Assembly: GCA_008632985.1 (NCBI GenBank)
Contig: QPGO01000103.1
Coordinates: 186,001 to 250,000 of the forward strand
DNA length: 64,000 bases
Direction of reading: 5' to 3'
DNA from: Psammoneis japonica
Taxonomy: Eukaryota
The position numbers and the translations under genes are program-made. The notes under the pieces are model-generated. The model worked only from the letters and a program-made list of their open reading frames with translations, was not told the DNA's origin and ran no database searches. Shown piece after piece: positions 1 through 64,000 of this stretch. Position 1 is the first letter of the stretch, and each line of letters starts with the position of its first letter.

Positions 1-1460
1 GAAACGCACGTGAGTCATGCTTCCTTGACGAGGACGCAGACGAACCCATTGTTCCAGAGAATCGCAAGACACCCAAAGCAAACTTTGAGAGTTGCCACCA
101 ACCTGGTGAGTGCTTGGACGACTCTGACGATGAAAGGTCGGAGGAGTCCAAAGAGGGTGACTGGGACGAAAATGAGGATGAGAAAGAGGAGAGTGAGGCT
201 GAGGAAAGAGAAAAAATGCAAGGGAAAAAGACTCAACTGCAGCGTCCGGCAATTCATTCAATTGCTCGAGGACCTTCTTGTCTTCCACGCATGGCACAGG
301 CTGGGTGATCCACCCATCACAAGCGTAACTCCCAGTTCATCTGTTCAGAAAATGAACAAGAAAATCCGTCTCCTCGTTGACCGGATGGTGCAATTCGTCC
401 CGCGAACAGAAGGACACAGATGGAAGCTTCAAAAGCTTCATGAAACACTCCATCTCCCAGTGTTTCTTTGTCATCACCGACATGCGATGAACTTTGATGC
501 AGGCTTGGGGGAATGTCTCTTGAAAGACTTTTTCAAGCTGCCGTCATCTGCCGCACAACAACGCAACCTCGACAGTTTTCTGAAGCAGGTCGTGTCACGT
601 GTGGAGGACCAAATGAGGCTCAATGCCGCAATTTCAGCCAACAGTTGGATTTTGCCAACTGGGAAAAAGGAATCATCAAGAGTCAGGACGGACAATCACA
701 TGCTGGGAGGAAGTGCGTTCACTCTCACCTACAACCAAGGGATTGGCGCTGTGACGTTTGAGTGGAACAGCGAGCATGCTCGTTGCCAAGTTCATCCTGT
801 GTTGCAAACTTCATGTCGGAAAAGTGGGAGGATTGTGTTGGTGAAGATAGTGAAAATGCACACCTGACTTGTAAGACAGAGTTTTACAATGCAAACAGGA
901 GGGACACGCACCGTGCGCACCCCGATTTCAAAAGCGAAGGACCATGGCATGACTTTGCCTGTGTGACCTTTGGCACACGAAAGGGCGATCAACAGTTTCC
1001 CTCCCGTTTGCCATGTTTCTTCGAACAGGAGTGCACAGGATCGATTTTTGCAGTTGTCCATCCAACTGCTTGTCAAGCTGACCAGAGAACTGCAAGGCAA
1101 CGGCATCAGCATGCAGACTTGGCCAGTTGCTGGCAGCTTGATCACAAACGAAACAACTGGCTGTCAATGCCTGAGAAGACTCAGTGCTCACCTGAGTTAC
1201 GTGTTGTCCCTGTCGAAGCAATTGGGGACAATGTTTTGGTTTATGAAGAATGTCCAGGAGCAGCAGAAGCGCAAGAAAAGGCCCCATTTGTTTGGGCCAC
1301 ACAGGACAGAAGGAAGTGTTGGTCAGATTTGTTTCTAAAATGGGATGCGCACATCAATCTGTCATTCACTCACAGTGTGTGCATTTTTAGAGCAATTGCT
1401 TCCTCACAGATTCCATGCAGTGTCCACTTGCACAGTCCATTTGGTCATCCTGCGCCATGA
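1..1460 (+). mobile_element. Degenerate Plavaka-like (diatom-type) transposase, C-terminal part, frameshifted near 810
   Basis: Motifs WKLQKLHETLH, NFDAGLGECLLKDFFK and THRAHPDFKSEGPWHDFACV resemble the KFH..H and YRAHPxY..GPWYD motifs of Plavaka-like transposases. Expected Tyr residues read as His/Cys. Confidence 0.6.
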
Positions 1461-4300
1461 AATGTTCCCTGGCAGCCACAATCGCCTGCTGAAAGTCGGC
1501 GCTGTGGTCAGGCTGGTTGACAGCCACCAATTGTGCCTCGATTTGCAATGCCAACTGCAGGACCCTTTCTCTTGCCACGGCTTCTTCGTCCATGGCCCGG
1601 ATCGCGGTCCATGTCCCTCCCCGCATTTGATCTGTGCCTGGCCACAGATCATGCAAAGCTTGCCACTGTTGCTGCAAGGCAACGTCTTTCCTTCTCAAAT
1701 CGTCAGGGCCCCTGGAGCAACGTGATTGCAGCCTTCAGGACGCGCAGCGGCTGTGTTAGATGTCGCCTTCGAAGGAGTGGCACGGCATGGCGGTGGATGG
1801 ATTTGTTGATGCTGTTGATTGCAGATTGCTCCCTCTCCACTGCTCTGTTGGCGTCTGTGTCAGAATTTGCCCTGAGGCTTCTCAGAAGCAACGTCGAGTC
1901 ACAGCTGTGCAGCATGTGCAGCCTTGACTCTGATTTTTGATGTCCCGCAATGGAGATTGGGAGCCCCAATTCTTTTGCGTCAAATGCGTCACCGTGAAGA
2001 AAGCGTTGGAAACTCATTTCCGCTTCGCTGCAATTTTCCACTGCAACAATGTGGTCGTTGTCTGAATGGTGTGTCTCGATCGATGACGTAATCAACTGCG
2101 CATGGATGTGCTTAAATTCGCGAGTGGTTGTTGCTGGATTTAACAAAGCACTGTCAAGTGCGGTCGTTGCAGCCACAGTGGCACAATGGGCTTCTGCCAT
2201 TGCTTCTGCCGATCTTGACACAGCAGCCTTTGCATCCTTTGCTCTCTGTTCCTCCGAACAACGAGCAGCGTCAGCGTGAACAAAACCACCAACTGTCTCC
2301 ATCATCTGGCGACGGAAATCTGAGCAGCAGACAGACAGAGTTCATCTGACATGGTTTTCTTCCAATGCTCTGATTGTTGTGGTCGTGGGTCTGCCATTGC
2401 ATTCACCAGATTGGTCGTGCATCAGTCACAAAATTCTGGTTTCTGTGGAAACACACCAGAGTGGTGCGTGGGAGAAGTTGCATGCGCGCCTGGTGGGATT
2501 TGGAGTTTTGTGCACAAAAACCTGCCAGACGCACATGCAACTTCTCCCAGAGAAATCCTGCGTGAGATTGTGCCGGGAAAGGGCAATGCGGAGTGCAGAA
2601 TTGATGGAAGAAAACATTGTGGAACAGCATCAGGAGAAAGGGTGCATGCACTGGAAAACAACATGGATTTCTACACACGAGTTGAGGTGCGTGAAGAACA
2701 CGTGGGTGCCTTCAATTGACACATGCGAACAATCACAAAGAAACATTCGGAAATGGGGACAGCATGGAGAGAAGTCAGAAACATGGGTCCAAAACAAAGT
2801 CACACACGATGAAGGCGACGGTGACGGGATCAATGAAAAAGAAGGATTTGGATGGAAAGACGCCGGAGACGGTGAAAACAGGCGGCGCCAAGACGAAGAA
2901 GGAAGAGAAAAATGGGGCGGGAAAAATGAAGAAAGAGAAAAAGAAGCAGATGACACGACGTCAAGAGGGGAGCAGCGATGCGATTCTGCGTTTCGAGGGA
3001 CCTCTTCCTCTCGATGATGTTCACCCAAATGCAAGAAATGCAGTGTGGCTTTTTTGGAACGGTGACGAGGAAACATCCAACGCGGCAGCGGCACACATGT
3101 TTGAAATTCTTGCAAGAGAGCGGACAAGACACATGGAATGAAGAGGACGATGCGGACGAACAGGCCAATTGGAGCACAGTTGTTGGTTGAACAATTGGTG
3201 CACACTTTACATGATGAAAATTTCATTGCATGCAATTGCAATGTTTGGCTTGTCGCCAAAGATCGTTGGCAGTTGTGAAAAAGGCTGAGCATGAAAATTA
3301 AAAAGCACCTGTGTTCAAACATGAAGAACAGAAGGAGATTAACAATCAACCAAATGACAAAAACCATCATGTGCAGACAAGTAGATTTTATAATGTGGCA
3401 ATGTGTTTTTGTCATGTGTGCAGACATTGCGACATCGTGCACTCTGATGAAGACTCAGCACTTTGCCGAAGCAATGCATTGTCTTGAAAAGTGCTTGGCT
3501 TTCTTGTCCAGCAAGCACAGCATTGTTTTGGATGGATTGATGTTGATGCTGGTGTTGACCAACTTTGCTTTGCCAATGCTTGTGCCATTCTCCACTGTCA
3601 TCTTGCAGGGCATTGCATCAACCTGTTCTTGCTTTGGCATTGACAACATGCTTGGCTGCCAATTTGGATGGTGCCACTGAGTTGTGCCGCCAGGCACTCA
3701 GTCAAAAGCCGGACAATCAGCTCAGACATGTTGAATCGTGCCTTGGAGGAAGCCTTGTCATCCATTTTGGTTCAAGACCAGACAGTGGCAGACATTGTGG
3801 AACCGCCGACTCCTCCGGAGCCGTCCTTTGTGTCACCACCACCCAACCGGCCTAGCTGGGACAAGACAAAGTGTCCGTCGACAACAACAACTGCAGCAGC
3901 AACAATGAGCCCCATCATCGAATGATAACTTGACCTTTGCCAGTGGCGAAGTCGACATGAGCATGCCGTGAGAATTAAAAAGAACAGATCAAATTTTTAG
4001 TGCAATTATGCACTCCTTTGCCAGCAGTGCCGGCGCCGGCTAACCCACACTTCCAGTGCACTTAATACAAATAAGCGCGGCAGAAGAGCATGACGGATGT
4101 GGGTGGATTGCGTTAGATGTTTAAAAGACAACTCTGTTTCATCCATTCAGTTTGCTGCTACAGAATGTCGTGGTTGATTTGCTTCTTTCTCTATCGCGTT
4201 CAGACCCCACTGAATTACTTGCATCCATGGCCTGTGAATGCTGATATTGTTTGTGACTCAAGTCTGTCGTCGTTCCAGATGTGACGGTAAATCACAGTCT

Positions 4301-6007
4301 CTAGCCACCGCAACCGCCTCCGCCGCAACCACCACCACCACAACCGCCGCCACCACATCCTCCTCCACCACCGCATCCACCGGATCCGCATCCTCCAGCA
4401 CCACACGCCCCGCCAAGGCCGGCCGTGTCTGCACCGCATCCACCACCAGCATCAAACACCATCGCAGGAAACAGCCACACACCGTCATCCGTATAATAGT
4501 CTCTTCGCTCAAGTCTTTTCCCACTGGTCGGCTCCGATGTCAAGTTCTCCGGTATGCCAACAACACCCAAAGGAACAGCTGCCTCACTGCGAGCCTTTAC
4601 GAGAGTTTCCAATGCCTGCAGTTCCGCCAATTCGTTTCTTAATTCCTCTTTTGTTTCGATTGCTGATGGGCATCCGAAGCATGCCAAACACCCATAGCAG
4701 CTAATCTCGCTTGCCAGTTCTTCCTTGCGTCCTTGAATGCGACGAAGCAAAATCTGGTACGACTCGCGAGTTGTTGTGTGGTAGTATCCATTGCCCTTTG
4801 GACCCTTGCCGAAAATGTAGCACGCCTTTTGTGGATTGGCATTTTCACCGGAAGTTTTGGATTTGGGCAGCGCCTTAATAAACGGAGGCTGTCCATCGGG
4901 ACATGAAGAAGCATCGAGTGGCGTCCATTGGGTTGCTCCACAAAACGGAGCTTGTTGGGGTTGTCCTGTGGACGACGCCGCAACCTTGCCAATCAAATGT
5001 GTGTATGGACCCGTTGGTGCATCGTTTTTTTCCAACTTGTACATGTCAAAGTACGACTCCGGAGGCTCCCCTCTATACATGCCTCCCTCAATTCTGTACT
5101 CGAGCCCATACATGGTTGTCCACAGCGCTTCTGTTTTCTTGTATGCGCGATTCAAGATGGAATTCTGTGACCGGTCAGTGAGAGAGTCGTCATGGTGTAA
5201 TGTCTGCCCAATTATGGAGATACAATCATCATTGTAATTGTGTAGCGAAGCCAGCATATGAGTGTGCCACATTAAATCAATCTGATATGTAGGCACAATG
5301 ATTTGGTTCTTGCCCTTCTCCGTTCCCTTCAGGCAAAGGAATCGATAATAGTTGAGAACACCCTGCCGAAGGAAGTCCACATCGCTGAAACGAGGACTCG
5401 AAACTTGCCACAGAAACGTGGACTGACGCTCGGCCGATTCCAACACGTCGAAGTCATTCAGAATTCCATCTGTCTTTTCTGCTTCAAGTTTCTCATCCAT
5501 GCAATCAACTCTTCTTTCGTCAAGAAAGAAAGGTTCTGTTGGATACAACTCCTTCCACAAATATTGTGCAGCTGTTTCTGGAGGAATAAGATCTTTCTCT
5601 GGAGTATCTGGATGCTGCAATGAAAACGGAGGGACCGCTTCAAAGGGTTGCTCAGCGTGGAAACGATCACGAATATGCCTTGCATACCGCATAGGAGCTA
5701 GACGGTGGCAATGCCAGAGCCAGGCTACATCCAGAGGCGGTACTAGTCCGACGTCGTTCTTGCTTTTCCTGCTATTGTAAACATCCAAGAGAGGGAGCCA
5801 TAAATCTGCATATCGGCGAAAGGATTCGGCAGAGGGACGAATTGTAGAAACGCTAGCCGCATGAACCGTTTGTAGAAACAGAACGTGAAGCTGTGACTGC
5901 GTTACGAGATCGCAAGAAAATTGACGCGCTGCATTTCTGATGGCGTCATCGTCTTCATTCCTTTGACGAGTTGCAGATAACATATAAGAAATGATTTTGG
6001 CGTTCAA
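4301..6007 (-). CDS. Glycine-rich domain protein (GRDP/DUF1399-like); exact start uncertain (first in-frame ATG ~5983)
   Basis: 568-aa ORF with PPLDVAWLWHCHRLAP, VPTYQIDLMWHTH and HDDS motifs and a GCGGGG-repeat C-terminus. Confidence 0.85.
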   Translation of the reverse strand: MNAKIISYMLSATRQRNEDDDAIRNAARQFSCDLVTQSQLHVLFLQTVHAASVSTIRPSAESFRRYADLWLPLLDVYNSRKSKNDVGLVPPLDVAWLWHCHRLAPMRYARHIRDRFHAEQPFEAVPPFSLQHPDTPEKDLIPPETAAQYLWKELYPTEPFFLDERRVDCMDEKLEAEKTDGILNDFDVLESAERQSTFLWQVSSPRFSDVDFLRQGVLNYYRFLCLKGTEKGKNQIIVPTYQIDLMWHTHMLASLHNYNDDCISIIGQTLHHDDSLTDRSQNSILNRAYKKTEALWTTMYGLEYRIEGGMYRGEPPESYFDMYKLEKNDAPTGPYTHLIGKVAASSTGQPQQAPFCGATQWTPLDASSCPDGQPPFIKALPKSKTSGENANPQKACYIFGKGPKGNGYYHTTTRESYQILLRRIQGRKEELASEISCYGCLACFGCPSAIETKEELRNELAELQALETLVKARSEAAVPLGVVGIPENLTSEPTSGKRLERRDYYTDDGVWLFPAMVFDAGGGCGADTAGLGGACGAGGCGSGGCGGGGGCGGGGCGGGGCGGGGCGG

Positions 6008-6297
6008 CCGAATTGAAGATCCAGGGGTTCAGAACTGCGCCACTGTAGAACGGGAAATGACCAGAGGGTGTCAAGTCGTGTCGCAGATGCCATTTCGAAT
6101 CACTCTGATTTTGCTGATCATTCGGTGGTGACGGGCAAATGACTGACTGTCGTCATACAGTGCCGGCATGGCTGGCAGGTACATGCCGGCACGTACAGTG
6201 CTGTAGCGTCGCGTCCGTTCGTCATCTCTCTACTCTCTCTAGCTAGCAGAGAGTCTCTACTCTACCGGTAGAGTAGAGCTCTCAGCTCTAGAGAGTA

Positions 6298-6960
6298 GTC
6301 TAGCAGTGACAGCTACTACTCTCTACCACTAGCTCTAGCTAGAGCAGAGCTGTTCTATCATCATCACGCTCATGCTCACGCACGCACTGCACGAGGAGAG
6401 GATTCATTTGCACCCCCCCCAANAGGCATTCAGATTTAATTCGGTACAAATCTACGCAGCATTTTGCGTAGGGTGCACACGAACCACCAGGTGGTTCGTG
6501 TGCACCCAAAAATGCACACGGACCACCAGGTGGTTCGTGTGCATAAGCAGGGATAAAATCTGTAAGTTTTTATACCGGTAGAACCGAAAATCTGGAATCT
6601 GTGCAACGTCTGTCTTCCCCCCTCTTTAGTACAAATGTACGCAGGGTGTACACAGACCGCGCCGGGCCTACTTTTAACGCGCCGGGCCTGCAGAAGGGTT
6701 CTTCTAAGATCGCAGAATTAGCCGAGTTCCAGCAAAAATCAACCCCAGTTTTCGCCGAATCATTAAAAATTTGTGCTTTTTGAAAATCTGTACTGTTTCT
6801 GCCTATGACTCTGAATCGTCACAGTCCTAGCAGTGACAGTCTAGCATACTGCTCTCTACCACTAGCTCAGCCTAGAGCAGAGCTGTTCTGTCATCATCAT
6901 GCTCATGCTCACGCGCGCACTGCACGAGGAGGATGACTCGTTTGCACCCCCCCCAAAAAA
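6298..6960 (+). repeat. Imperfect ~130-bp direct repeat (~6298-6423 and ~6822-6960) flanking a ~400-bp palindrome-rich insert
   Basis: ctagcagtgacag...ctctctaccactagctc...agagcagagctgttct..catcatca.gctcatgctcacg...tttgcaccccccccaa occurs twice, with a single N at 6423. Confidence 0.75.
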
Positions 6961-8399
6961 AAAGCAAAAAGCTGCCATGCGGTGCAGTGAGGCGACGGGA
7001 ATGGCGGGACCAACTCAGATCTTGGTTTTGAGGTCTCCAAACTGCAGCAGATTTCTGTTCTGCAGTGAGAGAGATCCAGATGTCCTTGAGCAGGGATGAT
7101 GTGAGGTCAGAGTCGGGCGCGAGGGGGGCAGCTCTTGGCACTCAATGAGGGAGAAACAGGCTGCGTCTCTTGGGGTGAAGCCGCCCCATGGAAACGTGAA
7201 ACTTGCTGCAATGTGTCTCTTTCAACAAAGCTCAGAAGAGCTCTGACAAATTCAATCTCACATCACTTGACCTCCATGCACGTGTTCTTCTGACACCATG
7301 CTTTGTCATGGTTTGTGCTGCAGCAAGTGGCAAGAACACACCACTCTGCTGTGTTGGCGTGAGCCAGGAGCTGCATGCTGGCATCACAGCCACTGCAGTT
7401 GCTGCGTGCAGCATTGGGAGGTGAAAACAAAACCCACCATCACCAGGCTGTTTCAATCATGAGAGGGTGATGTGCATGTTTGTTGTGGCTGAAGATGTTG
7501 TCATGCTGTCAAACAACATTGCCTCATCTTTGCTGTGAGCTGTGAACACCATGATGATTTAGGATGTTTCATCACAGTTGTCCCCCAACATGTGGATGCC
7601 ATTGTTGTGGTCACTTGTCACACTTGTCATGGTCTCCTGATTTGGACATTTTGTCCATCTGTGGTTCCGCCATTTCCACCCTCCATGTGCTGTTTTGCAA
7701 GTCCTTGTGATGGCATTTTTGCCAGCTGTGTCCTGCAATGTCAAACTTCCAAAGTGAGGAAGTTGAAGTCCAGAAGTGCACATTGCAAATGCCCATGCAA
7801 GCTTGCACTTGTTCTGGAGTGAGCAACACATTGGTGCCATCAATGGCATCAATTGCAAGCGATCCATGCATGGAGGTCACACAGCAACTGGCCATTGACG
7901 TCACATCTCAGAAGCACAAGGAAGACTGTGTGTGCAAGGCATGTGCTGTGCAGCATTCATTGTCGTGTCCCAAGCTGAACTTGGGGCAATGCTTTTCATT
8001 CATGGATGAACACACTCACGCAGCTGTGTGAAGTGAAAGCAGCAGAAGCTTTCATGCAACACCAAACATTTCTTGGCCAAATGATGAGCCAACACTCAGA
8101 AATGTTCTCACAATTGCAGTCAACCACAATCTGTTAAAATGCTCAAATTTAAGTGCCCACTCGATGCATGATAAGGTGCAGTGATGTGTTGCTCTGGCAT
8201 GTCCAATGAAAAAGCGTGCTCTTGTTCAGACATCATCAAACCCTGCAAGCAATGCTCTCATCATGAAGAAGAGGGTTGCTCCTCCTGCTCCCCACAGCAT
8301 CCTCAGAAGAAGGAGCTGGCCAAAGGCAAGCACCAAATGCACAAGCTGCACATCATGACTGGTGACAAAAACAGTTGAACGCATGAGCTGAGGAGCATG

Positions 8400-8960
8400 C
8401 TGCACTTTGGTGCTGGAATGTGCAAAGAGTGGCCACTCCATGTCCGTGTTTCCAAGTGAGTCATTCTCAGACAAAATGTCATGACAAGGCCAGAAAAGCA
8501 CTTGTTGGCTCACAAGCTGCCAGAGGACAAGGCCATCATCACAATCAATGACAAGGCATCCAAGTGCCCCACCAAGACTAATGCCAATCATGCCAAATGC
8601 ATGAAAGTGGTGGTGGCAAGCATCTTCCCCAGGGTGGCGGCACTTCTCCAGAAATGTTGCTTGCAGTTTTTCTCATGCATGAGGAGCCTGCTGACATGAA
8701 GACTTGGGACTTTGTCACAAGGCCTGTTGAGATCAACAGCCACTCAAAGGAATTTCCTCCTGTTCTGGAAGTTGGAGATGCTCCAAGAACATTGTTGTCA
8801 GACAATGAACTCATTAATTTGCTCAAGTGCCCAGCTCCAAAGTTTGTCTTGTTTTGCAAAAACATTGAGCAAGTTGAAGCTGCCAAAGGTGGATTTCAAA
8901 AAGGTCGCTTCAAAAACCAAGGTGCCAAGGAAGTGGGGCCAAGGCAAAGATGATGCCCAG
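8400..8960 (+). mobile_element. Decayed Ty3/gypsy-type gag fragment
   Basis: PADMKTWDFVTRPVEINSHSKEFPP...LSDNELINLL resembles the diatom gypsy gag motif KP.DM..R.FV.RL.EIN.YL..FPP...LSD.EL. Multiple frameshifts. Confidence 0.6.
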
Positions 8961-10263
8961 AATCACTCATCAAAAATCACAATCACAACTCAAAATCATG
9001 CCTGTTGTGGTGGTGTGAATTGTGGCCATTTGACAGGATTTGAGCAGGATTTGGGTGCGCGCGAAATGTCGCGCACTGTTCAGTTTACCGCGCACAGTTT
9101 TGTGTGCTTTAGTTCCGCGCGTTCGCGCGCGATGTAGTTTGCTTTCGAGCCACAAGGCTCACAAGAATGACAACAGCAGCCCGATTGTGCCGACTTGCAC
9201 GTCTTTTGGCTCCTGTGGTGGTCTCTGAGCGGAGACTCATCTGCTGTTTGGACAGCAGCAAGGAGTTGTTGTTTGAATTCTTGCCATTTGCCTTCAATTT
9301 CTGTCAGATTAACAGTCTTGCTCATTGTCAACCCATTGAGCAACCGCCATCGTCGTCGTTGATTTACCAACGATGCCGCTTCAATTCTGCGTGGACCTCC
9401 GTGCATGTTCTGCATGCATCGGCAAGTCTGCACGCATTCAACACCAGGGCATCGGCAGGAAGTTAACATCACCGTCAAGTCTCCTTGCCGCTGGACATCT
9501 GGATTGATTGTGCTGCCTTTGGTTGCTGAAGACATGCATTCAACGGTCACACCCAAGTCTGTCCTTGATCCTCATCCCTTGATGTGCCTGTTCATCGGTC
9601 AACGGTCAAGAACCCTGCATGTTCAAGGATCTTCGTCGCTGAAGACACATGCATGTGTGCACATCTTCACGGCCAAGAACCTGTGCCCACTCTTCGGACT
9701 GCGGTTTTGCTGCCACTCTGCGAGCACACCGAGTCCATTGCACCTGATCTGCCCCGGACCACTGGTGCTCTGCAGTTCCACTGGGTCCACGAGGATGACT
9801 GTGAGAGCAAAGCAGCCGTGATTGCAGCCTGCGTTGGGGCGAGGGTGCTTTCCCGTGTTTGTTCGTTCGTCCACAGTGCCCAACGCCTACGTCAACTGGC
9901 CAGCCTGATCGGGAAATCCAACCGACATAAAACAAGAACGGTTTGGGGGTCTTGTCCACCTCTGGTCAGCTTGCCTGCAGGGGTTTGCAACCCGCTGCTC
10001 TGCTCGTAAGCAACCCAAAGCGCCGCCAGCTGCGGGTTCGGACGTGCCGGCACAACTCTACGGACCGGATGGGAAGTTTAGCACTTGACAACGAACGGGA
10101 CAGCACAGCCCGGCGACTTCTGATTTTAAGATGGTCCAAGATTTCAAGTCAAGTCTAGCTCAAGTCAAGTCTTTTTCAAGCCAAGTTCCAAGTCAAAACT
10201 CCGAGTCAAGATCGCGCTCTAGATTGGTTCCTGTCTTTTGTTTCTGCTGCACCGTCCTCCGTC

Positions 10264-12297
10264 ATGGTTCTCACGCGACAGCAACAAACCGAAAGCTTCA
10301 AATACATTCTGTGCACTGTGCTCAATCAAGACGATGACAGCCCTTTTCGTTCTGCCCTGTCCATCAACGGGATTGAATCGTGCGAGGAATTGTTCACGTT
10401 CTTGCCCACCCAAATTGATGCCCTCACTTACAGAGACGGCGCCAATGTAGTGCCTTTGCCACGGACCCACAGAAACCTCCTAGCAGCTTTGATCAGCTTC
10501 TGCTTTGTCAAAGTTTGCAATGGTGATGATGTGACCAATGAACCCCAGTTGCTCACACCCGAGGAATTTCGCAACTACCGCCTTGGTCCAGACTACTTGG
10601 CCTCTCTAGCCACTGGCGCAGCACCCTCCGCACCTGTGCCGAGTCCCTTGCCATCCAAACCAGATGAACCCAGTGCCATTTTGACACCAGCCTTGCACTG
10701 TGCCGCCACTCAGGTGTCCCCTGGAAGTGGTGTCAGTCACGCCCCGCATGTCTTGACCAACCCGCCTGCAAGCAACCTCGGCCCAGTGCAGGATTGCAGC
10801 CCTTGCACAGGCCCACACTTCGAGACCAGTTGGGACACTCCACCCATGGCTTCCAAAGCTGCAGTCTTTGCACCCCGCAAACCACGTGCTGCCAACCTCC
10901 ACGTGTCGACTTCTGTCGCTGTCACCCTTCACAGTCTTCGTTTGGGAAGTGATGGAGGTGACAACTTGCTTCTCGCATCTCCTGATGGGGAGCCTCCTTT
11001 TCCCGTCATTGAATCTGTTCACAACAGTTCAACCGGTTCATCAGATGGGGAGTTCAGGACATCCAAGCAGCTTCGTTGTCTTTGGATGCCCCAAGTCTCG
11101 TGCCTTGAGACCAGGCCTCCTGATTGGATGCCTCAAGTCTCGCACCTCGAGACCAGGCCTCCTGATTGGATGCCCCAAGTCTCGCACCTCGAGACTGGGC
11201 CTCCTGATTGGATGCCCCAAGTCTTGTACCTCGAGACTGGGCCTCCTGATTGGATGCCTCAAGTCTCGTACCTCGAGACTGGCAGGATGCCCCAAGTCTC
11301 GTACCTCGAGACCAGGTCTCCTGATTGGATGTCCCAAGTCTCGCACCTCGAGACTGGGCCTCCTGATTGGATGCCTCAAGTCTCGTGCCTCGAGACTGGG
11401 CCTCCTGATTGGATGCCCCAAGTCTCGTACCTTGAGACCAGGTCTCCTGATTGGATGTCCCAAGTCTCGCACCTCGAGACTGGGCCTCCTGATTGGATGC
11501 CTCAAGTCTCGTGCCTCGAGACTGGGCCTCCTGATTGGATGCCCCAAGTGTCGTACATCGAGACTGGGCCTCCTGATCGGATGCCCCAAGTCTCGTGCCT
11601 TGGGACCAGGCCTCCCAACTGGACTCTCCACGTCTCGTGCCTCAAGACCGGGCCTCCCAATTGGATCCTCCACATCTCATACCTCAAGACTCGGCCTCCG
11701 GATTGGATCCCTCAAGTCTTGCACCACGAGACTCGGCCTCCTGATTGGATCCCCCAAGTCTCGCACCTCAAGACTTGGCCTCCTGATTGGATCCCCGAAG
11801 ACTCGTGTCACAACACTGGCAAGTCCTTTTGGATCCCAGAAGTCTTGCAGCACGGGACTGGTTGCCCCAATCAGACATCTGCAGCCTTGCACCACAAGAT
11901 GTCTTGCTCCAATCCGATCCCCAAAGGCTTGCACCTTGAGACTCGTTTCTCCAATTGGATCAGTCTCTCAGGAGATGCAGTTGGATTGGTGGAACACAAG
12001 ACCACCGCTTGTGCCTTTGAACTGATGCTTGCTCTGTTCCCCGAGTCATGCAAACGCCATGCCGCCTGCAATGTTGCCCCACCGTTCAACATTGTCAACC
12101 AGACCAAGCTTTGCTCCTTCCATTGCAAGCGCGGATGTGGAATCCCACAAGATCCCAAGTGTGCCTTGAGCTTTGAAAAGCACAACGGCATCTGCAATTG
12201 GGGAGACGCAGCTCATCTCAAGATGACCCACTTGGAGAATGCAACGTTGCTCTTGGATCTTGATCCTTTCTTGTCTCCTCATGTTTTGGTGCTTTGA
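10264..12297 (+). CDS. Gag-like N-terminus fused to a 14-aa tandem repeat region (ORF of the LTR element)
   Basis: MVLTRQQQTESFKYILCTVL...LTPEEFRNYR resembles diatom copia gag N-termini and is followed by (ETGPPDWMPQVS[Y/H/C]L)n. No protease, integrase or RT motifs. Confidence 0.6.
   Translation: MVLTRQQQTESFKYILCTVLNQDDDSPFRSALSINGIESCEELFTFLPTQIDALTYRDGANVVPLPRTHRNLLAALISFCFVKVCNGDDVTNEPQLLTPEEFRNYRLGPDYLASLATGAAPSAPVPSPLPSKPDEPSAILTPALHCAATQVSPGSGVSHAPHVLTNPPASNLGPVQDCSPCTGPHFETSWDTPPMASKAAVFAPRKPRAANLHVSTSVAVTLHSLRLGSDGGDNLLLASPDGEPPFPVIESVHNSSTGSSDGEFRTSKQLRCLWMPQVSCLETRPPDWMPQVSHLETRPPDWMPQVSHLETGPPDWMPQVLYLETGPPDWMPQVSYLETGRMPQVSYLETRSPDWMSQVSHLETGPPDWMPQVSCLETGPPDWMPQVSYLETRSPDWMSQVSHLETGPPDWMPQVSCLETGPPDWMPQVSYIETGPPDRMPQVSCLGTRPPNWTLHVSCLKTGPPNWILHISYLKTRPPDWIPQVLHHETRPPDWIPQVSHLKTWPPDWIPEDSCHNTGKSFWIPEVLQHGTGCPNQTSAALHHKMSCSNPIPKGLHLETRFSNWISLSGDAVGLVEHKTTACAFELMLALFPESCKRHAACNVAPPFNIVNQTKLCSFHCKRGCGIPQDPKCALSFEKHNGICNWGDAAHLKMTHLENATLLLDLDPFLSPHVLVL
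11083..11960 (+). repeat. 42-bp tandem array, roughly 16-20 units, degenerating toward the 3' end
   Basis: Unit tggatgccccaagtctcgtacctcgagactgggcctcctgat is repeated head to tail without spacers. Confidence 0.95.
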
Positions 12298-13049
12298 CTC
12301 CAAAGTTCTTTAGTCAATCCGAAGTCGAATCTGTTTCTGTGGCTCCTCAAGCAAACTGGGGAGTGACAGGATTTGAACAGGATTTGGGTGCGCGCGAAAT
12401 GTCGCGCGCTGTTTAGTTTGCCGTGCACAGTTTTGTGTGCTTTAGTTCCGCGCGTTCGCGCGCGATGTAGTTTGCTTTCGAGCCACAAGGCTCACAAGAA
12501 CAATGACAGTAGCCCGATTGTGCCAACTTGCACGTCTTTCGGCTCCTGCAACGGTCTCTGAGCAGAGACTCATCTGCCATTTAGACAGCAGCAAGGAGTC
12601 ATTGTTTGAATTCTTGCCATTTGCCTTCAATTTCTGTCACCATTTGACCAATGAGTGCCAAACTCTGCAGCATCCAGCCAAGTTTGTGAAGGCTTTGCAT
12701 CCATCCATGACCAAAAAGAAAAATGATGAAGAGGAGCTGAACACCATCACGTCAACCAAGTGGTCAAGAAAGTGCTCAAGAGTGAGAAACCAAAGTCCAC
12801 TCACCTGGTTTGCTGTCAAACAATGACTTGCATTTCTTTAGAATCTGAAGCAATTTTTCCTGTTGAAAATTGTCAAGAATTTTTTGTGTTTTTGACCAGT
12901 GACAGCAAATCTGCCATGCAACATTTCACCACCATGAAGACAGTCAAGACTCTCACACTGTTGCTTTTTAACTGCTCAGACTCCTCAACATGAAAAGAGT
13001 CATTGGATGTGATGTCCAGATGTTGCTTTGGAATTGTTCCCCATTTTCT

Positions 13050-13440
13050 TGAGGTTGTTGCTCAACAGTCTGACACAAAAAAACGTGGGTCAACACCTGG
13101 ATTTTCTAGAGTGACTCGGCCAATTGTCACACTGCAGATGCCCCATCTGCCCTCATTCAAGCAGACTTCAGATTCAATTGTGGCTGTCTGAGACATCTCC
13201 AGAAGCCTCAAGTTGACTGGGCAATGCTTGCTTGTCTTGAGCGCTCCTGCTGCAACAGTTCCCTGGCTTGATGAGGCTGAATTTTCTCTTGGAGTTTCAG
13301 GCCACGGTGAGCATCAACTGGTGTGCCACGTGCTCCACTGTCAAACAATGCTTTTAGAACATTTTTTTGCATTTGCTGTGCATGGATTTCAAGGCTGGAA
13401 ACAATGGCAGTGCAACATGCTTGAGGTTTTGCCATTTTCT
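13050..13440 (-). mobile_element. Decayed gypsy-type aspartic protease fragment
   Basis: LKALFDSGARGT (D-S-G active site), followed downstream by SVTIGRVTLENPGVD, which resembles YD.IIGRD.L..LG.D. Confidence 0.55.
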
Positions 13441-14521
13441 GGGTTGGCCTGCAGCATGAGTTCCAGAGAATTGAAGAGTGGGCACTGGCGGCATTGAGAA
13501 ATTTGTCGGTGGTGAACCACCAAAATCATCAGGACATCAGGACTGTCATGCCAGCTTCTTTCTCAGACCATGTGCAGTGCCCTTCATCTTTGCTGTCAGA
13601 ATCCTCTGAAAGCACCAGTGTCTTGAATTGACTCGACTCTTCCTCACGAATCTTGCGCTTTGGTTTTGCAGCAGAAGCTGGCCATCAGCACTGCACCTCA
13701 GATGCGTGTGCATGTGCGAGGCATGTGCTCAACAGCATTTGTTGCATCCCAAGCTGAACTTGGAGCAGTGCTTTTCATTTGCAGATGAACATGTTTGTGC
13801 ATTTCTCAGCCAGCCAAGCGAGCCAACAAGCTGGCAATGTGTTCTCACAGTTGACAGTTGCAGCCAATCGTGTCCTGATGAACTGCCTCAAAATTCAGCT
13901 GCCTGCTTGCAGCATGTGAGGCACCGCACCCCACCACCAGCATCATTGGCAGCAAGGTTGGACAGGTTGAGTCATGCAAAATGAGACTCCAGCATGTCAA
14001 AGCCATGCCAAAAGTTGTGCGCTGATTCAGCCTTTCATGAAAGCTGAAAAAGTGCCTGTTCTTTTGCCAAAGATGGTGGTCAGCACCAGCCACACTGGCA
14101 ACTCCCCCAGAACATTTCTTTTCAGAGTGCTAGAAAGACCCAAGAAAAGCTGCCATTTGAGATGTGCCAAGCTTTGTGTCTGTTTTTTTTGCAGCTTTCG
14201 CCAGGTGGTGTGCACCCCGCACTTCTTTGCCGGCCATGCTTGTCACAGCAGCGCAGGAGCTGGCCAAAAAATGTGATTGCTGTGGCCATTGTCTTGCACC
14301 TGCTGCTGCAGTCATGATTTGCAGCAAGAAAAGCTTGTTGCAACAACCGTCTTCAATGCGCGCAATGACTCGGCGGAGATTGGAGATGCCAGCGTGATGG
14401 AGTGGTCAGCGCCCTTCCCCATCTGTTCATGTGGCAGGAGGTTTTCACCCACAAGGAACAAGCTGCTGCCAGCCCACTCTTTTTTTCCTCCTCAGCACTG
14501 TGCTGTGTGCTGGCAATGAGC

Positions 14522-14543
14522 AGAGAGAGAGAGAGAGAGAGAG
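14522..14543 (+). repeat. (AG)n microsatellite
   Basis: Run of agagag... Confidence 0.9.
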
Positions 14544-15245
14544 CTTGCTGCTTGGTGGTGCGCAACCCTTGTGGCTCTCTTGCAGGAGCATCGTCGCCTC
14601 TGGGCTCCCCACCACTTGCAAGCTCCAGCTCGAGGTCTGGTTTTTCGTGGCTCACGCTGCAGGGCTGTGGCCACAAGTGAGGAGAAGGCAGCGAGCAGAA
14701 GGCAGCGAGCGACAGAGAGCCATCGTCTTGTGATTGCCAATTTTTGTCAACAGCTTCGACCTTTGTTGCTGCTTCATCCCATTAATCATGTGTTCAATCT
14801 TTACTATTTATAAAAACGCACAGTAAATAAATAATGAGCACGTGCTGTCCTTTAATAAAAATAAAAAGGATTAAATGTCAATATACGAGGAATTAATTAG
14901 GAATATCAAAATTTGTAATGACCAGAGTTTTCTTGAATCATGTTTTCGCATATGCTTACCTTCATCATCGAACATGAGGAAATATACACATTGAAGAGGC
15001 GGAGAAAAGAGACAGTGAACACCAACATGCGATAATAGCTGCTGCTTCGCGTTGTTGCTTGATGCGTTTTACATCGCGGTTTACAACAGGAAAAGGGAAC
15101 GAAACGAGCTCTGCAGTAACTACTTTCACGTCTTTCTTAGGCCTTCTTTGACTATTAGACCAATCTGCTTTCAATCGCATTGAGTTTCAGGGCTTTTCTC
15201 CCTCATCCGCATCGTTCGACTGACTAACAACAGCCACATAGGCTG

Positions 15246-16454
15246 ATGACTCAACTGCTGGACTTTGCTGTCGTAACCATTTTTGCCCGGGAGGTTCTGG
15301 AGGGGGCAATCATTATTGGTCAATACCGAACTATTATTCTAAGAACTGATACATTCCCATCGAGGGCCGCTAAGGACGCCGCGCTACGTGCCACAACAAT
15401 TGCGGCTATTCTTGCCTCCATATTTGCGGTTGCTGTATGCGCTTGCGTGGCAATTCCTCTTTCCGTTTTGTCCAGTGATTTTGACGATCGTACTTCTAAA
15501 GTGATTGAGGGAGTGTCAAAGATTGTGGCTGCTGTTTGCATCCTGCAGCTGTCTCTGAAATTCCCCAAGTGGCTTGGTGTTTATGCATCAAAAAAGAGCT
15601 TGGGTAACGAAACATCGCTTGAAGGACTCTCTCTGGCATCAATTCGTTTCAATGTTGCGTGGAATATTTGGAGAGAAGTCGCAGAGTGTGGAATCTTTCT
15701 TATTCCCTTCTTTCTCAGTGGTGAAGGTGTCACAGCAATTCCCCTTAGTGCGGTGATTGGATCGGTTGTTGGACTTCTACTAGGATTGATGATTTACTGC
15801 GCCAACAAGAAGCTAAGAGACAAGACGGGCTTAGCCATTTTTGCAACGATTCTTCTTCTGTTTGTTTCTACAGGACTTTTCACCGGGGGATGTCATAACC
15901 TGGAAAAGGTTTTTGGCATGACCAACAACGTATGGAAGTTGAATGGGGAGTTCTGGAGTGTGGATCGGTTACCAATGACCGTCCTCAAACCTTTCGGCTA
16001 CTCCGATAGTCGAACGGTCCTTCAGATCTGCTGCTTTTGGTTGTGGCTATTCTTTGGATTCGTCCTTCACTTTTTAAAGTGGCGGCAGTCGCAAAGGATA
16101 TTCGCCAAGTTGGCCCAAGATGAACAAGACGCATTAGCAGCGACTGATGAGGACGAAGAGGCTGCTATCCGAGAAACAGACTCTGGAAAGGACGAAGAAG
16201 CATTGACGTCTACTACTGCTAATCTTTCTAGAGCGTCTTCCTCGGCTATCCAAGAGTCCGATGATGACAAGGACGAAGAAGCGCAGACGTCTACTACTGC
16301 TAATCTTTCGAGAGATTCTTCTTCCTCGGAAGAACCCCCCTCCTCACGCTCCGATGATGGAATCGAGAATGGACAATCTCCGCGACATAACAAGGAGCTT
16401 TCTCTGGTGGAAGAGGAAAATATCGAGGTCAACGATATCGAGCAACAAGTGTAA
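15246..16454 (+). CDS. FTR1: High-affinity iron permease, FTR1 family
   Basis: Two RExxE motifs (FAREVLEG, WREVAEC), about 7 hydrophobic segments, and an acidic tail with an internal duplication (KDEEA.TSTTANLSR.SSS twice). Confidence 0.9.
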   Translation: MTQLLDFAVVTIFAREVLEGAIIIGQYRTIILRTDTFPSRAAKDAALRATTIAAILASIFAVAVCACVAIPLSVLSSDFDDRTSKVIEGVSKIVAAVCILQLSLKFPKWLGVYASKKSLGNETSLEGLSLASIRFNVAWNIWREVAECGIFLIPFFLSGEGVTAIPLSAVIGSVVGLLLGLMIYCANKKLRDKTGLAIFATILLLFVSTGLFTGGCHNLEKVFGMTNNVWKLNGEFWSVDRLPMTVLKPFGYSDSRTVLQICCFWLWLFFGFVLHFLKWRQSQRIFAKLAQDEQDALAATDEDEEAAIRETDSGKDEEALTSTTANLSRASSSAIQESDDDKDEEAQTSTTANLSRDSSSSEEPPSSRSDDGIENGQSPRHNKELSLVEEENIEVNDIEQQV

Positions 16455-16981
16455 TTCAGTCACCAACAATGGTGCATCGCAAAGGGTCACTATGACTGTT
16501 GCTTATATGATATGCCACCGACTGCGTCGATACATTCGCCACGTGGTGTCGGTCAGTTGTCAATTGTCACGATTTCATCGCCGGGGAAAAAGAAGAAGTT
16601 TCGGTGCCTCTCCTTTCACTAATGCCCTAGGATAAGAGCCAATACCAGTAGACCTTTAGAGAAAAAGTAGAAGTTGCCTTACAATTCCAGTTTCCAGCAG
16701 ATCTGGGGGGTACGGCACATAATTTGCATGCCAAACACATTTACTCCGCACTGCAAGTGCTCTTGTACAGAATAACCTGTGGGTTGCTAATCATATTTTA
16801 AACTATGCAAGGTCATAAATTGTCATCCGTTGCCTCAATGCACGATGCGCATAACGGAAGACTAACACCCCAGAAGGGCTACGCGTAGTCTGATGTGCAG
16901 AGGATAATAGGCTCGTTCGTATTGATACGTGCAGCATGCAACCAAATTCGTCTCTTGAAACGGAAACGACCTTTGGGATTT

Positions 16982-18261
16982 TTAGTCCATGTTCTCAGGC
17001 CAACCAATGGTGATATCCTTAAACTTGAATGTGGAGGTCGGCATAGAAAGCAGCTTCGGACAATTCGACACGTCAATTGCCTCCAAACACTCAAGGTCTC
17101 CCAGGGCAGATGGCATTTCGATGAATGCCTTGCAGTCCGACACAACGAGCATACGAAGACTCGTAAGTTGACCAACTGTATCGGGAAGAGTAGTTATTTT
17201 CTTGCAGGCTCGTAGATCCAGGAGCGCTAGGCGCTTACAGTTGCCAATCGAGTCCGGAATATCCTGTAGCTTCTTGCACTTGGTCAGCACCAAGTCTTCG
17301 AGGTGAACCAAGTTTCCAATGGCATTAGGGAGGTAGAGTAGATCAGTGCACTTGGAAAGGCCAACCTCAACGAGATTGGTGCAGTTACTCAAAGTTTCGG
17401 GAAGGCGTGACACTTGCTTGCATTCTCGCATATGAAGCTCAGTCAGTTTGGTCAAGTTTCCAATCGAACTTGGAATACTTTCTAGAACCTTGCACTTGTT
17501 CAAGTCCAGGCGTTCTAGACTCTTCAACTGGCCCACAGAGTCGGGGAGCGACCTTAAGACTTTGTTACCGGTTCCAGCCGCCCCTCCAACAACGAGGACG
17601 CGCAGGCTGTTGTAGACACATACAAAAACGTGGTACAGGTAAGACGGTGTAGTCGAATTCAGTCTTATGCTAGAGGAAAGGGAGCACGCACCTATGGAGG
17701 TCTCCAATAGTGTCAGGGAGACTCTGAATCTGCGAGGAGTCGGTTAAGTTCAACTATCACAAGAAATTGAACAGGCAATCGAACGTCAGAGATGAATGTC
17801 TGACAAGTTGTTTTCCGACGACGGACAACACATACCTCTTCAAGTTTCTGAAGCTGGCCAATCGACTCGGGAAGAGTAGTGAGACGCTCGCATCTCGTCA
17901 GAACAAGCTTTTGAAGGTTCGATAGCATTCCAACACTATCGTGAAGTTCTGTAATGTACCGGCTCTTATGCAAGTCGAGGCATCTCAGTGACGCGTACTT
18001 GGCAAGAGACGGCATTTCCATCCATCTGTCTGAATCCAGGCTGTGGCGAGTACTCAACGCAACTACATCGGACATCACGGGATCCACCGTGAGGGTAACA
18101 CCAGAAGAGTCCTCCACCATGATCCAGGTGTTATCAGAACACTCATTCCCGCCTGCTTTTTCTTCGCTTTTTCCATTCTTCGACAGCCTCATTGTCGCAG
18201 TTCCCTCCTCCATGTTAGTCCTCGTCCCTGATTCTTCAGATTTAATGTCCGTATTGTCCAC
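16982..18261 (-). CDS. Leucine-rich repeat protein, intron-containing; 5' end uncertain
   Basis: Repeated LPxSIGxLxxLxxLxLxxC units across ORFs 17713-18261 and 16982-17707, interrupted by two intron-like segments between ~17640 and ~17835. Confidence 0.8.
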
Positions 18262-21200
18262 TGTTGATATGTAGAGTCACTTGTATTTCGATCTATGTTG
18301 CCTTTCGATGCCGGGTACCCTCTAAAAGGTTCCTTGCAAAAATCAATGAGAGAAAGGGGGGGAAGAAGGAGGGTGGGAGGGAAAAAACCGAACTCTTCCC
18401 TGACACCATTCTAGACTATCACACGTCATTATTTCATAAACACTGTACGAACTCTGACCTCATAATGACGTGTTTATATAATGATTTTGAAAATGCCGTT
18501 AATATGACGGATTAGGATAACGCCGCAGAACGCCACCATGCTTGTGCACGACCGTGACATGTCTCAACGTTGATCGGCGTGAAACGGCACTCGAAATGTA
18601 GAGCTGTGGATCTTTTGTGACAAATCTTTAGAATGGACAGCTTGTTGTGGAGCTCATTTTTGGCCAGCACACTCTTGGTTCTTCACTGCAAAGCCAACTG
18701 GTTCACACAGAGCCAGCACATCAGATCTGGTGCACACGCCACCACACTCATGGCTTTGCCTCCACATGCCCGACAAGGAAAGGGCACACAAACCCAAAAA
18801 GATTTTTTCATTTGACCAAGGTGCTGCCTGACTGCATTGTGTGCACCAACAACCCAGCCATGCCAAAGTTCTGTGCACCACCACACCACCCATCTCCGCC
18901 ATGCACAAACATCAACAGAGCTCGCGCTGAGTCGCTTTTGGCCACAATGGCCGGCGTCACTTGGCCACGCATGGAAGGTGCTGACCTGCTTTTAAATTTC
19001 TTGTTTGGCACCTGGCATTGTGTGCAGCAACACTCATTTTCTGCAATTGCTGGCTGATGCTGAGCATTCTTTCTTGTTGCCTCCTCTGCACACAGGCGGG
19101 GGTCAAGATGAGCCCGCGTCTCATCGCGGTTGCTCATCTTGACAAGTGCTGCTTGGCTGTTGTGGGCATGCTTGCATGTGTTTGCAGCAAGCAAAATTTG
19201 TCACCCACAAAACAGCAGCACAAGACTTGGACACTTTGCTTGTGCACAGAGTTCTGGAGTTGGAAAAAGCCACAAAAAGCTGTCTTTCTGCACAGGAAAA
19301 CTTGCATCACGGGACAAATGGGAATTTTCCTTGGAACATTGGGGGTGGATCCCCACCTTCATTGTGGGACCCCGCAAACAAGGAGGGACCCACAATCCAG
19401 AAATGTGTGGAGAGTGTTGCGTGAGCGCAGTTTGCGCGGGTTTTGCGCCAGAGCCATCTCTCGCGAACTGGGTGTTTTTTCAGATTTTTGTGGAAATTGC
19501 ACCAGTTTTGCGCATGTGGGCTGCATGTTTCAGCGTCACATGCAAAAATTTGCTTGGACCTCTGAGGGTCCCTCTGCATTTGTGGGGCCCCACAGCGAAC
19601 CTCAGTGGCACCTCTGTGCTGCCACAGTGGCAGATGGTCAGCCAGCTGAAATTTGTGCAGAGGGAGACAGCCAGCAGCAGGCACCACACCCACAACCCAC
19701 AACAAGGTCCTTGGCAAGCAGACAATGTGGAGGGTGCTGCAGAAGTTTGCACCAACAGTTGACCCAAGAAAGAAAAAATGCTGTCACAAGAGCTGCTGGG
19801 CTGCAGTGGGCCCAGGAGCTTTGTCAATTCAGCGCACTGCACATCCCCATGAAACAAAAGATGCTGTCAGGCTTGCTGCAGTGCAGTGCACATTCATTCA
19901 TCAGCAGCATCAGGAGGAAGATGTGAGCAATGCTGGGGGCATTCACATGGCAATGGCATTGTTTGCTGCCTTTGCAGGCGAAACATGTGTGGAGAGCACT
20001 CATGGCAACTTTGCATTCCCACGCTGTGTTGATCTTTTGTGACAATTTTTTGGAAGGACAGCTTGTTGTTGAGCCCATTTTGGCAAGCACTGCTGCTGCA
20101 AAATTGCACAGCAGAGTTGTTGCACACACTTGCATGATTTTGTGTGCGCACATCCATCAGAGGAGGGGCACACAGATTCTTGCCTTGTCAACACAAGAAC
20201 CCACCTGCACTGACTGGGTCACATGCTTGCTGGCTGTGTTGTGCTGTGTTGTGCTGTGTGCACTTAAAATCATTGCCAGAGCTCCACTCACCAGCCTCAC
20301 CCTCACAAATCAACATCCACAACACACACACAAGCTTCCTCCTGCCACCTTGCCTCCACATTTTTGTTTCTTGGTGTTCAGCACATGGTGGCATGTGACA
20401 ACGTGGTGGATCAAGGCTCTCATTTTTTGCAGCCACACCAGCTGCTGGCTGGCACAGGTGCTGTCACTCATGATGATGGTTGGCTCATCTTGACAAACAT
20501 CAGATGCATTTGTGGCTGTGCGCACATGCTTGGAACCAGCAGAAATTTGCCTGCTGCAGGGTGGCTGGCACAATGCTGTGGGACACATGACTCATGTGTG
20601 GAGAGAGGCCCAGAGAAAGAAAAAAAATGCCTTGGGAGACCTGCAAGGAGCCTTGCTTGGGTGGCCCGTCCTTGGATGACAGCACCGCCAAGCCAACAAA
20701 CAGCCACAAAAAATGCTTTTCTGTGACAAAAATTTGCACAAAATCGTGAGCAGGGCAGCTCTGCACACTGGAGGGCCAGCAGGGGAGAAGCTCAAATTGC
20801 TGAGCCTGCCCTTGCACTAAAATGGCAGTTGGGCCATTCTCAGGCTTGCTCCTCAAACTTGTGCAGGGACAGCCAGAAGCTGGCTTGCACCACACACACA
20901 GCATGATGGTTCAATGGAGTGCTGCCATTTTCACTCTGTGCAAGATCTCTCACTTTGACGTGCTGCCACTTGGCACAGTGTGCAGAGCAGCCGCTGCAGC
21001 AGAAGGAGCTTGCCCTGGCCATGGGCCTGCTTGTTCAACAAAATGATGCTGTGAGGTGAGAGCCACAGAGTTGCAGGAGCTTTGTTTTGATGTGCTGCAT
21101 GCAAAGAAACCAAAAAATGCTGTCACACCTACCACAACATGGTGCAGTCAGGGCCGGTGAGAAAGATGTGTGGGTGATTGCCAACATGCCCTGTCAGTTG

Positions 21201-22110
21201 AAATTGTCTCTGCATGGTGGCAGCATTGCTTTCAACTTGAGTGGGTGTTTGTGGTGTTTGCAGAAGACTCAAGAGAGCTTGGTTGCTGCATGGCAGAGCA
21301 TGGTGATCACAGCAGCCACTGGGAGCCAGAAAGCTGTGTGTCAGGCAGTGCATCCAGAGAAATCAAGCAACAACATCTCAGGTCTCACAGGGAAGTTGGA
21401 ACATGGGGTTGTGCAAAATGCATCATCTTGTGAGAATTTTGTAACCCTGCACCATGGCATGCATGTTCAACATTGTTCAATGGACTTTTGGACACTCAAG
21501 ATTTGTTTTCTGCACAGCAGCACAGTGCCTGTTTGCATGCAGAAGATGGCAAATTCTGTGATTCAATGATCGTCGAGGAAGCCCACAGATGATTTGTGAT
21601 TCAAGAATCTTGTCAACTTGCTCTGAGTGAATGACAAGAACACAAAGGGCTTTCTGGCTGAAGAGCAATGAAAAAAAAAACTGGGTGGAATCAAGAGGAA
21701 CACACTGCCATGGACTGGGTCTTCAGAGGGGGGTTGAGAATCAGAAGAGGAGAGAGTCAGCTCCATGGCATCACCCACATCAAGGTGTGCTTCCCACAAT
21801 TTCCATGTTTGGAAAAGTTGGCAAAGAATGGCAAATCATTTGGTCACAGGCCGAACCATGGAAGTGCTTTGTGGATCAACCACCACCGCTTGGGCAAGGA
21901 CCACGAGAGGGCATCTGGGACAAAAGTTTCCAAATTTTGCCTACAGTCCTGGTCCGAATCACACCGATGGATGCAGAAAAAGGAGACGCAGATCCCAACA
22001 CCTCACTCTTGCCTGGAACTTGACAGGCACACCCAAATAACAACTAGGGGTCTACTCAATTGGGTCTTTCTTCGGATACAGTCCTCACAGCTACAAAGCA
22101 GATCTAACTG

Positions 22111-24041
22111 TTACCACAACTCTACGTTGTCACGGCTCTCATCAACTTCCATCCATTTCAACTTGAGCGGAAATGCTTTGGTTTTTGTGAAGATAGAAAC
22201 AAAGTGCTGAGAATGCTCTTCTTCGTAGTCTCTAAAGGTCCTCCAGGAATGATCACCTTCTGTTGCATCCGGCAACTCGCGAAGCCAGTCATCAGAACAT
22301 GCATTTGCTAAAACAGAAAGTAGACCGTAAATTGTGATTCCACATGTTATAGAAAGCAGTGCCGGCATTTTACTCACAACAAAAGACTTACCATAGTAGA
22401 GTTCACCAACACAGCTTAGCTTTGCGTCTTCGTACGATCCAAATACCACGGGGTAGTGGCCATCTTTCGCGTAAATGGAAGTAACGAGCCATGGGTATAT
22501 ATCTTCCTTGTACTCGTTTTCCTGATACCTTTCATCCTCTTCATCTTTTGCCCATTCACAGGTTTGAAGCATTTTTTGAAAAGCGTCGCGATAAGCTCGG
22601 TCTACATAGCAGCGAAACTTAGGTATTTGGCACTCTTGAAGGAACTGCTCATTGTTTCGTCGAGCCATTTCTGCTGCCAGTGGAAGCTCTGTCTTACCCG
22701 TGACATAGGCCACAAACTGATGAGCATTCACATCGGTTTCTATTAAGGGTTCTTCTCCATTATCACCCCTGAAAAACATCATGTTTGGGTTCGACATGAG
22801 GACGTTGCGGTATAAACCAGGGCAGACGTAGCTATGGGATAAATCGCAATTGCTTGTATCAACAGGGATGTCCCCAAGCTCGCTCGTGAACACGTTCTCC
22901 ATCATTTCCCAGTCACTTGATATTTGGTAGTTGTCCAACTGGTAGGCTTCGTTGGTGGACGGAGACTCTCGTCAAGCATGGAGTAATTCGCGCGGTATCC
23001 AGTACAAAATATGATTGTATCGATGTCCTCCAGAACTGTTTTTTGTTCCTCGTCTGTTTCAAACTGTGAGTCGATACTATCAAACCTTGTTTTGATGAAC
23101 TCAACACTGTTCCCAGATGCCTGTAGTGGCACCTTGTCGGCGAGTAGTTCCACCTTATCCTGAGGCCACCAGGACGTGTGGGTCACCCAAGCGTCCACGT
23201 CACGAAAAGAGATATAGACCTTTTCGACGCCCAATTTAATAGACATGAGCGCTAAGTCTTCAGCAGAATAGCTGCCACCTATCAGAAGAATACGTTTGTG
23301 CTGAACATGCTTGTCCAACTCAGACGCATCCGAGGAGTGGACGATTGTTCCTGAAAAGGCTTTTAGTCTCTCTGCCAGGTCTTTCGGAATAAAAGGTATC
23401 CCATTTTCGCCTGCTGCCCATATGCATTTGTCATACTCGCCTGAAGTGGCTTGTCCGGTGAAGTTGTCCTTGGTCAGCACCACAAACTTCTTTGATCCTT
23501 CATTGTAGGTGACGGAAGAAACTGTCGTGTTGAACTGAACATGATTCTCCAACAGAGTGGGAGTGTTTCGAGTCACTCTAGCAATCATGTACTCCAGAAC
23601 ACTTCGTCTGGGCAAATGTACAGGCAACCGTCGTCCAAAGTGCTCGTCGTATGTGTAATCATAGAACTCCGTGTTTTCCTTTGCGCCATTCGTCCACAGA
23701 GCCTCGTACATGGTTGCCAATTCCGGTTCATCGTCGTTGCATCCATGCTTTGTGTCCTTCTCTATGGTGTTCGTCGGTGGCTCAATGTTCACTTTCTTTT
23801 CTTCGGGAGGATCATATTTCTCTTGATCTGCCTGGAAAACACGTTCCGATCGCCATACGCCACCAGGTCCTGAAGCACGCTCAAAGCATGTGACAATAGG
23901 GAGATCAGCAATGCTCTTTCCTTCCTCCAAAAGTTTCTTTCGATGCAGTTCGAGCGCATGTAGGAAAAACATTCCGCCGGGCCCACAGCCAACAACAGCT
24001 ACAGTCCGAGCTACAACGCTCTCTGGATCCCTGCTCGCCAT
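22111..24041 (-). CDS. Flavin-containing monooxygenase (FMO-like); one frameshift near 22935
   Basis: GCGPGG FAD motif, GGVW, FSGTIVHS, GGSYSAED NADPH motif and IIFCTGY. Continues in the overlapping ORF 22111-22938. Confidence 0.88.
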
Positions 24042-24358
24042 TGTTGACTCTGCTTTTGCGTTGGTGTAGAACACAAATAATAATGCGAATTGGAACTGAT
24101 GTGGAATTTGACATCTTAGATCCTAAAGATTTATTTATTATTGCCACGTGGTAAAGTCGTTAAGTGTAAAAAGGACTTTTAGTTATATAAAAATAGTGAT
24201 CGGCAGGCGACATAAAGGTGCGACATAGAATATTTAACAGAAAAATACCTTCAACATGGACCGTTTAAAATTTTTTATGCATTCACGAGAGCAAAGGAAA
24301 AGACCCAGAAAATTACTCGGACGACGTAGTACAGTACAGTAGCAATTATGGTAACACC

Positions 24359-26277
24359 ATGGCGGCGAAAACCTCTCTCCTCCTTCTTCTGGATGGCATA
24401 TTGTCGCAAGCAGATGATCAGATTCGAGATGCTTTGACCCAAATTATGGACAATATCGAAAGAAACGAAGCAGTGGTTTCACCACAGGCAAAATCCATCG
24501 TTATGAGTTTTGACCCGGCTGCCGTCGGAGTTGGTGGTTCGCTTTCCAATCTTCCTGATGTAGTCAGAGTACTGTTGGAAGCTGACCCTCAAACAGCATC
24601 TACTCCTAGTGACCTGGATGGATCTCTACCTCTTCACTTTGCTGCCTCACTGGGTGATGTGCGGGTAGCTTCTATTTTGATAGCAAAGGTAAGTACTTTT
24701 CTGAAGCTGTATTTGAGTCTCCACAGCGTAGTTCGCGTCGGACAAACACACGCTGTCTTACGCCACACTTGTAGTACCCCCGAGCTACATCAACCCCAAA
24801 TAACAAGGGTAAGTTGGCCCTTCACTACGCCGCTCGGGAAGGCCGGGACGAAATGGTATCCTACTTGCTTCGAGTTGATCCAGCCACCGCCAGGATGGAT
24901 TCATGCAAAAACAAGCTACCCCTTCATTTTGCCGCTGGAGAAGGATATGTCCATGTCGTGCGTCATTTGCTTCACGCTTATCCAGAGGGCGCATCCGTTC
25001 CGAGCTCCAAGGGTAAAATGCCTCTTCACTTTGCTGCTCGTTGGGGGCACATTCAGATTGCAAAGGATTTGCTTGCCTTGTACCCCGACGGAGTAAAGGC
25101 TCTGGACTGGGAAGGTTCTCTTCCTCTTCATGATGCGGCACGAGAAGGCCAAACCGCGATGGCTGAGCTGCTGGTGGAGCGCTATTGTCAGGGCTTGAGT
25201 ACGGCAAACCTAAGAGGCGAGATTCCGTTGTTTCCTGCTGTACGGAGTAACAATGTCGAATTGGTTGTCTCCTTGCTACAGGCGTGGCCCAGGGGAGGCA
25301 AGCAAATTTTGGCCAGTGCTTCTGCGGATGACAACGTTGAGAATTGGGATAACAATATCCTGGAGTTGTGCCTGCGGGGAGCGGTAGGAAATTTCTACAA
25401 TTGTTCAATTGGTGGAAGAAAACTGGCTCCCGCCCTCTGCCACTGCGGCCAAGTTTTTACTTCATCTTCTCGGCAGCATGTCAATGGCGACAATGCTTCG
25501 GATGGACCTTGTCAGTGCCACAGTGAGAACAAATTGAAGGTAGTTGGCGTCGGCGAGAACTCTGTAAGAGCTTATGCAGCAGGTGACACCTACGCACCTC
25601 ACGTGTTGGATGAAAAGAAGCCATCTGCTGATGAAAGGGTGGTTCCGGATGTTGCACACCTACCTGATGATTCACTTGTCCTGATTCGACGTTCCAAGTC
25701 TCCAATGCTTGAGTTGAAGACAAGCAAAAAGAGAGGTTTATCAACGGACAGTGGAGGAAAGAAACGATTGCGTTCCGGAAGCCTTTCTGGCACGTCCAGT
25801 GTTGCGCTAAGGTTGCAGGAGTTACCCCGCGAATTCTATCATCTCCATGCCGCAATCGAATGTGGCGCTACCTCTCACGTCCTCCGGTGCGTACTACAGA
25901 GGCATGCAAGCCTAGTTACCAAGGTTGATTGCTTTGGACAGCTGCCTCTTCATATTGCTGCCGCTCATAGCCGCGATCCAGAAGTGATTGACGTTGTCTT
26001 GGAGGAGATATTGCGAGTATATCCACAGGCTACCTATATACGCAACCACTTTCGTCAGTTGCCATTGCACGTTGCTCTCTGTTCCAATGCAGACTTTCGG
26101 CTTATAGAAGCCCTGGTTAAGGCCAATCCATCATCGGGTTTCGAACGTTGCCGGACGAACGATAAGTTCATTGACTCGCTACCACTGCAAATGGCAACCG
26201 AATCCGGTTGTGATCTTAGCACTACCTATCTTTTGCTCCGTGGCGACCCCAATTTTGTTCAGAAATTTGTTGGCTGA
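24359..26277 (+). CDS. Ankyrin-repeat protein, intron 24689-24774
   Basis: Multiple G.LPLH.AA repeats. The GTAAGT...TGTAG intron joins ...ILIAK to YPRATSTPNNKGKLALHYAAREG in frame. Confidence 0.9.
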
Positions 26278-26635
26278 CCCCCGGGGGGGAGGGCTACACC
26301 TGGCTACATTGGTTCGTCTTCGAGTGAATATTTAACGCTAGTAGCTACTGCTATGCATGATATTCATTTAGGCGATTGCGTCACTAGAGGTGGTCACGTT
26401 ACATACAAAAGCACTGTTACCGGTAGAGTTTCTTTGTTTGGCAGCCCCGCCGTAATGAAAGGTTTCCTCGGTTAGGCGGTCAGTCCCCGGCGAGTTTCTT
26501 TCTGACTGCTGATGCTGCTCCTCCTCCTTTTTGACTGCCCCACTTACGACGTCCTATGCTGAAAGGGCCGGATGAGTTACGGCATGTGTGACAGCTGGGC
26601 ATGTGTGGATGCGTGGTTAAAAGCTCCCCTGTTTC

Positions 26636-26742
26636 CGACGTCATGTTACAACAGTGTCTTTTGTGGGTTTCCCCGAAAGAACTCATTTCTGTCATGTTGC
26701 AACAGCGTCTTTTTGGGGGGGTTTCCCTGGAACTCATTTCTA
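26636..26742 (+). repeat. ~52-bp tandem duplication
   Basis: gtcatgtt(a/g)caacag.gtctttt...gggtttccc...gaactcatttct occurs twice. Confidence 0.75.
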
Positions 26743-27796
26743 GATCATTGGGGAGCTTTTCCAATCTCCATTCTTGTCATGCTGAGGCAGGGGCGGGCAC
26801 AGCTTGCAACCAGTGGTTGTTGGGGTCAACATCAAGATTGTTCAAAACATTTTCTCATGAATGACAAGTCCATCAGCAACTCAAATTCAAAATGGCACCC
26901 CGCCCCCTCTGATTGACAATGAAGGATCTGTGTCATGGGGCCATCATTTTGTTGTTGCACACTTGAGGCATGGAAGAATCCTTGTCAGCCAAACAAGTCT
27001 GAGCAACATCAAAATCTACGTGACTCCATTGAGGGTTGGGAATGAATCAGGTGAATCAAATGGGGCAGCAGGAGCAAGACACCAGCACCAGCAGAAGAAT
27101 TGCCACATCAGAAGAACCCAACTCAGTCACTTGATCAGGGATGACAGCACCTCAATTGGAAAGACCAGTGGCTGCATCACCAGAGTGGGTTGTTTGTTTG
27201 TTGCAACATGTGGGAGCAGGAGCATCAGAGGATTTTTAGCAACACCTTGCTCCAAGATGCATTCTCTCCTCCGTTGGAGGCATGGAGCTGTTGTTAGAAA
27301 TTTGGAGGCATCATGGCTCATCATTGGGAAAAGCACTGCTCTGATTGAGAAACAAAGAAAAATCCAATGTGTGGCTGATGTTGCAACACAAATGATGAAC
27401 CAGTGCTCCATGGCAAGTGCACCCCACAAAGAGGATGCTCTTCAATGTCTTGGAACATGGACAAAAATGCACAATGTTGGGTGGGTTTGACAGATGACTG
27501 GGCAGAGAGCAACAACTGCCAAAGAAGCAAAACCCAGCTGATGGGGCAGTTTGTCAGCTGTTCTGGCCAATCAGATTGTTGGGTGGAGAGCAACCACACA
27601 AGCACACAAGAAAGCCCAGCTGACAGGCAAGTTGTTCATCTGTGATTGTTTGATTGAGATTGTGCCACTGGCTGTGAGTTGGCATGCACAATCAGACAAA
27701 TTGAGCAACAATTTAAAAAGGTTGAATTTTCCCAACTGGCACGTCAGAAAATCTCAGCCATCAGCACCAGACTTGGCTGTTCATCCTCAAGTTGCA

Positions 27797-29240
27797 CTGT
27801 GGCAAAACTGCTCTCCTTCTTCTTTTGGACAGCAGATGACAAAAATTCAAGATGCCTTAACCCAGATTGTTGCCCCAAGAAAGAAATGGGTGGCAGTGTT
27901 GCCACAGACAAAATTCATTCTTGTCACATGAGTTTTGAGCCAGCTGCCTTCATCTGAATTGTGGGTTTGCTCTCCAATCTTCTTCCTGATGTGATGCAGC
28001 CAGTTCATTGTTGGAGGCTGGCCCTCAGCCAAGCTGCATCCTGCCCCAGTGCCCTGAGTCAATCTCCACCTTTTTGCTTTGCTGCCTCACTTGGTGACAT
28101 GTGGGCAGCTTTCATTTGAGAGAAAAGGCAAGCACTTGTTCTGAAGCTGTGTTTGAGTCTCCACAGCACAGTTCATGCCCAACAAATGCACTTTGTCTCA
28201 CTTCACACTTTCTCATCACTCCTGAGCTGCATCAACCCCTTCACTGCACCACTCATGAAGGCCATGATGAAATGGCACCTTGCTTGCTTTGAGTTGATCC
28301 AGCCACTGCCATGTTGGATTCTCATGCAAAAAGCAAGTTGCCCCTTCATTTTGCTGCTGGAGAAGGAAGCCTCAATCTTGTGCATGATCATTTGCTCAGT
28401 GCTTGTTGAGAGGGTGGTGCATCCACTCTGAGCTCCATGGGCAAACTGCCTCTTTATTTTCTCTGCTCATTGGGGCAAATTTGCAGATTGCAGAGGATTT
28501 TCTCACCTTTTGCCCCATCTGAGCAAATGCCCTGGACTGGGGAGGCTCTCTTGTCTTCCTCGTGCTGTTTTGCACACTGAGCAGATGATTTGTGTGTTCT
28601 GATCTGTTGTTCAAAGCCTCCATCCCTTGAGCCAAAGATGGCTGAGCAACAAAAGAGGTTTGTCATGAGATGGTCAAAGAAAGAAATGGCTGCATTCTGG
28701 CTGCCTTTCTGGCTCTTCCCGTGTTGTGGTGCTGAGGTTAGAGAAGCAGCAGCCTTGCAAATTCAAGTCATCTTTGTGCCACTGCCAAACATGGTGCAAC
28801 CTCTCATGTGCTCTGCTGCACATTGCAGAGGTGTCCAAGCCAAGTTGCTGATGTTGATTGCTTTGGAGGACAGCTTCTGCCGCTTCACATTGCAGCCACT
28901 TGCAGCTGTGGCACAAAAGTGCTGGTTGCCGTTGTTTCAGAGGAGACACTGCAAGAGAGCGCACAGGCCACCAGCAGTGCACTTTGCTTGCTCTCATGCT
29001 GCAATGCAAACTTTTGGCTTGTTGCAGAAGTCCTGGAAAAGGCCAGCCCACATTGTCTGGTTTCAAGTGTTGTTGGACAAATGTCCCGCCACTGCAAATG
29101 ATGGCTTTGCCAAATGTGGTTGTAAGATCTCTTGGCACTGCCTGTCATTTTTCTCTGTGGTGGCCCCCACATTTTGTTCAGAAGTTTGTCAGCTGATCCT
29201 CATGAAAAAAAAAAACAGCTGCACCTGGCTGTGATGGCTT
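27797..29240 (+). pseudogene. Heavily mutated copy of the ankyrin gene at 24359-26277
   Basis: Colinear similarity from the 5' end (gcaaaactgctctccttcttctt) through the intron to the 3' end (tttgttcagaagtttg), with internal deletions. TpA and CpG are converted to CpA/TpG and the donor GTAAGT has become GCAAGC. Confidence 0.88.
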
Positions 29241-29987
29241 TGTCTTTGAGTGTGCAACCCTGGCACCATCACATTGTGCAGCAGCACGCTTTTTCCACAG
29301 AGCAGCTTTTTTGTTTGGCAGCCCGCGTTGTTGGACACCCTTTGTGAAAGTTTTCTCATTTTTTTGGTTCCTGGAAATGGCTCCAGGATGACACAAGCAC
29401 TCAAGGCTCAAGTCATTTTGGAAGTTGCACCTGGTGAAAAATTGCTTCAACGGTGGTGTCACAAAGACAGAGCGGCCAAACACAGCAGCCATCATCAACG
29501 AGTCTTTGAGCCCCACATTTGTTCATGACTTGAGCTTGCAATCCAGTGAGTTCATCCATCTGTCCATCTTCTGACCATCACTTTGGCATTGTGCACAGGC
29601 TCAAGGTTTTTTTTGGGGGGAGGGGGGGATTTTGCAACAAACTGGGCAGCCCCACCACTCTCGTCACCGTGACCCGAGCCCACCCGAGCGGCAGATGAGT
29701 TGCCATTGCCAATGCTCCACTGCACCATCCATCAACACGATGGCAATGCCGCAACATCAGCACAATGATGGCAAACCAATTGAATTTTGAATTGCGATGA
29801 GGTTGTGCCGTCCGTGCTGCAGGGGTGCCGGTGCGCGCCAAGTGCGCACTGCCATGCTGCATTGGAAAGCTCAGGTCTCGGGAGGTCTCACTTTTTACTT
29901 TTTACTCTCACCTCATCACTCATCACCTCGCAAAGAAGTCAACGAAGCCCCGCCCAGCCAGCTGTACCTTGTACCTCGCAGACGATT

Positions 29988-30943
29988 ATGGAGAATGCAG
30001 TGACCAGTGATGCTGACGATAAGGATCAAGTTGCCATTGAGAACTCCATTGAGACGATCCACCTTGCAGACTTCGGTGCTTCCAACAACCATGACACCAA
30101 CAGCACCGGCAACACATGCAGCTCGCCCGCTGGCCAAGCACTTGTGAGAGCCCTGTCCACGATTGGATTTGCATTGGTCGTGGCGCCTGATGCCATGCCT
30201 CTCGATCTTGTCCAACAGTCTTTGACCCAGTGCGGTAATCTGTTGGATGGTGTCAGGAACGGCACAATTGTGTTGGGTGTGAAAACACAAGTGCCCAAAC
30301 CAAAACGAAAAATGGGAGATTTGAAGCACAGCCTCATGTTGCGACGAAAGCATTTGGACCACGACGAGATACTGCAGAAGTGTTGGAATGGGCTACAGCA
30401 AGTGAAATCACGGGTATTGCAAGTATTGGAGGAGCAACTACAACTACAACACCAACAACTTACAAACAAACATCACGAAGAAACTGACGAGATGCGCCTA
30501 CTGCAATACCCAGCTCTCGACGAGGACATGGCGAGGCGTCTCAAGAAAGGAAATCGATGCTATGAACATGTCGATTATGGTACCATTACATTGTTGATCA
30601 TGGACCGTCCGGGATTGGAAGTTCAACCAAAGATGGTTTTTGGATACCCATTCCGTTTCGCACCGACACACCCGCCATTGCTGTCAATGTCGGACGCGAA
30701 TTAGCCTTGGACGAATCCAATGGGAGTCTGGTAGCAGCCATGCATCGCGTTCCGGGGCCTTGTTCCCAGGGATCGCGGCTACCCAAGGATATGCTGTTGC
30801 AGCCGCGACTTGCGATTGCTTTGTTTGTGCAAAAGCAGCTCTACAACAACAGTGCCGGAAAGGGCAAAAAGGCGCCCAAGAACAAGGTTCGAACGCGGCC
30901 TCAACGAGAAGAGGAAAAGACCCCCCACCCCCACAGCTTGTGA
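29988..30943 (+). CDS. 2-oxoglutarate/Fe(II) dioxygenase (IPNS-like); frameshift near 30630, possibly a pseudogene
   Basis: MRLLQYP, EHVDYGTITLL and GLEV, then in another frame SNGSLVAAMHRV...RLAIALF. Confidence 0.75.
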
Positions 30944-30955
30944 TTAGTTAGCAGC

Positions 30956-31990
30956 ATGGTGGCGAAAACCCCTCTCCTCCTTCTTCTGGATGGCATATTG
31001 TCACAAGCAGATGATCAGATTCGAGATACGTTTACCCAGATTATGGACAGCATCAAAAGAAACGAAGCAGTGGCTTCACCACAGGCAAAATCCATCTTTA
31101 TGAGTTTTGACCCGGCTGCTGTCGAAATTGGTGGTTCGCTTTCCGACCTTCCTGATGTAGTCAGAGTACTGTTGGAAGCTGACCCTCGAACAGCATCTAC
31201 TCCTAGTGACGTGGATGGATCTCTACCTCTTCACTTTGCTGCCTCACTTGGTGATGTGCGGGTAGCTTCTATTTTGATAGAAAAGGTAAACACTTTTTCT
31301 GAAGCTGTATTTGAGTCTCCACGGCGTAGTTCGCGTCGGACAAACACACGCTGTCTTACGCCACACTTTTAGTAACCCCCGAGCTACATTAAACCCAAAT
31401 AACAAGGGTAATTTGGCTCTTCACTACGCCGCTCGGGAAGGCCGGAATGAAATGGTATCCTACTTGCTTCAGATTGACTGCCTCTTCACATTGCGGCCGC
31501 TCATAGCCGCGATCCAAAAGTGATTGACGTTGTGTTGGAGGAGATATTGCGAGTATATCCACAGGCTACCAAAGTACGCAACCACTTTCATCAGTTGCCA
31601 CAGCACGTTGCTCTCTGTTCCAATGCAGACTTCCGGCTTATAGAAGCCCTGGTAAAGGCCAACCCGTCTTCGGGTTTCGAACGTTGCCGGACAAACGATG
31701 AGTTCATTGACTCGCTACACTGCGAATGGCTACCGAATCCGGTTGTGATCTTAGCACTACCTATCTTTTGCTCCGTGGCGACACCAATTTTGTTCAGAGT
31801 TTGTTGGCTGACCCTCGGAGAGTGAATGTTTAAAGCTAGTAGCTACAGCTATATATGGTATTCATTCAGGCGATTGCGGTCATGTTACATTAACGCTATT
31901 ACCGGTACTTTTTTTGCTTGGCAGCCCGCGGTAATGAAAGGTTTCTTTTGTTAGGCGTTCCGTCCCCAACGAGTTTCTTTGTGACTGCTA
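30956..31990 (+). pseudogene. Second, near-identical but internally deleted copy of the ankyrin gene, including its 3' flank
   Basis: MVAKTPLLLLLDGILSQADDQIRD matches 24359. The junction near 31470 joins sequence equivalent to ~24875 with ~25940. Frameshifts present; TpA sites retained. Confidence 0.88.
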
Positions 31991-32100
31991 TTACGACTCC
32001 TCCTTTTTGACTACCCCACTTTGCGTTCAACGCAAATCAAAGGAACCGATGAGCGACAGCAGACCAAAAGGAAACGTCCTCATACGGTACCGAATGCGAC

Positions 32101-33928
32101 TTACCTATCCCCTGACGCCACATTTCCATCATCCAAGTTTCTTTTGAGGAACAACCGCACGGGTGTAATGGCCCATGCGATCCGAAACGGAAGCAGAAAA
32201 AGAAACTTGGCTGTCCGCCACAAGAATCGCCAATTCATCAATGCAAGAAGAATCAACAATGCTCGCAAAAACGAATCCACGCTTCTTTCTGGATGAGCAC
32301 ATGATTCATCCACATGATCCGTCAGAGCCGTCGGAACTGCAAAGTCCATCTTGTCATTTATGCGGGCGAGAGCATTTTGTATCTTTGGACATGTCGATTC
32401 AAAGTGTGTTACAAGGAAGGAATAGACGTCATTCCATGTTTGAGTTACAAATTGAACGGCGGTATTCCAGTGATCACGAATGACTGCCAGCACGGGCGCA
32501 ACGTGTTTTTCGTGGACCGGCATGACCTTTTCGTCCACGTGCTGTTTCAAGTGCAAGTTGTAAAGCTCCCGCGACTTTTTAATACCCGGTGCAGCTGCCA
32601 CTGCAGCCTGTTCTGCTGCTTGCTTTGCTACGCGAAATGACTTTTCCTTGGCAAACGAAGCCTGACCAGCGACACGTCGACTCGCACTAGCAACCGAAGA
32701 CATTGTGTCTTCGCTAACATGAGTCCAATTGCAGTAGGAGCGTTTCGCGTGCATTTCTTCCCAGTTGGCAAGTTCCTGTGGCGTGAAATGTGAGATTTAG
32801 ATGAGTGAGCTCAATCGACCAGCCGAACTTCACAAGTACACGGCATGAAAAAGCATACCTTTTTCCTCTCCAATAGGTCTTCTTCAAGTTCCTTGCGTTG
32901 CTTCTTCAATTCTGCAATCTCTGAATTTAGCATTTGTTCTTGTTCCTTTGATTTCATCATAACAGCTACAACCTCCTTCTCCTTTTCTTTGTGTATTTCT
33001 TGGATTTTCAGTTCCTTCCCAGCAATCACGCCCTTGGCTTCCTCTACCGCGCTATCAAGCTCCTGAACACTCTTGATACCCAGCTCTTCCATAAGTCTAC
33101 CGATACTGTTGCGATCCTTTTCTGCAGCCGACATTAAGGCATTTACTTCGTCAGTCAATTGTTGGATTCTGTCTTCTGACTCCTTTTTGATAGACGCATT
33201 CTCTTCCTCCCACTGCTTCTGATTTTCTCCAAGAGTCGCTTGTGTTTCGTTCCTGACGCTCTCTACATCTTTCTTCGCTTTCTCTTTAATCTCCTTAACC
33301 GTCCTTTCATAATCCTTAATCATATGATGCGTTTCGTTCAGAATTCGCTCCGTGCTTTCATCCGTTTCTGCATAAATGCTTTCGATTTGTTTCTCATTCT
33401 CTGCGACTAACGCATCTAACGCGATCTTATGCTCCTCCGTAATCTTTTGAATTTTCTCTTCTGCCTCATTTTTCACTTTAATAACCTCTGCTTCCGCCTT
33501 TTGAACCGCTATTTCCGCTTCCTCTTTGACAGTATTGACAGTTTCTTCGACATTTTTCACATCGTCTTCCATGGCCTTGAGTTGAGAATCAAACGAGGTG
33601 CGCGCTGCCGTCAGAGCTTCCTGTAACTGCGCCACACGCTCCAAAGCCCTCTTTTTGTCTGCCGCCATTGCATCACGCTCTTCTTCTGCTTGCGCCTTGG
33701 CTTCGTTTGCCTTGACAAGAGACTTGGCCATGATGCCGTCACACGTCAAAGAGTCTTCTTGATCCGACGAGAGCTGTGTGACGGTACCCGTCGCCTCGTC
33801 GTCTGCATAAGATCCTGTCGTTCTGTTTTCTGATTTCGATGTCCGAATCCAAGAGCACCATGGCTAGGATATATCAATAGGAACAAGTAGCAACAAAGCA
33901 ACAACGCCGTGACTGGAGGACGCATCAT
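32101..33928 (-). CDS. Signal peptide + long coiled-coil + C-terminal hydrophobic segment protein; intron 32776-32858; frameshift near 33750
   Basis: MMRPPVTALLLCCYLFLLIYPSHG signal-like start, E/K-rich heptads, and a GT-AG intron joining ORF 32811-33749 to 32101-32754. Confidence 0.7.
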
Positions 33929-34378
33929 TGTCGGTTGTTTTTTTTGTGCGATGATTTGATGTGGAGATTTTGGGAGTCGTAGGAATCTACGGACAGCGGG
34001 TGTACGTAGAAAGTATACCACGTGTACGCATCACATGCGAACCACGCGAGATTGTCGGTGACGGATGAAGTCCAGACGTTAGCAAGTTAGAATGGCGCAA
34101 CCGGCGCTTCTGTCCATTATGTACCGTCCGTTTCCGTTCAACTTTTAAAAATAGATTTATTTATTCATAGAGGTTTGATATCTGCAGGGATGACGGTCAT
34201 CGCGCTCACATTTTGCTCTTCACTTTTTTCTCCGAGAGGAAAGAAAGGGCATTCGAAAAACAATTATTTGGAAACAGGAGGTCACCAACAATTTGTTGAG
34301 ATAACACGTCGCCTGATGAGCAAGAAACGAGAATTCGAGCTCATAAGATTTGAAGACTAATCACAAAAAAAGAGAATC

Positions 34379-35284
34379 ATGACAATCAAGCCAACTCGCT
34401 TGTCTACCAAAGCGGGCTTTTCAAGAATGCAGGACCAATGGCGTTGGTTCAGCATATTCCTTGGGGTCTCTCTCGTCGCGATTGTACGAACCTACTCGTT
34501 CATCACTTATCTTGAAGGTCAGCAAGCTCAAGTAGAACGACTTCTCAGCGAGGTAACTCCTGCTGCTTCTCCTACCTTTGGACTGGTCGTTGTCCATTGC
34601 AGACGAGATCCCGAAATCACCTGGATCAACGACGTCCCAAGTGATTGGAAGCTGACAGTTTACGAAACGTGTGGAGAAAGTGTCTCCAGAAGTAGCGTAC
34701 CTTTTGAGAATAGAGGATCAGAAGAATGCACCGGATACTTCCAATACATCCTAGAAAACTACGACGACTTACCCGACATCAACGTATTCTTGCAGGACGA
34801 TGCGTTGCTTCCTTACAGTGACAATAAAAGAGGTTTCTGGCATACGCCTTTTCGAACAATAGCGGCACTCGAGAATGCAACTTTGCCACATCTGCGTCAA
34901 AGTCACGGTTTTTTACATTATGGAAAGGAAGATTTTGGATTCAAGCATCAAGTTGCGACTGAAGAGTCGTACAGTGGCTTTTACCAAAAGGAAATTTGGG
35001 ACGACCTGAACTTGCCTTACACGCATGATACGGTATCAAAGACAAGACCAAAAGCGAGCTTTGCCGTTCATCGAGACCGAATTCTCGCCAACAGTCGAGA
35101 GGTGTATGCTACTCTACAGCAAAAGATTTTTTCTTCCAACAGGGACCATGCTCGCAGGAGATGCTGTGCTCTCGAACATTCATGGCATGTCGTGTTTGGG
35201 GATCCTGCAATCATGCCTCAAACTTCCACATTAGATCAGTATTTGAAAGAAGTCGGATTCAGAGATGGAGACATGATTGGGTGA
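34379..35284 (+). CDS. DUF3431-like type II membrane protein, paralog 1
   Basis: N-terminal TM segment, FENRGSEECTGYFQYILENYDDLPDINVFLQDD, FAVHRDRIL and ALEHSWHVVFG. Confidence 0.8.
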   Translation: MTIKPTRLSTKAGFSRMQDQWRWFSIFLGVSLVAIVRTYSFITYLEGQQAQVERLLSEVTPAASPTFGLVVVHCRRDPEITWINDVPSDWKLTVYETCGESVSRSSVPFENRGSEECTGYFQYILENYDDLPDINVFLQDDALLPYSDNKRGFWHTPFRTIAALENATLPHLRQSHGFLHYGKEDFGFKHQVATEESYSGFYQKEIWDDLNLPYTHDTVSKTRPKASFAVHRDRILANSREVYATLQQKIFSSNRDHARRRCCALEHSWHVVFGDPAIMPQTSTLDQYLKEVGFRDGDMIG

Positions 35285-35927
35285 TAGATGGTAATTAATA
35301 AACGGATTTGGGAGCCGCGAAGGGTTACGACATTGTAGTCACAATTTGGGTTTTAGCATGTGTAGCATCTCAGTTGCAATGTTACAAACACCGCAATCAC
35401 AACCAAGACCTCTTCACTTCTTGTTTCCGACATCCAAATTCATGTATGTACTCTACTACTCTCCAGAGAGTGTAGAGTGCAGTAGAGCAGCAGCTTTCTA
35501 CTGTGTTGTGCCATACGGTAAACTCAATTAGAAATACGAGTGCCGGCATGTCTTCACGAGGACCAGGATTGGAGTTTTTTTGATTGAGCACGGTGTCGCT
35601 CTGTGTACACTCTCTAGAGAGTAGGCTCTACTCTCTAGCTAGGGCTGCAGCTACTAGCTAAAAAGTTGACTACGTACCGAATACCTACTCTACTAGGCTC
35701 AGGCCTATGGCAACCGGTAAGCTCTAGCTAGAGAGGGCCCTACGGATCTACCTACTACAGTAGTTGCTGCTTTAGCTACTACGCTAGCTAATACCGTACT
35801 CTTAGCTAAGCTCGAGAGTGATAACGCATCTTTTAGGAGTTGGCTGCTGAGTACATGGACCTACATAAGATCCGTTTAGACTACCGGTAGTGTAACGCTC
35901 ACTACGCGCAGAATAAACGGTTGTCAG

Positions 35928-36584
35928 GAATAAACAGGCGTCAGATGAAGCATGGACAGACCGTAAAATGTATGGGAACTTTCTCGTAGATTCTACGAGA
36001 CAAACGGGCGATAGACAGACAAATGCGACAGACGAAGTCGATTTCCGTCGTCCCCGTGCTTTTTGTACGGCATTCGATGCTGACAATGGCGTGCCGCCGG
36101 TGACGCTNNNNNNNNNNNNNNNNNNNNNNNNNNNNNNNNNNNNNNNNNNNNNNNNNNNNNNNNNNNNNNNNNNNNNNNNNNNNNNNNNNNNNNNNNNNNN
36201 NNNNNNNNNNNNNNNNNNNNNNNNNNNNNNNNNNNNNNNNNNNNNNNNNNNNNNNNNNNNNNNNNNNNNNNNNNNNNNNNNNNNNNNNNNNNNNNNNNNN
36301 NNNNNNNNNNNNNNNNNNNNNNNNNNNNNNNNNNNNNNNNNNNNNNNNNNNNNNNNNNNNNNNNNNNNNNNNNNNNNNNNNNNNNNNNNNNNNNNNNNNN
36401 NNNNNNNNNNNNNNNNNNNNNNNNNNNNNNNNNNNNNNNNNNNNNNNNNNNNNNNNNNNNNNNNNNNNNNNNNNNNNNNNNNNNNNNNNNNNNNNNNNNN
36501 NNNNTTTTTTTAAATTGTACACATTTCTACATAATTTTTTTACCGGTAAACGCTAGGAAACTGGCGTCTGACGCCTGTTTATTC
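35928..36584. mobile_element. Putative MITE/TIR element spanning an assembly gap
   Basis: Perfect 18-bp inverted repeat: gaataaacaggcgtcaga (35928-35945) and tctgacgcctgtttattc (36567-36584). No clear TSD. Confidence 0.55.
36108..36503. other. Assembly gap (N run)
   Basis: Run of n. Confidence 1.
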
Positions 36585-36828
36585 TTTCTGTAGCTCACCT
36601 GCGAACTGTAGACTTTCGCGCCGATAACCCGAGAACTCTTCGCGCCGTGAATCGTGAGCCGTGAGCGCTTTTGGCCCTACCTGGGCCCTACCGGCGCGAG
36701 CGTGGAGTGTGCAGTGTTTCGACCATGCCATGGTTTTGCCTTTTGCCTCCGCATCACCTTCCCGTCGCCTCTCACCAACACACCGTAGCAGAAAATGGCC
36801 ACAACGACTTTCTCCTCCTCGCTCTGTT

Positions 36829-37680
36829 ATGGCGAGCTTCTCTAAAATGCGCGACCAGTGGCGTTGGTTCGTCCTCATCTTTGCGGTTGTCGTGGTTGAG
36901 CTAAATTATTCATTCATCACTTTCTTCCTTAGTCAACAAGCGCAAGTAGATGGAGGTTTGAGGGGCCTTTCTCCTACCTTTGGACTGGTCGTTGTTCACT
37001 GTAGCCGAACTCCAGAAATCACGTGGCTCAACGACGTTCCCAGCGACTGGAAACTGACCGTGTACGAAACGTGTGGACATAACATTTCCAGAGGTAGTGT
37101 ACCTTTTGAGAATAGAGGACTAGAAGAATGCACCGGATATTTCCAATATATCCTCGACAACTACAACGATTTGCCTGATATTAACGTATTTCTACAAGAC
37201 GATGCGTTGCTTCCTTACAGTGACGATGAAAAAGGTCTTTGGCACACTCCCTTTCGAACAATAGCTGCGCTTGAGAATGCGACTTCGCCGCTTGTAAGTA
37301 GAAGTCACGGTTTCTTACATTATGGGAAGGAAGATTATAGATATAAGGTTGCAACTGAAGATGTATACAGTGGTTTTTACCAGAAGGAAATTTGGGATGA
37401 CCTCAGTTTGTCTTACACCAATGAAACAGAATCTAGGACAAGACCGAAAGCATGCTTTGCTGTTCATCGAGATCGAATTCTCGCCAAAAGTCGAGAGGTT
37501 TATGCCACTCTACAGCAAAAGATTTTTTCCTCGAACAGGGACCATGCCCGCAGGCGATGTTGCGCTCTCGAACAATCCTGGCATGTCGTGTTTGGGGAAC
37601 CTGCAATCATGCCGCAAACTTCCACGTTGGATCAGTATTTGAAAGAAATTGGATTCAGGGATGGGGATATGATTGGGTGA
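36829..37680 (+). CDS. DUF3431-like protein, tandem paralog 2
   Basis: Highly similar to 34379-35284, with near-identical C-terminus ...STLDQYLKEIGFRDGDMIG. Confidence 0.8.
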   Translation: MASFSKMRDQWRWFVLIFAVVVVELNYSFITFFLSQQAQVDGGLRGLSPTFGLVVVHCSRTPEITWLNDVPSDWKLTVYETCGHNISRGSVPFENRGLEECTGYFQYILDNYNDLPDINVFLQDDALLPYSDDEKGLWHTPFRTIAALENATSPLVSRSHGFLHYGKEDYRYKVATEDVYSGFYQKEIWDDLSLSYTNETESRTRPKACFAVHRDRILAKSREVYATLQQKIFSSNRDHARRRCCALEQSWHVVFGEPAIMPQTSTLDQYLKEIGFRDGDMIG

Positions 37681-38153
37681 TACGTTAAACGCCAGGCGTG
37701 AGACGGATGTAATCTAGTATTTGCGCAGCATTCGGACACGAGTTAGAGGTTGTGAGTAAATCTTAACCGGGAGTTCTATTAGTCGAAACTATCCCATCAC
37801 CGGGCCGCATCGTGAAGTCTTGCGAATCAGAACGCCCCTTGTTCTTGACCTGCGGTGGCTGCCATTTCCTGAAGGAATTTTGCCACAGGATCCGGGTCAA
37901 TCATAATCTGTCTTTTCTCACACGACGGTTTCTCACCATCTTAGCCGAAGCCATTTTGGACTTTCATCCCTCTGAAACTGAAAACAACATTTTTCACTTT
38001 TTCGTTCAAATTTGGATTTTAATCAACAGTGTTCTTTATTATAATAGTTACCACTGAATATATATAATAACGCTAAAATAACCGTTGCGAGGAAGGGATG
38101 GAAATTCAATTCTCACAATTCTTCTTCGGTCATCAAAAGAGACGCCGACGCCA

Positions 38154-38690
38154 ATGACGATCTGTGCCACCAAAATGAATGCGGTTTTATCCATAGCTCT
38201 ACTTGCACTTTTCCTTCCTTCCCCTCTCGATGCTTATGCCTCCTGGCTAAAATGCTACGTTCCGTTGGAAAAGGATGAGATTGTAATGCATAATGAGATT
38301 GTAGCTGCTGAGGACGCTGAACATACCGTGAATATTGAAGTTTCGACAAGCAAGGACGACGACGCGCAGTGGTTTCAACCCAAAGACTTTACGTACTCGG
38401 AAAAGGGAGAAACGGTTTTTGTTCGATTGGCAATTCCCGCCGCTCTGGAGTACGCACCGTTCCAGTACGTAATAGAAACAACGGATGGTGGTGAATTTAC
38501 AGAGAATGCAATGTGCAACGGAACAAGAGCGTTTGCACGTGAAGCCGATGAGGTTCTGTCGTTGAAATTATCGGGAAATAAGGAGAGCGTACATGTCTGG
38601 GCGGGATGGGCAAGTGCATTTGAAGCAGTGAAGCTTACGGAGAACATAACACTCAAACGAAAAGCGGCAGTGGTTGAAGAAGAACTGTAG
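38154..38690 (+). CDS. Small secreted/ER protein of unknown function (possibly reeler-like)
   Basis: Signal-peptide-like MNAVLSIALLALFLPSPLDA, VWAGWA motif, and C-terminal EEEL. Confidence 0.7.
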   Translation: MTICATKMNAVLSIALLALFLPSPLDAYASWLKCYVPLEKDEIVMHNEIVAAEDAEHTVNIEVSTSKDDDAQWFQPKDFTYSEKGETVFVRLAIPAALEYAPFQYVIETTDGGEFTENAMCNGTRAFAREADEVLSLKLSGNKESVHVWAGWASAFEAVKLTENITLKRKAAVVEEEL

Positions 38691-41600
38691 GCCCTGGTCT
38701 ACCCGTAGGCAGGTCGGTCACGGCTTATGTCAGAACGCCCTCTCTCTAGTAGATCATAATATGTTCTGTGTCTGTTCTACAAAATAACTTTCTCGCCAGA
38801 AAAAGATTCGATGAGTCTCATACCTTGTATGGTAGAGTACTTTTCGTTTGTTGTGGACGAGGACGCAGCTTTCATCTGCCAAGAAACTACTCCTACCATA
38901 CGGGTAGTCTACACACTAACTCTAGACGAATGTCGGACCACATATTGCTATTAAGATCTTCTTTCTGACCGACATGATCTCTACCTACTTTTGGAGCTCC
39001 TTTTCCAATACGGGAGCCCTTCAAAACGTTGCCGATTCGACAAGTGCTCCCACACAAAACCTACTCATACCGTAGGCGTTTGAGTGGGAGCACCGGTCGA
39101 ATCTGTCTGCGTGATTCAAGTTTCGCTGGCATCAAAGGGTGAGATAGTATCTTCTTAAATCAAGGGAATAGACTTTGTTCACAAAAGGCAAAATGTAACC
39201 GTACCGTGACAATGCCACATCGAAGCCAAGCGCAGATAGGTAGTCCGGAGGAAGCCCCTCAAATAGGTGAGGCCTCGTCTCTACGATTCCCTTCATCCAA
39301 GTCTTTGGCACCCGCACAAAAGACACGTGTGTTGGACTTGACTTGACCGCACAGATTGCACTTAGAATCTTTTTCCTTTGCACTGAGTTTCAGCGTTTTC
39401 CTCTCTGGAAGCTGCAATCACCGCGAATGCGTGCCTATCCTCTCGGATCTCACCTCCGTCTCAACCGCTGTTGCAACAAAGACTCTGGAAGCTTTCACCG
39501 ACTTACGGAGTTTGGATATTTCTGCCAAGTGCGTTCAGCAAATCCTCGTCTAACGCACCAACCACCGCTTCGGAACTTAATCTTGCATCCGTCGTTCTTT
39601 TGGGTCCTCCACAAATATCACAACGGTATTTTCCACGATGTTTCCTTAGAGTGGTTCTTCTACTTGCACCCACTGAAGGGGCACCGGGAGGACGAGGCGC
39701 AATATCTAAGTAATTCGCCACACGCTTGCCATGACTCGTTGTTTCAAAACTCTGCCTGTTATCGTCGATAGAAAAATGAGACACGAGCCTATTTATGTCT
39801 CATCTGAATAACCATCACTTATGAGTGAGTTCATAAGCTCTTCAACGACTTCATGGTCCAGATTAACTTCTTCTTCGTCCCGGTTGCTCATCTTTGCTCC
39901 GCCTTGCTGTCGAATGAGCTACTTCATGAACCATGAAAGTTGCCGTAACCTCGTTGCGGGTGATGAAGCTCGCAGAATGAACGAGCATGCTGGGCATCCG
40001 CTGGCATGCCTTTTTTTCAGATTTTGAGGCAACCACATGGTGGCTTTGCTGTATCTTTGAATTCAAAAAATCTTTTCGCACAAGCGCATCTGTGGGCAGC
40101 AGGACGCCGCAGTCATGTTGAATGACCAAGTCCTCGCACAAGGGCCGGAGGCAATGTTGTAAAATTGTGGTTTTCGTGAACGCTGTGCATTGTCAGATAC
40201 GTTTTGTCTCAGCGATCTCATTCATTCTTCGTCGACGCGAAGTATGCACTTCGTACCTCCTTGTGCACGGTGAGAAAACCATCCAAATTTGTCCTGAGAA
40301 AACAAGGAAAATCACTCAAGTCTTGAACACCACTTATAAAAAGGGATATTAAAAAATCGTCAATGTGGCCAACATTTTCGAATGAACCGTTCACAAAACA
40401 GAACCGTGCGGCGAGGGCGAGGGCGAGGGGAACGGCATGTTTCGGCTCAACGCGTTGTCGAAATATGCTTGCCCTTCATCGCTCTCAAGAATGGCGCCAC
40501 AAGAGTAGACAGTAGACTAGAGCTAAGTGTCTTTGTCTCTTATGTCTTATGTTGAGAACAAGACATGTAAAAACAGTGAGTAGGAATACAAGTGGACGAA
40601 AAAGTGACTACCAACACAACGCGTTTTTATTGCATGTTCATACATTAATATATTTTAATATTGGTTCGTATCCAACTGAAAATCGATACTATCGCATTGT
40701 ATAATATTTTTAATATAATACAATATAATCGAGTACATATAAAAATTTCCATTACATTTTTTAAACTTTGTATTTTCTTATTTGTTCTGCACTCGCTGAA
40801 AATTTCATCCCTTTAAGTATTCGAAGCCGTTGCGGATGTATTTAGCTTAAGTACGTGCGTTGCAAATGATTTCACTATGCAAAATTTTATTCTCTTTTCT
40901 CATACTCTAACTTAGTACCTCACTCCCTTCACACTTTCTCCCTCCGACTTCAAAGCTTCCTCACAATCATGACAGCTGATTGATACCATAACGCAGCGGC
41001 AACAATCGAATAGAGTGATCCAGTTCACTCTTTCAGACTTTAATAATTGATAGCGTTTTACTAGCGTCTGGATCGCAGTTGGTCTCAATTAGACCAAAAA
41101 GATGACAGGTAAGACTGCAGCTTATGATTCATTTTCGTAGCGCTACTCTCGGGTAGCGTCGCACATTCTATTCCACATCAACAACAGCCAGTGGTATCTT
41201 TTCTTTCAATGGGATCGCTCATATTCCTTATCAAAATCACGCGTATGAAGGATAGAAAACGGCGTTCATCACAGCAAAGTCTCGTTTCTCGTTGCGATTG
41301 CAATGTTTCTTGTTTCTTCGTCTTCTGTTTGCGCTCGACCTTCTGTTCAGCCTAAGCAAATATCGCGTTTCCGTCCATTTTCAGTTTTCCATTACTTTGT
41401 TGTTGTCATCTGATGAATTCATCTATCAAGCAGTCGGTTCAACGCCATGGCTTGCCACTCCTTGATCCCGGGTCGCGAACATTCCGTACCATTGTTGCGT
41501 GTATTACTGCGTTTAATTATCATCCTCGTGACCGTTATTCTGCAATACTTTTTGGGATTTCCGTTCCGTCATAATCTGCAACGCAATGATTGCATATTTT

Positions 41601-41989
41601 CATAAAATTTGAATGGACAATATTTTCATGAACCATTCTATACATGAAGATCTTATAAATGTCTGAATTTTTCATCCTTCATAACACGGTCATTCACAAC
41701 TGATGCTCTTCTTCCGTTGAGCTTACCACTATGGATTTTCAATATGGTCAAAGATGGCCGCCTCGAAGCTACTTATGGTGTTTTGTTTCCCACCATTTTT
41801 TCTAACGCACGCTTCGTACGTAGGATTCACGTAGCGTTGATACCGAGTACCGCCAGCCCGTCAGAGCGTCATATCGTTGATGCTGAAAGCCCTCTCCTCT
41901 CATTCACACACCCCATTATCATTCCCAGACGGGAAAGCGACTCCATTGTGTATCTCTCCGCGATCCTTTCAACCTATATTCACTCACAC

Positions 41990-43506
41990 ATTGTCCCACT
42001 GTATCTTGAATCTCCAATGCATCGATAAAAGGAAAAATTCTAACGTCGTCGGAGAAGATGTACAGTCGAAAGAAGGCTTGGTTCGCAAAATACCTGATAG
42101 AAAGTCACACGTCAAGTCTGAATTGGAACAGCGGTCCCCTTCTGGCACTCGACACCGCAAGAGCAGTAGCAGATCCTCGCGAAGGACTGTTCCTCGTCGT
42201 AAAGTGACACCTGAGCCGCGTCCCGAGAACTCTAAAATGGCAAAGACCGCAACAACACGGAGATCGTCCAAGAATGATGAGAAACCCGGCTCTGAAAGGG
42301 AAAAGCCGACTCTCACGGTCGACACCAAAACAGATTCAAAGGAATTTGAAAATGACACACCCAGGACAGAGGCGTCAACGCCTACTCCTAAAGAAGGAAC
42401 TCCTTCAGGAGTTCGTGGAAGACGAGACATTCGATCACCCGGACAGACTGCAACGCCCACGGCTTCTGTGGTGGCCTCTCCTGAGCCGCCTATCCCTGAT
42501 TTTATCACGCAAACAGATGAACACGGCAATGCAACAACACCAAGATCACAAGACGCTATTCAACAGGCGCGGCAGATACATCCATCGGGACCCAAGCCAC
42601 ACTTGCACGTGGATAAGCAGGGCAAACTTACAGAAGAGGATGATACGAGCTCCGTGTCGGAAGACGCGTGCGATACGCTGTTTGACAGCATTCGACTCAT
42701 GTGCTGCTGCCTATTGTCGGAAGTGGATAGCTCCACGGTTCCAACAAACCGGCTCGCAAGAAGGTTACTCGTCCTGAATCACCCGTTCCTCTGGCTCAGT
42801 CTCGGGAGGATCGTGTGAGCTTGCTGGGAAAGCATCATCCAGACGATTTTGGAAAGAAATGTCTTGTCCTGGATCTGGATGAGACCTTGGTGCACTCGAG
42901 TTTCAGAGCCGTGACGGGGGCGGACTTTGTGATTCCTGTGCAGGTAAGGGTCGTTTCTGTTTTCGAAATGTGGATGCATATGCCGTTTGCTCGATCTCAC
43001 CTATTGCTTCTCACTTGTTCATTCTGCAGATTGAAGACGTGGTTCACTTTGTCTATGTCATGAAACGCCCGGGTGTGGATGAGTTCCTGACAGAAATGGC
43101 CAAGCACTACGAGATTGTCATTTATACGGCGAGCCTCAACAAGTACGCCGATCCCTTGTTGGATTTGCTCGATCCCAACCGCGTCATTCGTACCCGTCTC
43201 TTTCGAGAGTCGTGCGTCTATTACGAGGGAAGCTACGTGAAGGATTTGAGTCTGTTGGACCGAGACTTGTCACAAGCCATTATTGTGGACAACTCTCCCA
43301 GTTCTTATATCTTTCACCCAGAAAACGCTATTGACTGCTCCTCCTTCATCGACGACCCTGCGGATCGTGAATTGGATCAAATCGGAGCCTTTCTCACGGG
43401 AATCAAGGATATCCCTGAAGTGCGCCACACCTGTAACCGATGGAGAGAGTGGCCCAACATCAAGCTACCACAACCAGAAGATGAAGAAGAAGAAAAGGGG
43501 AGATAA
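41990..43506 (+). CDS. CTD small phosphatase (SCP/NIF, HAD family); intron 42944-43030; 5' structure uncertain; frame change near 42750
   Basis: [46 protein letters not shown] and IVDNSP. Confidence 0.88.
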
Positions 43507-44705
43507 TCATCTCTTCACGCTCTCCCCAACCAGCTCACTTTTTGGAAATAGGGCTAGTCGAACACATTCTTGCGTGCCGTTGCCAACATGCCGCTGCTCC
43601 AGAGCATATGTTATGTCTTAATGTTAAAGGATTTATCTGGAACGCCTGTTTACTCCGCTCTTGTTAGGAACAGATGCTGCTTTATCTCAGTCAATCTCCA
43701 CAAACGGCCACAGCAGCTGTACTTCACTTGAAACTACCACATGTTATCGATTGCTACTTACGACAATGTACGACTAGCTCAGAATGCATGGTGCATGTCG
43801 AAGCTGTATCCGTCTTTCCCTTCCCATTCAGCAGTCGACACGTCATTGAGTAAGACCTAATCATCACTCTGGACGCAGGTTTCCCTGTGACCTGCACGGC
43901 ACGCTTGTTTCTGGCAGTGTTTCTTGTAGAATACCACAGCCCGGCATGGAGAACATCGACTCAACTCGTTCTCAGGCCTCGCACCACAATTGAAGCAAGA
44001 GCTCGTTACAATGTCGCCTCAATTTGGTCTAAGTACTCAGTAGCAGCACTATCGCCGCTGGTGTCGGGCCATTTCTTACCCTTGAGCCACTTTCCTCCAA
44101 AATCAACGTAGTTCTTCCCAGGTGGCACTGTGCATGCGTATGGCCTCGCTTTGCAGCCATTTTTAGGTACTCAATCTCCTTGCCCTTGTCATTCAGCATC
44201 TCTTGATTCAGCCTTGTGGTAAAGAACTGCGCTTCTACACCCCCCTGCTTTGCCCTGATCTTGTAGCAGCGAAACGCCAGCTTCTAATTCTTTTTCAAGC
44301 CAAGCTCGTGACGAAACCCCATGCAAGGCAAGCGCATCCAATCTGAAAGCTGGCCGAGCCATAACCTTGTTCAGACGAAAGCTTGATGCATTCCAACGCC
44401 TTTTCGTTTCCTCCCCTTTCTTCGAAAATCAGTCGAAGGATAGCTCCTGCCAGCACATTCAACACGGCCTTTTTGCAAATCCAGTTTCAACAACTTGATT
44501 TGGGTTTCGTTCGATTAAGGAATGCCACTGTTTGAACGCCCGTATCGTAGCAATGTACAGCTAACCACTGTATCACGACAAGGTAGCTTAGTACTTTTAA
44601 GAAGGAAAACAAACAAAGCTCCATCCGTGTGACGAGTGATGAAGCCTACTGCCATAGTGCAGCGACGCCCGCAACTTCGGTAAAAGACATCTTGCGCTCG
44701 AGGTT

Positions 44706-45476
44706 TCAATTGCCATTGTTTTCAAAGTATGCTTCGTATCGCCTCGCTGCTTCTTTGATTGTCTCATTCTCCCAAATTGTATTTCCTTGTACTTTATCAT
44801 TGTCATCAAACAGTGCTCCTTGTACCATACCCTTGGCAATGTCATGAGCTGAGATTCCAAATCGAGTTTCCTTGAGCTTTGAGAAGGGCCACTTTTTCAT
44901 GAGAGTGTCTGCAAAGCCATAGACTGGTTCACCCGGTCGGTCAAAAATACCACCCGGTCGCACCGATACATGCCCTTCGTCTGGCCCATCAAAGACGGCC
45001 GCCAGACTTTCTTCGGCTCGTCCCTTGACTCGTCCAAACATGGCCATGGCCCGGCCTTCTTTTGTGGGTTGCTTAACTCCTTGACCACTCAAGTAGGCTC
45101 CTCGTTTGGCACCGGCATTGTGGGCGATTGTAGCCAGAATTCGATTGTACGTGCCTTCGACTTGATCCATTTCTTTTTCTGTGGAATTGCCCGAGTACAG
45201 CCCGAGGCCTGTGAGAAACGCATCCGTTCCTTGAAAGGCTTGTTTGAGGTTGGCATCATTTGTATCCAGTGACGGATAATCCACTTGAACTTGAGTCAAC
45301 TTCGAACCAGTAATGTTTGCAGTAGAGCCCCAAAGGTTTTCAACCTTGTCGTTGGGCACCGTCTTGCGCACCACAGCCGTCACCTTGTCGACTCGCGGAT
45401 CCTCTAAGCACGTCTTGACAATAAGTCGACCAACGCTTCCGGTGGCGCCTGCGACAACCGCCTTTTTTACCATCAC
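44706..45476 (-). CDS. NAD(P)-binding atypical SDR (HTATIP2/TIP30-like)
   Basis: VVAGATGSVG Rossmann motif, RVKGRAEE and VRPGGI. Confidence 0.85.
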   Translation of the reverse strand: MMVKKAVVAGATGSVGRLIVKTCLEDPRVDKVTAVVRKTVPNDKVENLWGSTANITGSKLTQVQVDYPSLDTNDANLKQAFQGTDAFLTGLGLYSGNSTEKEMDQVEGTYNRILATIAHNAGAKRGAYLSGQGVKQPTKEGRAMAMFGRVKGRAEESLAAVFDGPDEGHVSVRPGGIFDRPGEPVYGFADTLMKKWPFSKLKETRFGISAHDIAKGMVQGALFDDNDKVQGNTIWENETIKEAARRYEAYFENNGN

Positions 45477-45756
45477 GTTAGTATTGTAGGGTTATGATAG
45501 CTTCTTTGTACGACTATGTTGTCCTTGTTGCGGCCTCACGACATTGTGCGATGTGCGAAGATCGCGATGATCGATGCATGCATGATCGCGCGAGCGGCGA
45601 GCGCGCTCATCAGTGATCAGAGAAATATCTTCGACTAATTCGATTGAAACTAAGATTGTGATCTTTTTTCTCTTTTTTCTGCGACGGGTTCGGAAATCAA
45701 AATGGTGATGCTCCATGCGTCTGCAACCACATTCACATCATCATTATTTGTAAGAA

Positions 45757-47003
45757 ATGAGTTTGCCACGAAGAATACGTTACGATATCATGAGAGCCAT
45801 CACCATGGACGCGCCGTGCACCGCGGTTCAGGCCTTGATGGATGGGCGCAATAACATTGGAAACTTTATTGATTCCACGGATCCAGAATTGGGCGTGACG
45901 CCGCTCATGGCGTGTGCGTTTCGTCAAGATGGTAGCGAAACCTTGCGAGTAGTACGGTATTTGGTTGGATTGGGTGCTGGCCTCGACACGCCGGACAGGT
46001 CCGGTCCGGGAGTCACGCCTTTAATCATGGCGGCGCAAGAAGGAAAACCGATTCTCCTTCAGTATCTGGTAGACGAGGGTGCCAATATTCACACGAGACC
46101 ACAAAATTCAAACACTCGCGCCATTGGATTTGCTTCTCAAAACGACCACGCCGAGTGTGTCGCAATCTTGGCAAAGGCGGCACGCCAGCAAGGTATTTCA
46201 ACGCAAGTGTTGGATTGCGTCAACAACAAGGGCAGAACGTCAGCGTATGTCGCGGTGGATCGGTGTCGTCCTACAGTCATGGGCGTTTTGGCCATGGCGG
46301 GTGCCGATTTAAGACGAGCGTGTCCCGTCTATTTTACCATTCATGACGAACACTTGGTGGATCCAAGTCCGGATCTTGTGGGACATTATTCACTCAATGC
46401 TGCGGTGCGTTCGTACGTGGCGTACTCGTGCGCACAGTGTGGCAAGTGTTTGCCCGAGGGCCAGTTGAAGAGTTGTGGACAATGCAACATGGCACGGTAC
46501 TGTAGCGGAGATTGTCAAAACAGAATTGGCCCATGCACAAGAAATGCTGCAAGAAGTTACGCCGAGGCCAAGACCTCATGCTGGACACTGTCCGTCAATT
46601 GCCACCTCCTCCAACAGAGCCGTTGGGGTTCCAAGACGGCTTTGGTCAAGACGATGAAGAGAGCGAAAGCGACGACTACAATCGCGACGATCATCCCGTG
46701 TGGGAGTACAACAGCGGCGGACCAGGCAATCCCATTTGGTGCCGGTACCCGGCACGGATTGAAGAAAGCCTGGAATCCTTGTTGGAAGGCGGATCGCCGC
46801 GATACATGTACAGGCCAAACGATCCGGAAGCGGACGGCATGAGTGAAAGGGAAATGAGCGTAAACCCACCGTCACAGGTTGCGACACGTTATGTGTACTA
46901 TTGTGACATGCTGGAGAGAGAGATTTACACCGGAGCGGCGCGGAGTGTCAGGAGAAACGGTGATTGCACACAACCCAATGTCAAACCCGATATCATGTTT
47001 TAA
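45757..47003 (+). CDS. Ankyrin + MYND zinc-finger protein with a possible WWE-like C-terminus; frameshift near 46520
   Basis: GVTPL ankyrin repeats and CAQC...CGQC...YCSGDCQ continuing as KQNWPMHKKCC in another frame. VWEY...W.RYP..IEESLE. Confidence 0.8.
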
Positions 47004-48818
47004 AATCTGTACTACTTCAGGGCTGAGCGACGGCATTACAGAGTAGAACATGATTTCTTGCAAACACTCAAAATTGATAAGAGTAGATTGCCTACGTTAT
47101 CTATTTCTTTGGTTCCTTTTCTTTTCCGTCGTTCTCTTTCATGGGGGGGATTGAATCTCTGCCACAGTGCCATTTGTGGACACAAGAGTCATCATCTTTG
47201 AGGTGCAGACGAAACAACAGGCACAAGGGGGCATCAACGGACCCACCACTGTAAAACTTGTCTGAACAGAGTGAAACAAAAACACCCCTTCTTCGTTGGT
47301 CAAAAGCCGTTTGGAATCCCTTCCATCTCATTGGCCAGTTCTGGCTCATCATGGTGTGATCATGTGATGCTGTGAATTTACTTGGACAACATCAGTTTCT
47401 CTGCTGGTTTTGGTCTTTGCTTCAAACACCTGCCATGTTACACCAAATGCAACAATTGTTGTTCCTGATGACATTTGCTCCTTGCATGCTGTCACATGAT
47501 TGATGCAGCCACTCCAGAAGCCACAGTTCATGCAGTCTTGGCAAGGCAGGCAGTGGCTTCCAAGTGTGTTGTGGGTTGGGCAGCACTCTCCCATTGTGAA
47601 AACCACCAGCTCTTGGCCACAGCAATGAGTGTGACTTTTTCACCAATGACACCCAGCAGCCCATCTCAGAAAACCTTTCCACCATCTGCAATGCACCCTG
47701 GCACAGCAATGAAGCCCTTGTCATCAGGGAGTCATCCCTCCTGTTGGCATCACCATGACAGACTCGCAGAGCTCCTTTTGGGAGCAAAAATCTCCACGTG
47801 CCCCTCCTCATCTCTCAGCCTCTCAGCTTTTTGCATTCTTTGGGTGCACTTTGTGACACTTGACTGGATCAGCCAACAGTCATTTTGGGTGCAATGTGCA
47901 AGAATGGCACTTAAATCCAGTGCACATGCTGTCAGCTGTCACCAAATTGTGGGGGTGGAGTCACTTGGAGCCTCCCGCACAGCTTCCTCTGGAGACAGGA
48001 AGAGCTGCTGTGCTTGTTGTTGCACTGACGGCAGTGTGCTGTCACTTCCTTGATCCATGATGTCAGCTTGACAGGCACCATCACTTGTTGCAGATGCAAT
48101 GGCACTGCACATGGGGAGTTTTGCCACTGTCTTGTTCTTGGCGCAAGTTGTGTTGTTGCAAGCAGCTGCTGCTGCGCACACACCATGGTTGACACCTGAG
48201 GGCAAGGAGCAGGCACCCACTCCTGCCATTTTTGCTGGCAACAACAATTTTGTTTGGACCCATTGAGTCAAAGAGATGGGGGGGGCACATGCAGCACAAA
48301 AGGGGCAGGACAGCTTGGAGAGAGTGACTTCAAGACAGCAAAAATCGCCACAGCTTGTTCACACTGATGAAACGAGGATTTCATCACCACCGCTGCACTC
48401 ACTGGGGCTCACCACCCAAAGAATTCTCAGAGCATTTATGATGTCACTGAGCAGTTGACCATTGAAGGCCGAGGATGGGCTTTTGTCAAGAGCCTTGCAA
48501 TCGGACTGCTCTCAGAGGATGCAGCAGAGATGCTGTACCTCATGGAAATGACGGCGGGCGGGGCGGCGGGCGCGGGAGGCGCCTTTTCTTAATGCGCGCC
48601 ATCGCGACCATGATGATGCGACGAGCGACGACGATGATTCGCGCAGATGGCTGTCATCTACTGTACTCTCGCATTTCGTATCATGGAAAGGTAAACAAGG
48701 CGTAGGCAAGCACAAGACACACTGATCAAGTGAAAAGGCAAGGCAAGGAAAGCGCTGTTTGGAAAAAAGGCACGTGACAAAAGCAAGGGATAAAAAGAGC
48801 CAGAGAAGTGAGGAAATA

Positions 48819-50642
48819 ATGTCGTTCTCGATTTTTTGGTCGCACGGACACGTCGTTCTTGCACTCTTGATTCTTTCCCTATCTTCCATATTATCATGGG
48901 CGCAAGAGTCTCCAGTTTATCAAACTCCTATTCTACATTACAGCGAATCTCACCGTCAGAGTGTCTGCGATCGTCAATCACAACTACACAACGGCAGGCA
49001 CACTCGAACTACGTAATGCGCTTTCTGGCTTGGAACTCCGACCGGCACTGTTTGTGGGAAACATTTCATCGTTTTTGCTGCAATCAAGTGTCATTCCGGA
49101 AAAAGATCCAGGGCTTATCGTTGAATTACTGGATGAACTTGCCGAACGGGGTGGATTTACGTGGCGTAATTCGTTTGGAATAGCGGACCTAGAGACAATG
49201 CCTCAAGGGACTTCATTTAATCAAGTCATGATTTGGTCCATGAGGACGTACGACCTTTCAGCAACATTGTGGTCTCAAACCCTCGAACGCATCAATCTCG
49301 GAGCCAGTTTTCCAGAGGGATGGTACGGCATACATCCTTGCGCATATCCTGATAGATTGGGACTCGCTTTCTTACGCTCTTATTCTTTTGTTTCGTTTTT
49401 TCGCAAAGGTTTGATGCAAGCATCATTATGGTGGGTGAAAAGGAGAAAAGTGAATCGGAGCTTGACGTCTGGGCGTTCTTGGAGCCATTTACTGCCGGCG
49501 TGTGGTGTATGATTGCTGTGACGATTGTTGTTTCCGGGTTGATCTATTGGTGGATGGAACGATACAACAAAGATAGCGATCGTCAAGAGTTGGGAGGACG
49601 CCCGACTGAACCCGTCTTTTTTGCAGCTCTCAGTTTTACCGGCGACATTAGCTTTCAACCCAGCACTGACTATGCTAGGCTATTTGTGGTTTCCTTGGCA
49701 TTTTTGTGTCTCTTGATCTGTTCCATTTACACAGCCAATTTGGCGAGTTTTCTCGTGGTGAAAAACACGCCGTCTATTCGCATTGAGAGTGTTGGGGACG
49801 CTGTGAATGCTGGAATGACAATGTGTACCGTCCGCCTTACCGCTGCAGAACTGCTGGTAATGAACGAGCATCCTGGAGCAAAGCTAGTTCGCCTAGATAC
49901 CGAAGAGGAACCCTTTCTTGGCGTCCGGAATGGGCTCTGTGATGTAGCAATAACTAGCGTTGCATCCTGGAGTAGGTTCCGTGGTCAAAGCTCAGTGAAT
50001 GGCGACTGCAGCCTGGCGTGGATCGGACGTGTCTTTCGATTCTTGAACGGAGGCTTTACAACACAATCTGACTCTGGGACTCTCTGCACCTCTCTTGTTC
50101 GCGACGCACTCAATTTACATCTTTTGGAAATGAATCAAGATGGTTTCATGGAAAAGGCTTGGGAGCGAGAGGTGGAACGCTCGTCCGACATTAACTGTGA
50201 CGCTAAGGATACGTCTGTCGAAAGAGAAGACGGATCCGTTCGACTCGGACTTCAAGACACGGGCGGCCTCTTTATTATACACTACAGCGTTGCCGCAGTA
50301 GCCATTATCCTGGCAATCTTTTCTAAGCGGAAGTTTCGAGAAGGGCAATTGTGCCAATGTGCGAAAGCGAGTCAGGAGAGTCACGTGAACGGCAACAAGG
50401 TGCAGTCAAAATGTGACTCTGAACCAGTAATGTCCTTGACCGATTCAACTAATGCAGGACACTGTGTTTCAATGAATCACGAAAGTGAGCTTGAAGCAAT
50501 GTACGAAAAGCAGTGTGAGGATATAGCAAAATTGCTCACAAACTTGCAGAGCATTCAGGAACAATCGAGAACAATGGGAGAGATGATTCGTCGTGGCAAT
50601 GCAGATGCTAGCGAATCGCATACGCAGTCATTGGAGATGTGA
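48819..50642 (+). CDS. Ionotropic glutamate receptor-like channel; intron 49323-49408; frame change near 49005
   Basis: FLEPFTAGVW, the IYTANLASFL M3 gate motif, S1/S2 ligand-binding segments, and LQDTGGLF before M4. Confidence 0.88.
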
Positions 50643-51141
50643 AGGCGACTTACGCGTCACCTACCGGTACGAGCGATTTTCATTTTGTTGTTTTCACTTT
50701 ATTGGAACCAAGTACCCTAACCCACAATGGCTATTGCGAGTCTACTGATGGGTTATGACTATTGCTGATGTGTTAGACGAGGGAGCGGGGCTACCGGGAG
50801 TGCCTAGCTAGCTCTGCTCTCTACTACCGGTAGCTAGAGAGAGGAAGATGAGATCAAAACAGGACCAAAGAAGCGCGTGATTTCCGCCTGTCGCGCGCGA
50901 TATACGCGTGGAAGCAACAGTCTGTCAGTCACTACCATACACCCAAAGTACCATACCATATGTACAAATCTACTTACACAAATAATTAGTACGGTTTCTA
51001 CACAAGAACAGATCTTATTTCGCGGTCGGTCTCTGCATGCCGCTGGCCGCGTCGCAACAATGACTGCCGCATCCACAAACTGTTGAATTGTTGCCGTTCC
51101 TTCCTCCCAACTCTTCTAACAACAACAATATCACAATCAAG

Positions 51142-53768
51142 ATGCAGGACGGCGCTTGGGATGTTACCGCGTCAGAAGAAATGACGGGCACTCGTTTGAG
51201 TTTTCACTGTTGGCCCTCCTCTCGGCTCGAGGCGACCCGCTGCGTCGCCCCAATCGGTGCTCTCTACACTCCGCTCAAACGCATCGCTCCCAATTGCTCT
51301 CCTCCCACGGCACTTCCGTACGATCCTATTCGGTGCTCGACCCCGACGTGTCATTCCGTTTTGAATCCGTACTGTCAGGTGGACTTTCGTTCCATGCTAT
51401 GGGTCTGTCCGTTTTGCCTTACGCGCAATCACTTTCCTCCACATTATGCGGAAAACATGACTGAGCAAAATCTGCCGGCAGAACTCATTCCACAGTACAC
51501 CACGTGTGAATATGAACTGCCTAGTGTGCCTGATATGGGACCACCGACGTTTTTGTTTGTGGTGGATACGTGTATTCACAAGGAGGAATTAGCAGAGCTC
51601 GCGGATTCCTTGCAGCAAGTGTTGAACTTATTGCCAGAGCAGTCGCGTGTCGGATTAGTCACGTATGGGACAAACGTTCAAGTGCATGAGTTGGGCTTTG
51701 ATGCCTGCAGTAAGGCTTATGTGTTGCGTGGAAACAAGGAGTACTCTCCCGGTAAAGTGGGTGAACTGCTCGGATGCACCACACGTGCCATGGGCGGTGC
51801 TGGTACTGCTCCTGCTCCTCCAGGACAGCCACAACAGCGTGGTGGTGCTCCTCCTGGTGCACCAACCGCCAATGGACAAGCTCACATGACTCCTGGTGCT
51901 GGTGGTCCCGCTGAAGAAGTGTTGAATCGCTTCCTCTTGCCCGTATCGGAGTGCTCCTTTACTCTCGAATCCATTCTCGAAGAGTTACGCCGTGATCCAT
52001 GGCCCGTTCCCAACGACAAGCGTGTCGCTCGTGCCACGGGATGCGCTCTATCCGTGGCCACGTCGCTCCTTCACTTGGCCATTCCTCGTCATGGAGCTCG
52101 CATTATGCTCTTTACGGGTGGCCCGTGCACCTCGGGTCCGGGTACCGTTGTGTTGCGCAACAAGGAAGAAGACATGCGGTCTCATCAAGACTTGGCCAAG
52201 AACGCCGAACCGCTCTACCAACCGGCCTGTGAGTTTTATGCCAAACTCGCACACCCTTCCACGTATGCGCAACCAACGGGAAGAAAAAGAACAAATCAGC
52301 GCCACCGCCGCAAGCGTCTCCGAGTTATCATGTCGTGGATATCTTTGCGTGTTCACTCGATCAAGTGGGACTTCTCGAAATGCGCTCGCTCGTCGAAGCC
52401 ACGGGTGGATTGACCGTGCTGGGTGATTCCTTTGGACAGTCTGTATTCAAGGAATCGCTCCGTCGTGTCTTTGGACGTTATCCAGAGGACGTTCCCGAGG
52501 ATGCAGGCAAAATGCAAATGGCCTTTGGGGGGACGCTTGAAGTCTTGACGAGTCGTGAATTCAAAGTATCCGGTGCCATTGGACCCGTCTCGTCGCTCAA
52601 CAAGCACAGTCCCAACGTGTCAGATCTCGAAGTGGGCAAGGGCGGGACCAACGCGTGGAGTTTGGGCGGGTTGGATCCCAACACGACCATTGCCGTGTAC
52701 TTTGATGTCACCAATCCGGGCAATTCGCCACTACCCGAAGGAAAACGCCGTTATATGCAATTCCTTACCAAGTATCAACACTCGAGTGGCAAGACACGGA
52801 TCCGTGCCACGACGTTGTGTGGACCGTGGCATAATCCTCCACCGAAACAAGACGAGGCGCAACAGCAACAGCAGCATTACTCCATGGCGAATGATCCCGT
52901 CAAGCTCAGTTTCGATCAAGAGGCGGCGGCTGTCTTGACGGCACGCATGGCGGTCTATCAAACGGAAACAGACGAAGTGGGTGATGTCCTTCGTTGGGTT
53001 GATCGCAGTTTGATTCGACTCTGTTCCAAATTTGCCGAGTACACGCCCGAAGATCCCAACAGTTTCCGGCTTTCACCAGAGTACTCGCTGTATCCGCAAT
53101 TTATGTTTCATTTACGTCGGTCGCAGTTTCTACAGCTCTTTAACTCCAGTCCCGACGAAGCGTGTTATTACCGTTATGTGCTGTGCCGTGAATCGACGAC
53201 TAATTCACTGGTAATGATTCAACCGACGCTGTTGAGTTATTCCTTCAATGGCCCGCCACAGGCAGCTCTGTTGGACTCGGAGAGTGTCACGCCCGATACA
53301 ATCTTGTTGCTTGATACCTTTTTCCATGTCGTTGTCTTTCACGGTGAAACCGTGGCAGCGTGGCGTGAACAGGGTTATCACGAACAAGAAGAACACGCTG
53401 CCTTCAAGACGCTGCTAGAGTCACCCCAAGTGGACGCACAGCTAATCATGGATTCACGCTTCCCTGTTCCGCGGTACATTGTGTGTGATCAACACAAATC
53501 GGAGGCACGCTTTTTAATGGCCAAGTTAAATCCGTCCGTGACGCACAATTCCAATTTGGATGGAGCCAGTGTCGGGCATACCCAAGTCAATACGGATGAT
53601 GTGTCGTTGAGGGTCTTTATGGAACATTGTGAGTTCAATTGAAATTGTAATTGCTTGTTTTGATATGATTGCTGAGTGTTGTTTTGTTGTGCCGAAACTG
53701 TAACTGACGTGTGTTGTTGCCTTTGCCTGATTCTCGTCGCAGTAATGAAACTAGCGGTTCAAAGTTAA
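51142..53768 (+). CDS. SEC23: COPII coat subunit Sec23; frameshift near 52290; intron 53629-53742
   Basis: [10 protein letters not shown], the zinc finger C..C.SVLNPYC...[45 protein letters not shown], and the spliced end FMEHLMKLAVQS. Confidence 0.95.
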
Positions 53769-54111
53769 GGGGTACTTCTAGCTCTAGAATGCACTACCGG
53801 TACATGAAGCATCTCTGTGATTGTTGGGCGGTGACGTTTCTGGCAGTTCGTGAAGCAAAGTATTTTATGATAAGATTTCTATACTATGTTCCCATTATTA
53901 ATTATTAGTAGGTTCAGTGACCCAACCTTTTTACAGACAAACACCTGTGCGCTGTCGTCAAGTCACAAAGCGTTACACAATGGATATAGCATGTAACAGC
54001 TTGAGAATATACTCTCTAAGAACGGGGCATGGATAGTACAACACCAAACTGCATCTTTGGTTTGCATTAAACATCGTCTGATTTAGCAGCACCAGCCTAA
54101 GCACTGCAAAA

Positions 54112-55198
54112 TCACTCACAGTGACTTGCGGAATAGACAGAGTCACTCGCTTCCGAAACGAAGAACGAATCGGATTGGCTCAGCTGCTCAGACACATCTC
54201 GTGGCGACGAGTGGTGAGATGACACCGACGAGTTGGAAGACTTAAGGTACTTCTTGGTTCCTGCCGCTTGATACTTGGGATCAATGGTCTTCATGAGAGA
54301 CTTGAGATCAGCGTTCTTTTCAAACAACTGCCGTAACTGACAAGAGACAACGACCAACTCACGCGAAGAGTGTTTGAGATGGACCGCACTGAAAATGAAG
54401 ATAAGATGATCGAAACCGAATAACAGTGAGTACAGATGTGACATTGTGAAAACACTCAAGAATACTGCTCTTCTAAACATACCTTGCCATATGATGCTGT
54501 AGGTGTAGGCGCTGCCATGTTGGTAAACTGGCTTCGTCAATGCCTTCCATGGCAATAAGCATCGCCGCGTAAGCAACGACGGATGGCTTGCACTTGACGA
54601 ACTTGTAGACGCAAACAGAGATTTCCACAATGAAGCGAGAAACCTCAGCAATCATGAATTTGATAGAGGGGAGGGTGTTGGAAGGAAAGAGGTCCAAATA
54701 ATGCCGAAGAAAGCATGTAGGGGTGGGCGGATGAACGTTCCACTCTAGCGCCCACAGAATCTCTTGTTCCATGTCGATCACATCTTTTGTGGTAAAAAGT
54801 CCGCGACTCAGCTTCACCAAAGAATCCATCTTTATACAATTCACGTCATAAAGCTTCAGCGCCAGATGTAAAGCTGCCATGGCGGCAAGCTGAAACTTTT
54901 TTCGCGAATCAATCACACCGCACTCCTTGGATAGACAAACATCAAGGTACTTAGCGCTGATCGAAACCACGTCGCGGTTGAAGTTGCAGTGGTCCACCAC
55001 AACGTACATCCATTCGCACATCTTCTGACGCCACACCTCATCAACCCCCTCAAACTTCATATCGTCCCTTCTTCCCAGGTAGTCTTCGCAGAGATATGTG
55101 CTCGACTCCTGTCTTCTCATTACAGCCAATATTTTCACCAGCTCCTGCATCTCTGTTGATGGTGCCTTCCTTCGCATTCTTGTGCGTCTAGACGACAT
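54112..55198 (-). CDS. Cyclin (diatom-specific cyclin-like); intron 54389-54482
   Basis: Cyclin box WRQKMCEWMYVVVDH...YLD...FQLAAMAALHLALK...MEQEILWALEWNVHPPT. Confidence 0.9.
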
Positions 55199-58100
55199 GG
55201 CTTCTTCTACTTTATCACAGAATACAACGTATGATAACCGTCAATCCGAACCGGATGTGGCAGTGGAGGCGTTGTGGTTTGTTAGCGGCTGCCGTGGATG
55301 AAAAGTGAGACATGTCGCGACTCAGCGATAATTTTTCTGGTCTCGCTTCTTGTTAAGAATTTCCTCAATTATGGATATGACCAAAAAGCTATGAATTTTG
55401 AAAAATGTCCTCGCCTATTTTGTTTATGGACACATTTTCTGTTCAAAGGTCACCTCACTAATTAGCGATTGTTAATCTATATTCACACTTGAAAAGGTTT
55501 AAAAATTTGCTATTAAATACTGATGTTTACGCTTTCTACTGAACGATGTATGTGTATCATCGCTCACATCGATCATATTCAACGATACTAATCCCTCAAC
55601 GGAATCAAAAGCAGTTGAATAATTTTGTTACATATACCAGTATTAACATTATAAAATATCACAACGGAGACCAAATATGTTTGTAGTTAAACAACGCTGT
55701 ATGTTCGAAGACGGGACTGCGCTCAGTGTTGTACGTACATAGGGCCCCATGTGTCAAAGCACGATGGCTTTTTGCCCGCCCGTTTGATGAATCTTGGGAT
55801 TCGTTTTTCTTCTGTTGGAGAAGGAGGGAACCATCCAAGTCCACACTTTGGTGGCGATGAAGAGACCAACACCACCAATGCATTCGTGCTCTCTGTTGGT
55901 TTGCATGTTTCTGAAAACAGTTGTCATCATCTGCTGCTTGTTGCACTTCTCCTCCCAGAGCTTGGCTCACTTTGAAAAATGAAAGCCGAGAAGCAATGAG
56001 AGCAAACACACTCTGGCTGGACAGGCCACCAGCCACAGACACCCAGCTGTGCATTGTGCCAGTGCAGGCCAAGTGCAATGAGTGCACCTCTCTTTCCTCT
56101 TCTCCACTTTTTGACAAGAGGAACCTTGTCGTCACAAGGGCTGTGCTGCTGAGAAAGTGTGTCTTGCCCTCATCTCGAGCCACAGCTGGCAAGAAATTGG
56201 GGGGGGGGGGGGGGTGCTCTCTCCTGTTTTGCAGCATCAACATGCAATTCTAAAAAGAAGTTGCTCAAGCTCAGGGTCCACCCCTGCCTCAACGGGTTGA
56301 GTGCTCGCAACCTTGCCTGCTGCAAGCGCAGCTTGATGAAAGGGTGCGACTTCGCTGCCAAAATTTGCTGCAGTGTTTCGCTCTTTTTTGGCAGTCTTGA
56401 GAGCACATTCTTTGTGTTCCCAACACTTGCTGCAGTGCAAAACAGGGTCTTTGCAAGTGCTGGGCTCTGCTGCAGCCTGGACTTTCTCGCGCTTTTGTTG
56501 AATCGGGGCACTTTTCAAAAATGAGGACCATGTGGCAGGTCACCAGCATTTGCCAATTTTGCACCACGTGCCCACCTTCTCCAGCTCTGCAGTGGCACAG
56601 CACATTGAAGAATCTTCCTGTGGCAGGATTTGAGAACAGGGTCCCAGTTGTGCATGATTGTTTGTTGCGCGCTGCAGTCAGTTTTCACATGCAGGCTCAT
56701 GTGCTGTTGTTTCTGTCCTCTGTTCATGTGTGGGCCATGTGGTTTTGCTTTTGAGCCAGGCAGCTCTAGCAAGAAACAAACTGCAGCAATGGTTGTCATG
56801 ACATGATGCAAAGTAAGAAAGCACCTCCAGCTGGCTTGCTTGCAGAGGTTTTCAACTTGCTGCTCTGCTCGTTCCTTGCAACAAGCAGCCCACAGTGCCC
56901 AGCTGCCAGCTGCAGGCAAGAATGTGCTGGCACAGCTCTGTGGATGTGGGATGGGAAGCTCAGCACTCAACTGCAAATGGGGCAGTGCAGCCAGATGGCC
57001 TCTGATTTGTGAGTGGGCTGAGCGCTCACAAGTCTGAACTCGAGCCAAGATTCAGGTCAAGCTCATTTTCCAAACCCAGCCAAGCTTTTTGCCTTGTCCC
57101 GCCTGGGTTCTGTCTCAACTCCACTTCTTTCACCATGGTTCTTGCTGGGCAACATTTTGATGGTGGGTTTCCATCATGTGGCTGGCACTGTTTTGGCTCA
57201 ATCTGCTGACAGCTCTCTCTCCACTTGCTTGTTGGGACAAGGAACAATTTTGACAAAAGTCAGAAAGCACATTTTTGCAAGCTGCAGTCAGCTTGTCATG
57301 AAAAAGCAAAGGGGATCACATGGCCTTGACAAGGCATGGCAACAATGTGTGGGTTCATCATTTTGTCAAACAAAGGCAAAGTGCCAGGACAGTGAAAACC
57401 CTGCAAATGTCATTGGGGAGATTCATCATGGGGCCGGTGCAGGGCCATGTTGAATCATCAAGAAATGGCCAGCAGCCAACAAAAATGCTAGAATGCAATC
57501 CCTGTTTGGAAAGGTTGCCTTGCAAACAGTGTGTTGGCTCCTGGTTTGGAAAGTTCTCCCAGCACCAGGGAAGCAAAACAAGTGATGGCAACCTTGACCA
57601 TTGTTGAAGACAGAGAATGAGCTGCTGATTTTCAGAATGAAATGGTCTGGTTGACATGTGAAACTTCAGGTGATTCGCTGATCTGCACAGCCAGTGCATG
57701 GTGGGTGGTCATCAGGAGATGAGTTGCCAATGGATTTGACAGCCTTGGAACAATTGCACGAACTGGTTGTTGTGTTTTGTCTTCAATGTCATTGTGAAAA
57801 TGATCAATTTGTGCCTCTGCTGGCAAATTTTTGCTGGCCCTCAACCCGTTTTGTTTTCTTGACAATGCATGATGGCCGTGAAGTCATGGAAATGCACTGG
57901 AGCAATGATTTTTGAGAGCATCCTTGACCCCAGTTGAAGATGCTTGTGCTCAATGATGACACCAGACAAGAAACCTCAAAATCAGTCAACTCTTGTCTGG
58001 GGCAAAGGTGGGGCTGGGAAAACTGTGACAACAAAGATTGTTTGGCATTGTTTGGTGACTCTGTCTCAACAATCAAATTGATCATTGCAAGTTTCCATTT

Positions 58101-58298
58101 GAGCACCAGTCTTGCAGTCCAACCCATCTTGGAATCTTTTGAAAATGCCTGCATGGTCTCAAATGTCAATTCATCTTGCTTTGGAAAATTCATTGATGTT
58201 TGCTTTGACACAAATGGCTCCTTGGTGTTGGCTTCAGTGGAAACTCATCTGCTGGAAAAAGTCAGTCTCAGCTCACAGGCACTGGGAGAATGCAGCTG

Positions 58299-58472
58299 CC
58301 ACATTTTCTGCAAAATTCTTGCTGTGCTTCCACAAAGTTCAAACAAAACATGGGCGTTGCTGGTGCCACACCAGAAGAATTTGTGATGACCCCACATTTT
58401 CTGCAAAATTCTTGCTGCGCTTCCACAAGAGTTCAAACACAACATGGGCATTGCTGGTGCCACACCAGAAGA
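58299..58472 (+). repeat. ~94-bp tandem duplication
   Basis: cacattttctgcaaaattcttgctg.gcttccacaa...catgggc.ttgctggtgccacaccagaaga occurs twice. Confidence 0.85.
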
Positions 58473-58689
58473 TTTTGTTGTGACGGCCGCATCTAAAACC
58501 TTTGACCGCAGGGAATGGAGTTGTGGATGAAGACACTTTTTGCGAGTTGTGAACTGCCTTGGATGCCATTGGATTTGAGCCAGATGAACAAATGGATTTG
58601 TTTGCAATTGTTTGTGGCTTCTTGCATGCTTCCAATTTGACATTTGCAGATTTGGGTTCTGATGCCTCTGCCCTTGACATGGAGAATCA

Positions 58690-59330
58690 GTGAGATGGCA
58701 ACATCAAAATGAGCAAAACGCTGTCAAGTCTTGCAAGGTTGCAACATGACATCATGGGGGTGGAGATGGCAGCAACATGTGCAAAAATGTTGTGGCAGAC
58801 ATCAAGCAGTGGTTTTTGCAGCAATGAAAGCACCCCAATCTTTGACATTTTGCCTGCAAGATTCTGGATGAGAGCAACATTGTGCCAAGATGGATCTCCA
58901 TGCCAGATGCCCCATTTGAAGAATCTTCCCATTGTTTGCTCAAGCAGCTGCGTGACTGCATCACAACTCACATGTTGACAGATGTTTTCTCCAACAAGTC
59001 AGGCATTGCCATTGTGTCACCCCCACCCCATTTGCCTGAGAGGACAAATGAGAGATCCAACTGCTGCAGGCCCTTTCCCCCAGTGCTCCACAGCCTTCTT
59101 TGTGACTGCCTTGGTTCCAAGAACTTCCAAGAAATTGTTGTTTTCATTCAAGACATGCTGTGACTTCAAGCATTTGAGCACACAGAGGTTGCCATTTTCT
59201 TGCTCATTGCTTGAAACACCCTTCCATGACGGTGATGCCCAAGTTCACTCAACAAGTGCAATTTCTTGTTGTTTGACTTTGGCATTTGGCCCTTGCAAAA
59301 GTCAGGATTGTGTTGGAGTTTTTTGCACCG
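58690..59330 (-). pseudogene. Degenerate protein-kinase-like fragment
   Basis: ELGHHRHGRVFQA (Gly-loop-like) and GIWHGDPSWHNVAL (HGDxxxxN catalytic-loop-like), with stops and frameshifts. Confidence 0.4.
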
Positions 59331-59764
59331 TCCTGGTGCATCTTTTCAAACAATGGAGAGATGATCACATTGATGGGCAGACATGTGGGCTGCAGGAGTT
59401 TGCTCCATTTCTCCCAGCACCCAAGCCAGGACTTTCAATGCAACCAGCAGTCCATGTGACATGACTGCCAATGCATGGAGAGCACTTGGTTCTCATCTTT
59501 GTTGTCCACATCAGCATTGCCACAGGGTTGGGGCAAAGGAGGAGGTGAGTTGCAAATTTTTGTGCATCCACACCCACTCCTTCTTGTCCTTTTTTGTGGC
59601 ATGACAAATGGGTTTGTTGCACCTGAGGCAGATGGACAGGGTGAGCTCATCTTGTCTGCCATTTCTTGAAGCTCATTTGTCCCTCCTGCTGTGTCCTCCC
59701 CATGGGGAACCCATCTGAAGAAATGCCAGGAGTCACATGTGGACAGGATTCTACAGACATTTTT

Positions 59765-62700
59765 CGTTCTGGGTGGGCATCGCCGGATCCATGTCAGCAT
59801 TCCTGTCTGTCTGCCCGGCGGAATCAACACCCACAGATGCAAGCAAGAACATGATTTGAATTCAAATGGGTCGCTGCCCTGTCAGTTGGCTGCGGTCAGC
59901 ATCGCCTGCCCATCTCATCTGATTTCCAATTGTGTTGTTGCGCTGTCATTCATCTGGGTCCGTCGCTTCAGTTCTTTCAATCTAACAACCATGCGACCAT
60001 GTCTGGTGCCCCACTCCCTGTCGACGTTGTAGATGATGGCTTGCATGATGACAATGATGACAATGACAAGAACGCAGGAACAGCTTTCAATGACAGTGAG
60101 TCTCACAATGATGCAATTGTGCAAGAAGCAGAGCCACCACCTGTTGATGTGTGCCATGCATTGGACATCCTTGACACTGTCTTTTGTGGTCTTGACGATG
60201 ATTGGTGCACTCCCATGATGTTTCCCGTCAATGTCGTCCATTCGAAAGAGGTTCCACCGTCTCTTTTCATGGATGCCAACATCACCGAGTGCCTGGGCAA
60301 AGATGGGCCTGGCAGTGTGCTTCATTGACATGTGCACGTCTGCTTTGACACAACGAGGTGTCCCCCACTGCCCGCTGCTGCAAAGCCATTCTCCAAGGAT
60401 GACACGAGTTGCGCAGCTTTGTTGCAGGACTTCCACCAATGTGCTGCAAGCAATGGGTTCGAGGCAATTTCCAATGGCAATGGCCGCATTGTCTGTTCCT
60501 GCTTTCTGACGCATTGTCATAAACCCGAACAACGTGACCCAACAGCTCCGGCCACCTCCTGTCGGAAAACTTCCCTTCATGATGATCGCCGTCGGAACAA
60601 TCGCAAACAAGGCCACAAGAATCATCCTCGACGACAGCAGACATCCAAGGCACCAAATGTTGAGGACACATGTGGTTGGAACATTTGCATCCAAGCCAAT
60701 GCTTTTGGCTGTTTCTTCAAGTGTGGCACTGGGTGTGGCTTTCATTGCAACCACCACAAACGACTTCCTGATGAAATCCAGCAGAAGATTCGTCACCTAA
60801 ATTCATCCACCACATTGTCCATGAAGCGCATGAGAAAGGGACGCTTGGGGGCTGGCCATGTGCGCAAACACATTCTCGCCAACAAGGATCACTTTCTGTC
60901 CAGGTCGCAGGTTCGTCGCGTCATGCAAAAGGCGGATCAGGAACAGTTGACCCCATTCTCACCACCCTCCGAAAATGCTGATTTGGATGATGGCATCTTG
61001 GAGCTGCAGAAGTTCTTTCAGAGTCGAGAAGACGTGGAACACTCTGCACTGGCAAGTGGAGCCAATGCTGTGCAGACCCCCACCCAAGAAAGAAACCTGC
61101 ATTTCCAGTCTTCATTGCTTTTCAATGAAGCTTGCGTTGATGGAGAAAGGGAGATTCAGAACCTCGAGGAACTTTGTTCCGAGGTTGTTGACCAGTGCAG
61201 GCGTGAGAGGGAAGCGGCGCAGCTTGGTCCTGATGACAACCTGTTCATTGGTGCTGCATGGACACTCAAGGGCGAGAAACGATTGTTTCGCCAAATGCCA
61301 CATGTGATCAAAGTGGACGTAACGTCTCACACAAACAATGAGAAACGGCCTTGCCTGACTTTCTCCACCCGTGCGCCAGATGGGTCTCACTTTGTTTTCC
61401 TGCAAATCCATCTTCCAGATCAAACACAGGGGACGTTTCGGTGGGCATTTCATGTTGCACTGCCCACTCTACTTGATCAAGCATCAATCCAGCAAATCAA
61501 GCTTGCGTTGACAGATGGAGACTCTCAAGAAATCTGCGAGTTGCGCAGTGCCATTCAAGTCTACATGCCCGACGTCTTCCAAGGCCGTTGTGGCTGGCAC
61601 ATTGTGGAAAAGGGATGGTTGCGTCACTGCCCTGGTGAGAGCTGTGTGTCTCCAGGGCAGAAGCATGAGACCCACAAGCATTTCGTCGCTGCAGTCAAAG
61701 CCTGGCTTCATTCATTCATGCACCCGGGTGGTTGCGAGAATGAAGATGAACTCAAGGTCTCCAAGTCATTGCTCATCATGTTTCTGCATTCCCCAAGAGT
61801 TCTCCAGACATGCGATGGCAATGAGTCCACTGTGCAGAGAATCATTGCCTTCATCCGAAATGAGGTGTTTGCATGGGAGCGGCATCATGCCTGTCACCTC
61901 AAGAAATTCATTCGTCACTACGAGGAAGCAAACAATTCAAGTCATGAGGGAACCAACAATGGGATGAAGAACCATTCTGCCCCTGTGCTGCCCTCACAGA
62001 ATTTAGCCACCAGCGCCATCAACTTCGCCATGCAATCCGACGTGAAGGTTGCCGAGTCACACACTGAAAGCAACGGCATGGCCACAACAAAATGTCTCTG
62101 GTCCACCTGAGAAGGTGCCAAGGAGTGCAAGAGACTGCACACCTCGTCACGAGAAGACAAAGCACATCCTGGCAAGGGGACCGGCAACGACAGGGAGGTC
62201 GTGGGTGGACTCAGTTCTACTTCTGCACGTGATGCAGTCCTTGAGCCACTGGCACAAGCCGCCGAGGTTCTGTCAAACCAGCAAGTGGTGGAGAAGTCAA
62301 CAGGGAGGTCATGGGTGGACTCGGTTCTACTTCTACATGCGATGCAGTCCTCGAGCCACCAGCACGAGCCGCCGAGCATTCTGTCACACCAGCAAGTGGT
62401 GGAGAAGTCAACAGGGAGGTTGTGGGTGGACTCGGCTCTACTTCTACATGCGATGTAGTCCTCGAGCCACCAGCATGAGCCGTCGAGCGTTCTGTCACAC
62501 CAGCAAGTGGTGGAGAAGTCAACAGGGAGGTCGTGGGTTGACTGGGTTCCACTTCTGCACGCGATGCAGTCCTCGAGCCACCAGCACGAGCCGCCGAGCG
62601 TTCCATCACACCAGCAAGTGGTGGAGAAGTCAACAGGGAGGTCGTGGGTGGACTCGGTTCTACAATCGGCGGAAGTGGAACTCGGTGTGGTGACTCCGCC

Positions 62701-63328
62701 AGGCGAAAATGGTTTGGAGTGAAAAAAGAACCGAAAACAGCAGAGAGACTGCTTTTGACACCGGCAAAAAAACTTGACACAACCGAATTGGTTTGTGGAG
62801 TGCTCTCTCTCTTGGCACGATGACGGCGACGGTGCTTCCTCTTGCCCTGACTCTTCAAACAGGAGCGTTCGTGGCGTTTGCGGTGGCAACGCAAGCTGTT
62901 GCTGCAAGACTCCAATCCGTCTTGATTTCCTCTTTTCGGCTGGGAAAAACAACAAGCACAGTGTGAGAGACTGCAAAATGATGGCACAAAAGGGGAGAAG
63001 CACAAAAGGGGAGAACAAGCCATGCAGCAATGCTTGCGGGGTTGGGTGGCTTCATCGTTGGATGAACAACGTCGTTTGCAAAACAACATTGTGCGTGCGA
63101 TGTGTGCAAAAGTGAAGTGAGGAGATGGAGGAATTCAAATTTTCTTCCAAATGCCGGTCATTGAGAATTTCGAACAATGACTTTGCAACGGTTTTTACGA
63201 TCATTCCCACACGAGGGTAAACACAAAGAGGATTGGCCTGTTCGCGCTGAAGTTGTCAACAAGCAAACTGACAACAACAGGCTCACTTGACGCACGTGAC
63301 GTGGATCCGGCGATGCCCACCCAGAACG
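59765..63328 (+). mobile_element. Mutator-like (MULE) transposon with a decayed transposase and inverted repeats
   Basis: ORF 60332-62110 has KVDVTSHTNNEKRP, LTDGDSQE and CGWHIV (MULE D..D..CxxH). A 32-bp inverted repeat at 59765-59796 / 63297-63328 has one mismatch. Confidence 0.85.
62191..62663 (+). repeat. 111-bp tandem repeat, ~4.3 units, inside the MULE
   Basis: cagggagg starts at 62191, 62301, 62412, 62523 and 62634. Confidence 0.95.
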
Positions 63329-64000
63329 GCACATGGCACTCCAAGTGGAGTCATTTGATCAAGAACCCACATCACAACATTTGGGTGGTTTGCCGGGTGT
63401 GGGTCAGGTGGAACTCTCTTTGGAGGCTGCTTGATTTCTGTTGCACTGCAAATGTCATTTGCTGTGATTGCAAATGTCCCCAATGTCCACAGGCTCAAGT
63501 TCAAGAAATGCACAGGCTGGCATGAAGGGCCGCCACGTGAGTCCCATTTTGTGAATGTGGGTTGGCCTGCGCGTCTTTTTGCTGTCTTTTCTACGTGTGT
63601 TTAAGTGCTGAAACTACGTGCAATCTGAGAATTTCATTTCTACCTCCCAACAGGAATCACTCGGCTCTCAGAGTCATTGCGTAGAAGTTGTGTAGAAGAG
63701 CACCAGAAATGTTTGTTGTCAGTCTGTCCACCCGTCCGTGTTCGAATGCCAACTCCTCGGGAAATCAATTGAGGTGTCATCTGATCAAGGGTGCTGCTCT
63801 TCACCATCTAACACCCTTGGTCAGATGACATTTCAATTGAGTTCCCGAAAAGTCAGTGGCCCCAATCACCCTCTCGTATGACATTGTGTACATTTCCACA
63901 CAATTTGGCATTTTTCCTTGTGCAAAATGCCGGTTGTGACTCTTGTGACATTTTCGAATGATTCCTGTTGAACACTGAAGCGAGAGGTGTTTCTCTTGCC

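Follow-up and report, generated by a model that had tools for sequence, protein, structure and literature searches.

Post-insertion loss of TpA and CpG in the LTR pair of a retrotransposon of the diatom Psammoneis japonica

How and when did the two long terminal repeats (LTRs) of a single retrotransposon copy come to differ, and which letters were lost in the process? The question is raised by an element of 3,609 bp, measured LTR to LTR, that lies in a stretch of 64,000 nucleotides of the Psammoneis japonica genome (contig QPGO01000103.1, positions 186,001 to 250,000), hereafter called the window; the features discussed below are collected in Table 1. The element has the structure of an LTR retrotransposon, with 276-nt terminal direct repeats, TG..CA ends and a 5-bp CCATT duplication, and its terminal repeats are a true LTR pair; no further copy of the LTR repeat is found within the 64-kb window. 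The 677-codon frame, which is the sole long frame of the element, has no Pfam family match, and a search with its residues 1-270 among near lengths returned no homologue. Because neither a reverse transcriptase nor an integrase is found in the element, it is non-autonomous. Its family is abundant and diverse, since 6,074 contig pieces of the public run X1 match the stretch at a likeness of at least 80%, although the summed contig depths of this run are no copy number. When metagenomes were scanned with a degenerate LTR pattern of 25 letters, one match (L001) appeared, which has no similarity to the window.

Table 1. Position, strand and composition of the features discussed (positions are those of the window; expected numbers in brackets)
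Feature	Position	Strand	Remarks
GRDP-like gene	4301-5983	-	left neighbour of the block
TA-purged block holding the element	6874..14782		11 TA in 4.3 kb outside the element
Left target-site duplication copy CCATT (5 bp)	9026..9030		direct reading; same letters after the 3' LTR
5' LTR, 276 nt	9031..9306	+	TG..CA ends; TA = 3 (15.2), CG = 19 (18.1)
Internal leader	9307..10263	+	TA = 11 (50)
677-codon open frame	10264..12297	+	stop TGA; TA = 13 (102)
42-nt (14-aa) tandem array	11082..11806	+	17.5 units, within the 677-codon frame
Purine run GGGGAG	12358..12363	+	direct reading; polypurine-tract-like, adjoins the 3' LTR
3' LTR, 276 nt	12364..12639	+	TG..CA ends; TA = 5 (16.6), CG = 19 (17.2)
Right target-site duplication copy CCATT	12640..12644		direct reading
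FTR1-like gene	15246-16454	+	right neighbour of the block
Ankyrin-repeat gene copy A	24352..26545	+	unpurged; reference state for the polarity test
Ankyrin copy B	27831..29199	+	purged duplicate; TA = 4 (88), CG = 6 (81)
Ankyrin copy C	30949..32021	+	second unpurged copy, partial

The initial annotation had claimed that the differences between the two LTRs fall almost entirely at TA and CG sites, and the alignment of 9031-9306 with 12364-12639 bears this out. Over 276 columns without a gap there are 22 mismatches (92.0% identity), and 20 of the 22 lie at pyrimidine-purine (YpR) steps, which include 144 of the 276 positions (hypergeometric P = 7.6e-5). All 22 are transitions (p = 1.3e-4 for a transition share of two thirds), and neither an indel nor a transversion is found between the two LTRs. 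The eight dinucleotide examples quoted in that annotation are present as written: TA stands against CA or TG at alignment columns 51, 57, 147 and 220, and CG against CA or TG at columns 45, 162, 177 and 201. Its "several TG/CA pairs" are five reciprocal pairs, at columns 138-9, 141-2, 186-7, 215-6 and 237-8. CG/TG differences at columns 61 and 189 and two differences off YpR steps (columns 14 and 188) complete the list. Read on the plus strand, the TA-type changes comprise 7 A>G and 7 T>C, and each LTR contains TG as well as CA products; this lack of a strand bias of the ADAR or APOBEC kind agrees with the proposal that the changes arose in chromosomal DNA on both strands and not by RNA editing. 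It is also possible to express all 22 differences as C>T or G>A, with 16 at CpG, 4 at CpA and 2 elsewhere. The starting state, TA or CG, of the TA-type sites is not readable from the LTR pair alone.

That these sites began as TA, as had been proposed, is supported by a likelihood fit, by a comparison of gene paralogues, by TA-bearing relatives of the element and by a rule concerning flanking letters. Models were fitted over the 72 YpR steps of the LTR pair. A model in which TA and CG are both lost to TG or CA has a logL of -139.69, against -144.27 for cytosine deamination only, and a free four-rate model converges on the former, with reverse rates of 0. The fitted loss per LTR is ~72% for TA and ~16% for CG, and the posterior of TA ancestry for a TG/CA pair is 0.86-0.93. 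The CG-type differences, attributed in the initial annotation to CpG decay, form a separate component that is ~7-fold slower; an A>G-only model has a logL of -140.05 versus -139.69, so that the pair alone does not separate CpG decay from a change of CA/TG to CG. At site 12525, in the 3' LTR, the family has G in 96% of the depth, which indicates a change of CpG to CpA, and among the best-supported family variants this is the one LTR site of the 22 that is polarised directly.

The ankyrin-repeat gene copies and the relatives of the element give the direction from outside the LTR pair. The purged copy B has kept 0 of 47 TA of copy A (now 16 TG, 18 CA, 1 CG and 12 other) and 1 of 66 CG (30 are now TG and 21 CA); between the unpurged copies A and C, 43 of 52 TA and 42 of 56 CG are kept. 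The family comparison was carried out on 29 variant places inside the element, the best supported of 177 in run X1, and 26 of these 29 are at YpR steps. Among them, this copy has TG or CA where its relatives have TA at 16 places, in the 9412-9720 region of the leader, and the reverse is seen at 1 (sign test 2.7e-4); it has TG or CA where the family has CG at 5 places, with the reverse at 2. Counter-examples among the same 29 places include 9889, where this copy has TA and the family TG, and 9722, where this copy has CG and the family CA. The direction of change is therefore a loss of TA and CG and a gain of TG and CA.

As a separate observation, column 18 of the 42-nt array reads TA in 5, TG in 4, CA in 4 and CG in 0 of 13 units. 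These units derive from the copying of a higher-order repeat of 126 nt and are not independent; for this reason the array was dropped as an internal phylogeny that could count as independent evidence.

The process is restricted to blocks. Sharply bounded blocks purged of TA constitute ~42% of the window (~27.7 of 64 kb). Relative to expectation, TA is at 0.02-0.1, TG+CA at 1.8-2.0 and, in old blocks, CG at 0.06-0.25, and G+C is near 50%; TA-free gaps are as long as 1,272 nt, the median TA gap being 15 nt. Within the block that holds the element, 6 TA are present in the left flank (137 expected) and 5 in the right flank (111 expected), and TA becomes dense again within a few bases beyond both block edges; the purge ends at these edges and not at the ends of the element. 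The regions upstream of the two neighbouring genes, GRDP-like and FTR1-like, are both spared, and genes keep TA at 0.5-0.8 of expectation. Besides the LTR element, a dead gene copy and what remains of a MULE transposase lie in the purged blocks. In 14199-14782 CG is still dense and TA is absent, so the footprint of CpG decay is less sharp than that of the TA purge. Stop codons are affected as well: purged DNA has 1.4 TAA and 0.9 TAG per 1000 codons versus 9.8 and 9.5, and 4.2 open frames of at least 100 codons per kb versus 2.07 in genic DNA, only 1 of 18 such frames of purged DNA having a Pfam family.

Within the purged DNA, the edited strand is preferentially the one on which the A is followed by a pyrimidine, with TAC above all, and YTAR survives longest. 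Polarised conversions numbered 34, of which 23 are informative, and 19 of the 23 are on the strand with A then pyrimidine (p = 0.0026); weaker subsets gave 12/16 (p = 0.077) and 14/17 (p = 0.013), and the CpG control gave 10/21. Among the listed family places, all six informative sites agree with this rule. The survivors carry the complementary mark, since only 5.5% of surviving TA have an A on the 5' side (strand-symmetrised), versus 26.2% in unpurged DNA (chi-square p = 6e-13). Moreover, in purged versus unpurged DNA, TGC makes up 31.8% versus 26.0% of TG, and GCA 30.2% versus 24.1% of CA. The five TG/CA pairs of the LTRs are all at sites with one preferred strand, where discordant outcomes are the expected minority (24%); they indicate either many hidden parallel hits, with perhaps 14 to 27 ancestral TA, or a weaker rule in the LTRs. 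Strand-coordinated runs of TG or CA, which are the mark of a processive action on one strand, were not significant (P 0.15-0.36): TA-derived sites form 15 runs versus 17.9 expected (P = 0.20), CG-derived sites gave P = 0.36 and both combined P = 0.15.

The differences arose after insertion, as the initial annotation had maintained. The two LTRs share a single target-site duplication, and a contig of the public run, at a depth of 57.6, joins 9025 to 12640 with a single CCATT copy. The pair differs by 22 transitions out of 22, versus 166 transition and 11 transversion places, plus indels, in the family. Non-retroelement DNA, namely the gene duplicate and the unique flanks, is altered likewise. 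The flank diverges from its empty-site form by 0.24%, and three CA/TG pairs account for 6 of the 11 listed differences between that contig and the window. The empty site found in the public run makes the insertion polymorphic, even though its LTRs diverge by 8%. The prediction that LTR dating would be inflated holds for this pair, whose divergence is 8.0% over all sites and 1.5% at non-YpR sites; the element looks several times older than its actual age.

We consider, with a probability of about 0.85, that the LTR pair is explained by a rewriting of TA to TG or CA that took place after insertion and was confined to blocks, together with a slower decay of CpG. The element, a non-autonomous LTR retrotransposon of 3.6 kb whose family is very abundant, would have entered an intergenic block that was already mutated, its two LTRs being identical at that moment. 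A process acting on DNA in sharply bounded, gene-free blocks would then have rewritten TpA to TpG or CpA in each LTR independently, with a preference for the strand on which the A of TA precedes a pyrimidine, and for TAC in particular. It would have removed ~72% of TA per LTR, possibly more, parallel hits being invisible, while a slower decay would have converted ~16% of CpG to TpG or CpA, leaving nearly everything else unaltered (2 of the 22 differences).

Four other readings have been weighed against this block-confined rewriting. Our initial reading, that all 22 differences are cytosine deaminations, due to methyl-CpG decay or to a RIP-like change of CpA to TpA, with the TG/CA pairs derived from CG hit in both LTRs, now appears very unlikely. 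Every difference can indeed be written in that way, CpG decay is real in the same blocks, as their CG content and copy B indicate, and a separate 111-nt array has three-state CG/TG/CA columns, so that reciprocal pairs can come from CG. The likelihoods, however, are about 97:1 against it, and it requires an ancestral LTR with 28.7 CG and 1.9 TA and a strong heterogeneity among sites, with 16 CG intact in both LTRs and 5 hit twice. It also removes no TA, and a RIP-like process would create it, yet TA is nearly absent from the blocks and from copy B; in the LTRs it is CG that is at expectation (19 versus 17-18) and TA that is depleted (3-5 versus 15-17), and among the listed places TA in relatives against TG or CA in this copy outnumbers the reverse by 16 to 1. 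This reading was set aside on the likelihood, copy B, the block composition and the family relatives. A slightly smaller chance is left to LTRs derived from different family members through recombination or gene conversion, whose differences would be inherited diversity. A family so abundant and diverse could supply such partners, but the same 5-bp duplication is present on both sides, the empty site matches exactly, and the pair has none of the indels and transversions (11 of 177 places) seen in the family.

Less probable again is an artefact, in which a modified TA motif would be misread systematically, in base calling or in assembly, as TG or CA. Modified bases can give motif-specific base-calling errors on some platforms; such errors would not leave one LTR with TG and its partner with CA at a shared site, and they would not obey the flank rule with survivors to match. 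In independently assembled contigs of the public run, the purged right flank differs by 1 letter in 418 in one record and by none in 140 in another, a confirmation that is independent only if the run is not behind the assembly. The least probable of all is a change before integration, in which the RNA of the element would have been edited by an ADAR-type enzyme or its cDNA by an APOBEC-type one. In animals, ADAR is known to act on retroelement RNA. ADAR enzymes moreover prefer an A that follows a U, according to work cited by a recent preprint (bioRxiv 10.64898/2026.01.13.699255). Both LTRs, however, are copied from one template, so that RNA edits would be shared, and the TA-type changes are balanced between strands; unique flanks and a host gene duplicate never passed through RNA and are purged nevertheless, and the purge respects block edges rather than element ends. 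Pre-integration editing is refuted for the LTR differences and could only be an extra source of diversity in the family.

A further alternative retains the TpA-specific process after insertion and differs in the base attacked. Thymine would be oxidised to 5-hydroxymethyluracil at R-T-A, with subsequent mispairing or faulty repair, or TpA would be subject to error-prone repair synthesis. TpA is self-complementary and 5'-TAY-3' is 5'-RTA-3' on the other strand, so the flank rule fits either base, and nothing in the sequence speaks against thymine. In dinoflagellates, 5-hydroxymethyluracil preferentially replaces thymine at TpA, which counts in favour of this alternative. The tRNA adenosine-34 deaminases work in a U-A-C context, which resembles TAC. 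This likeness and the adenine deaminase proposed in the same preprint favour adenine weakly, and we regard a thymine target as rather unlikely. For the block-confined rewriting, we infer a deamination of DNA adenine at 5'-TAY-3' by an enzyme resembling tRNA-adenosine deaminases and directed to silenced chromatin. The CpG part would be the ordinary decay of methylated cytosine; diatom methylation is described, in PMC5124317, as predominantly at CpG.

The sole printed precedent that we found is that preprint of 2026 (Mettrop et al., bioRxiv 10.64898/2026.01.13.699255), which reports that in Bigelowiella natans the integrated DNA of giant viruses and virophages undergoes hypermutation restricted to TpA, and which proposes, without demonstrating it, an adenine deaminase. 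We found no description of TpA hypermutation in diatoms in the literature; PMC9258296, a candidate report, deals with antibody hypermutation. As in Bigelowiella, the changes here are A:T>G:C transitions at TpA, with TA as the starting state, and they spare genes and are limited to certain regions whose origin is foreign or mobile. The rate is far above background in Bigelowiella, ~1000-fold, and it would be so here as well, ~84-fold (range 23-700) by an indirect estimate from the LTR pair, the polymorphic insertion being a further indirect indication. Bigelowiella is, however, a rhizarian alga in which integrated viruses are affected and mutation-accumulation lines showed the events as they happened; the present organism is a diatom, for which the LTR pair, the gene duplicate and the composition of the blocks provide the evidence, by inference. 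The targets differ as well: in the diatom entire intergenic blocks are affected, their edges defined to within a few bases, together with retrotransposons, the remnant of a transposase and a dead copy of a gene. A slower CpG decay in the same blocks and the flank rule (TAY hit, YTAR spared) are further features of the diatom; the words "flanking", "trinucleotide", "CpG" and "boundary" are absent from the preprint's main text.

Other known systems resemble the process in part. RIP, of Neurospora and other fungi, is likewise restricted to transitions, specific to a dinucleotide, exerted on DNA and aimed at mobile or duplicated sequences, with genes spared and coding capacity ruined. In direction and chemistry it is the opposite, because RIP converts C to T, chiefly at CpA, and so produces TpA and DNA rich in A+T (discussion of bioRxiv 10.64898/2026.01.13.699255), whereas here TA is destroyed, G+C is near 50% and TpA is not enriched. 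The methyl-CpG decay of silenced transposons, with CG as the starting state, accounts for the CG-type columns 45, 61, 162, 177, 189 and 201, for the low CG of old blocks and for copy B, where 51 of 66 CG are now TG or CA; it does not explain the loss of TA. In animals, ADAR, acting on RNA, and APOBEC3, acting on cDNA, likewise hypermutate retroelements, by a deamination such as would be at work here, but they do so on a single strand and prior to integration; in the diatom the changes follow integration, involve both strands and also affect DNA that was never reverse-transcribed.

A broader interpretation is tentative, and we hold it at somewhat less than even odds: diatoms may possess an active genome defence by DNA editing, in which a guided enzyme derived from tRNA-adenosine deaminases would deaminate the A of 5'-TAY-3' at silenced chromatin and erase nearly every TpA of a new insertion before two haplotypes or strains diverge. 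Such a system would be a second counterpart of fungal RIP, in mirror image, and, because a rhizarian alga shows the same signature, it may be old or widespread in the SAR supergroup. For the genome itself, LTR ages are inflated, with the divergence of this pair far above that of the empty-site flank. Since purged DNA has lost TAA and TAG and holds twice as many open frames, gene predictors will call false genes in it, and parallel hits driven by a motif make independent copies look related by descent, distorting repeat phylogenies. The flank rule offers a concrete handle for the search for the enzyme. If the interpretation is true, a major group of marine primary producers would disarm mobile DNA by targeted A:T>G:C editing of its chromosomes, a mechanism otherwise known to date from a single preprint of 2026 on another lineage.

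The element, an LTR retrotransposon of the non-autonomous type (coordinates of all features are collected in the table), is bounded by direct repeats of 276 nt that end in TG..CA and carry CCATT on each outer side; no third copy of the repeat is present elsewhere in the 64-kb window. Both target duplications are identical, which shows a single insertion event. Neither a reverse transcriptase nor an integrase was found in the element, and its sole long frame codes for a 14-residue unit (approximately PPDWMPQVSxLETG, x alternating between Y, H and C) repeated 17.5 times; this frame has no Pfam family and no homologue among the near-length proteins searched. Run X1, a set of public sequencing data for this organism, contains 6,074 contig pieces that match the stretch at a likeness of at least 80%, most densely over the LTRs, and the family is therefore abundant, summed depths not being equivalent to copy number. 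An 82-nt segment flanks the element on both sides; its two copies differ by 11 transitions, 9 of them at pyrimidine-purine (YpR) steps, and 2 transversions, and the segment probably belongs to an older repeat that received the element.

Features of the window discussed in the text; a purged block is a stretch with TA far below expectation
Feature	Position	Strand	Remark
Element	9031-12639		3,609 bp
5' LTR	9031-9306
Leader	between 5' LTR and 677-codon frame		957 nt
677-codon frame	10264-12297	+	contains 42-nt tandem array
Short purine run	adjoins 3' repeat of the element
3' LTR	12364-12639
82-nt segment	7931-8012; 13713-13791		80% identity
Purged block with element	6874-14782
Other purged blocks	327-3852; 18630-21941; 26742-30235; 47103-48436; 55741-63591
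Ankyrin-repeat gene, copy A	24352-26545		unpurged
Ankyrin-repeat gene, copy B	27831-29199		dead copy, in purged block
Ankyrin-repeat gene, partial copy C	30949-32021		unpurged
DUF3431 paralogues	34379-35284; 36730-37680		80% identity
Assembly gap	36108-36504		~400 N, between DUF3431 paralogues
Sec23, overlapping frames	51142-52413; 52380-53642	+
MULE transposase frame	60329-62107	+	593 codons, in largest purged block
111-nt tandem array	62190-62663		4.3 units, 90%

The comparisons below show a post-insertion, DNA-level and block-restricted loss of TpA to TpG or CpA, with TAY as the preferred target, together with a slower decay of CpG. The two LTRs align over 276 columns with no gaps and 22 mismatches, all of which are transitions (22/22). 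YpR steps (TA, TG, CA and CG) contain 20 of these mismatches, against 144 of the 276 positions (hypergeometric P=7.6e-5), and two only, at columns 14 and 188, lie outside them. The initial annotation had claimed that the LTR differences fall almost entirely at TA- and CG-type steps, in agreement with this count, and all the dinucleotide examples it quoted were found in the alignment. Divergence is 8.0% (K2P 0.087) over all sites and 5.3 times lower, 1.5% (2/132), outside YpR. When the state of the 72 YpR steps was compared between the LTRs, 22 were TG in both, 17 CA in both, 16 CG in both and 2 TA in both; TA stood against TG or CA at 4 and CG against TG or CA at 6, and 5 were reciprocal TG/CA pairs.

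Taken alone, the LTR pair is compatible either with a loss of TA or with changes that are all C>T, as produced by cytosine deamination. The latter reading is highly unlikely: cytosine deamination is unable to remove TA, and a RIP-like process would create it. The LTRs hold 3-5 TA against 15-17 expected, with CG at expectation (19 vs 17-18). A likelihood fit to the 72 steps, with ancestral frequencies left free, gave logL -144.27 for C-deamination only, -140.05 for A>G only and -139.69 for the loss of TA and CG to TG or CA, and a free four-rate model converged on this last one, both reverse rates being 0. The fitted ancestral LTR had about 14 TA and 23 CG, of which each LTR lost 72% and 16%, respectively (rate ratio 7.3); for a reciprocal TG/CA pair the posterior of TA ancestry was 0.93.

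The direction of change can also be read from the three copies of the ankyrin-repeat gene, the middle one of which (B) is purged. Copy B has 4 TA against 88 expected and 6 CG against 81. Of the 47 TA steps that A contributes to its alignment with B, none is kept in B (they are now 16 TG, 18 CA, 1 CG and 12 other), and of 66 CG steps 1 is (30 TG, 21 CA); between the unpurged A and C, 43/52 TA and 42/56 CG are kept. At sites where A and C agree, B retains 0/28 TA and 1/34 CG. Because both A and C have kept ankyrin repeats in their coding sequence, the coding state is ancestral and it is B that lost TA and CG. Comparison with the family covered the 29 best-supported variant places inside the element, out of 177 in run X1; 26 of the 29 are at YpR steps. 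Among the places listed, 16 show TG or CA in the element against TA in relatives (TA share in relatives 0.11-0.93) and 1 shows the reverse (sign test 2.7e-4); against family CG the corresponding numbers are 5 and 2. One of the 22 LTR sites, 12525, is also among the places listed: 96% of family depth carries G there, and the change is therefore CpG>CpA in the 3' LTR.

Loss of TA and CG must also be placed in time. A run X1 contig (1,241 nt, depth 57.6) connects 9025 to 12640 directly, omitting 3,614 nt, that is, the element and one duplication copy; an empty site is therefore present in the organism and the insertion is polymorphic. Between this contig and the window, the left flank (8500-9025) has 15 differing letters in 526 and the right flank (12640-13057), asymmetrically, only 1 in 418. 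The 11 flank differences listed include three CA/TG pairs (6/11) and one TA vs CA, and these differences imply that the same process has been active on both forms since their split. Edits made on RNA before integration would be common to both LTRs, because one template gives both, and the differences are unshared; moreover, the TA-type changes are evenly divided on the + strand, 7 A>G and 7 T>C, so that the chance of such an origin is negligible. The earlier claim that the changes postdate insertion and arose in DNA, not by RNA editing before reverse transcription, thus stands. It is extremely improbable that the differences come from recombination between family members, which would add indels and transversions (transversions make up 11/177 family variant places); the LTR pair has neither.

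Around the element, the spacing of TA is 10-30 nt as far as 6873 and from 14783 onwards, and the block between these limits, minus the element, holds 11 TA in total (6 against 137 expected in one flank, 5 against 111 in the other). The block sits between two divergent genes, the upstream regions of both being spared. Purged blocks total about 27.7 kb of the 64 kb, with TA at 0.02-0.1 of expectation, CG in places at 0.06-0.25 and TG+CA at 1.8-2.0. The limits of CG loss are less sharply drawn: in 14199-14782, TA is absent and CG normal, and the TA and CG processes therefore differ in footprint. Within the element TA is patchy, with 0 in 9464-9888, 10607-11227 and 11680-12311, and 16 in 9888-10607. 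The 111-nt array has 21 variable columns, 18 of which differ by transitions and 16 of which are at YpR steps; several columns mix CG, TG and CA, which shows CpG decay in both directions within a purged block.

The TA steps that survive in purged blocks (n=110) have A as strand-symmetrised 5' neighbour in 5.5% of cases, a share that reaches 26.2% outside purged DNA (chi-square p=6e-13), and YTAR accounts for 46/110 of them against 269/1,514. Among 34 polarised conversions in copy B, 23 have a pyrimidine after A on one strand only, and that strand was the target in 19 (p=0.0026; subsets 12/16 and 14/17, CpG control 10/21); the base 3' of the edited A in the 34 was C 18, T 9, G 5 and A 2 times. 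At family sites in the leader, 13/13 TG outcomes precede a pyrimidine, with 6/6 informative sites agreeing. TGC is in excess in purged DNA (31.8% vs 26.0%), as is GCA (30.2% vs 24.1%), window-wide. Where the LTRs share TG, a pyrimidine comes next in 17/22, and where they share CA, a purine comes before in 11/17; these flanks suggest hidden parallel hits, and the ancestral TA number of the LTR may be nearer 27 than 14, with a per-LTR loss above 72%. A precedes or T follows the step in 4/5 reciprocal pairs vs 0/6 single-hit or unhit sites (Fisher p=0.015). Caution is needed here, since all five visible reciprocal pairs are at sites with one preferred strand, where discordance would be expected in a minority of cases (24%). 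Strand-coordinated runs of outcomes were looked for and none was found.

TA occurs in two of the three stop codons. Per 1000 codons, purged DNA has 1.4 TAA and 0.9 TAG, unpurged DNA 9.8 and 9.5, and open runs of at least 100 codons number 4.2 and 2.07 per kb, respectively. Since purged DNA is depleted of TAA and TAG, an intact 677-codon frame is no evidence of selection. A Pfam family, MULE transposase, was found in one of 18 purged-block frames of at least 150 codons (18 tested of 27 listed); the remaining 17 are probably spurious ORFs, liable to be called by gene predictors. The frame with the MULE domain (E=3e-7) is a DNA-transposon remnant, purged as the retroelement was. Besides it, the gene content of the window, which is eukaryotic, includes Sec23, an FTR1 permease, a GRDP-like gene and the ankyrin genes. 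The named relatives of Sec23 are all diatom proteins (top identity 78%), and its split across two frames indicates an intron or frameshift between the trunk and the beta-sandwich/helical parts. The DUF3431 paralogues differ by an ordinary mix of 90 transitions and 58 transversions, unlike purged DNA.

Loss of TpA is inferred to come from deamination of adenine to inosine at 5'-TAY-3'. The tRNA adenosine-34 deaminases act in a U-A-C context, which resembles the TAY/TAC target. The sequence would fit equally an attack on the thymine of RTA, the complement of TAY, a reading that we regard as unlikely. The CpG component fits decay of methylated cytosine; a passage of PMC5124317 places diatom methylation chiefly at CpG. 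A recent preprint describes mutation-accumulation lines of B. natans in which A>G/T>C changes hit TpA exclusively and arise, within two integrated viral regions, about 1000 times as fast as background; it proposes an adenine deaminase as agent for Bigelowiella, without proof (Mettrop et al., bioRxiv 10.64898/2026.01.13.699255). Its main text mentions neither diatoms nor retrotransposons, and the terms "flanking", "trinucleotide", "CpG" and "boundary" are absent from it; a full-text literature search found no description of TpA hypermutation in diatoms. The window contributes the insertion site in its empty form, a fitted ratio of the TA and CG rates, an independent check of the flank and strand rule and an in-window polarity control, the dead ankyrin copy being ready-made as such a control for the mutation process.

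Follow-up and report, generated by a model that had tools for sequence, protein, structure and literature searches.

Loss of TpA and CpG dinucleotides in a dead ankyrin gene copy and in transposon-like blocks of diatom DNA

Three copies of an ankyrin gene

The stretch of nuclear diatom DNA analysed here, 64,000 bp long and called the window below, holds three copies of an ankyrin gene, all on the forward strand. Elsewhere in the window, a Sec23 gene (51088-53642) shares 64-72% identity with the diatom-like matches that score best, with none closer (68% to Thalassiosira pseudonana, 70% to Phaeodactylum tricornutum). The intact ankyrin gene, A, consists of exon 1 (24359-24688), an 86-nt intron that opens with GTAAGT and ends with TAG (24689-24774), and exon 2, which runs to the stop codon (24775-26277). 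Its spliced frame comprises 1833 nt, i.e. 610 codons, and its only stop is the terminal one. The ankyrin matches lie on exon 2, and the Pfam profile Ank_2 reaches 104.5 bits (E = 4.4e-30) against a curated cut-off of 27.3. A contig of sequencing run X2 joins position 24686 to 24773 (cut +2) and skips 86 nt with GT..AG ends, so the intron of A is exactly spliced out. The homology of A, and with it the blastn search, extends beyond 24359-26277 into the 3' flank of the gene.

Copy B (27797-29330, the 3' end being approximate) is a degenerate pseudogene that blastn aligns to A in two parts, one of 752 columns at 71.7% identity (A 24409-25122, B 27831-28552) and the other of 668 columns at 65.7% (A 25652-26280, B 28570-29199); the segment of A from 25123 to 25651 is absent from it. 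The start codon of B has become CTG, the former splice donor reads GCAAGC (28128-28133) at the place of GTAAGT in A (24689-24694), and 28 indels whose lengths are not multiples of three break the frame. None of the nine aligned Tyr codons of A is kept (five read Cys and one His), and 22 of its 27 Arg codons have changed. Since B can be aligned to A across the entire 86-nt intron, and has therefore kept it, it was duplicated at the level of DNA; an origin as a processed (retro-) pseudogene is ruled out by the presence of the intron. The duplication is old, the background divergence of B from A being about 17%.

Copy C (30949-32021) is truncated, carries an internal deletion, and matches A in two blastn alignments, one of 522 columns with 93.3% identity and one of 604 with 81.6%. 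Its composition is ordinary: between 31001 and 32000 the ratio of observed to expected counts (O/E) is 0.81 for TA and 0.97 for CG. In the three-way alignment, 33 lineage-specific changes fall on A, 28 on C, and 254 on B.

TA and CG dinucleotides in copy B

Gene A has 46 TA dinucleotides in gap-free columns of its alignment with B, and B has kept none of them: 17 read TG, 17 read CA, and 12 read otherwise. A preliminary description of this DNA had pointed to about ten TA sites, all converted, and this observation is confirmed in a stronger form, with 46/46 TA changed and 34 of them turned into TG or CA; the sites it had quoted from gene and copy all read as described, including the change of the donor from GTAAGT to GCAAGC. 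The equal numbers of TG and CA outcomes indicate that both strands were hit about equally, and strand-coordinated clusters of TG or CA among the outcomes of B are not significant (runs test, P = 0.19). The 12 other changes are not simple transitions.

The loss of CG, absent from the preliminary description, is as complete as that of TA. Two of the 64 CG of A in the same columns are kept in B, and 53 have become TG (30) or CA (23), as deamination of 5-methylcytosine would give. The remaining 14 dinucleotides are kept at 39-81% (AA 65%, CA 71%, GA 59%). Counted by site, A and B differ at 50/99 positions in TA, at 65/131 in CG, and at 182/1045 (17.4%) elsewhere. When adenines of both strands are sorted by their 5' neighbour, A>G has struck 37/92 in TpA, 18/171 in ApA, 18/172 in CpA, and 20/164 in GpA, i.e. 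40% at TpA versus 10-12% at other adenines (56/507; Fisher test, P = 1.7e-10). An equal rate at TA and at AA, CA, or GA, which the preliminary description had named as the outcome that would tell against it, was thus not seen. Likewise, C>T has affected 54/127 (42.5%) of CpG cytosines versus 10-11% of the others. Copy B alone, old as it is at about 17% background divergence, implies that TA mutated at least about 10 times faster than the background.

The comparison of the three copies by dinucleotide context, over 920 usable columns, gives the same picture: B has kept 0/40 of the TA and 2/41 of the CG that A and C have in common. The preliminary description had taken C as an outgroup. C does share these 40 TA with A, but it is the sister of A and no true outgroup, such that three-taxon parsimony alone cannot root the long branch of B and the direction of change must rest on other evidence. 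This evidence comes from the state of the two genes. Gene A is intact and its intron is seen spliced, whereas the start codon, the splice donor, and the Tyr codons of B are wrecked, which supports a change from TA to TG or CA as had been proposed. The related proposal that the process hits DNA derived from host genes, and does not simply reflect the native composition of transposons, is supported by the LTR pair, the loss of Tyr in a MULE transposase, and the relatives of this MULE, described below.

TA-depleted blocks across the window

Copy B lies within a TA-depleted block of 3.2 kb (26742-29895) with TA-free gaps of up to 773 bp; at the normal rate of TA, a gap of 500 bp would arise by chance with a probability of 7e-10. 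Under a wider delimitation (26742-30235), O/E is 0.06 for TA, 0.23 for CG, 1.80 for CA, and 1.71 for TG. Two transition processes have run to completion in this sharply bounded domain, one turning CpG into TpG or CpA and the other turning TpA into TpG or CpA. A 4847-nt contig of sequencing run X1 spans 26218-31001 at about 99.6% identity to the window and reproduces the block, whose sequence is therefore real. At 27142-27143 one version has TG where the other has CA, and at 26784, 27237, 28416, and 28456 TA in one stands opposite TG or CA in the other. Altogether they differ by 11 events in the block versus 7 in flanks of comparable length, so that the diversity of the block is not clearly higher. 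In the flanks of normal composition, the run contigs depart from the window 9 times, and 3 of these cases also oppose TA to TG/CA (25170, 26353, 31575); the polymorphisms of the block are thus weak evidence of ongoing activity. Run X2 has no contig over 26388-29780, a gap that says nothing about expression. The parts of the block that flank B (26742-27790 and 29330-29895) found no match in the window by transition-tolerant local alignment; the targets were the whole window as well as gene X, the sequence preceding A, and the sequence following C, and all scores lay within or only marginally above those of shuffled sequences. The ends of the block showed no terminal inverted repeats. Copy B might have been captured by a transposon, such as a Pack-MULE.

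Eight such blocks make up 26,578 of the 64,000 bp (41% of the window), with TA O/E of 0.00-0.08 in them versus 0.62 elsewhere and CpA/TpG O/E raised to 1.5-2.0. Besides the block of copy B, they lie at 1-3852 (TA O/E 0.08, CG O/E 0.66), at 6874-14782, where three blocks adjoin and include an LTR element (TA 0.00-0.06, CG 0.42-0.48), at 18630-21941 (5 TA in 3312 bp; TA 0.02, CG 0.20), at 47103-48436 (TA 0.05, CG 0.18), and at 55741-63591, which holds a myosin fragment and the MULE (TA 0.05, CG 0.42). Across all blocks TA is at the floor while CG O/E varies from 0.18 to 0.66, which indicates that TA loss saturates ahead of CpG loss. A preprint on the chlorarachniophyte Bigelowiella natans defines clusters of this type as uninterrupted runs of three or more 1-kb windows in which rho(TA) is <= 0.43 and rho(CA+TG) is >= 1.52 (10.64898/2026.01.13.699255). 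Both thresholds are passed here by 22 of the 64 1-kb windows, which form five clusters of 3, 3, 3, 3, and 6. The depleted DNA is mostly repeat- or transposon-like; in a Pfam scan of its 86 reading frames of at least 110 amino acids, only the myosin and MULE frames gave matches.

The LTR element (9031-12639, forward strand) records the pace at which TA was lost in place. Its two LTRs (9031-9306 and 12364-12639) are 276 bp long, have TG..CA ends, are 92% identical, and are bounded by a 5-bp target-site duplication, CCATT (9026-9030 and 12640-12644). Pfam found no reverse transcriptase or integrase domain in the element, which is therefore probably non-autonomous. The 22 mismatched columns between the LTRs comprise five TG/CA doubles (10 columns), four cases of TA versus TG/CA, six of CpG type, and two others, and 16 CG are common to both LTRs. 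Arithmetic from these counts gives the mutated lineage-sites as at least 14/22 for TA, 6/44 for CpG, and about 2/420 for the rest, i.e. a TA loss about 7 times faster than that of CpG and about 100 times faster than the background, a lower bound drawn from a single pair with 22 mismatched columns. Because the LTRs were identical at insertion, as the target-site duplication and the TG..CA ends show, and now oppose TG to CA, TA was lost in place, after integration. TG/CA doubles number 0 in 520 columns of A and C and 1 in 850 of a DUF3431 gene pair, both controls being of ordinary composition. The TpA process thus acts on DNA, in place, on both strands about equally, and faster than CpG decay and far faster than the background.

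The last block adds coding sequences, both on the forward strand, in which the loss and its direction can be read at the protein level. In the myosin-head pseudogene fragment (57928-58383; Pfam Myosin_head, E = 9.6e-19), comparison with solved myosins shows H or C at positions of invariant Y and C at positions of invariant R. The MULE transposase frame (60329-62107; Pfam MULE, E = 3.2e-7) is nearly TA-free and encodes 2 Tyr in 593 amino acids, whereas Tyr makes up 1.4-4.5% of the residues in 30 of 31 homologues; at conserved columns it has kept 0/11 Tyr and 15/23 Arg. One homologue, P0152, is itself tyrosine-free. In metagenomic relatives of this MULE, TA O/E is 0.38-0.91 at 71/71 loci, such that the depletion is not native to the transposon; no second TA-erased MULE occurs among these 71 loci. 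Three of them (L065, L036, L048) are CpG-depleted with normal TA, so CpG decay does not entail TA loss. Nor does the TpA process depend on homology between sequences, since two further duplicate pairs of the window have escaped it: the DUF3431 pair, 80% identical over 875 bp, and the A/C pair, 93% identical over 520 bp, both have a normal composition.

Chemistry, rival explanations, and known systems

The neighbours of the lost TA constrain the chemistry. In copy B, A>G has affected 28/53 TAY versus 9/39 TAR (P = 0.005), and the choice between TG and CA matches the prediction from the flanks at 18/23 informative sites (P = 0.011). Relative to normal DNA, retention is 0.01 for TAT, 0.06 for TAC, 0.10 for TAG, and 0.15 for TAA. 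Some of the surviving TA may be new, having arisen from CA or TG, and this would distort the analysis of context. TA is also palindromic, such that A>G on one strand is indistinguishable from T>C on the other.

We consider it likely that these blocks record a targeted hypermutation of TpA, in place, in silenced domains, with adenine deamination as the likeliest chemistry. The depleted domains would be silenced chromatin, probably with methylated cytosines, in which transposons and dead genes reside. In such domains an enzyme would turn the A of 5'-T-A-3' into a base read as G, most likely by deaminating adenine to hypoxanthine with a preference for a pyrimidine 3' of the A (T-A-Y), while the loss of CpG would be the ordinary deamination of 5-methylcytosine within the same domains. 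The outcome would resemble genome defence, since each Tyr codon would become His or Cys and splice donors and TATA-like signals would be ruined, and stop codons would never be created. TadA/ADAT2-type adenosine deaminases, from which adenine base editors were derived, act naturally on an A that follows U (tRNA positions 33-34), with bacterial TadA also having a C after the A. This preference fits T-A-Y; that a diatom enzyme of this type acts on DNA is purely what we infer.

The same targeted process might instead have acted on thymine, through a modified or oxidised T in R-T-A, such as a base of the 5-hydroxymethyl- or 5-formyl-uracil type, that pairs with G and yields T>C, in parallel to 5-methylcytosine at CpG. 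The context data fit R-T-A as well as they fit T-A-Y, and TA and CG are both pyrimidine-purine palindromes that were lost in the same blocks and both turned into TG or CA. In addition, the 5-hydroxymethyluracil of dinoflagellate DNA lies preferentially at TpA, and 5-formyluracil is prone to pair wrongly with G. We nevertheless regard this chemistry as unlikely, because we know of no modified thymine of such a type in diatoms, because TA loss by far outpaces CpG loss and is partly uncoupled from it (TA at the floor with CG O/E of 0.18-0.66), and because the sole experimental precedent is read by its authors as adenine deamination (10.64898/2026.01.13.699255). A process without any targeting is hardly credible, whether as neutral decay with CpG methylation, as selection or a native composition against TA, or as an artefact of assembly or base calling. 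It is true that copy B is old and that TA is mildly under-represented across the whole window (O/E 0.62 outside the blocks). Yet simple arithmetic from the 17.4% background predicts that about 68% of the TA should be kept, against 0/46 (P = 1.7e-10), pseudogenes cannot be selected for TA avoidance, the relatives of the MULE have normal TA, and the X1 contig reproduces the block.

Repeat-induced point mutation (RIP), as known from Neurospora and other ascomycetes, changes C to T, chiefly in CpA, and thereby gives rise to TpA; it needs homology, and both copies are hit. The traces in the window resemble it in that dinucleotide-specific transitions have wrecked transposons and duplicated genes at the level of DNA and left skewed blocks behind, and they differ in that TpA is destroyed, CpA and TpG are raised, and A and C are spared. 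A defence that recognises duplicates by homology and then mutates them would account for B being a duplicate and for the repeat- or transposon-like nature of most depleted DNA, and the DNMT4 enzymes of diatoms are related to fungal RID (PMC9998398). Such a defence is very improbable here, as the partners A and C escaped at 93% identity over 520 bp, as did the DUF3431 pair, whereas RIP mutates both partners; moreover, the chemistry is reversed, with TpA erased rather than made from CpA, and the sequence on either side of B in the block recurs nowhere else in the window. It is scarcely conceivable, too, that the changes were made in RNA, by ADAR-like A-to-I hyperediting before reverse transcription and insertion. 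The A>G changes with a 5' U/T preference, and their presence on both strands, as in the editing of double-stranded RNA, would suit this origin. ADAR enzymes prefer G 3' of the edited A, unlike the pyrimidine preferred here. Furthermore, the LTRs of a single insertion differ at TA-derived sites, which places the changes after integration, B retains its intron, the block is larger than the homology to the gene, a DNA transposon (the MULE) is affected too, and haplotype contigs differ in place at TA sites.

For targeted TpA hypermutation, the closest known case, and the only one described to date, is that of B. natans, the subject of a 2026 preprint. In mutation-accumulation lines of this alga, hypermutation of about 1000-fold consists nearly only of TpA changing to TpG or CpA and targets silent single-copy viral inserts (Mettrop et al. 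2026, bioRxiv 10.64898/2026.01.13.699255). The two cases share the near restriction to TpA->TpG/CpA, the discrete regions, and the action irrespective of copy number on DNA that is silent in B. natans and presumably so here, as well as clusters that are poor in TpA, rich in CpA and TpG, and include genes with transposase and reverse-transcriptase domains. They differ in several respects. The present host is a diatom, i.e. a stramenopile, and B. natans a chlorarachniophyte; the depletion here is saturated, with TA O/E of 0.00-0.08 over 41% of the window, against 0.45 in the NCLDV insert of B. natans. The targets in the window are the MULE and the LTR element, plus, unlike in B. natans, host-derived pseudogenes (ankyrin, myosin), all of them presumably silent, and a T-A-Y preference is seen. 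The rate of about 1000x in B. natans was measured in living lines, whereas that of about 100x here comes from one LTR pair only. CpG was lost in the same blocks here, whereas a search through the text of the B. natans preprint did not find the term CpG (10.64898/2026.01.13.699255). For this half of the pattern the comparison is with the CpG decay of diatom transposons, for which DNMT5-dependent methylation is described in Phaeodactylum (PMC9998398). As in that case, the change of CpG to TpG or CpA is confined to transposon-like blocks, but it explains the CpG half only. Our literature search did not turn up TpA depletion or TpA hypermutation in any diatom; a preprint on SPLASH that mentions both diatoms and hypermutation deals with immunoglobulins.

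More tentatively, and with less than even confidence, we propose that diatoms possess a genome-defence system, guided by chromatin or small RNAs, whose effector would be a DNA adenine deaminase acting on T-A-Y; it would erase TpA at 100-1000x the background independently of homology, be shared with chlorarachniophytes, and represent an ancient counterpart in SAR (stramenopiles, alveolates, rhizarians) of fungal RIP with the opposite chemistry. The window provides natural experiments in the form of a gene and its dead copy, a pair of LTRs, and two haplotypes, which give the direction of the process, its action in place, a rough rate, and the T-A-Y context. Together these constraints leave a smaller field in which to look for the enzyme, perhaps a DNA adenine deaminase that occurs in nature. 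The loss of TA also matters for annotation: since TA-erased DNA has neither TAA nor TAG and no stop is ever created, it is full of long, false, Tyr-free reading frames that gene predictors will call as genes. Finally, the presence of the signature in a diatom suggests that many SAR algae may undergo the process and that it may do much to shape their repeat DNA.

A degenerate ankyrin copy and the direction of its change

Three ankyrin copies were found in the window by blastn. Gene A (24359-26277) is intact; the degenerate copy B (27797 to about 29330) is 71.7% identical to it along 752 aligned columns and 65.7% along another 668, and lacks the region corresponding to 25123-25651 of A; the truncated copy C (30949-32021) is 93.3% and 81.6% identical to A and has an internal deletion of 1.07 kb. 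Across all gap-free A/B columns, every one of the 46 TA dinucleotides of A is altered in B (17 to TG, 17 to CA, 12 to other dinucleotides), as are 62 of the 64 CG (30 to TG, 23 to CA), while the remaining fourteen dinucleotides are kept at 39-81%. Counted by position, A and B differ at 50/99 TA, 65/131 CG, and 182/1045 other positions; roughly half of the TA positions differing is the expectation if a single hit abolishes the target dinucleotide. Changes from A to G affect 37/92 adenines in TpA versus 18/171 in ApA, 18/172 in CpA, and 20/164 in GpA (Fisher P = 1.7e-10). TA thus mutates unlike AA, CA, and GA in B, and the equal rates set in advance as the contrary outcome are absent. Changes from C to T affect 54/127 cytosines in CpG versus 10-11% of the others. 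The loss of TA reported in the preliminary description is confirmed at all sites, although that description left the CpG half of the pattern unmentioned.

The same description took C as an outgroup. In 920 three-way columns, we counted 33 lineage-specific changes in A, 28 in C, and 254 in B, which makes C the sister of A and unsuitable as a strict outgroup; rooting the B branch takes more than parsimony. The proposed direction, from TA to TG or CA, is secure on other grounds. When spliced, gene A has an unbroken reading frame of 610 codons that encodes ankyrin repeats. At its predicted intron (24689-24774), a contig from sequencing run X2 lacks precisely 86 nt, bounded by GT..AG; this contig appears to be cDNA-derived, the library type of X2 being unrecorded. 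Copy B starts with CTG, its splice donor has gone from GTAAGT to GCAAGC, and 28 of its 43 indels shift the reading frame. All nine aligned Tyr codons have been lost from B (5 Cys, 1 His, 3 other), and of 27 Arg codons just 5 are left (7 have become Cys, 5 His, 4 Trp, 3 Gln, 2 stop, and 1 Met). Finally, all 40 TA common to A and C in the three-way columns are lost in B.

Between B and C lies a gene without a Pfam family (29990-30900). Here, contigs from run X1 and from X2 both have one extra base near 30624-30625, and X2 has 7 extra bases after 30099; this may be a frameshift error in the window, or the window may carry a variant allele. An X2 contig extends from 29909 to 31280, inside copy C.

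Depleted blocks and their contents

The window is nuclear eukaryotic DNA with genes for Sec23, a cyclin, FTR1, an FMO-like protein, and ankyrin and LRR proteins. The Sec23 frame shares 64-72% identity with its best-scoring diatom-like matches (Thalassiosira pseudonana 68%, Phaeodactylum tricornutum 70%, among others), none being closer, which identifies the source as a diatom. Copy B sits in a nearly TA-free block (26742-29895) that reaches past the ankyrin homology by 1 kb on the upstream side and by 0.5 kb on the downstream side, and these flanks have no match in the rest of the window. Eight such blocks make up 26,578 of the 64,000 bp, with observed/expected ratios (O/E) of 0.00-0.08 for TA, 1.5-2.0 for CA and TG, and 0.18-0.66 for CG; the other 37,024 bp have 0.62 for TA and 0.97 for CG. 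Since TA is at its floor in all blocks and CpG loss is variable, TA loss saturates before CpG loss. The 26.6 kb of depleted DNA hold 86 stop-to-stop frames of 110 aa or more, many of them overlapping and found on both strands (e.g., in 10757-12022, 18985-19923, and 61945-63051); tyrosine is absent from 68 of them and only 2 match Pfam. The loss of TA removes TAA and TAG and cannot itself give rise to a stop, so gene finders should over-predict in the blocks.

Other targets lie in the blocks. A myosin-head fragment (57928-58383, Pfam E = 9.6e-19) has His or Cys in place of invariant Tyr in solved myosins, and Cys in place of invariant Arg. This pseudogene fragment is about 2 kb upstream of a MULE frame in the same depleted block; it may have been picked up from the host by the transposon, as in Pack-MULEs, or be a dead gene in its own right. 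The MULE frame (593 codons) has 2 Tyr, versus 1.4-4.5% Tyr in 30 of 31 homologues; at 11 conserved-Tyr columns it has none (3 Cys, 2 His, 6 other), and conserved Arg is retained at 15 of 23. All 71 metagenomic loci encoding relatives have TA O/E of 0.38-0.91, and three of them (L065, L036, and L048) have CG O/E of 0.04-0.24 and ordinary TA (0.60-0.68): in these other organisms CpG has decayed and TA has not. Hence TA loss is not an inherent property of this transposon family, nor does it follow from the decay of CpG. With ankyrin B and the myosin fragment also hit, the earlier claim is upheld that the process strikes host-gene-derived DNA, beyond the native composition of transposable elements. 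One metagenomic MULE homologue of 702 aa (P0152) has zero tyrosine, with H, R, F, or L at its relatives' conserved-Tyr columns, and may come from an environmental genome subject to the same kind of TA erasure.

An LTR element of 3.6 kb (9031-12639) gives independent evidence that TA loss occurs in place and fast. It has 276-bp LTRs and a 677-codon internal frame, partly of tandem repeats (11082-11861); we found no reverse transcriptase or integrase domain in it, and it is probably non-autonomous. Its TG..CA ends and perfect 5-bp target-site duplication (CCATT) imply LTRs identical at insertion. They now mismatch at 22 columns, including five TG-versus-CA doubles, four TA-versus-TG/CA, six CpG-type, and two other differences, and still have sixteen CG in common. 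Each TG-versus-CA double implies an ancestral TA lost separately in both LTRs. Mutated lineage-sites number at least 14/22 for TA, 6/44 for CpG, and about 2/420 for others, so that in this one pair TA loss runs, as a rough lower bound, at ~7x the CpG rate and ~100x background. As an unmutated duplicate control we used a tandem DUF3431 gene pair of normal composition (34412-35286 and 36832-37682, 80% identical, with a 397-N gap at 36108-36504 between the genes). Such doubles number 1 in 850 columns of this pair and 0 in 520 columns of A/C.

Chemistry, alternative readings, and known systems

TG and CA outcomes in B are equal in number, and their strand clustering is not significant (P = 0.19). 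Changes from A to G in B affect 28/53 adenines in TAY versus 9/39 in TAR (P = 0.005), and where TAY lies on one strand only the outcome matches prediction at 18 of 23 sites (P = 0.011). Strand-symmetrised retention in depleted relative to normal DNA is 0.01 for TAT, 0.06 for TAC, 0.10 for TAG, and 0.15 for TAA; the TA that survive are over-represented in TTAA, CTAA, and GTAA, with zero in ATAT or ATAC. Adenine deamination at T-A-Y, by a putative enzyme under a putative targeting signal, could produce this pattern. A thymine-based lesion at R-T-A would account equally well for the TAY bias, the outcomes, and the retention values.

Other readings of the TA loss can be rejected. Fungal repeat-induced point mutation has the reverse chemistry, and here neither the duplicates A/C nor the DUF3431 pair have been hit. 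RNA editing before retro-insertion is contradicted by LTRs that differ mutually, by the intron kept in B, and by the involvement of a DNA transposon. Against an artefact stands a 4847-nt X1 contig that covers 26218-31001, where 13 letters differ and 9 are gapped. Among the sites at which it departs from the window are a TG/CA double (27142-27143) and four with TA versus TG/CA (26784, 27237, 28416, and 28456), a hint that TA loss went on after two haplotypes or strains split. The hint is weak, because 3 of 9 differences between run contigs and the window in normal-composition flanks (25170, 26353, and 31575) are of the same type; these three may reflect low TpA mutability outside the blocks, or chance.

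A 2026 preprint on Bigelowiella natans (bioRxiv 10.64898/2026.01.13.699255) describes mutation-accumulation lines in which two silent integrated viral regions mutate at ~1000x the rate found elsewhere in the genome, nearly always from TpA to TpG or CpA; it also describes genomic clusters depleted in TpA and enriched in CpA and TpG, and its authors propose an ADAT2-like deaminase. Its cluster thresholds pick out 22 of the 64 1-kb windows here. The words diatom, stramenopile, and CpG did not turn up when the preprint's text was searched, and our full-text literature searches returned no report of TpA hypermutation in diatoms. Diatom DNMT4 enzymes are described as kin of fungal RID, with unknown function (PMC9998398). 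The TA loss in Psammoneis japonica is a new, saturated diatom instance of this just-described hypermutation process. It adds that host-gene-derived pseudogenes are struck, that the process is independent of homology, that CpG is lost with TA, that an LTR pair yields a rate estimate, and that there is a T-A-Y context preference.

Follow-up and report, generated by a model that had tools for sequence, protein, structure and literature searches.

Why some stretches of a genome are stripped chiefly of TpA, and others of both TpA and CpG, is the question raised by a window of 64,000 nt from Psammoneis japonica, a diatom (stramenopile); the window is the whole stretch of DNA analysed here (contig QPGO01000103.1, positions 186,001-250,000). 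Strand-symmetric observed/expected (o/e) ratios of TpA and CpG are 0.09 and 0.66 in a MULE at 59900-63330 (18 TA, 152 CG) and 0.07 and 0.70 in a Plavaka-like block at 1-3200. Both ratios are low in four further blocks: 0.05 and 0.14 at 7200-9000, 0.04 and 0.11 at 19800-21500, 0.05 and 0.08 at 26900-29300, and 0.02 and 0.13 at 56500-59700, against a genic background of 0.59 and 0.99 inside the window (29 kb). TA is depleted relative to this background in all six blocks (Poisson P 1e-21 to 1e-50), and TpG/CpA ratios rise to 1.5-2.0 in depleted blocks. The four both-lost blocks hold 60 CG, compared with 525 expected from base composition. The MULE and Plavaka-like block hold 293 of 430 expected, and this deficit (P 6e-8 and 8e-6) indicates that some CG has been lost there too. 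A first-pass annotation had described the MULE and Plavaka-like block as TA-poor with CG largely kept, and the four other blocks as poor in both, and the measurements agree (TpA 0.07-0.09 with CpG 0.66-0.70, and TpA 0.02-0.05 with CpG 0.08-0.14, respectively). A CG-keeping LTR element at 9031-12639 and both-lost blocks at 12640-14600 and ~47000-48300 are absent from that annotation.

The annotation had also proposed that two separable processes act in succession, TA loss saturating before CG loss accumulates, and had set this against a linear covariation of TpA and CpG. The relation found is L-shaped and non-linear. The window yields 127 tiles of 500 bp; TA is <0.2 in 50, of which 19 keep CG>=0.45 and 26 have CG<0.3, and no tile combines CG<0.3 with TA>=0.3. 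In a non-random, repeat-enriched sample of 1360 tiles (window plus fetched loci), TA is below 0.2 in 243 of the 245 tiles with CG<0.35, and 283 tiles pair TA<0.2 with CG>=0.6.

The elements that keep part of their CG are transposons. The MULE copy, a DNA transposon on the forward strand (59766..63328), has terminal inverted repeats at about 59758-59796 and 63297-63335, part of a transposase reading frame (60329..62110, forward; 30 homologs) and 111-nt tandem repeats (62190..62663, forward). Its name is secure, since the PF10551 match (E 3e-7) lies above the cut-off, and domain and inverted repeats are both present. The expected 9-bp target duplication is not visible at the ends of the window copy or of a second copy, C27, so nesting of the MULE is unproven; a continuation of the adjoining myosin relic beyond its far side was looked for and not found. 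Between these two copies, the losses per copy are at least 0.76 for TA, 0.29 for CG and 0.005 for other changes. The transposase frame retains 2 Tyr in 593 amino acids: homolog-conserved Tyr is kept at 0 of 12 positions (6 now Cys/His), and conserved Arg at 16 of 23. The window also includes the right 3.45 kb (1..3449, forward) of a 7.4-kb Plavaka-like element that starts 3963 bases upstream of the window, with terminal inverted repeats and a 2-bp AA target duplication; it is likewise TA-erased with CG partly kept. Here the name is less firm, as PF18759 matches weakly (E 0.027, 14.1 bits against a cut-off of 26.3) and in the least TA-eroded copy of the family. Median losses across 31 copies, the best matches to the window copy from 35 of 461 candidates scored, are 0.90 (TA), 0.30 (CG) and 0.017 (other).

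The high-copy LTR element (9031..12639, forward) has 276-nt LTRs with TG...CA ends and an intact 5-bp target duplication, CCATT, and is nested inside an old both-lost block whose halves form its left (6950..9030) and right (12640..14600) host flanks. No pol was seen in it, and the frame with 42-nt repeats, which we take to be gag-like, has no Pfam match. For the left flank, the listed matches include no further copy (28 of 1274 candidates scored). LTR copies were likewise the best matches to the window copy (28 of 1274 candidates scored), and taking best matches gives the copies a narrow age range. From 29 copies, the divergent L096b (84% identical) and L099, a near-duplicate of L087, were dropped, and the remaining 27 have median losses of 0.77 (TA), 0.15 (CG) and 0.010 (other).

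Both-lost DNA includes relics of host genes. A dead copy (27745..29355, forward) of the neighbouring ankyrin-repeat gene can be polarised by the intact gene (24306..26466, forward), in which TA and CG are normal. The relic keeps 0 of 60 TA, 40 of which have become TG/CA, and 5 of 76 CG, with other differences of 19%; expressed as for the families, its losses are 1.0, about 0.92 and 0.19. The unstranded block 55750..59760, for which no close copy was found elsewhere in the genome, contains an LTR-family-like fragment (56822-57008) and a myosin-head relic (57733-58741, forward), the sole Pfam match among 27 frames from eroded blocks. The best candidate parent of this relic has 65% nucleotide identity, with none closer and intact, so it cannot be polarised at the DNA level; Tyr is kept at 0 of 15 aligned positions, 6 now being Cys/His. 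Further unstranded blocks are 46900..48300, with both dinucleotides lost, and 18600..21900, TA-erased throughout and both-lost from ~19300. The latter includes a 250-bp MITE-like element (about 19353-19600) with losses of 0.92 (TA) and 0.62 (CG); across its family of 20 copies, TA loss ranges from 0.47 to 1.0 and CG loss from 0 to 0.82. A control pair of intact DUF3431 paralogs (34412..37682, forward), whose other divergence is 17%, retains 22 of 33 TA and 23 of 45 CG. Four ~4-kb myosin copies of 98-99% identity have about 140 TA/TA sites and no TG/CA-discordant site; they may be alleles or very recent duplicates. Overall, four transposable element families and dead host-gene copies are affected, and intact genes and gene duplicates are spared. 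The view that CG-keeping blocks are young and both-lost blocks old is upheld by other divergence, 0.4-0.6% per copy in the former and 19% in the ankyrin relic; the insertion of the LTR element into both-lost DNA, with its target duplication intact, points the same way.

The two LTRs of one copy are identical at insertion and thus form a comparable pair. Of the 27 loci, 20 have two usable LTRs, and 7 lack two LTRs in the same direction. Per LTR, 69% of TA sites, 11% of CG sites and 0.4% of other sites have changed (survival 0.31 for TA and 0.89 for CG; 29 differences at 3953 other sites). The two LTRs disagree, TG in one and CA in its partner, at 84 TA sites, with 79.6 expected under independence, which places the changes after insertion and independently in each LTR. 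These pairs speak against inheritance of a TA-poor composition from master elements. That the elements were TA-poor when they inserted, or that the pattern is a base-calling artefact of modified DNA, is extremely improbable. Sequencing run X1, whose library type is unrecorded, may be the source sample, which leaves the artefact some footing; yet X1 contigs match the erased block 55750..59760 letter for letter over 1393, 339 and 282 bases, with 0 differences over the longest. Moreover, the same context has different outcomes in different copies, spared copies display the TA-rich state, and Tyr codons conserved among homologs have become Cys or His.

Across the families, alignment columns fall into TA/TG/CA or CG/TG/CA classes with almost no mixing. 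In the LTR family, TA sites, defined in part by the presence of TG/CA, comprise 988 TG, 755 CA, 754 TA and 14 other letter pairs. In 77 of 78 copies a greater share of TA than of CG has been lost, and a power law (k 8.1) describes these copies far better than does a straight line through the origin (SSE 2.4 vs 11.7). Linear covariation and equal rates are both rejected by this fit. Per target, TA loss runs at about 10 times CG loss and, in the LTR pairs, at about 150 times background; CG loss runs at about 15 times background, with estimates up to about 35 times. One Plavaka-like copy, L148, whose states duplicate those of L143, was left out of this fit and of the stray A>G, context and clock analyses.

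Whether such rates act in sequence is a separate matter. A strict order, in which a TA burst at or soon after insertion ends before CpG decay begins, appears unlikely. It would account for 10 copies that have lost <0.1 of their CG and a median 0.70 of their TA, where a single exponent predicts 0.34, and for 23 LTR copies in which TA loss is nearly uniform (chi-square p 0.10) and CG loss variable (p 0.005). However, this front-loading is explained by a spread of rates among sites: the 23 LTR copies are compatible with a shared clock in which rates differ from site to site (LR 27.8, df 22, p 0.18). Slow-context TA still declines between families, from 0.52 in the LTR to 0.21 in the Plavaka-like family, and TA and CG losses are correlated inside families (rho 0.56, 0.58 and 0.73). 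With CG loss already at 11-15% when TA loss stands at 70-77%, and one clock fitting the 23 LTR copies, the losses are concurrent rates and successive stages are not supported; what survives of the proposed order is that TA runs far ahead of CG. For 30 Plavaka-like copies the shared clock is a borderline case (LR 53.7, df 29, against a bootstrap maximum of 55.8 over 40 runs), and for all 27 LTR copies it is rejected (LR 184). Age, not neighbourhood, appears to set CG loss, as LTR copies sitting in both-lost DNA have CG loss no greater than elsewhere. Neighbourhood as a driver is unsupported by the correlation of CG loss with flank CG (rho +0.30, p 0.16, 24 copies). CG loss follows other divergence in the LTR family (rho 0.54) and singleton divergence in the 20 MITE copies (rho 0.66), with rho about 0 in the Plavaka-like family, and the ratio of CG to other loss varies between families.

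The two losses also differ in context. TA survival falls with the number of strands reading TAY (0, 1 or 2), from 0.52 through 0.20 to 0.06 in the LTR family and from 0.21 through 0.135 to 0.007 in the Plavaka-like family. TA sites reading TAY are lost first, and changes favour the TAY strand by 619:324 and 1226:641, respectively. Stray A>G changes outside TA likewise favour a 3' pyrimidine, by a factor of about 2-3 in each family. Strand coordination at TA is weak (0.537 vs 0.513, p 0.011; 0.516 vs 0.505, p 0.058), so that a processive enzyme working on one strand gains little support. CG>TG/CA changes are strand-symmetric (223:245 and 614:687) and uncoordinated. In 4 of 27 LTR copies TA loss was largely skipped and CG loss is normal, L098 keeping 53 of 63 TA and losing 21 of 78 CG; the spared patches lie over the 5' LTR, the leader that follows it, or both. 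These four copies tell against a single enzyme or silencing event acting on TA and CG with unequal efficiency, such as a dual A/C deaminase or, for CG, a RID/DNMT4-like enzyme, as does the lack of strand coordination at CG. In Bigelowiella natans, moreover, 210 of 211 changes are A>G/T>C in the available part of the report (Mettrop et al., bioRxiv 10.64898/2026.01.13.699255). Such an arrangement is therefore very unlikely, even though most copies fit a shared clock, CG loss is fast, and diatoms have DNMT4 relatives of RID according to the available text of PMC9998398.

Silenced repeats probably undergo two concurrent, separable transition processes, both ending in TG/CA. The first is a TpA-specific A>G change on either strand, which arises copy by copy after insertion, prefers TAY and can skip parts of a copy; it may be a deamination of DNA adenine to hypoxanthine (read as G), targeted to silenced chromatin and of the same type as the process in B. 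natans. The second turns CG into TG/CA on either strand, plausibly as decay of CG-methylated DNA. The L-shaped plot follows from the difference in rate: young MULE, Plavaka-like and LTR copies have lost TA, and old relics have lost both. The two-rate picture would be unchanged if a base of TpA were first modified, with 6mA deaminated to hypoxanthine or thymine oxidised and then replaced by C during repair. A double-stranded mark of this kind, which would parallel 5mC decay, suits the near-equal yields of TG and CA and the weak coordination between strands, but this route seems quite improbable; a Tet_JBP profile found no match in the genome, a result of little weight, as the control was equally silent.

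A genome profile search with PF00383 gave 9 matches, with frames like housekeeping deaminases and no expansion, among them presumably one ADAT2-like and one TadA-like protein; both are expected as tRNA enzymes. PF00145 gave 27 matches, and DNMT5 architecture was not established at the one locus checked. The TAY preference resembles the context preference of TadA. On the latter, the available parts of PMC10953296 and PMC10661471 offered nothing usable. More tentatively, diatoms could possess an A-to-G genome defence in which a TadA/ADAT-like deaminase with T-A-Y preference on genomic DNA, guided by silent chromatin and not homology, is shared with or convergent on Rhizaria. It would erase most Tyr codons well under 1% background divergence and be excluded from active promoters, and its context classes together with CpG decay would form a multi-rate clock for each copy.

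The closest known system is the TpA-restricted hypermutation of integrated NCLDV and virophage DNA in the rhizarian B. natans, with a de novo rate raised about 1000-fold, active in some lines only, for which an ADAT-type deaminase was proposed, not shown (Mettrop et al., bioRxiv 10.64898/2026.01.13.699255, available part). Common to both are TA>TG and TA>CA on both strands, TpA-poor and CpA/TpG-rich clusters, enriched transposon domains and non-uniform activity. In contrast, the diatom process acts on DNA transposons, LTR elements, MITEs and dead host-gene copies and lowers TpA to 0.02-0.09 o/e, TAY preference and spared patches are evident, and the rate, inferred from copies, is as a rough time-average about 70-fold below that of B. 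natans. A parallel CpG decay is added; the term CpG has 0 occurrences in the available preprint text. The signature of one rhizarian alga is thereby extended to ordinary diatom transposons. In a literature search with subscription journals largely outside its coverage, this preprint was the only paper retrieved on such TpA loss, and no earlier rate or ordering test of TpA versus CpG loss was found in the literature looked up.

Repeat-induced point mutation (RIP) of ascomycete fungi is a premeiotic, RID-dependent and duplication-triggered C>T change at CpA that enriches TpA in strand-coordinated runs. The diatom pattern shares with it dinucleotide-specific transitions, independence of each repeat copy and destruction of coding capacity, but runs in the opposite direction, removing TpA and making CpA/TpG with weak strand coordination. 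C>T at CA occurs at 2.6 per 1000, similar to other contexts, and the spared ~4-kb myosin duplicates of 98-99% identity tell against homology-triggered RIP. With 5mC-driven CpG decay the diatom shares symmetric CG>TG/CA changes, confined to repeats and, in the LTR and MITE families, rising with divergence. Such decay accounts for the slow component only, and a route through methylation would be in keeping with the available text of PMC9998398, in which diatom transposable elements are CG-methylated by DNMT5; according to that of PMC11884799, methylated C in algae is not always hypermutable.

An oddity of composition thus resolves into relative rates with a post-insertion, copy-by-copy origin, and the TAY preference, spared leader patches and spared gene duplicates provide handles on the mutator. 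TA and CG loss offer a rough age ordering of repeats and allow a little-known DNA-mutating process to be observed directly. Of the dating clock first proposed, the CpG hand is usable for rough ordering and is the better one; TpA is a poor hand, as its saturation comes early, at less than 1% other divergence, its loss varies strongly with context, and 4 of 27 LTR copies largely escaped it. We propose that fast-context TA marks a copy as having been silenced, that young to middle-aged copies can be ordered by slow-context TA and CG, and old ones by other divergence. Raw divergence or LTR identity inflates repeat ages several-fold in such genomes, since only 29 of ~270 LTR-LTR differences lie beyond TA and CG sites, which should accordingly be masked or modelled.

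Two kinds of TA-depleted DNA are distinguished in the window by their strand-symmetric observed/expected (o/e) dinucleotide ratios. In line with the first-pass annotation, the MULE block (59900-63330) and the Plavaka-like block (1-3200) are TA-poor (TpA o/e 0.09 and 0.07) yet retain CG (CpG o/e 0.66 and 0.70), though with a significant deficit (293 observed vs. 430 expected), and four blocks (7200-9000, 19800-21500, 26900-29300, and 56500-59700) are depleted in both (TpA 0.02-0.05, CpG 0.08-0.14); the window genes stand at 0.59 and 0.99. TpG/CpA is elevated (1.5-2.0) in the TA-depleted blocks. Plotted jointly, the two ratios form an L: none of 127 window tiles combines low CG with normal TA, and among 1360 tiles from the window and fetched loci, a repeat-enriched set, TA is erased in 243 of 245 low-CG tiles and 283 TA-erased tiles keep CG at 0.6 or above. 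Between erased blocks lies a TA-rich, CTAG-rich low-complexity island (6200-6930) that contains an 85-nt direct repeat plus a palindromic pair (6474-6543), and an assembly gap falls at approximately 35900-36300 (398 N in the window).

Among named database entries, diatom proteins match the Sec23 encoded in the window best. The MULE features a transposase domain and TIRs, with approximately five further recognisable copies in the 91.4 Mb genome. The Plavaka-like block is the right half (1-3449) of a 7.4-kb TIR element with a 2-bp target duplication and at least 30 other copies, whose Plavaka profile match is under the cut-off. The third young element, of LTR type (9031-12639), has a perfect CCATT duplication and at least 27 other copies, and sits inside a block that lost both dinucleotides; its long frame (10159-12297), in which no pol domain was found, carries a 42-nt repeat about 18 times, a number that differs among element copies. 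Such blocks also hold, among other DNA, a 250-bp MITE-like element (19353-19600), which has at least 30 genomic relatives, the dead copy of an ankyrin gene (27745-29355), and a myosin-head relic (57733-58741). Genome searches with two of them gave short matches only (67-80% identity), besides two 31-32-base terminal-repeat matches.

Alignment columns sort into TA/TG/CA and CG/TG/CA classes with almost no overlap. The MULE frame has 2 Tyr in 593 residues, vs. 2.4-4.5% in the 16 homologs listed; none of 12 conserved Tyr is kept (six turned Cys or His), and 16 of 23 conserved Arg are. The decisive test uses the LTR pairs of 20 copies, both LTRs of a copy being identical at insertion. Survival is 0.31 for TA and 0.89 for CG, with 29/3953 other differences, and TG in one LTR is opposed to CA in the other at 84 sites (79.6 predicted by independence). 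The implied hazard is 1.16 for each TA, 0.12 for each CG, and 0.0037 for each remaining site, a TA:CG ratio of about 10:1; per target base, TA stands about 150x and CG about 15x over background. Target duplications are exact in 17 of 20 copies, and one differs solely by CA vs. TG, indicating that flanking DNA is also affected. In the copy L073 the duplication reads CCACA at one end and CCATG at the other, as would result from opposite changes of a single TA step at the two ends. Contigs of the sequencing run X1 show no differences from erased window DNA over 1393 bases, which argues against a base-calling artefact; X1, of unrecorded library type, is possibly the source sample and so not independent. 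At 56951-57232, X1 yields two contigs of equal depth: one matches exactly, and the other, which shows 21 differences and two gaps, is an allele or paralog.

Across families, TA, CG, and other loss are 0.77, 0.15, and 0.010 for the LTR element (27 of 29 rows used), at least 0.76, 0.29, and 0.005 for the MULE against its C27 sister, at least 0.81, 0.23-0.28, and 0.006 for the window part of the Plavaka-like element, and 0.90, 0.30, and 0.017 for that family (31 rows). In the MITE family (20 rows), TA and CG loss range from 0.47/0.12 up to 1.0/0.69 and 0.94/0.82, and CG loss correlates with singleton divergence (rho 0.66). The ankyrin relic keeps 0/60 TA and 5/76 CG at 19% other divergence; intact DUF3431 paralogs at 17% divergence keep 22/33 and 23/45. 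In 77 of 78 copies a larger share of TA than of CG has been lost, and the relation is described better by a power law (k 8.1; SSE 2.4) than by a line (SSE 11.7); with the L-shape, linear TpA-CpG covariation, named beforehand as the refuting outcome, is absent. Because LTR copies inserted into both-lost DNA show no greater CG loss than elsewhere, the difference between blocks reflects age. The copies in every set were the top matches to the one in the window (of 1274 and 461 candidates, 28 and 35 were scored), and the age range they cover is thereby narrowed.

The first-pass annotation read this order as two stages. Two processes, with TA before CG, hold in effect; the stages are rather two rates, as CG loss is already proceeding while TA loss is partial. 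An early burst of TA loss would likewise leave the copies with least CG loss at the 70% TA loss seen, and CG loss in the Plavaka-like family is not correlated with other divergence; both points count against concurrent rates. In the 23 heavily hit LTR copies, the test does not reject a single time per copy with site-specific rates (LR 27.8, df 22, p 0.18). The same model is borderline in the Plavaka-like set of 30 copies (LR 53.7, df 29) and fails once the LTR set is complete at 27 (LR 184), because of four copies that retained 54-84% of TA despite losing 10-27% of CG. TA and CG loss are therefore separable, concurrent processes. Of the proposed clock, only the CpG hand, together with TA outside TAY contexts, can serve to date repeats. 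In L091 and L095, TA is spared in the 5' LTR and/or the leader following it, and a hit part lies further along; spared patches cover this region in all four copies (also L082 and L098, L199:1500-2700), are possibly active promoters, and in L098 run on into AT-rich flank.

TadA-type enzymes may favour T-A-Y contexts. A>G changes favour the strand reading TAY (619:324 in the LTR and 1226:641 in the Plavaka-like family), and TA survival with 0, 1, or 2 TAY strands is 0.52, 0.20, and 0.06 in the former and 0.21, 0.135, and 0.007 in the latter. Leftover TA in erased window blocks clusters in TTAA, CTAA, GTAA, CTAG, and CTAC. Strand coordination is weak. At adenines outside TA, A>G is in faint excess and likewise favours a 3' pyrimidine; in both families these A>G singletons (4.1-4.4 per 1000) exceed non-CpG C>T (2.6-3.2), opposite to the usual mutation bias, and are 2-3 fold more frequent before C or T. 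Near-identical 4-kb myosin duplicates escape TA loss, which means that being duplicated does not suffice to trigger it; four such copies (L050, L051, L052, and L054) lie on different contigs at 98-99% identity, L050 with a slight excess of TA/TG differences (10-11).

The pattern is real, and is a variant of a recently described hypermutation; literature searches found no diatom report of TpA loss. The closest system, TpA-restricted hypermutation of B. natans, has an identical spectrum, but the accessible preprint text reports no CpG component, unlike this diatom (bioRxiv 10.64898/2026.01.13.699255). RIP has a similar outcome, but its direction and duplication trigger are not found here. TA loss may stem from an adenine deaminase working on silenced chromatin, and CG loss from decay of 5mC; Phaeodactylum TEs are described in available text as CG-methylated by DNMT5 (PMC9998398). 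Candidate deaminase frames in the genome include ADAT2-like and TadA-like ones, and C5-methyltransferases have 27 matches; no link connects any of these to the TA or CG loss. If the mutation rate excerpted for Phaeodactylum applies (4.77e-10 per site per generation; PMC6604790), the 0.0037 hazard corresponds to roughly 8 million generations at most, and the mean TA rate, on this borrowed figure, is roughly 1.5e-7 per TA per generation. This is about 70-fold (roughly) under that implied by the B. natans counts in the accessible text (211 changes, 6169 TA, 3132 generations; bioRxiv 10.64898/2026.01.13.699255), which fits episodic activity. A repeated stretch with a C5-methyltransferase domain (L190, L191, L192, and L196; G000 C301 and C297) has itself had its TA erased and retains part of its CG (98 CG/CG, 52 CG/changed, and 9 TA/TA sites), and is possibly a mobile element with DNMT cargo.
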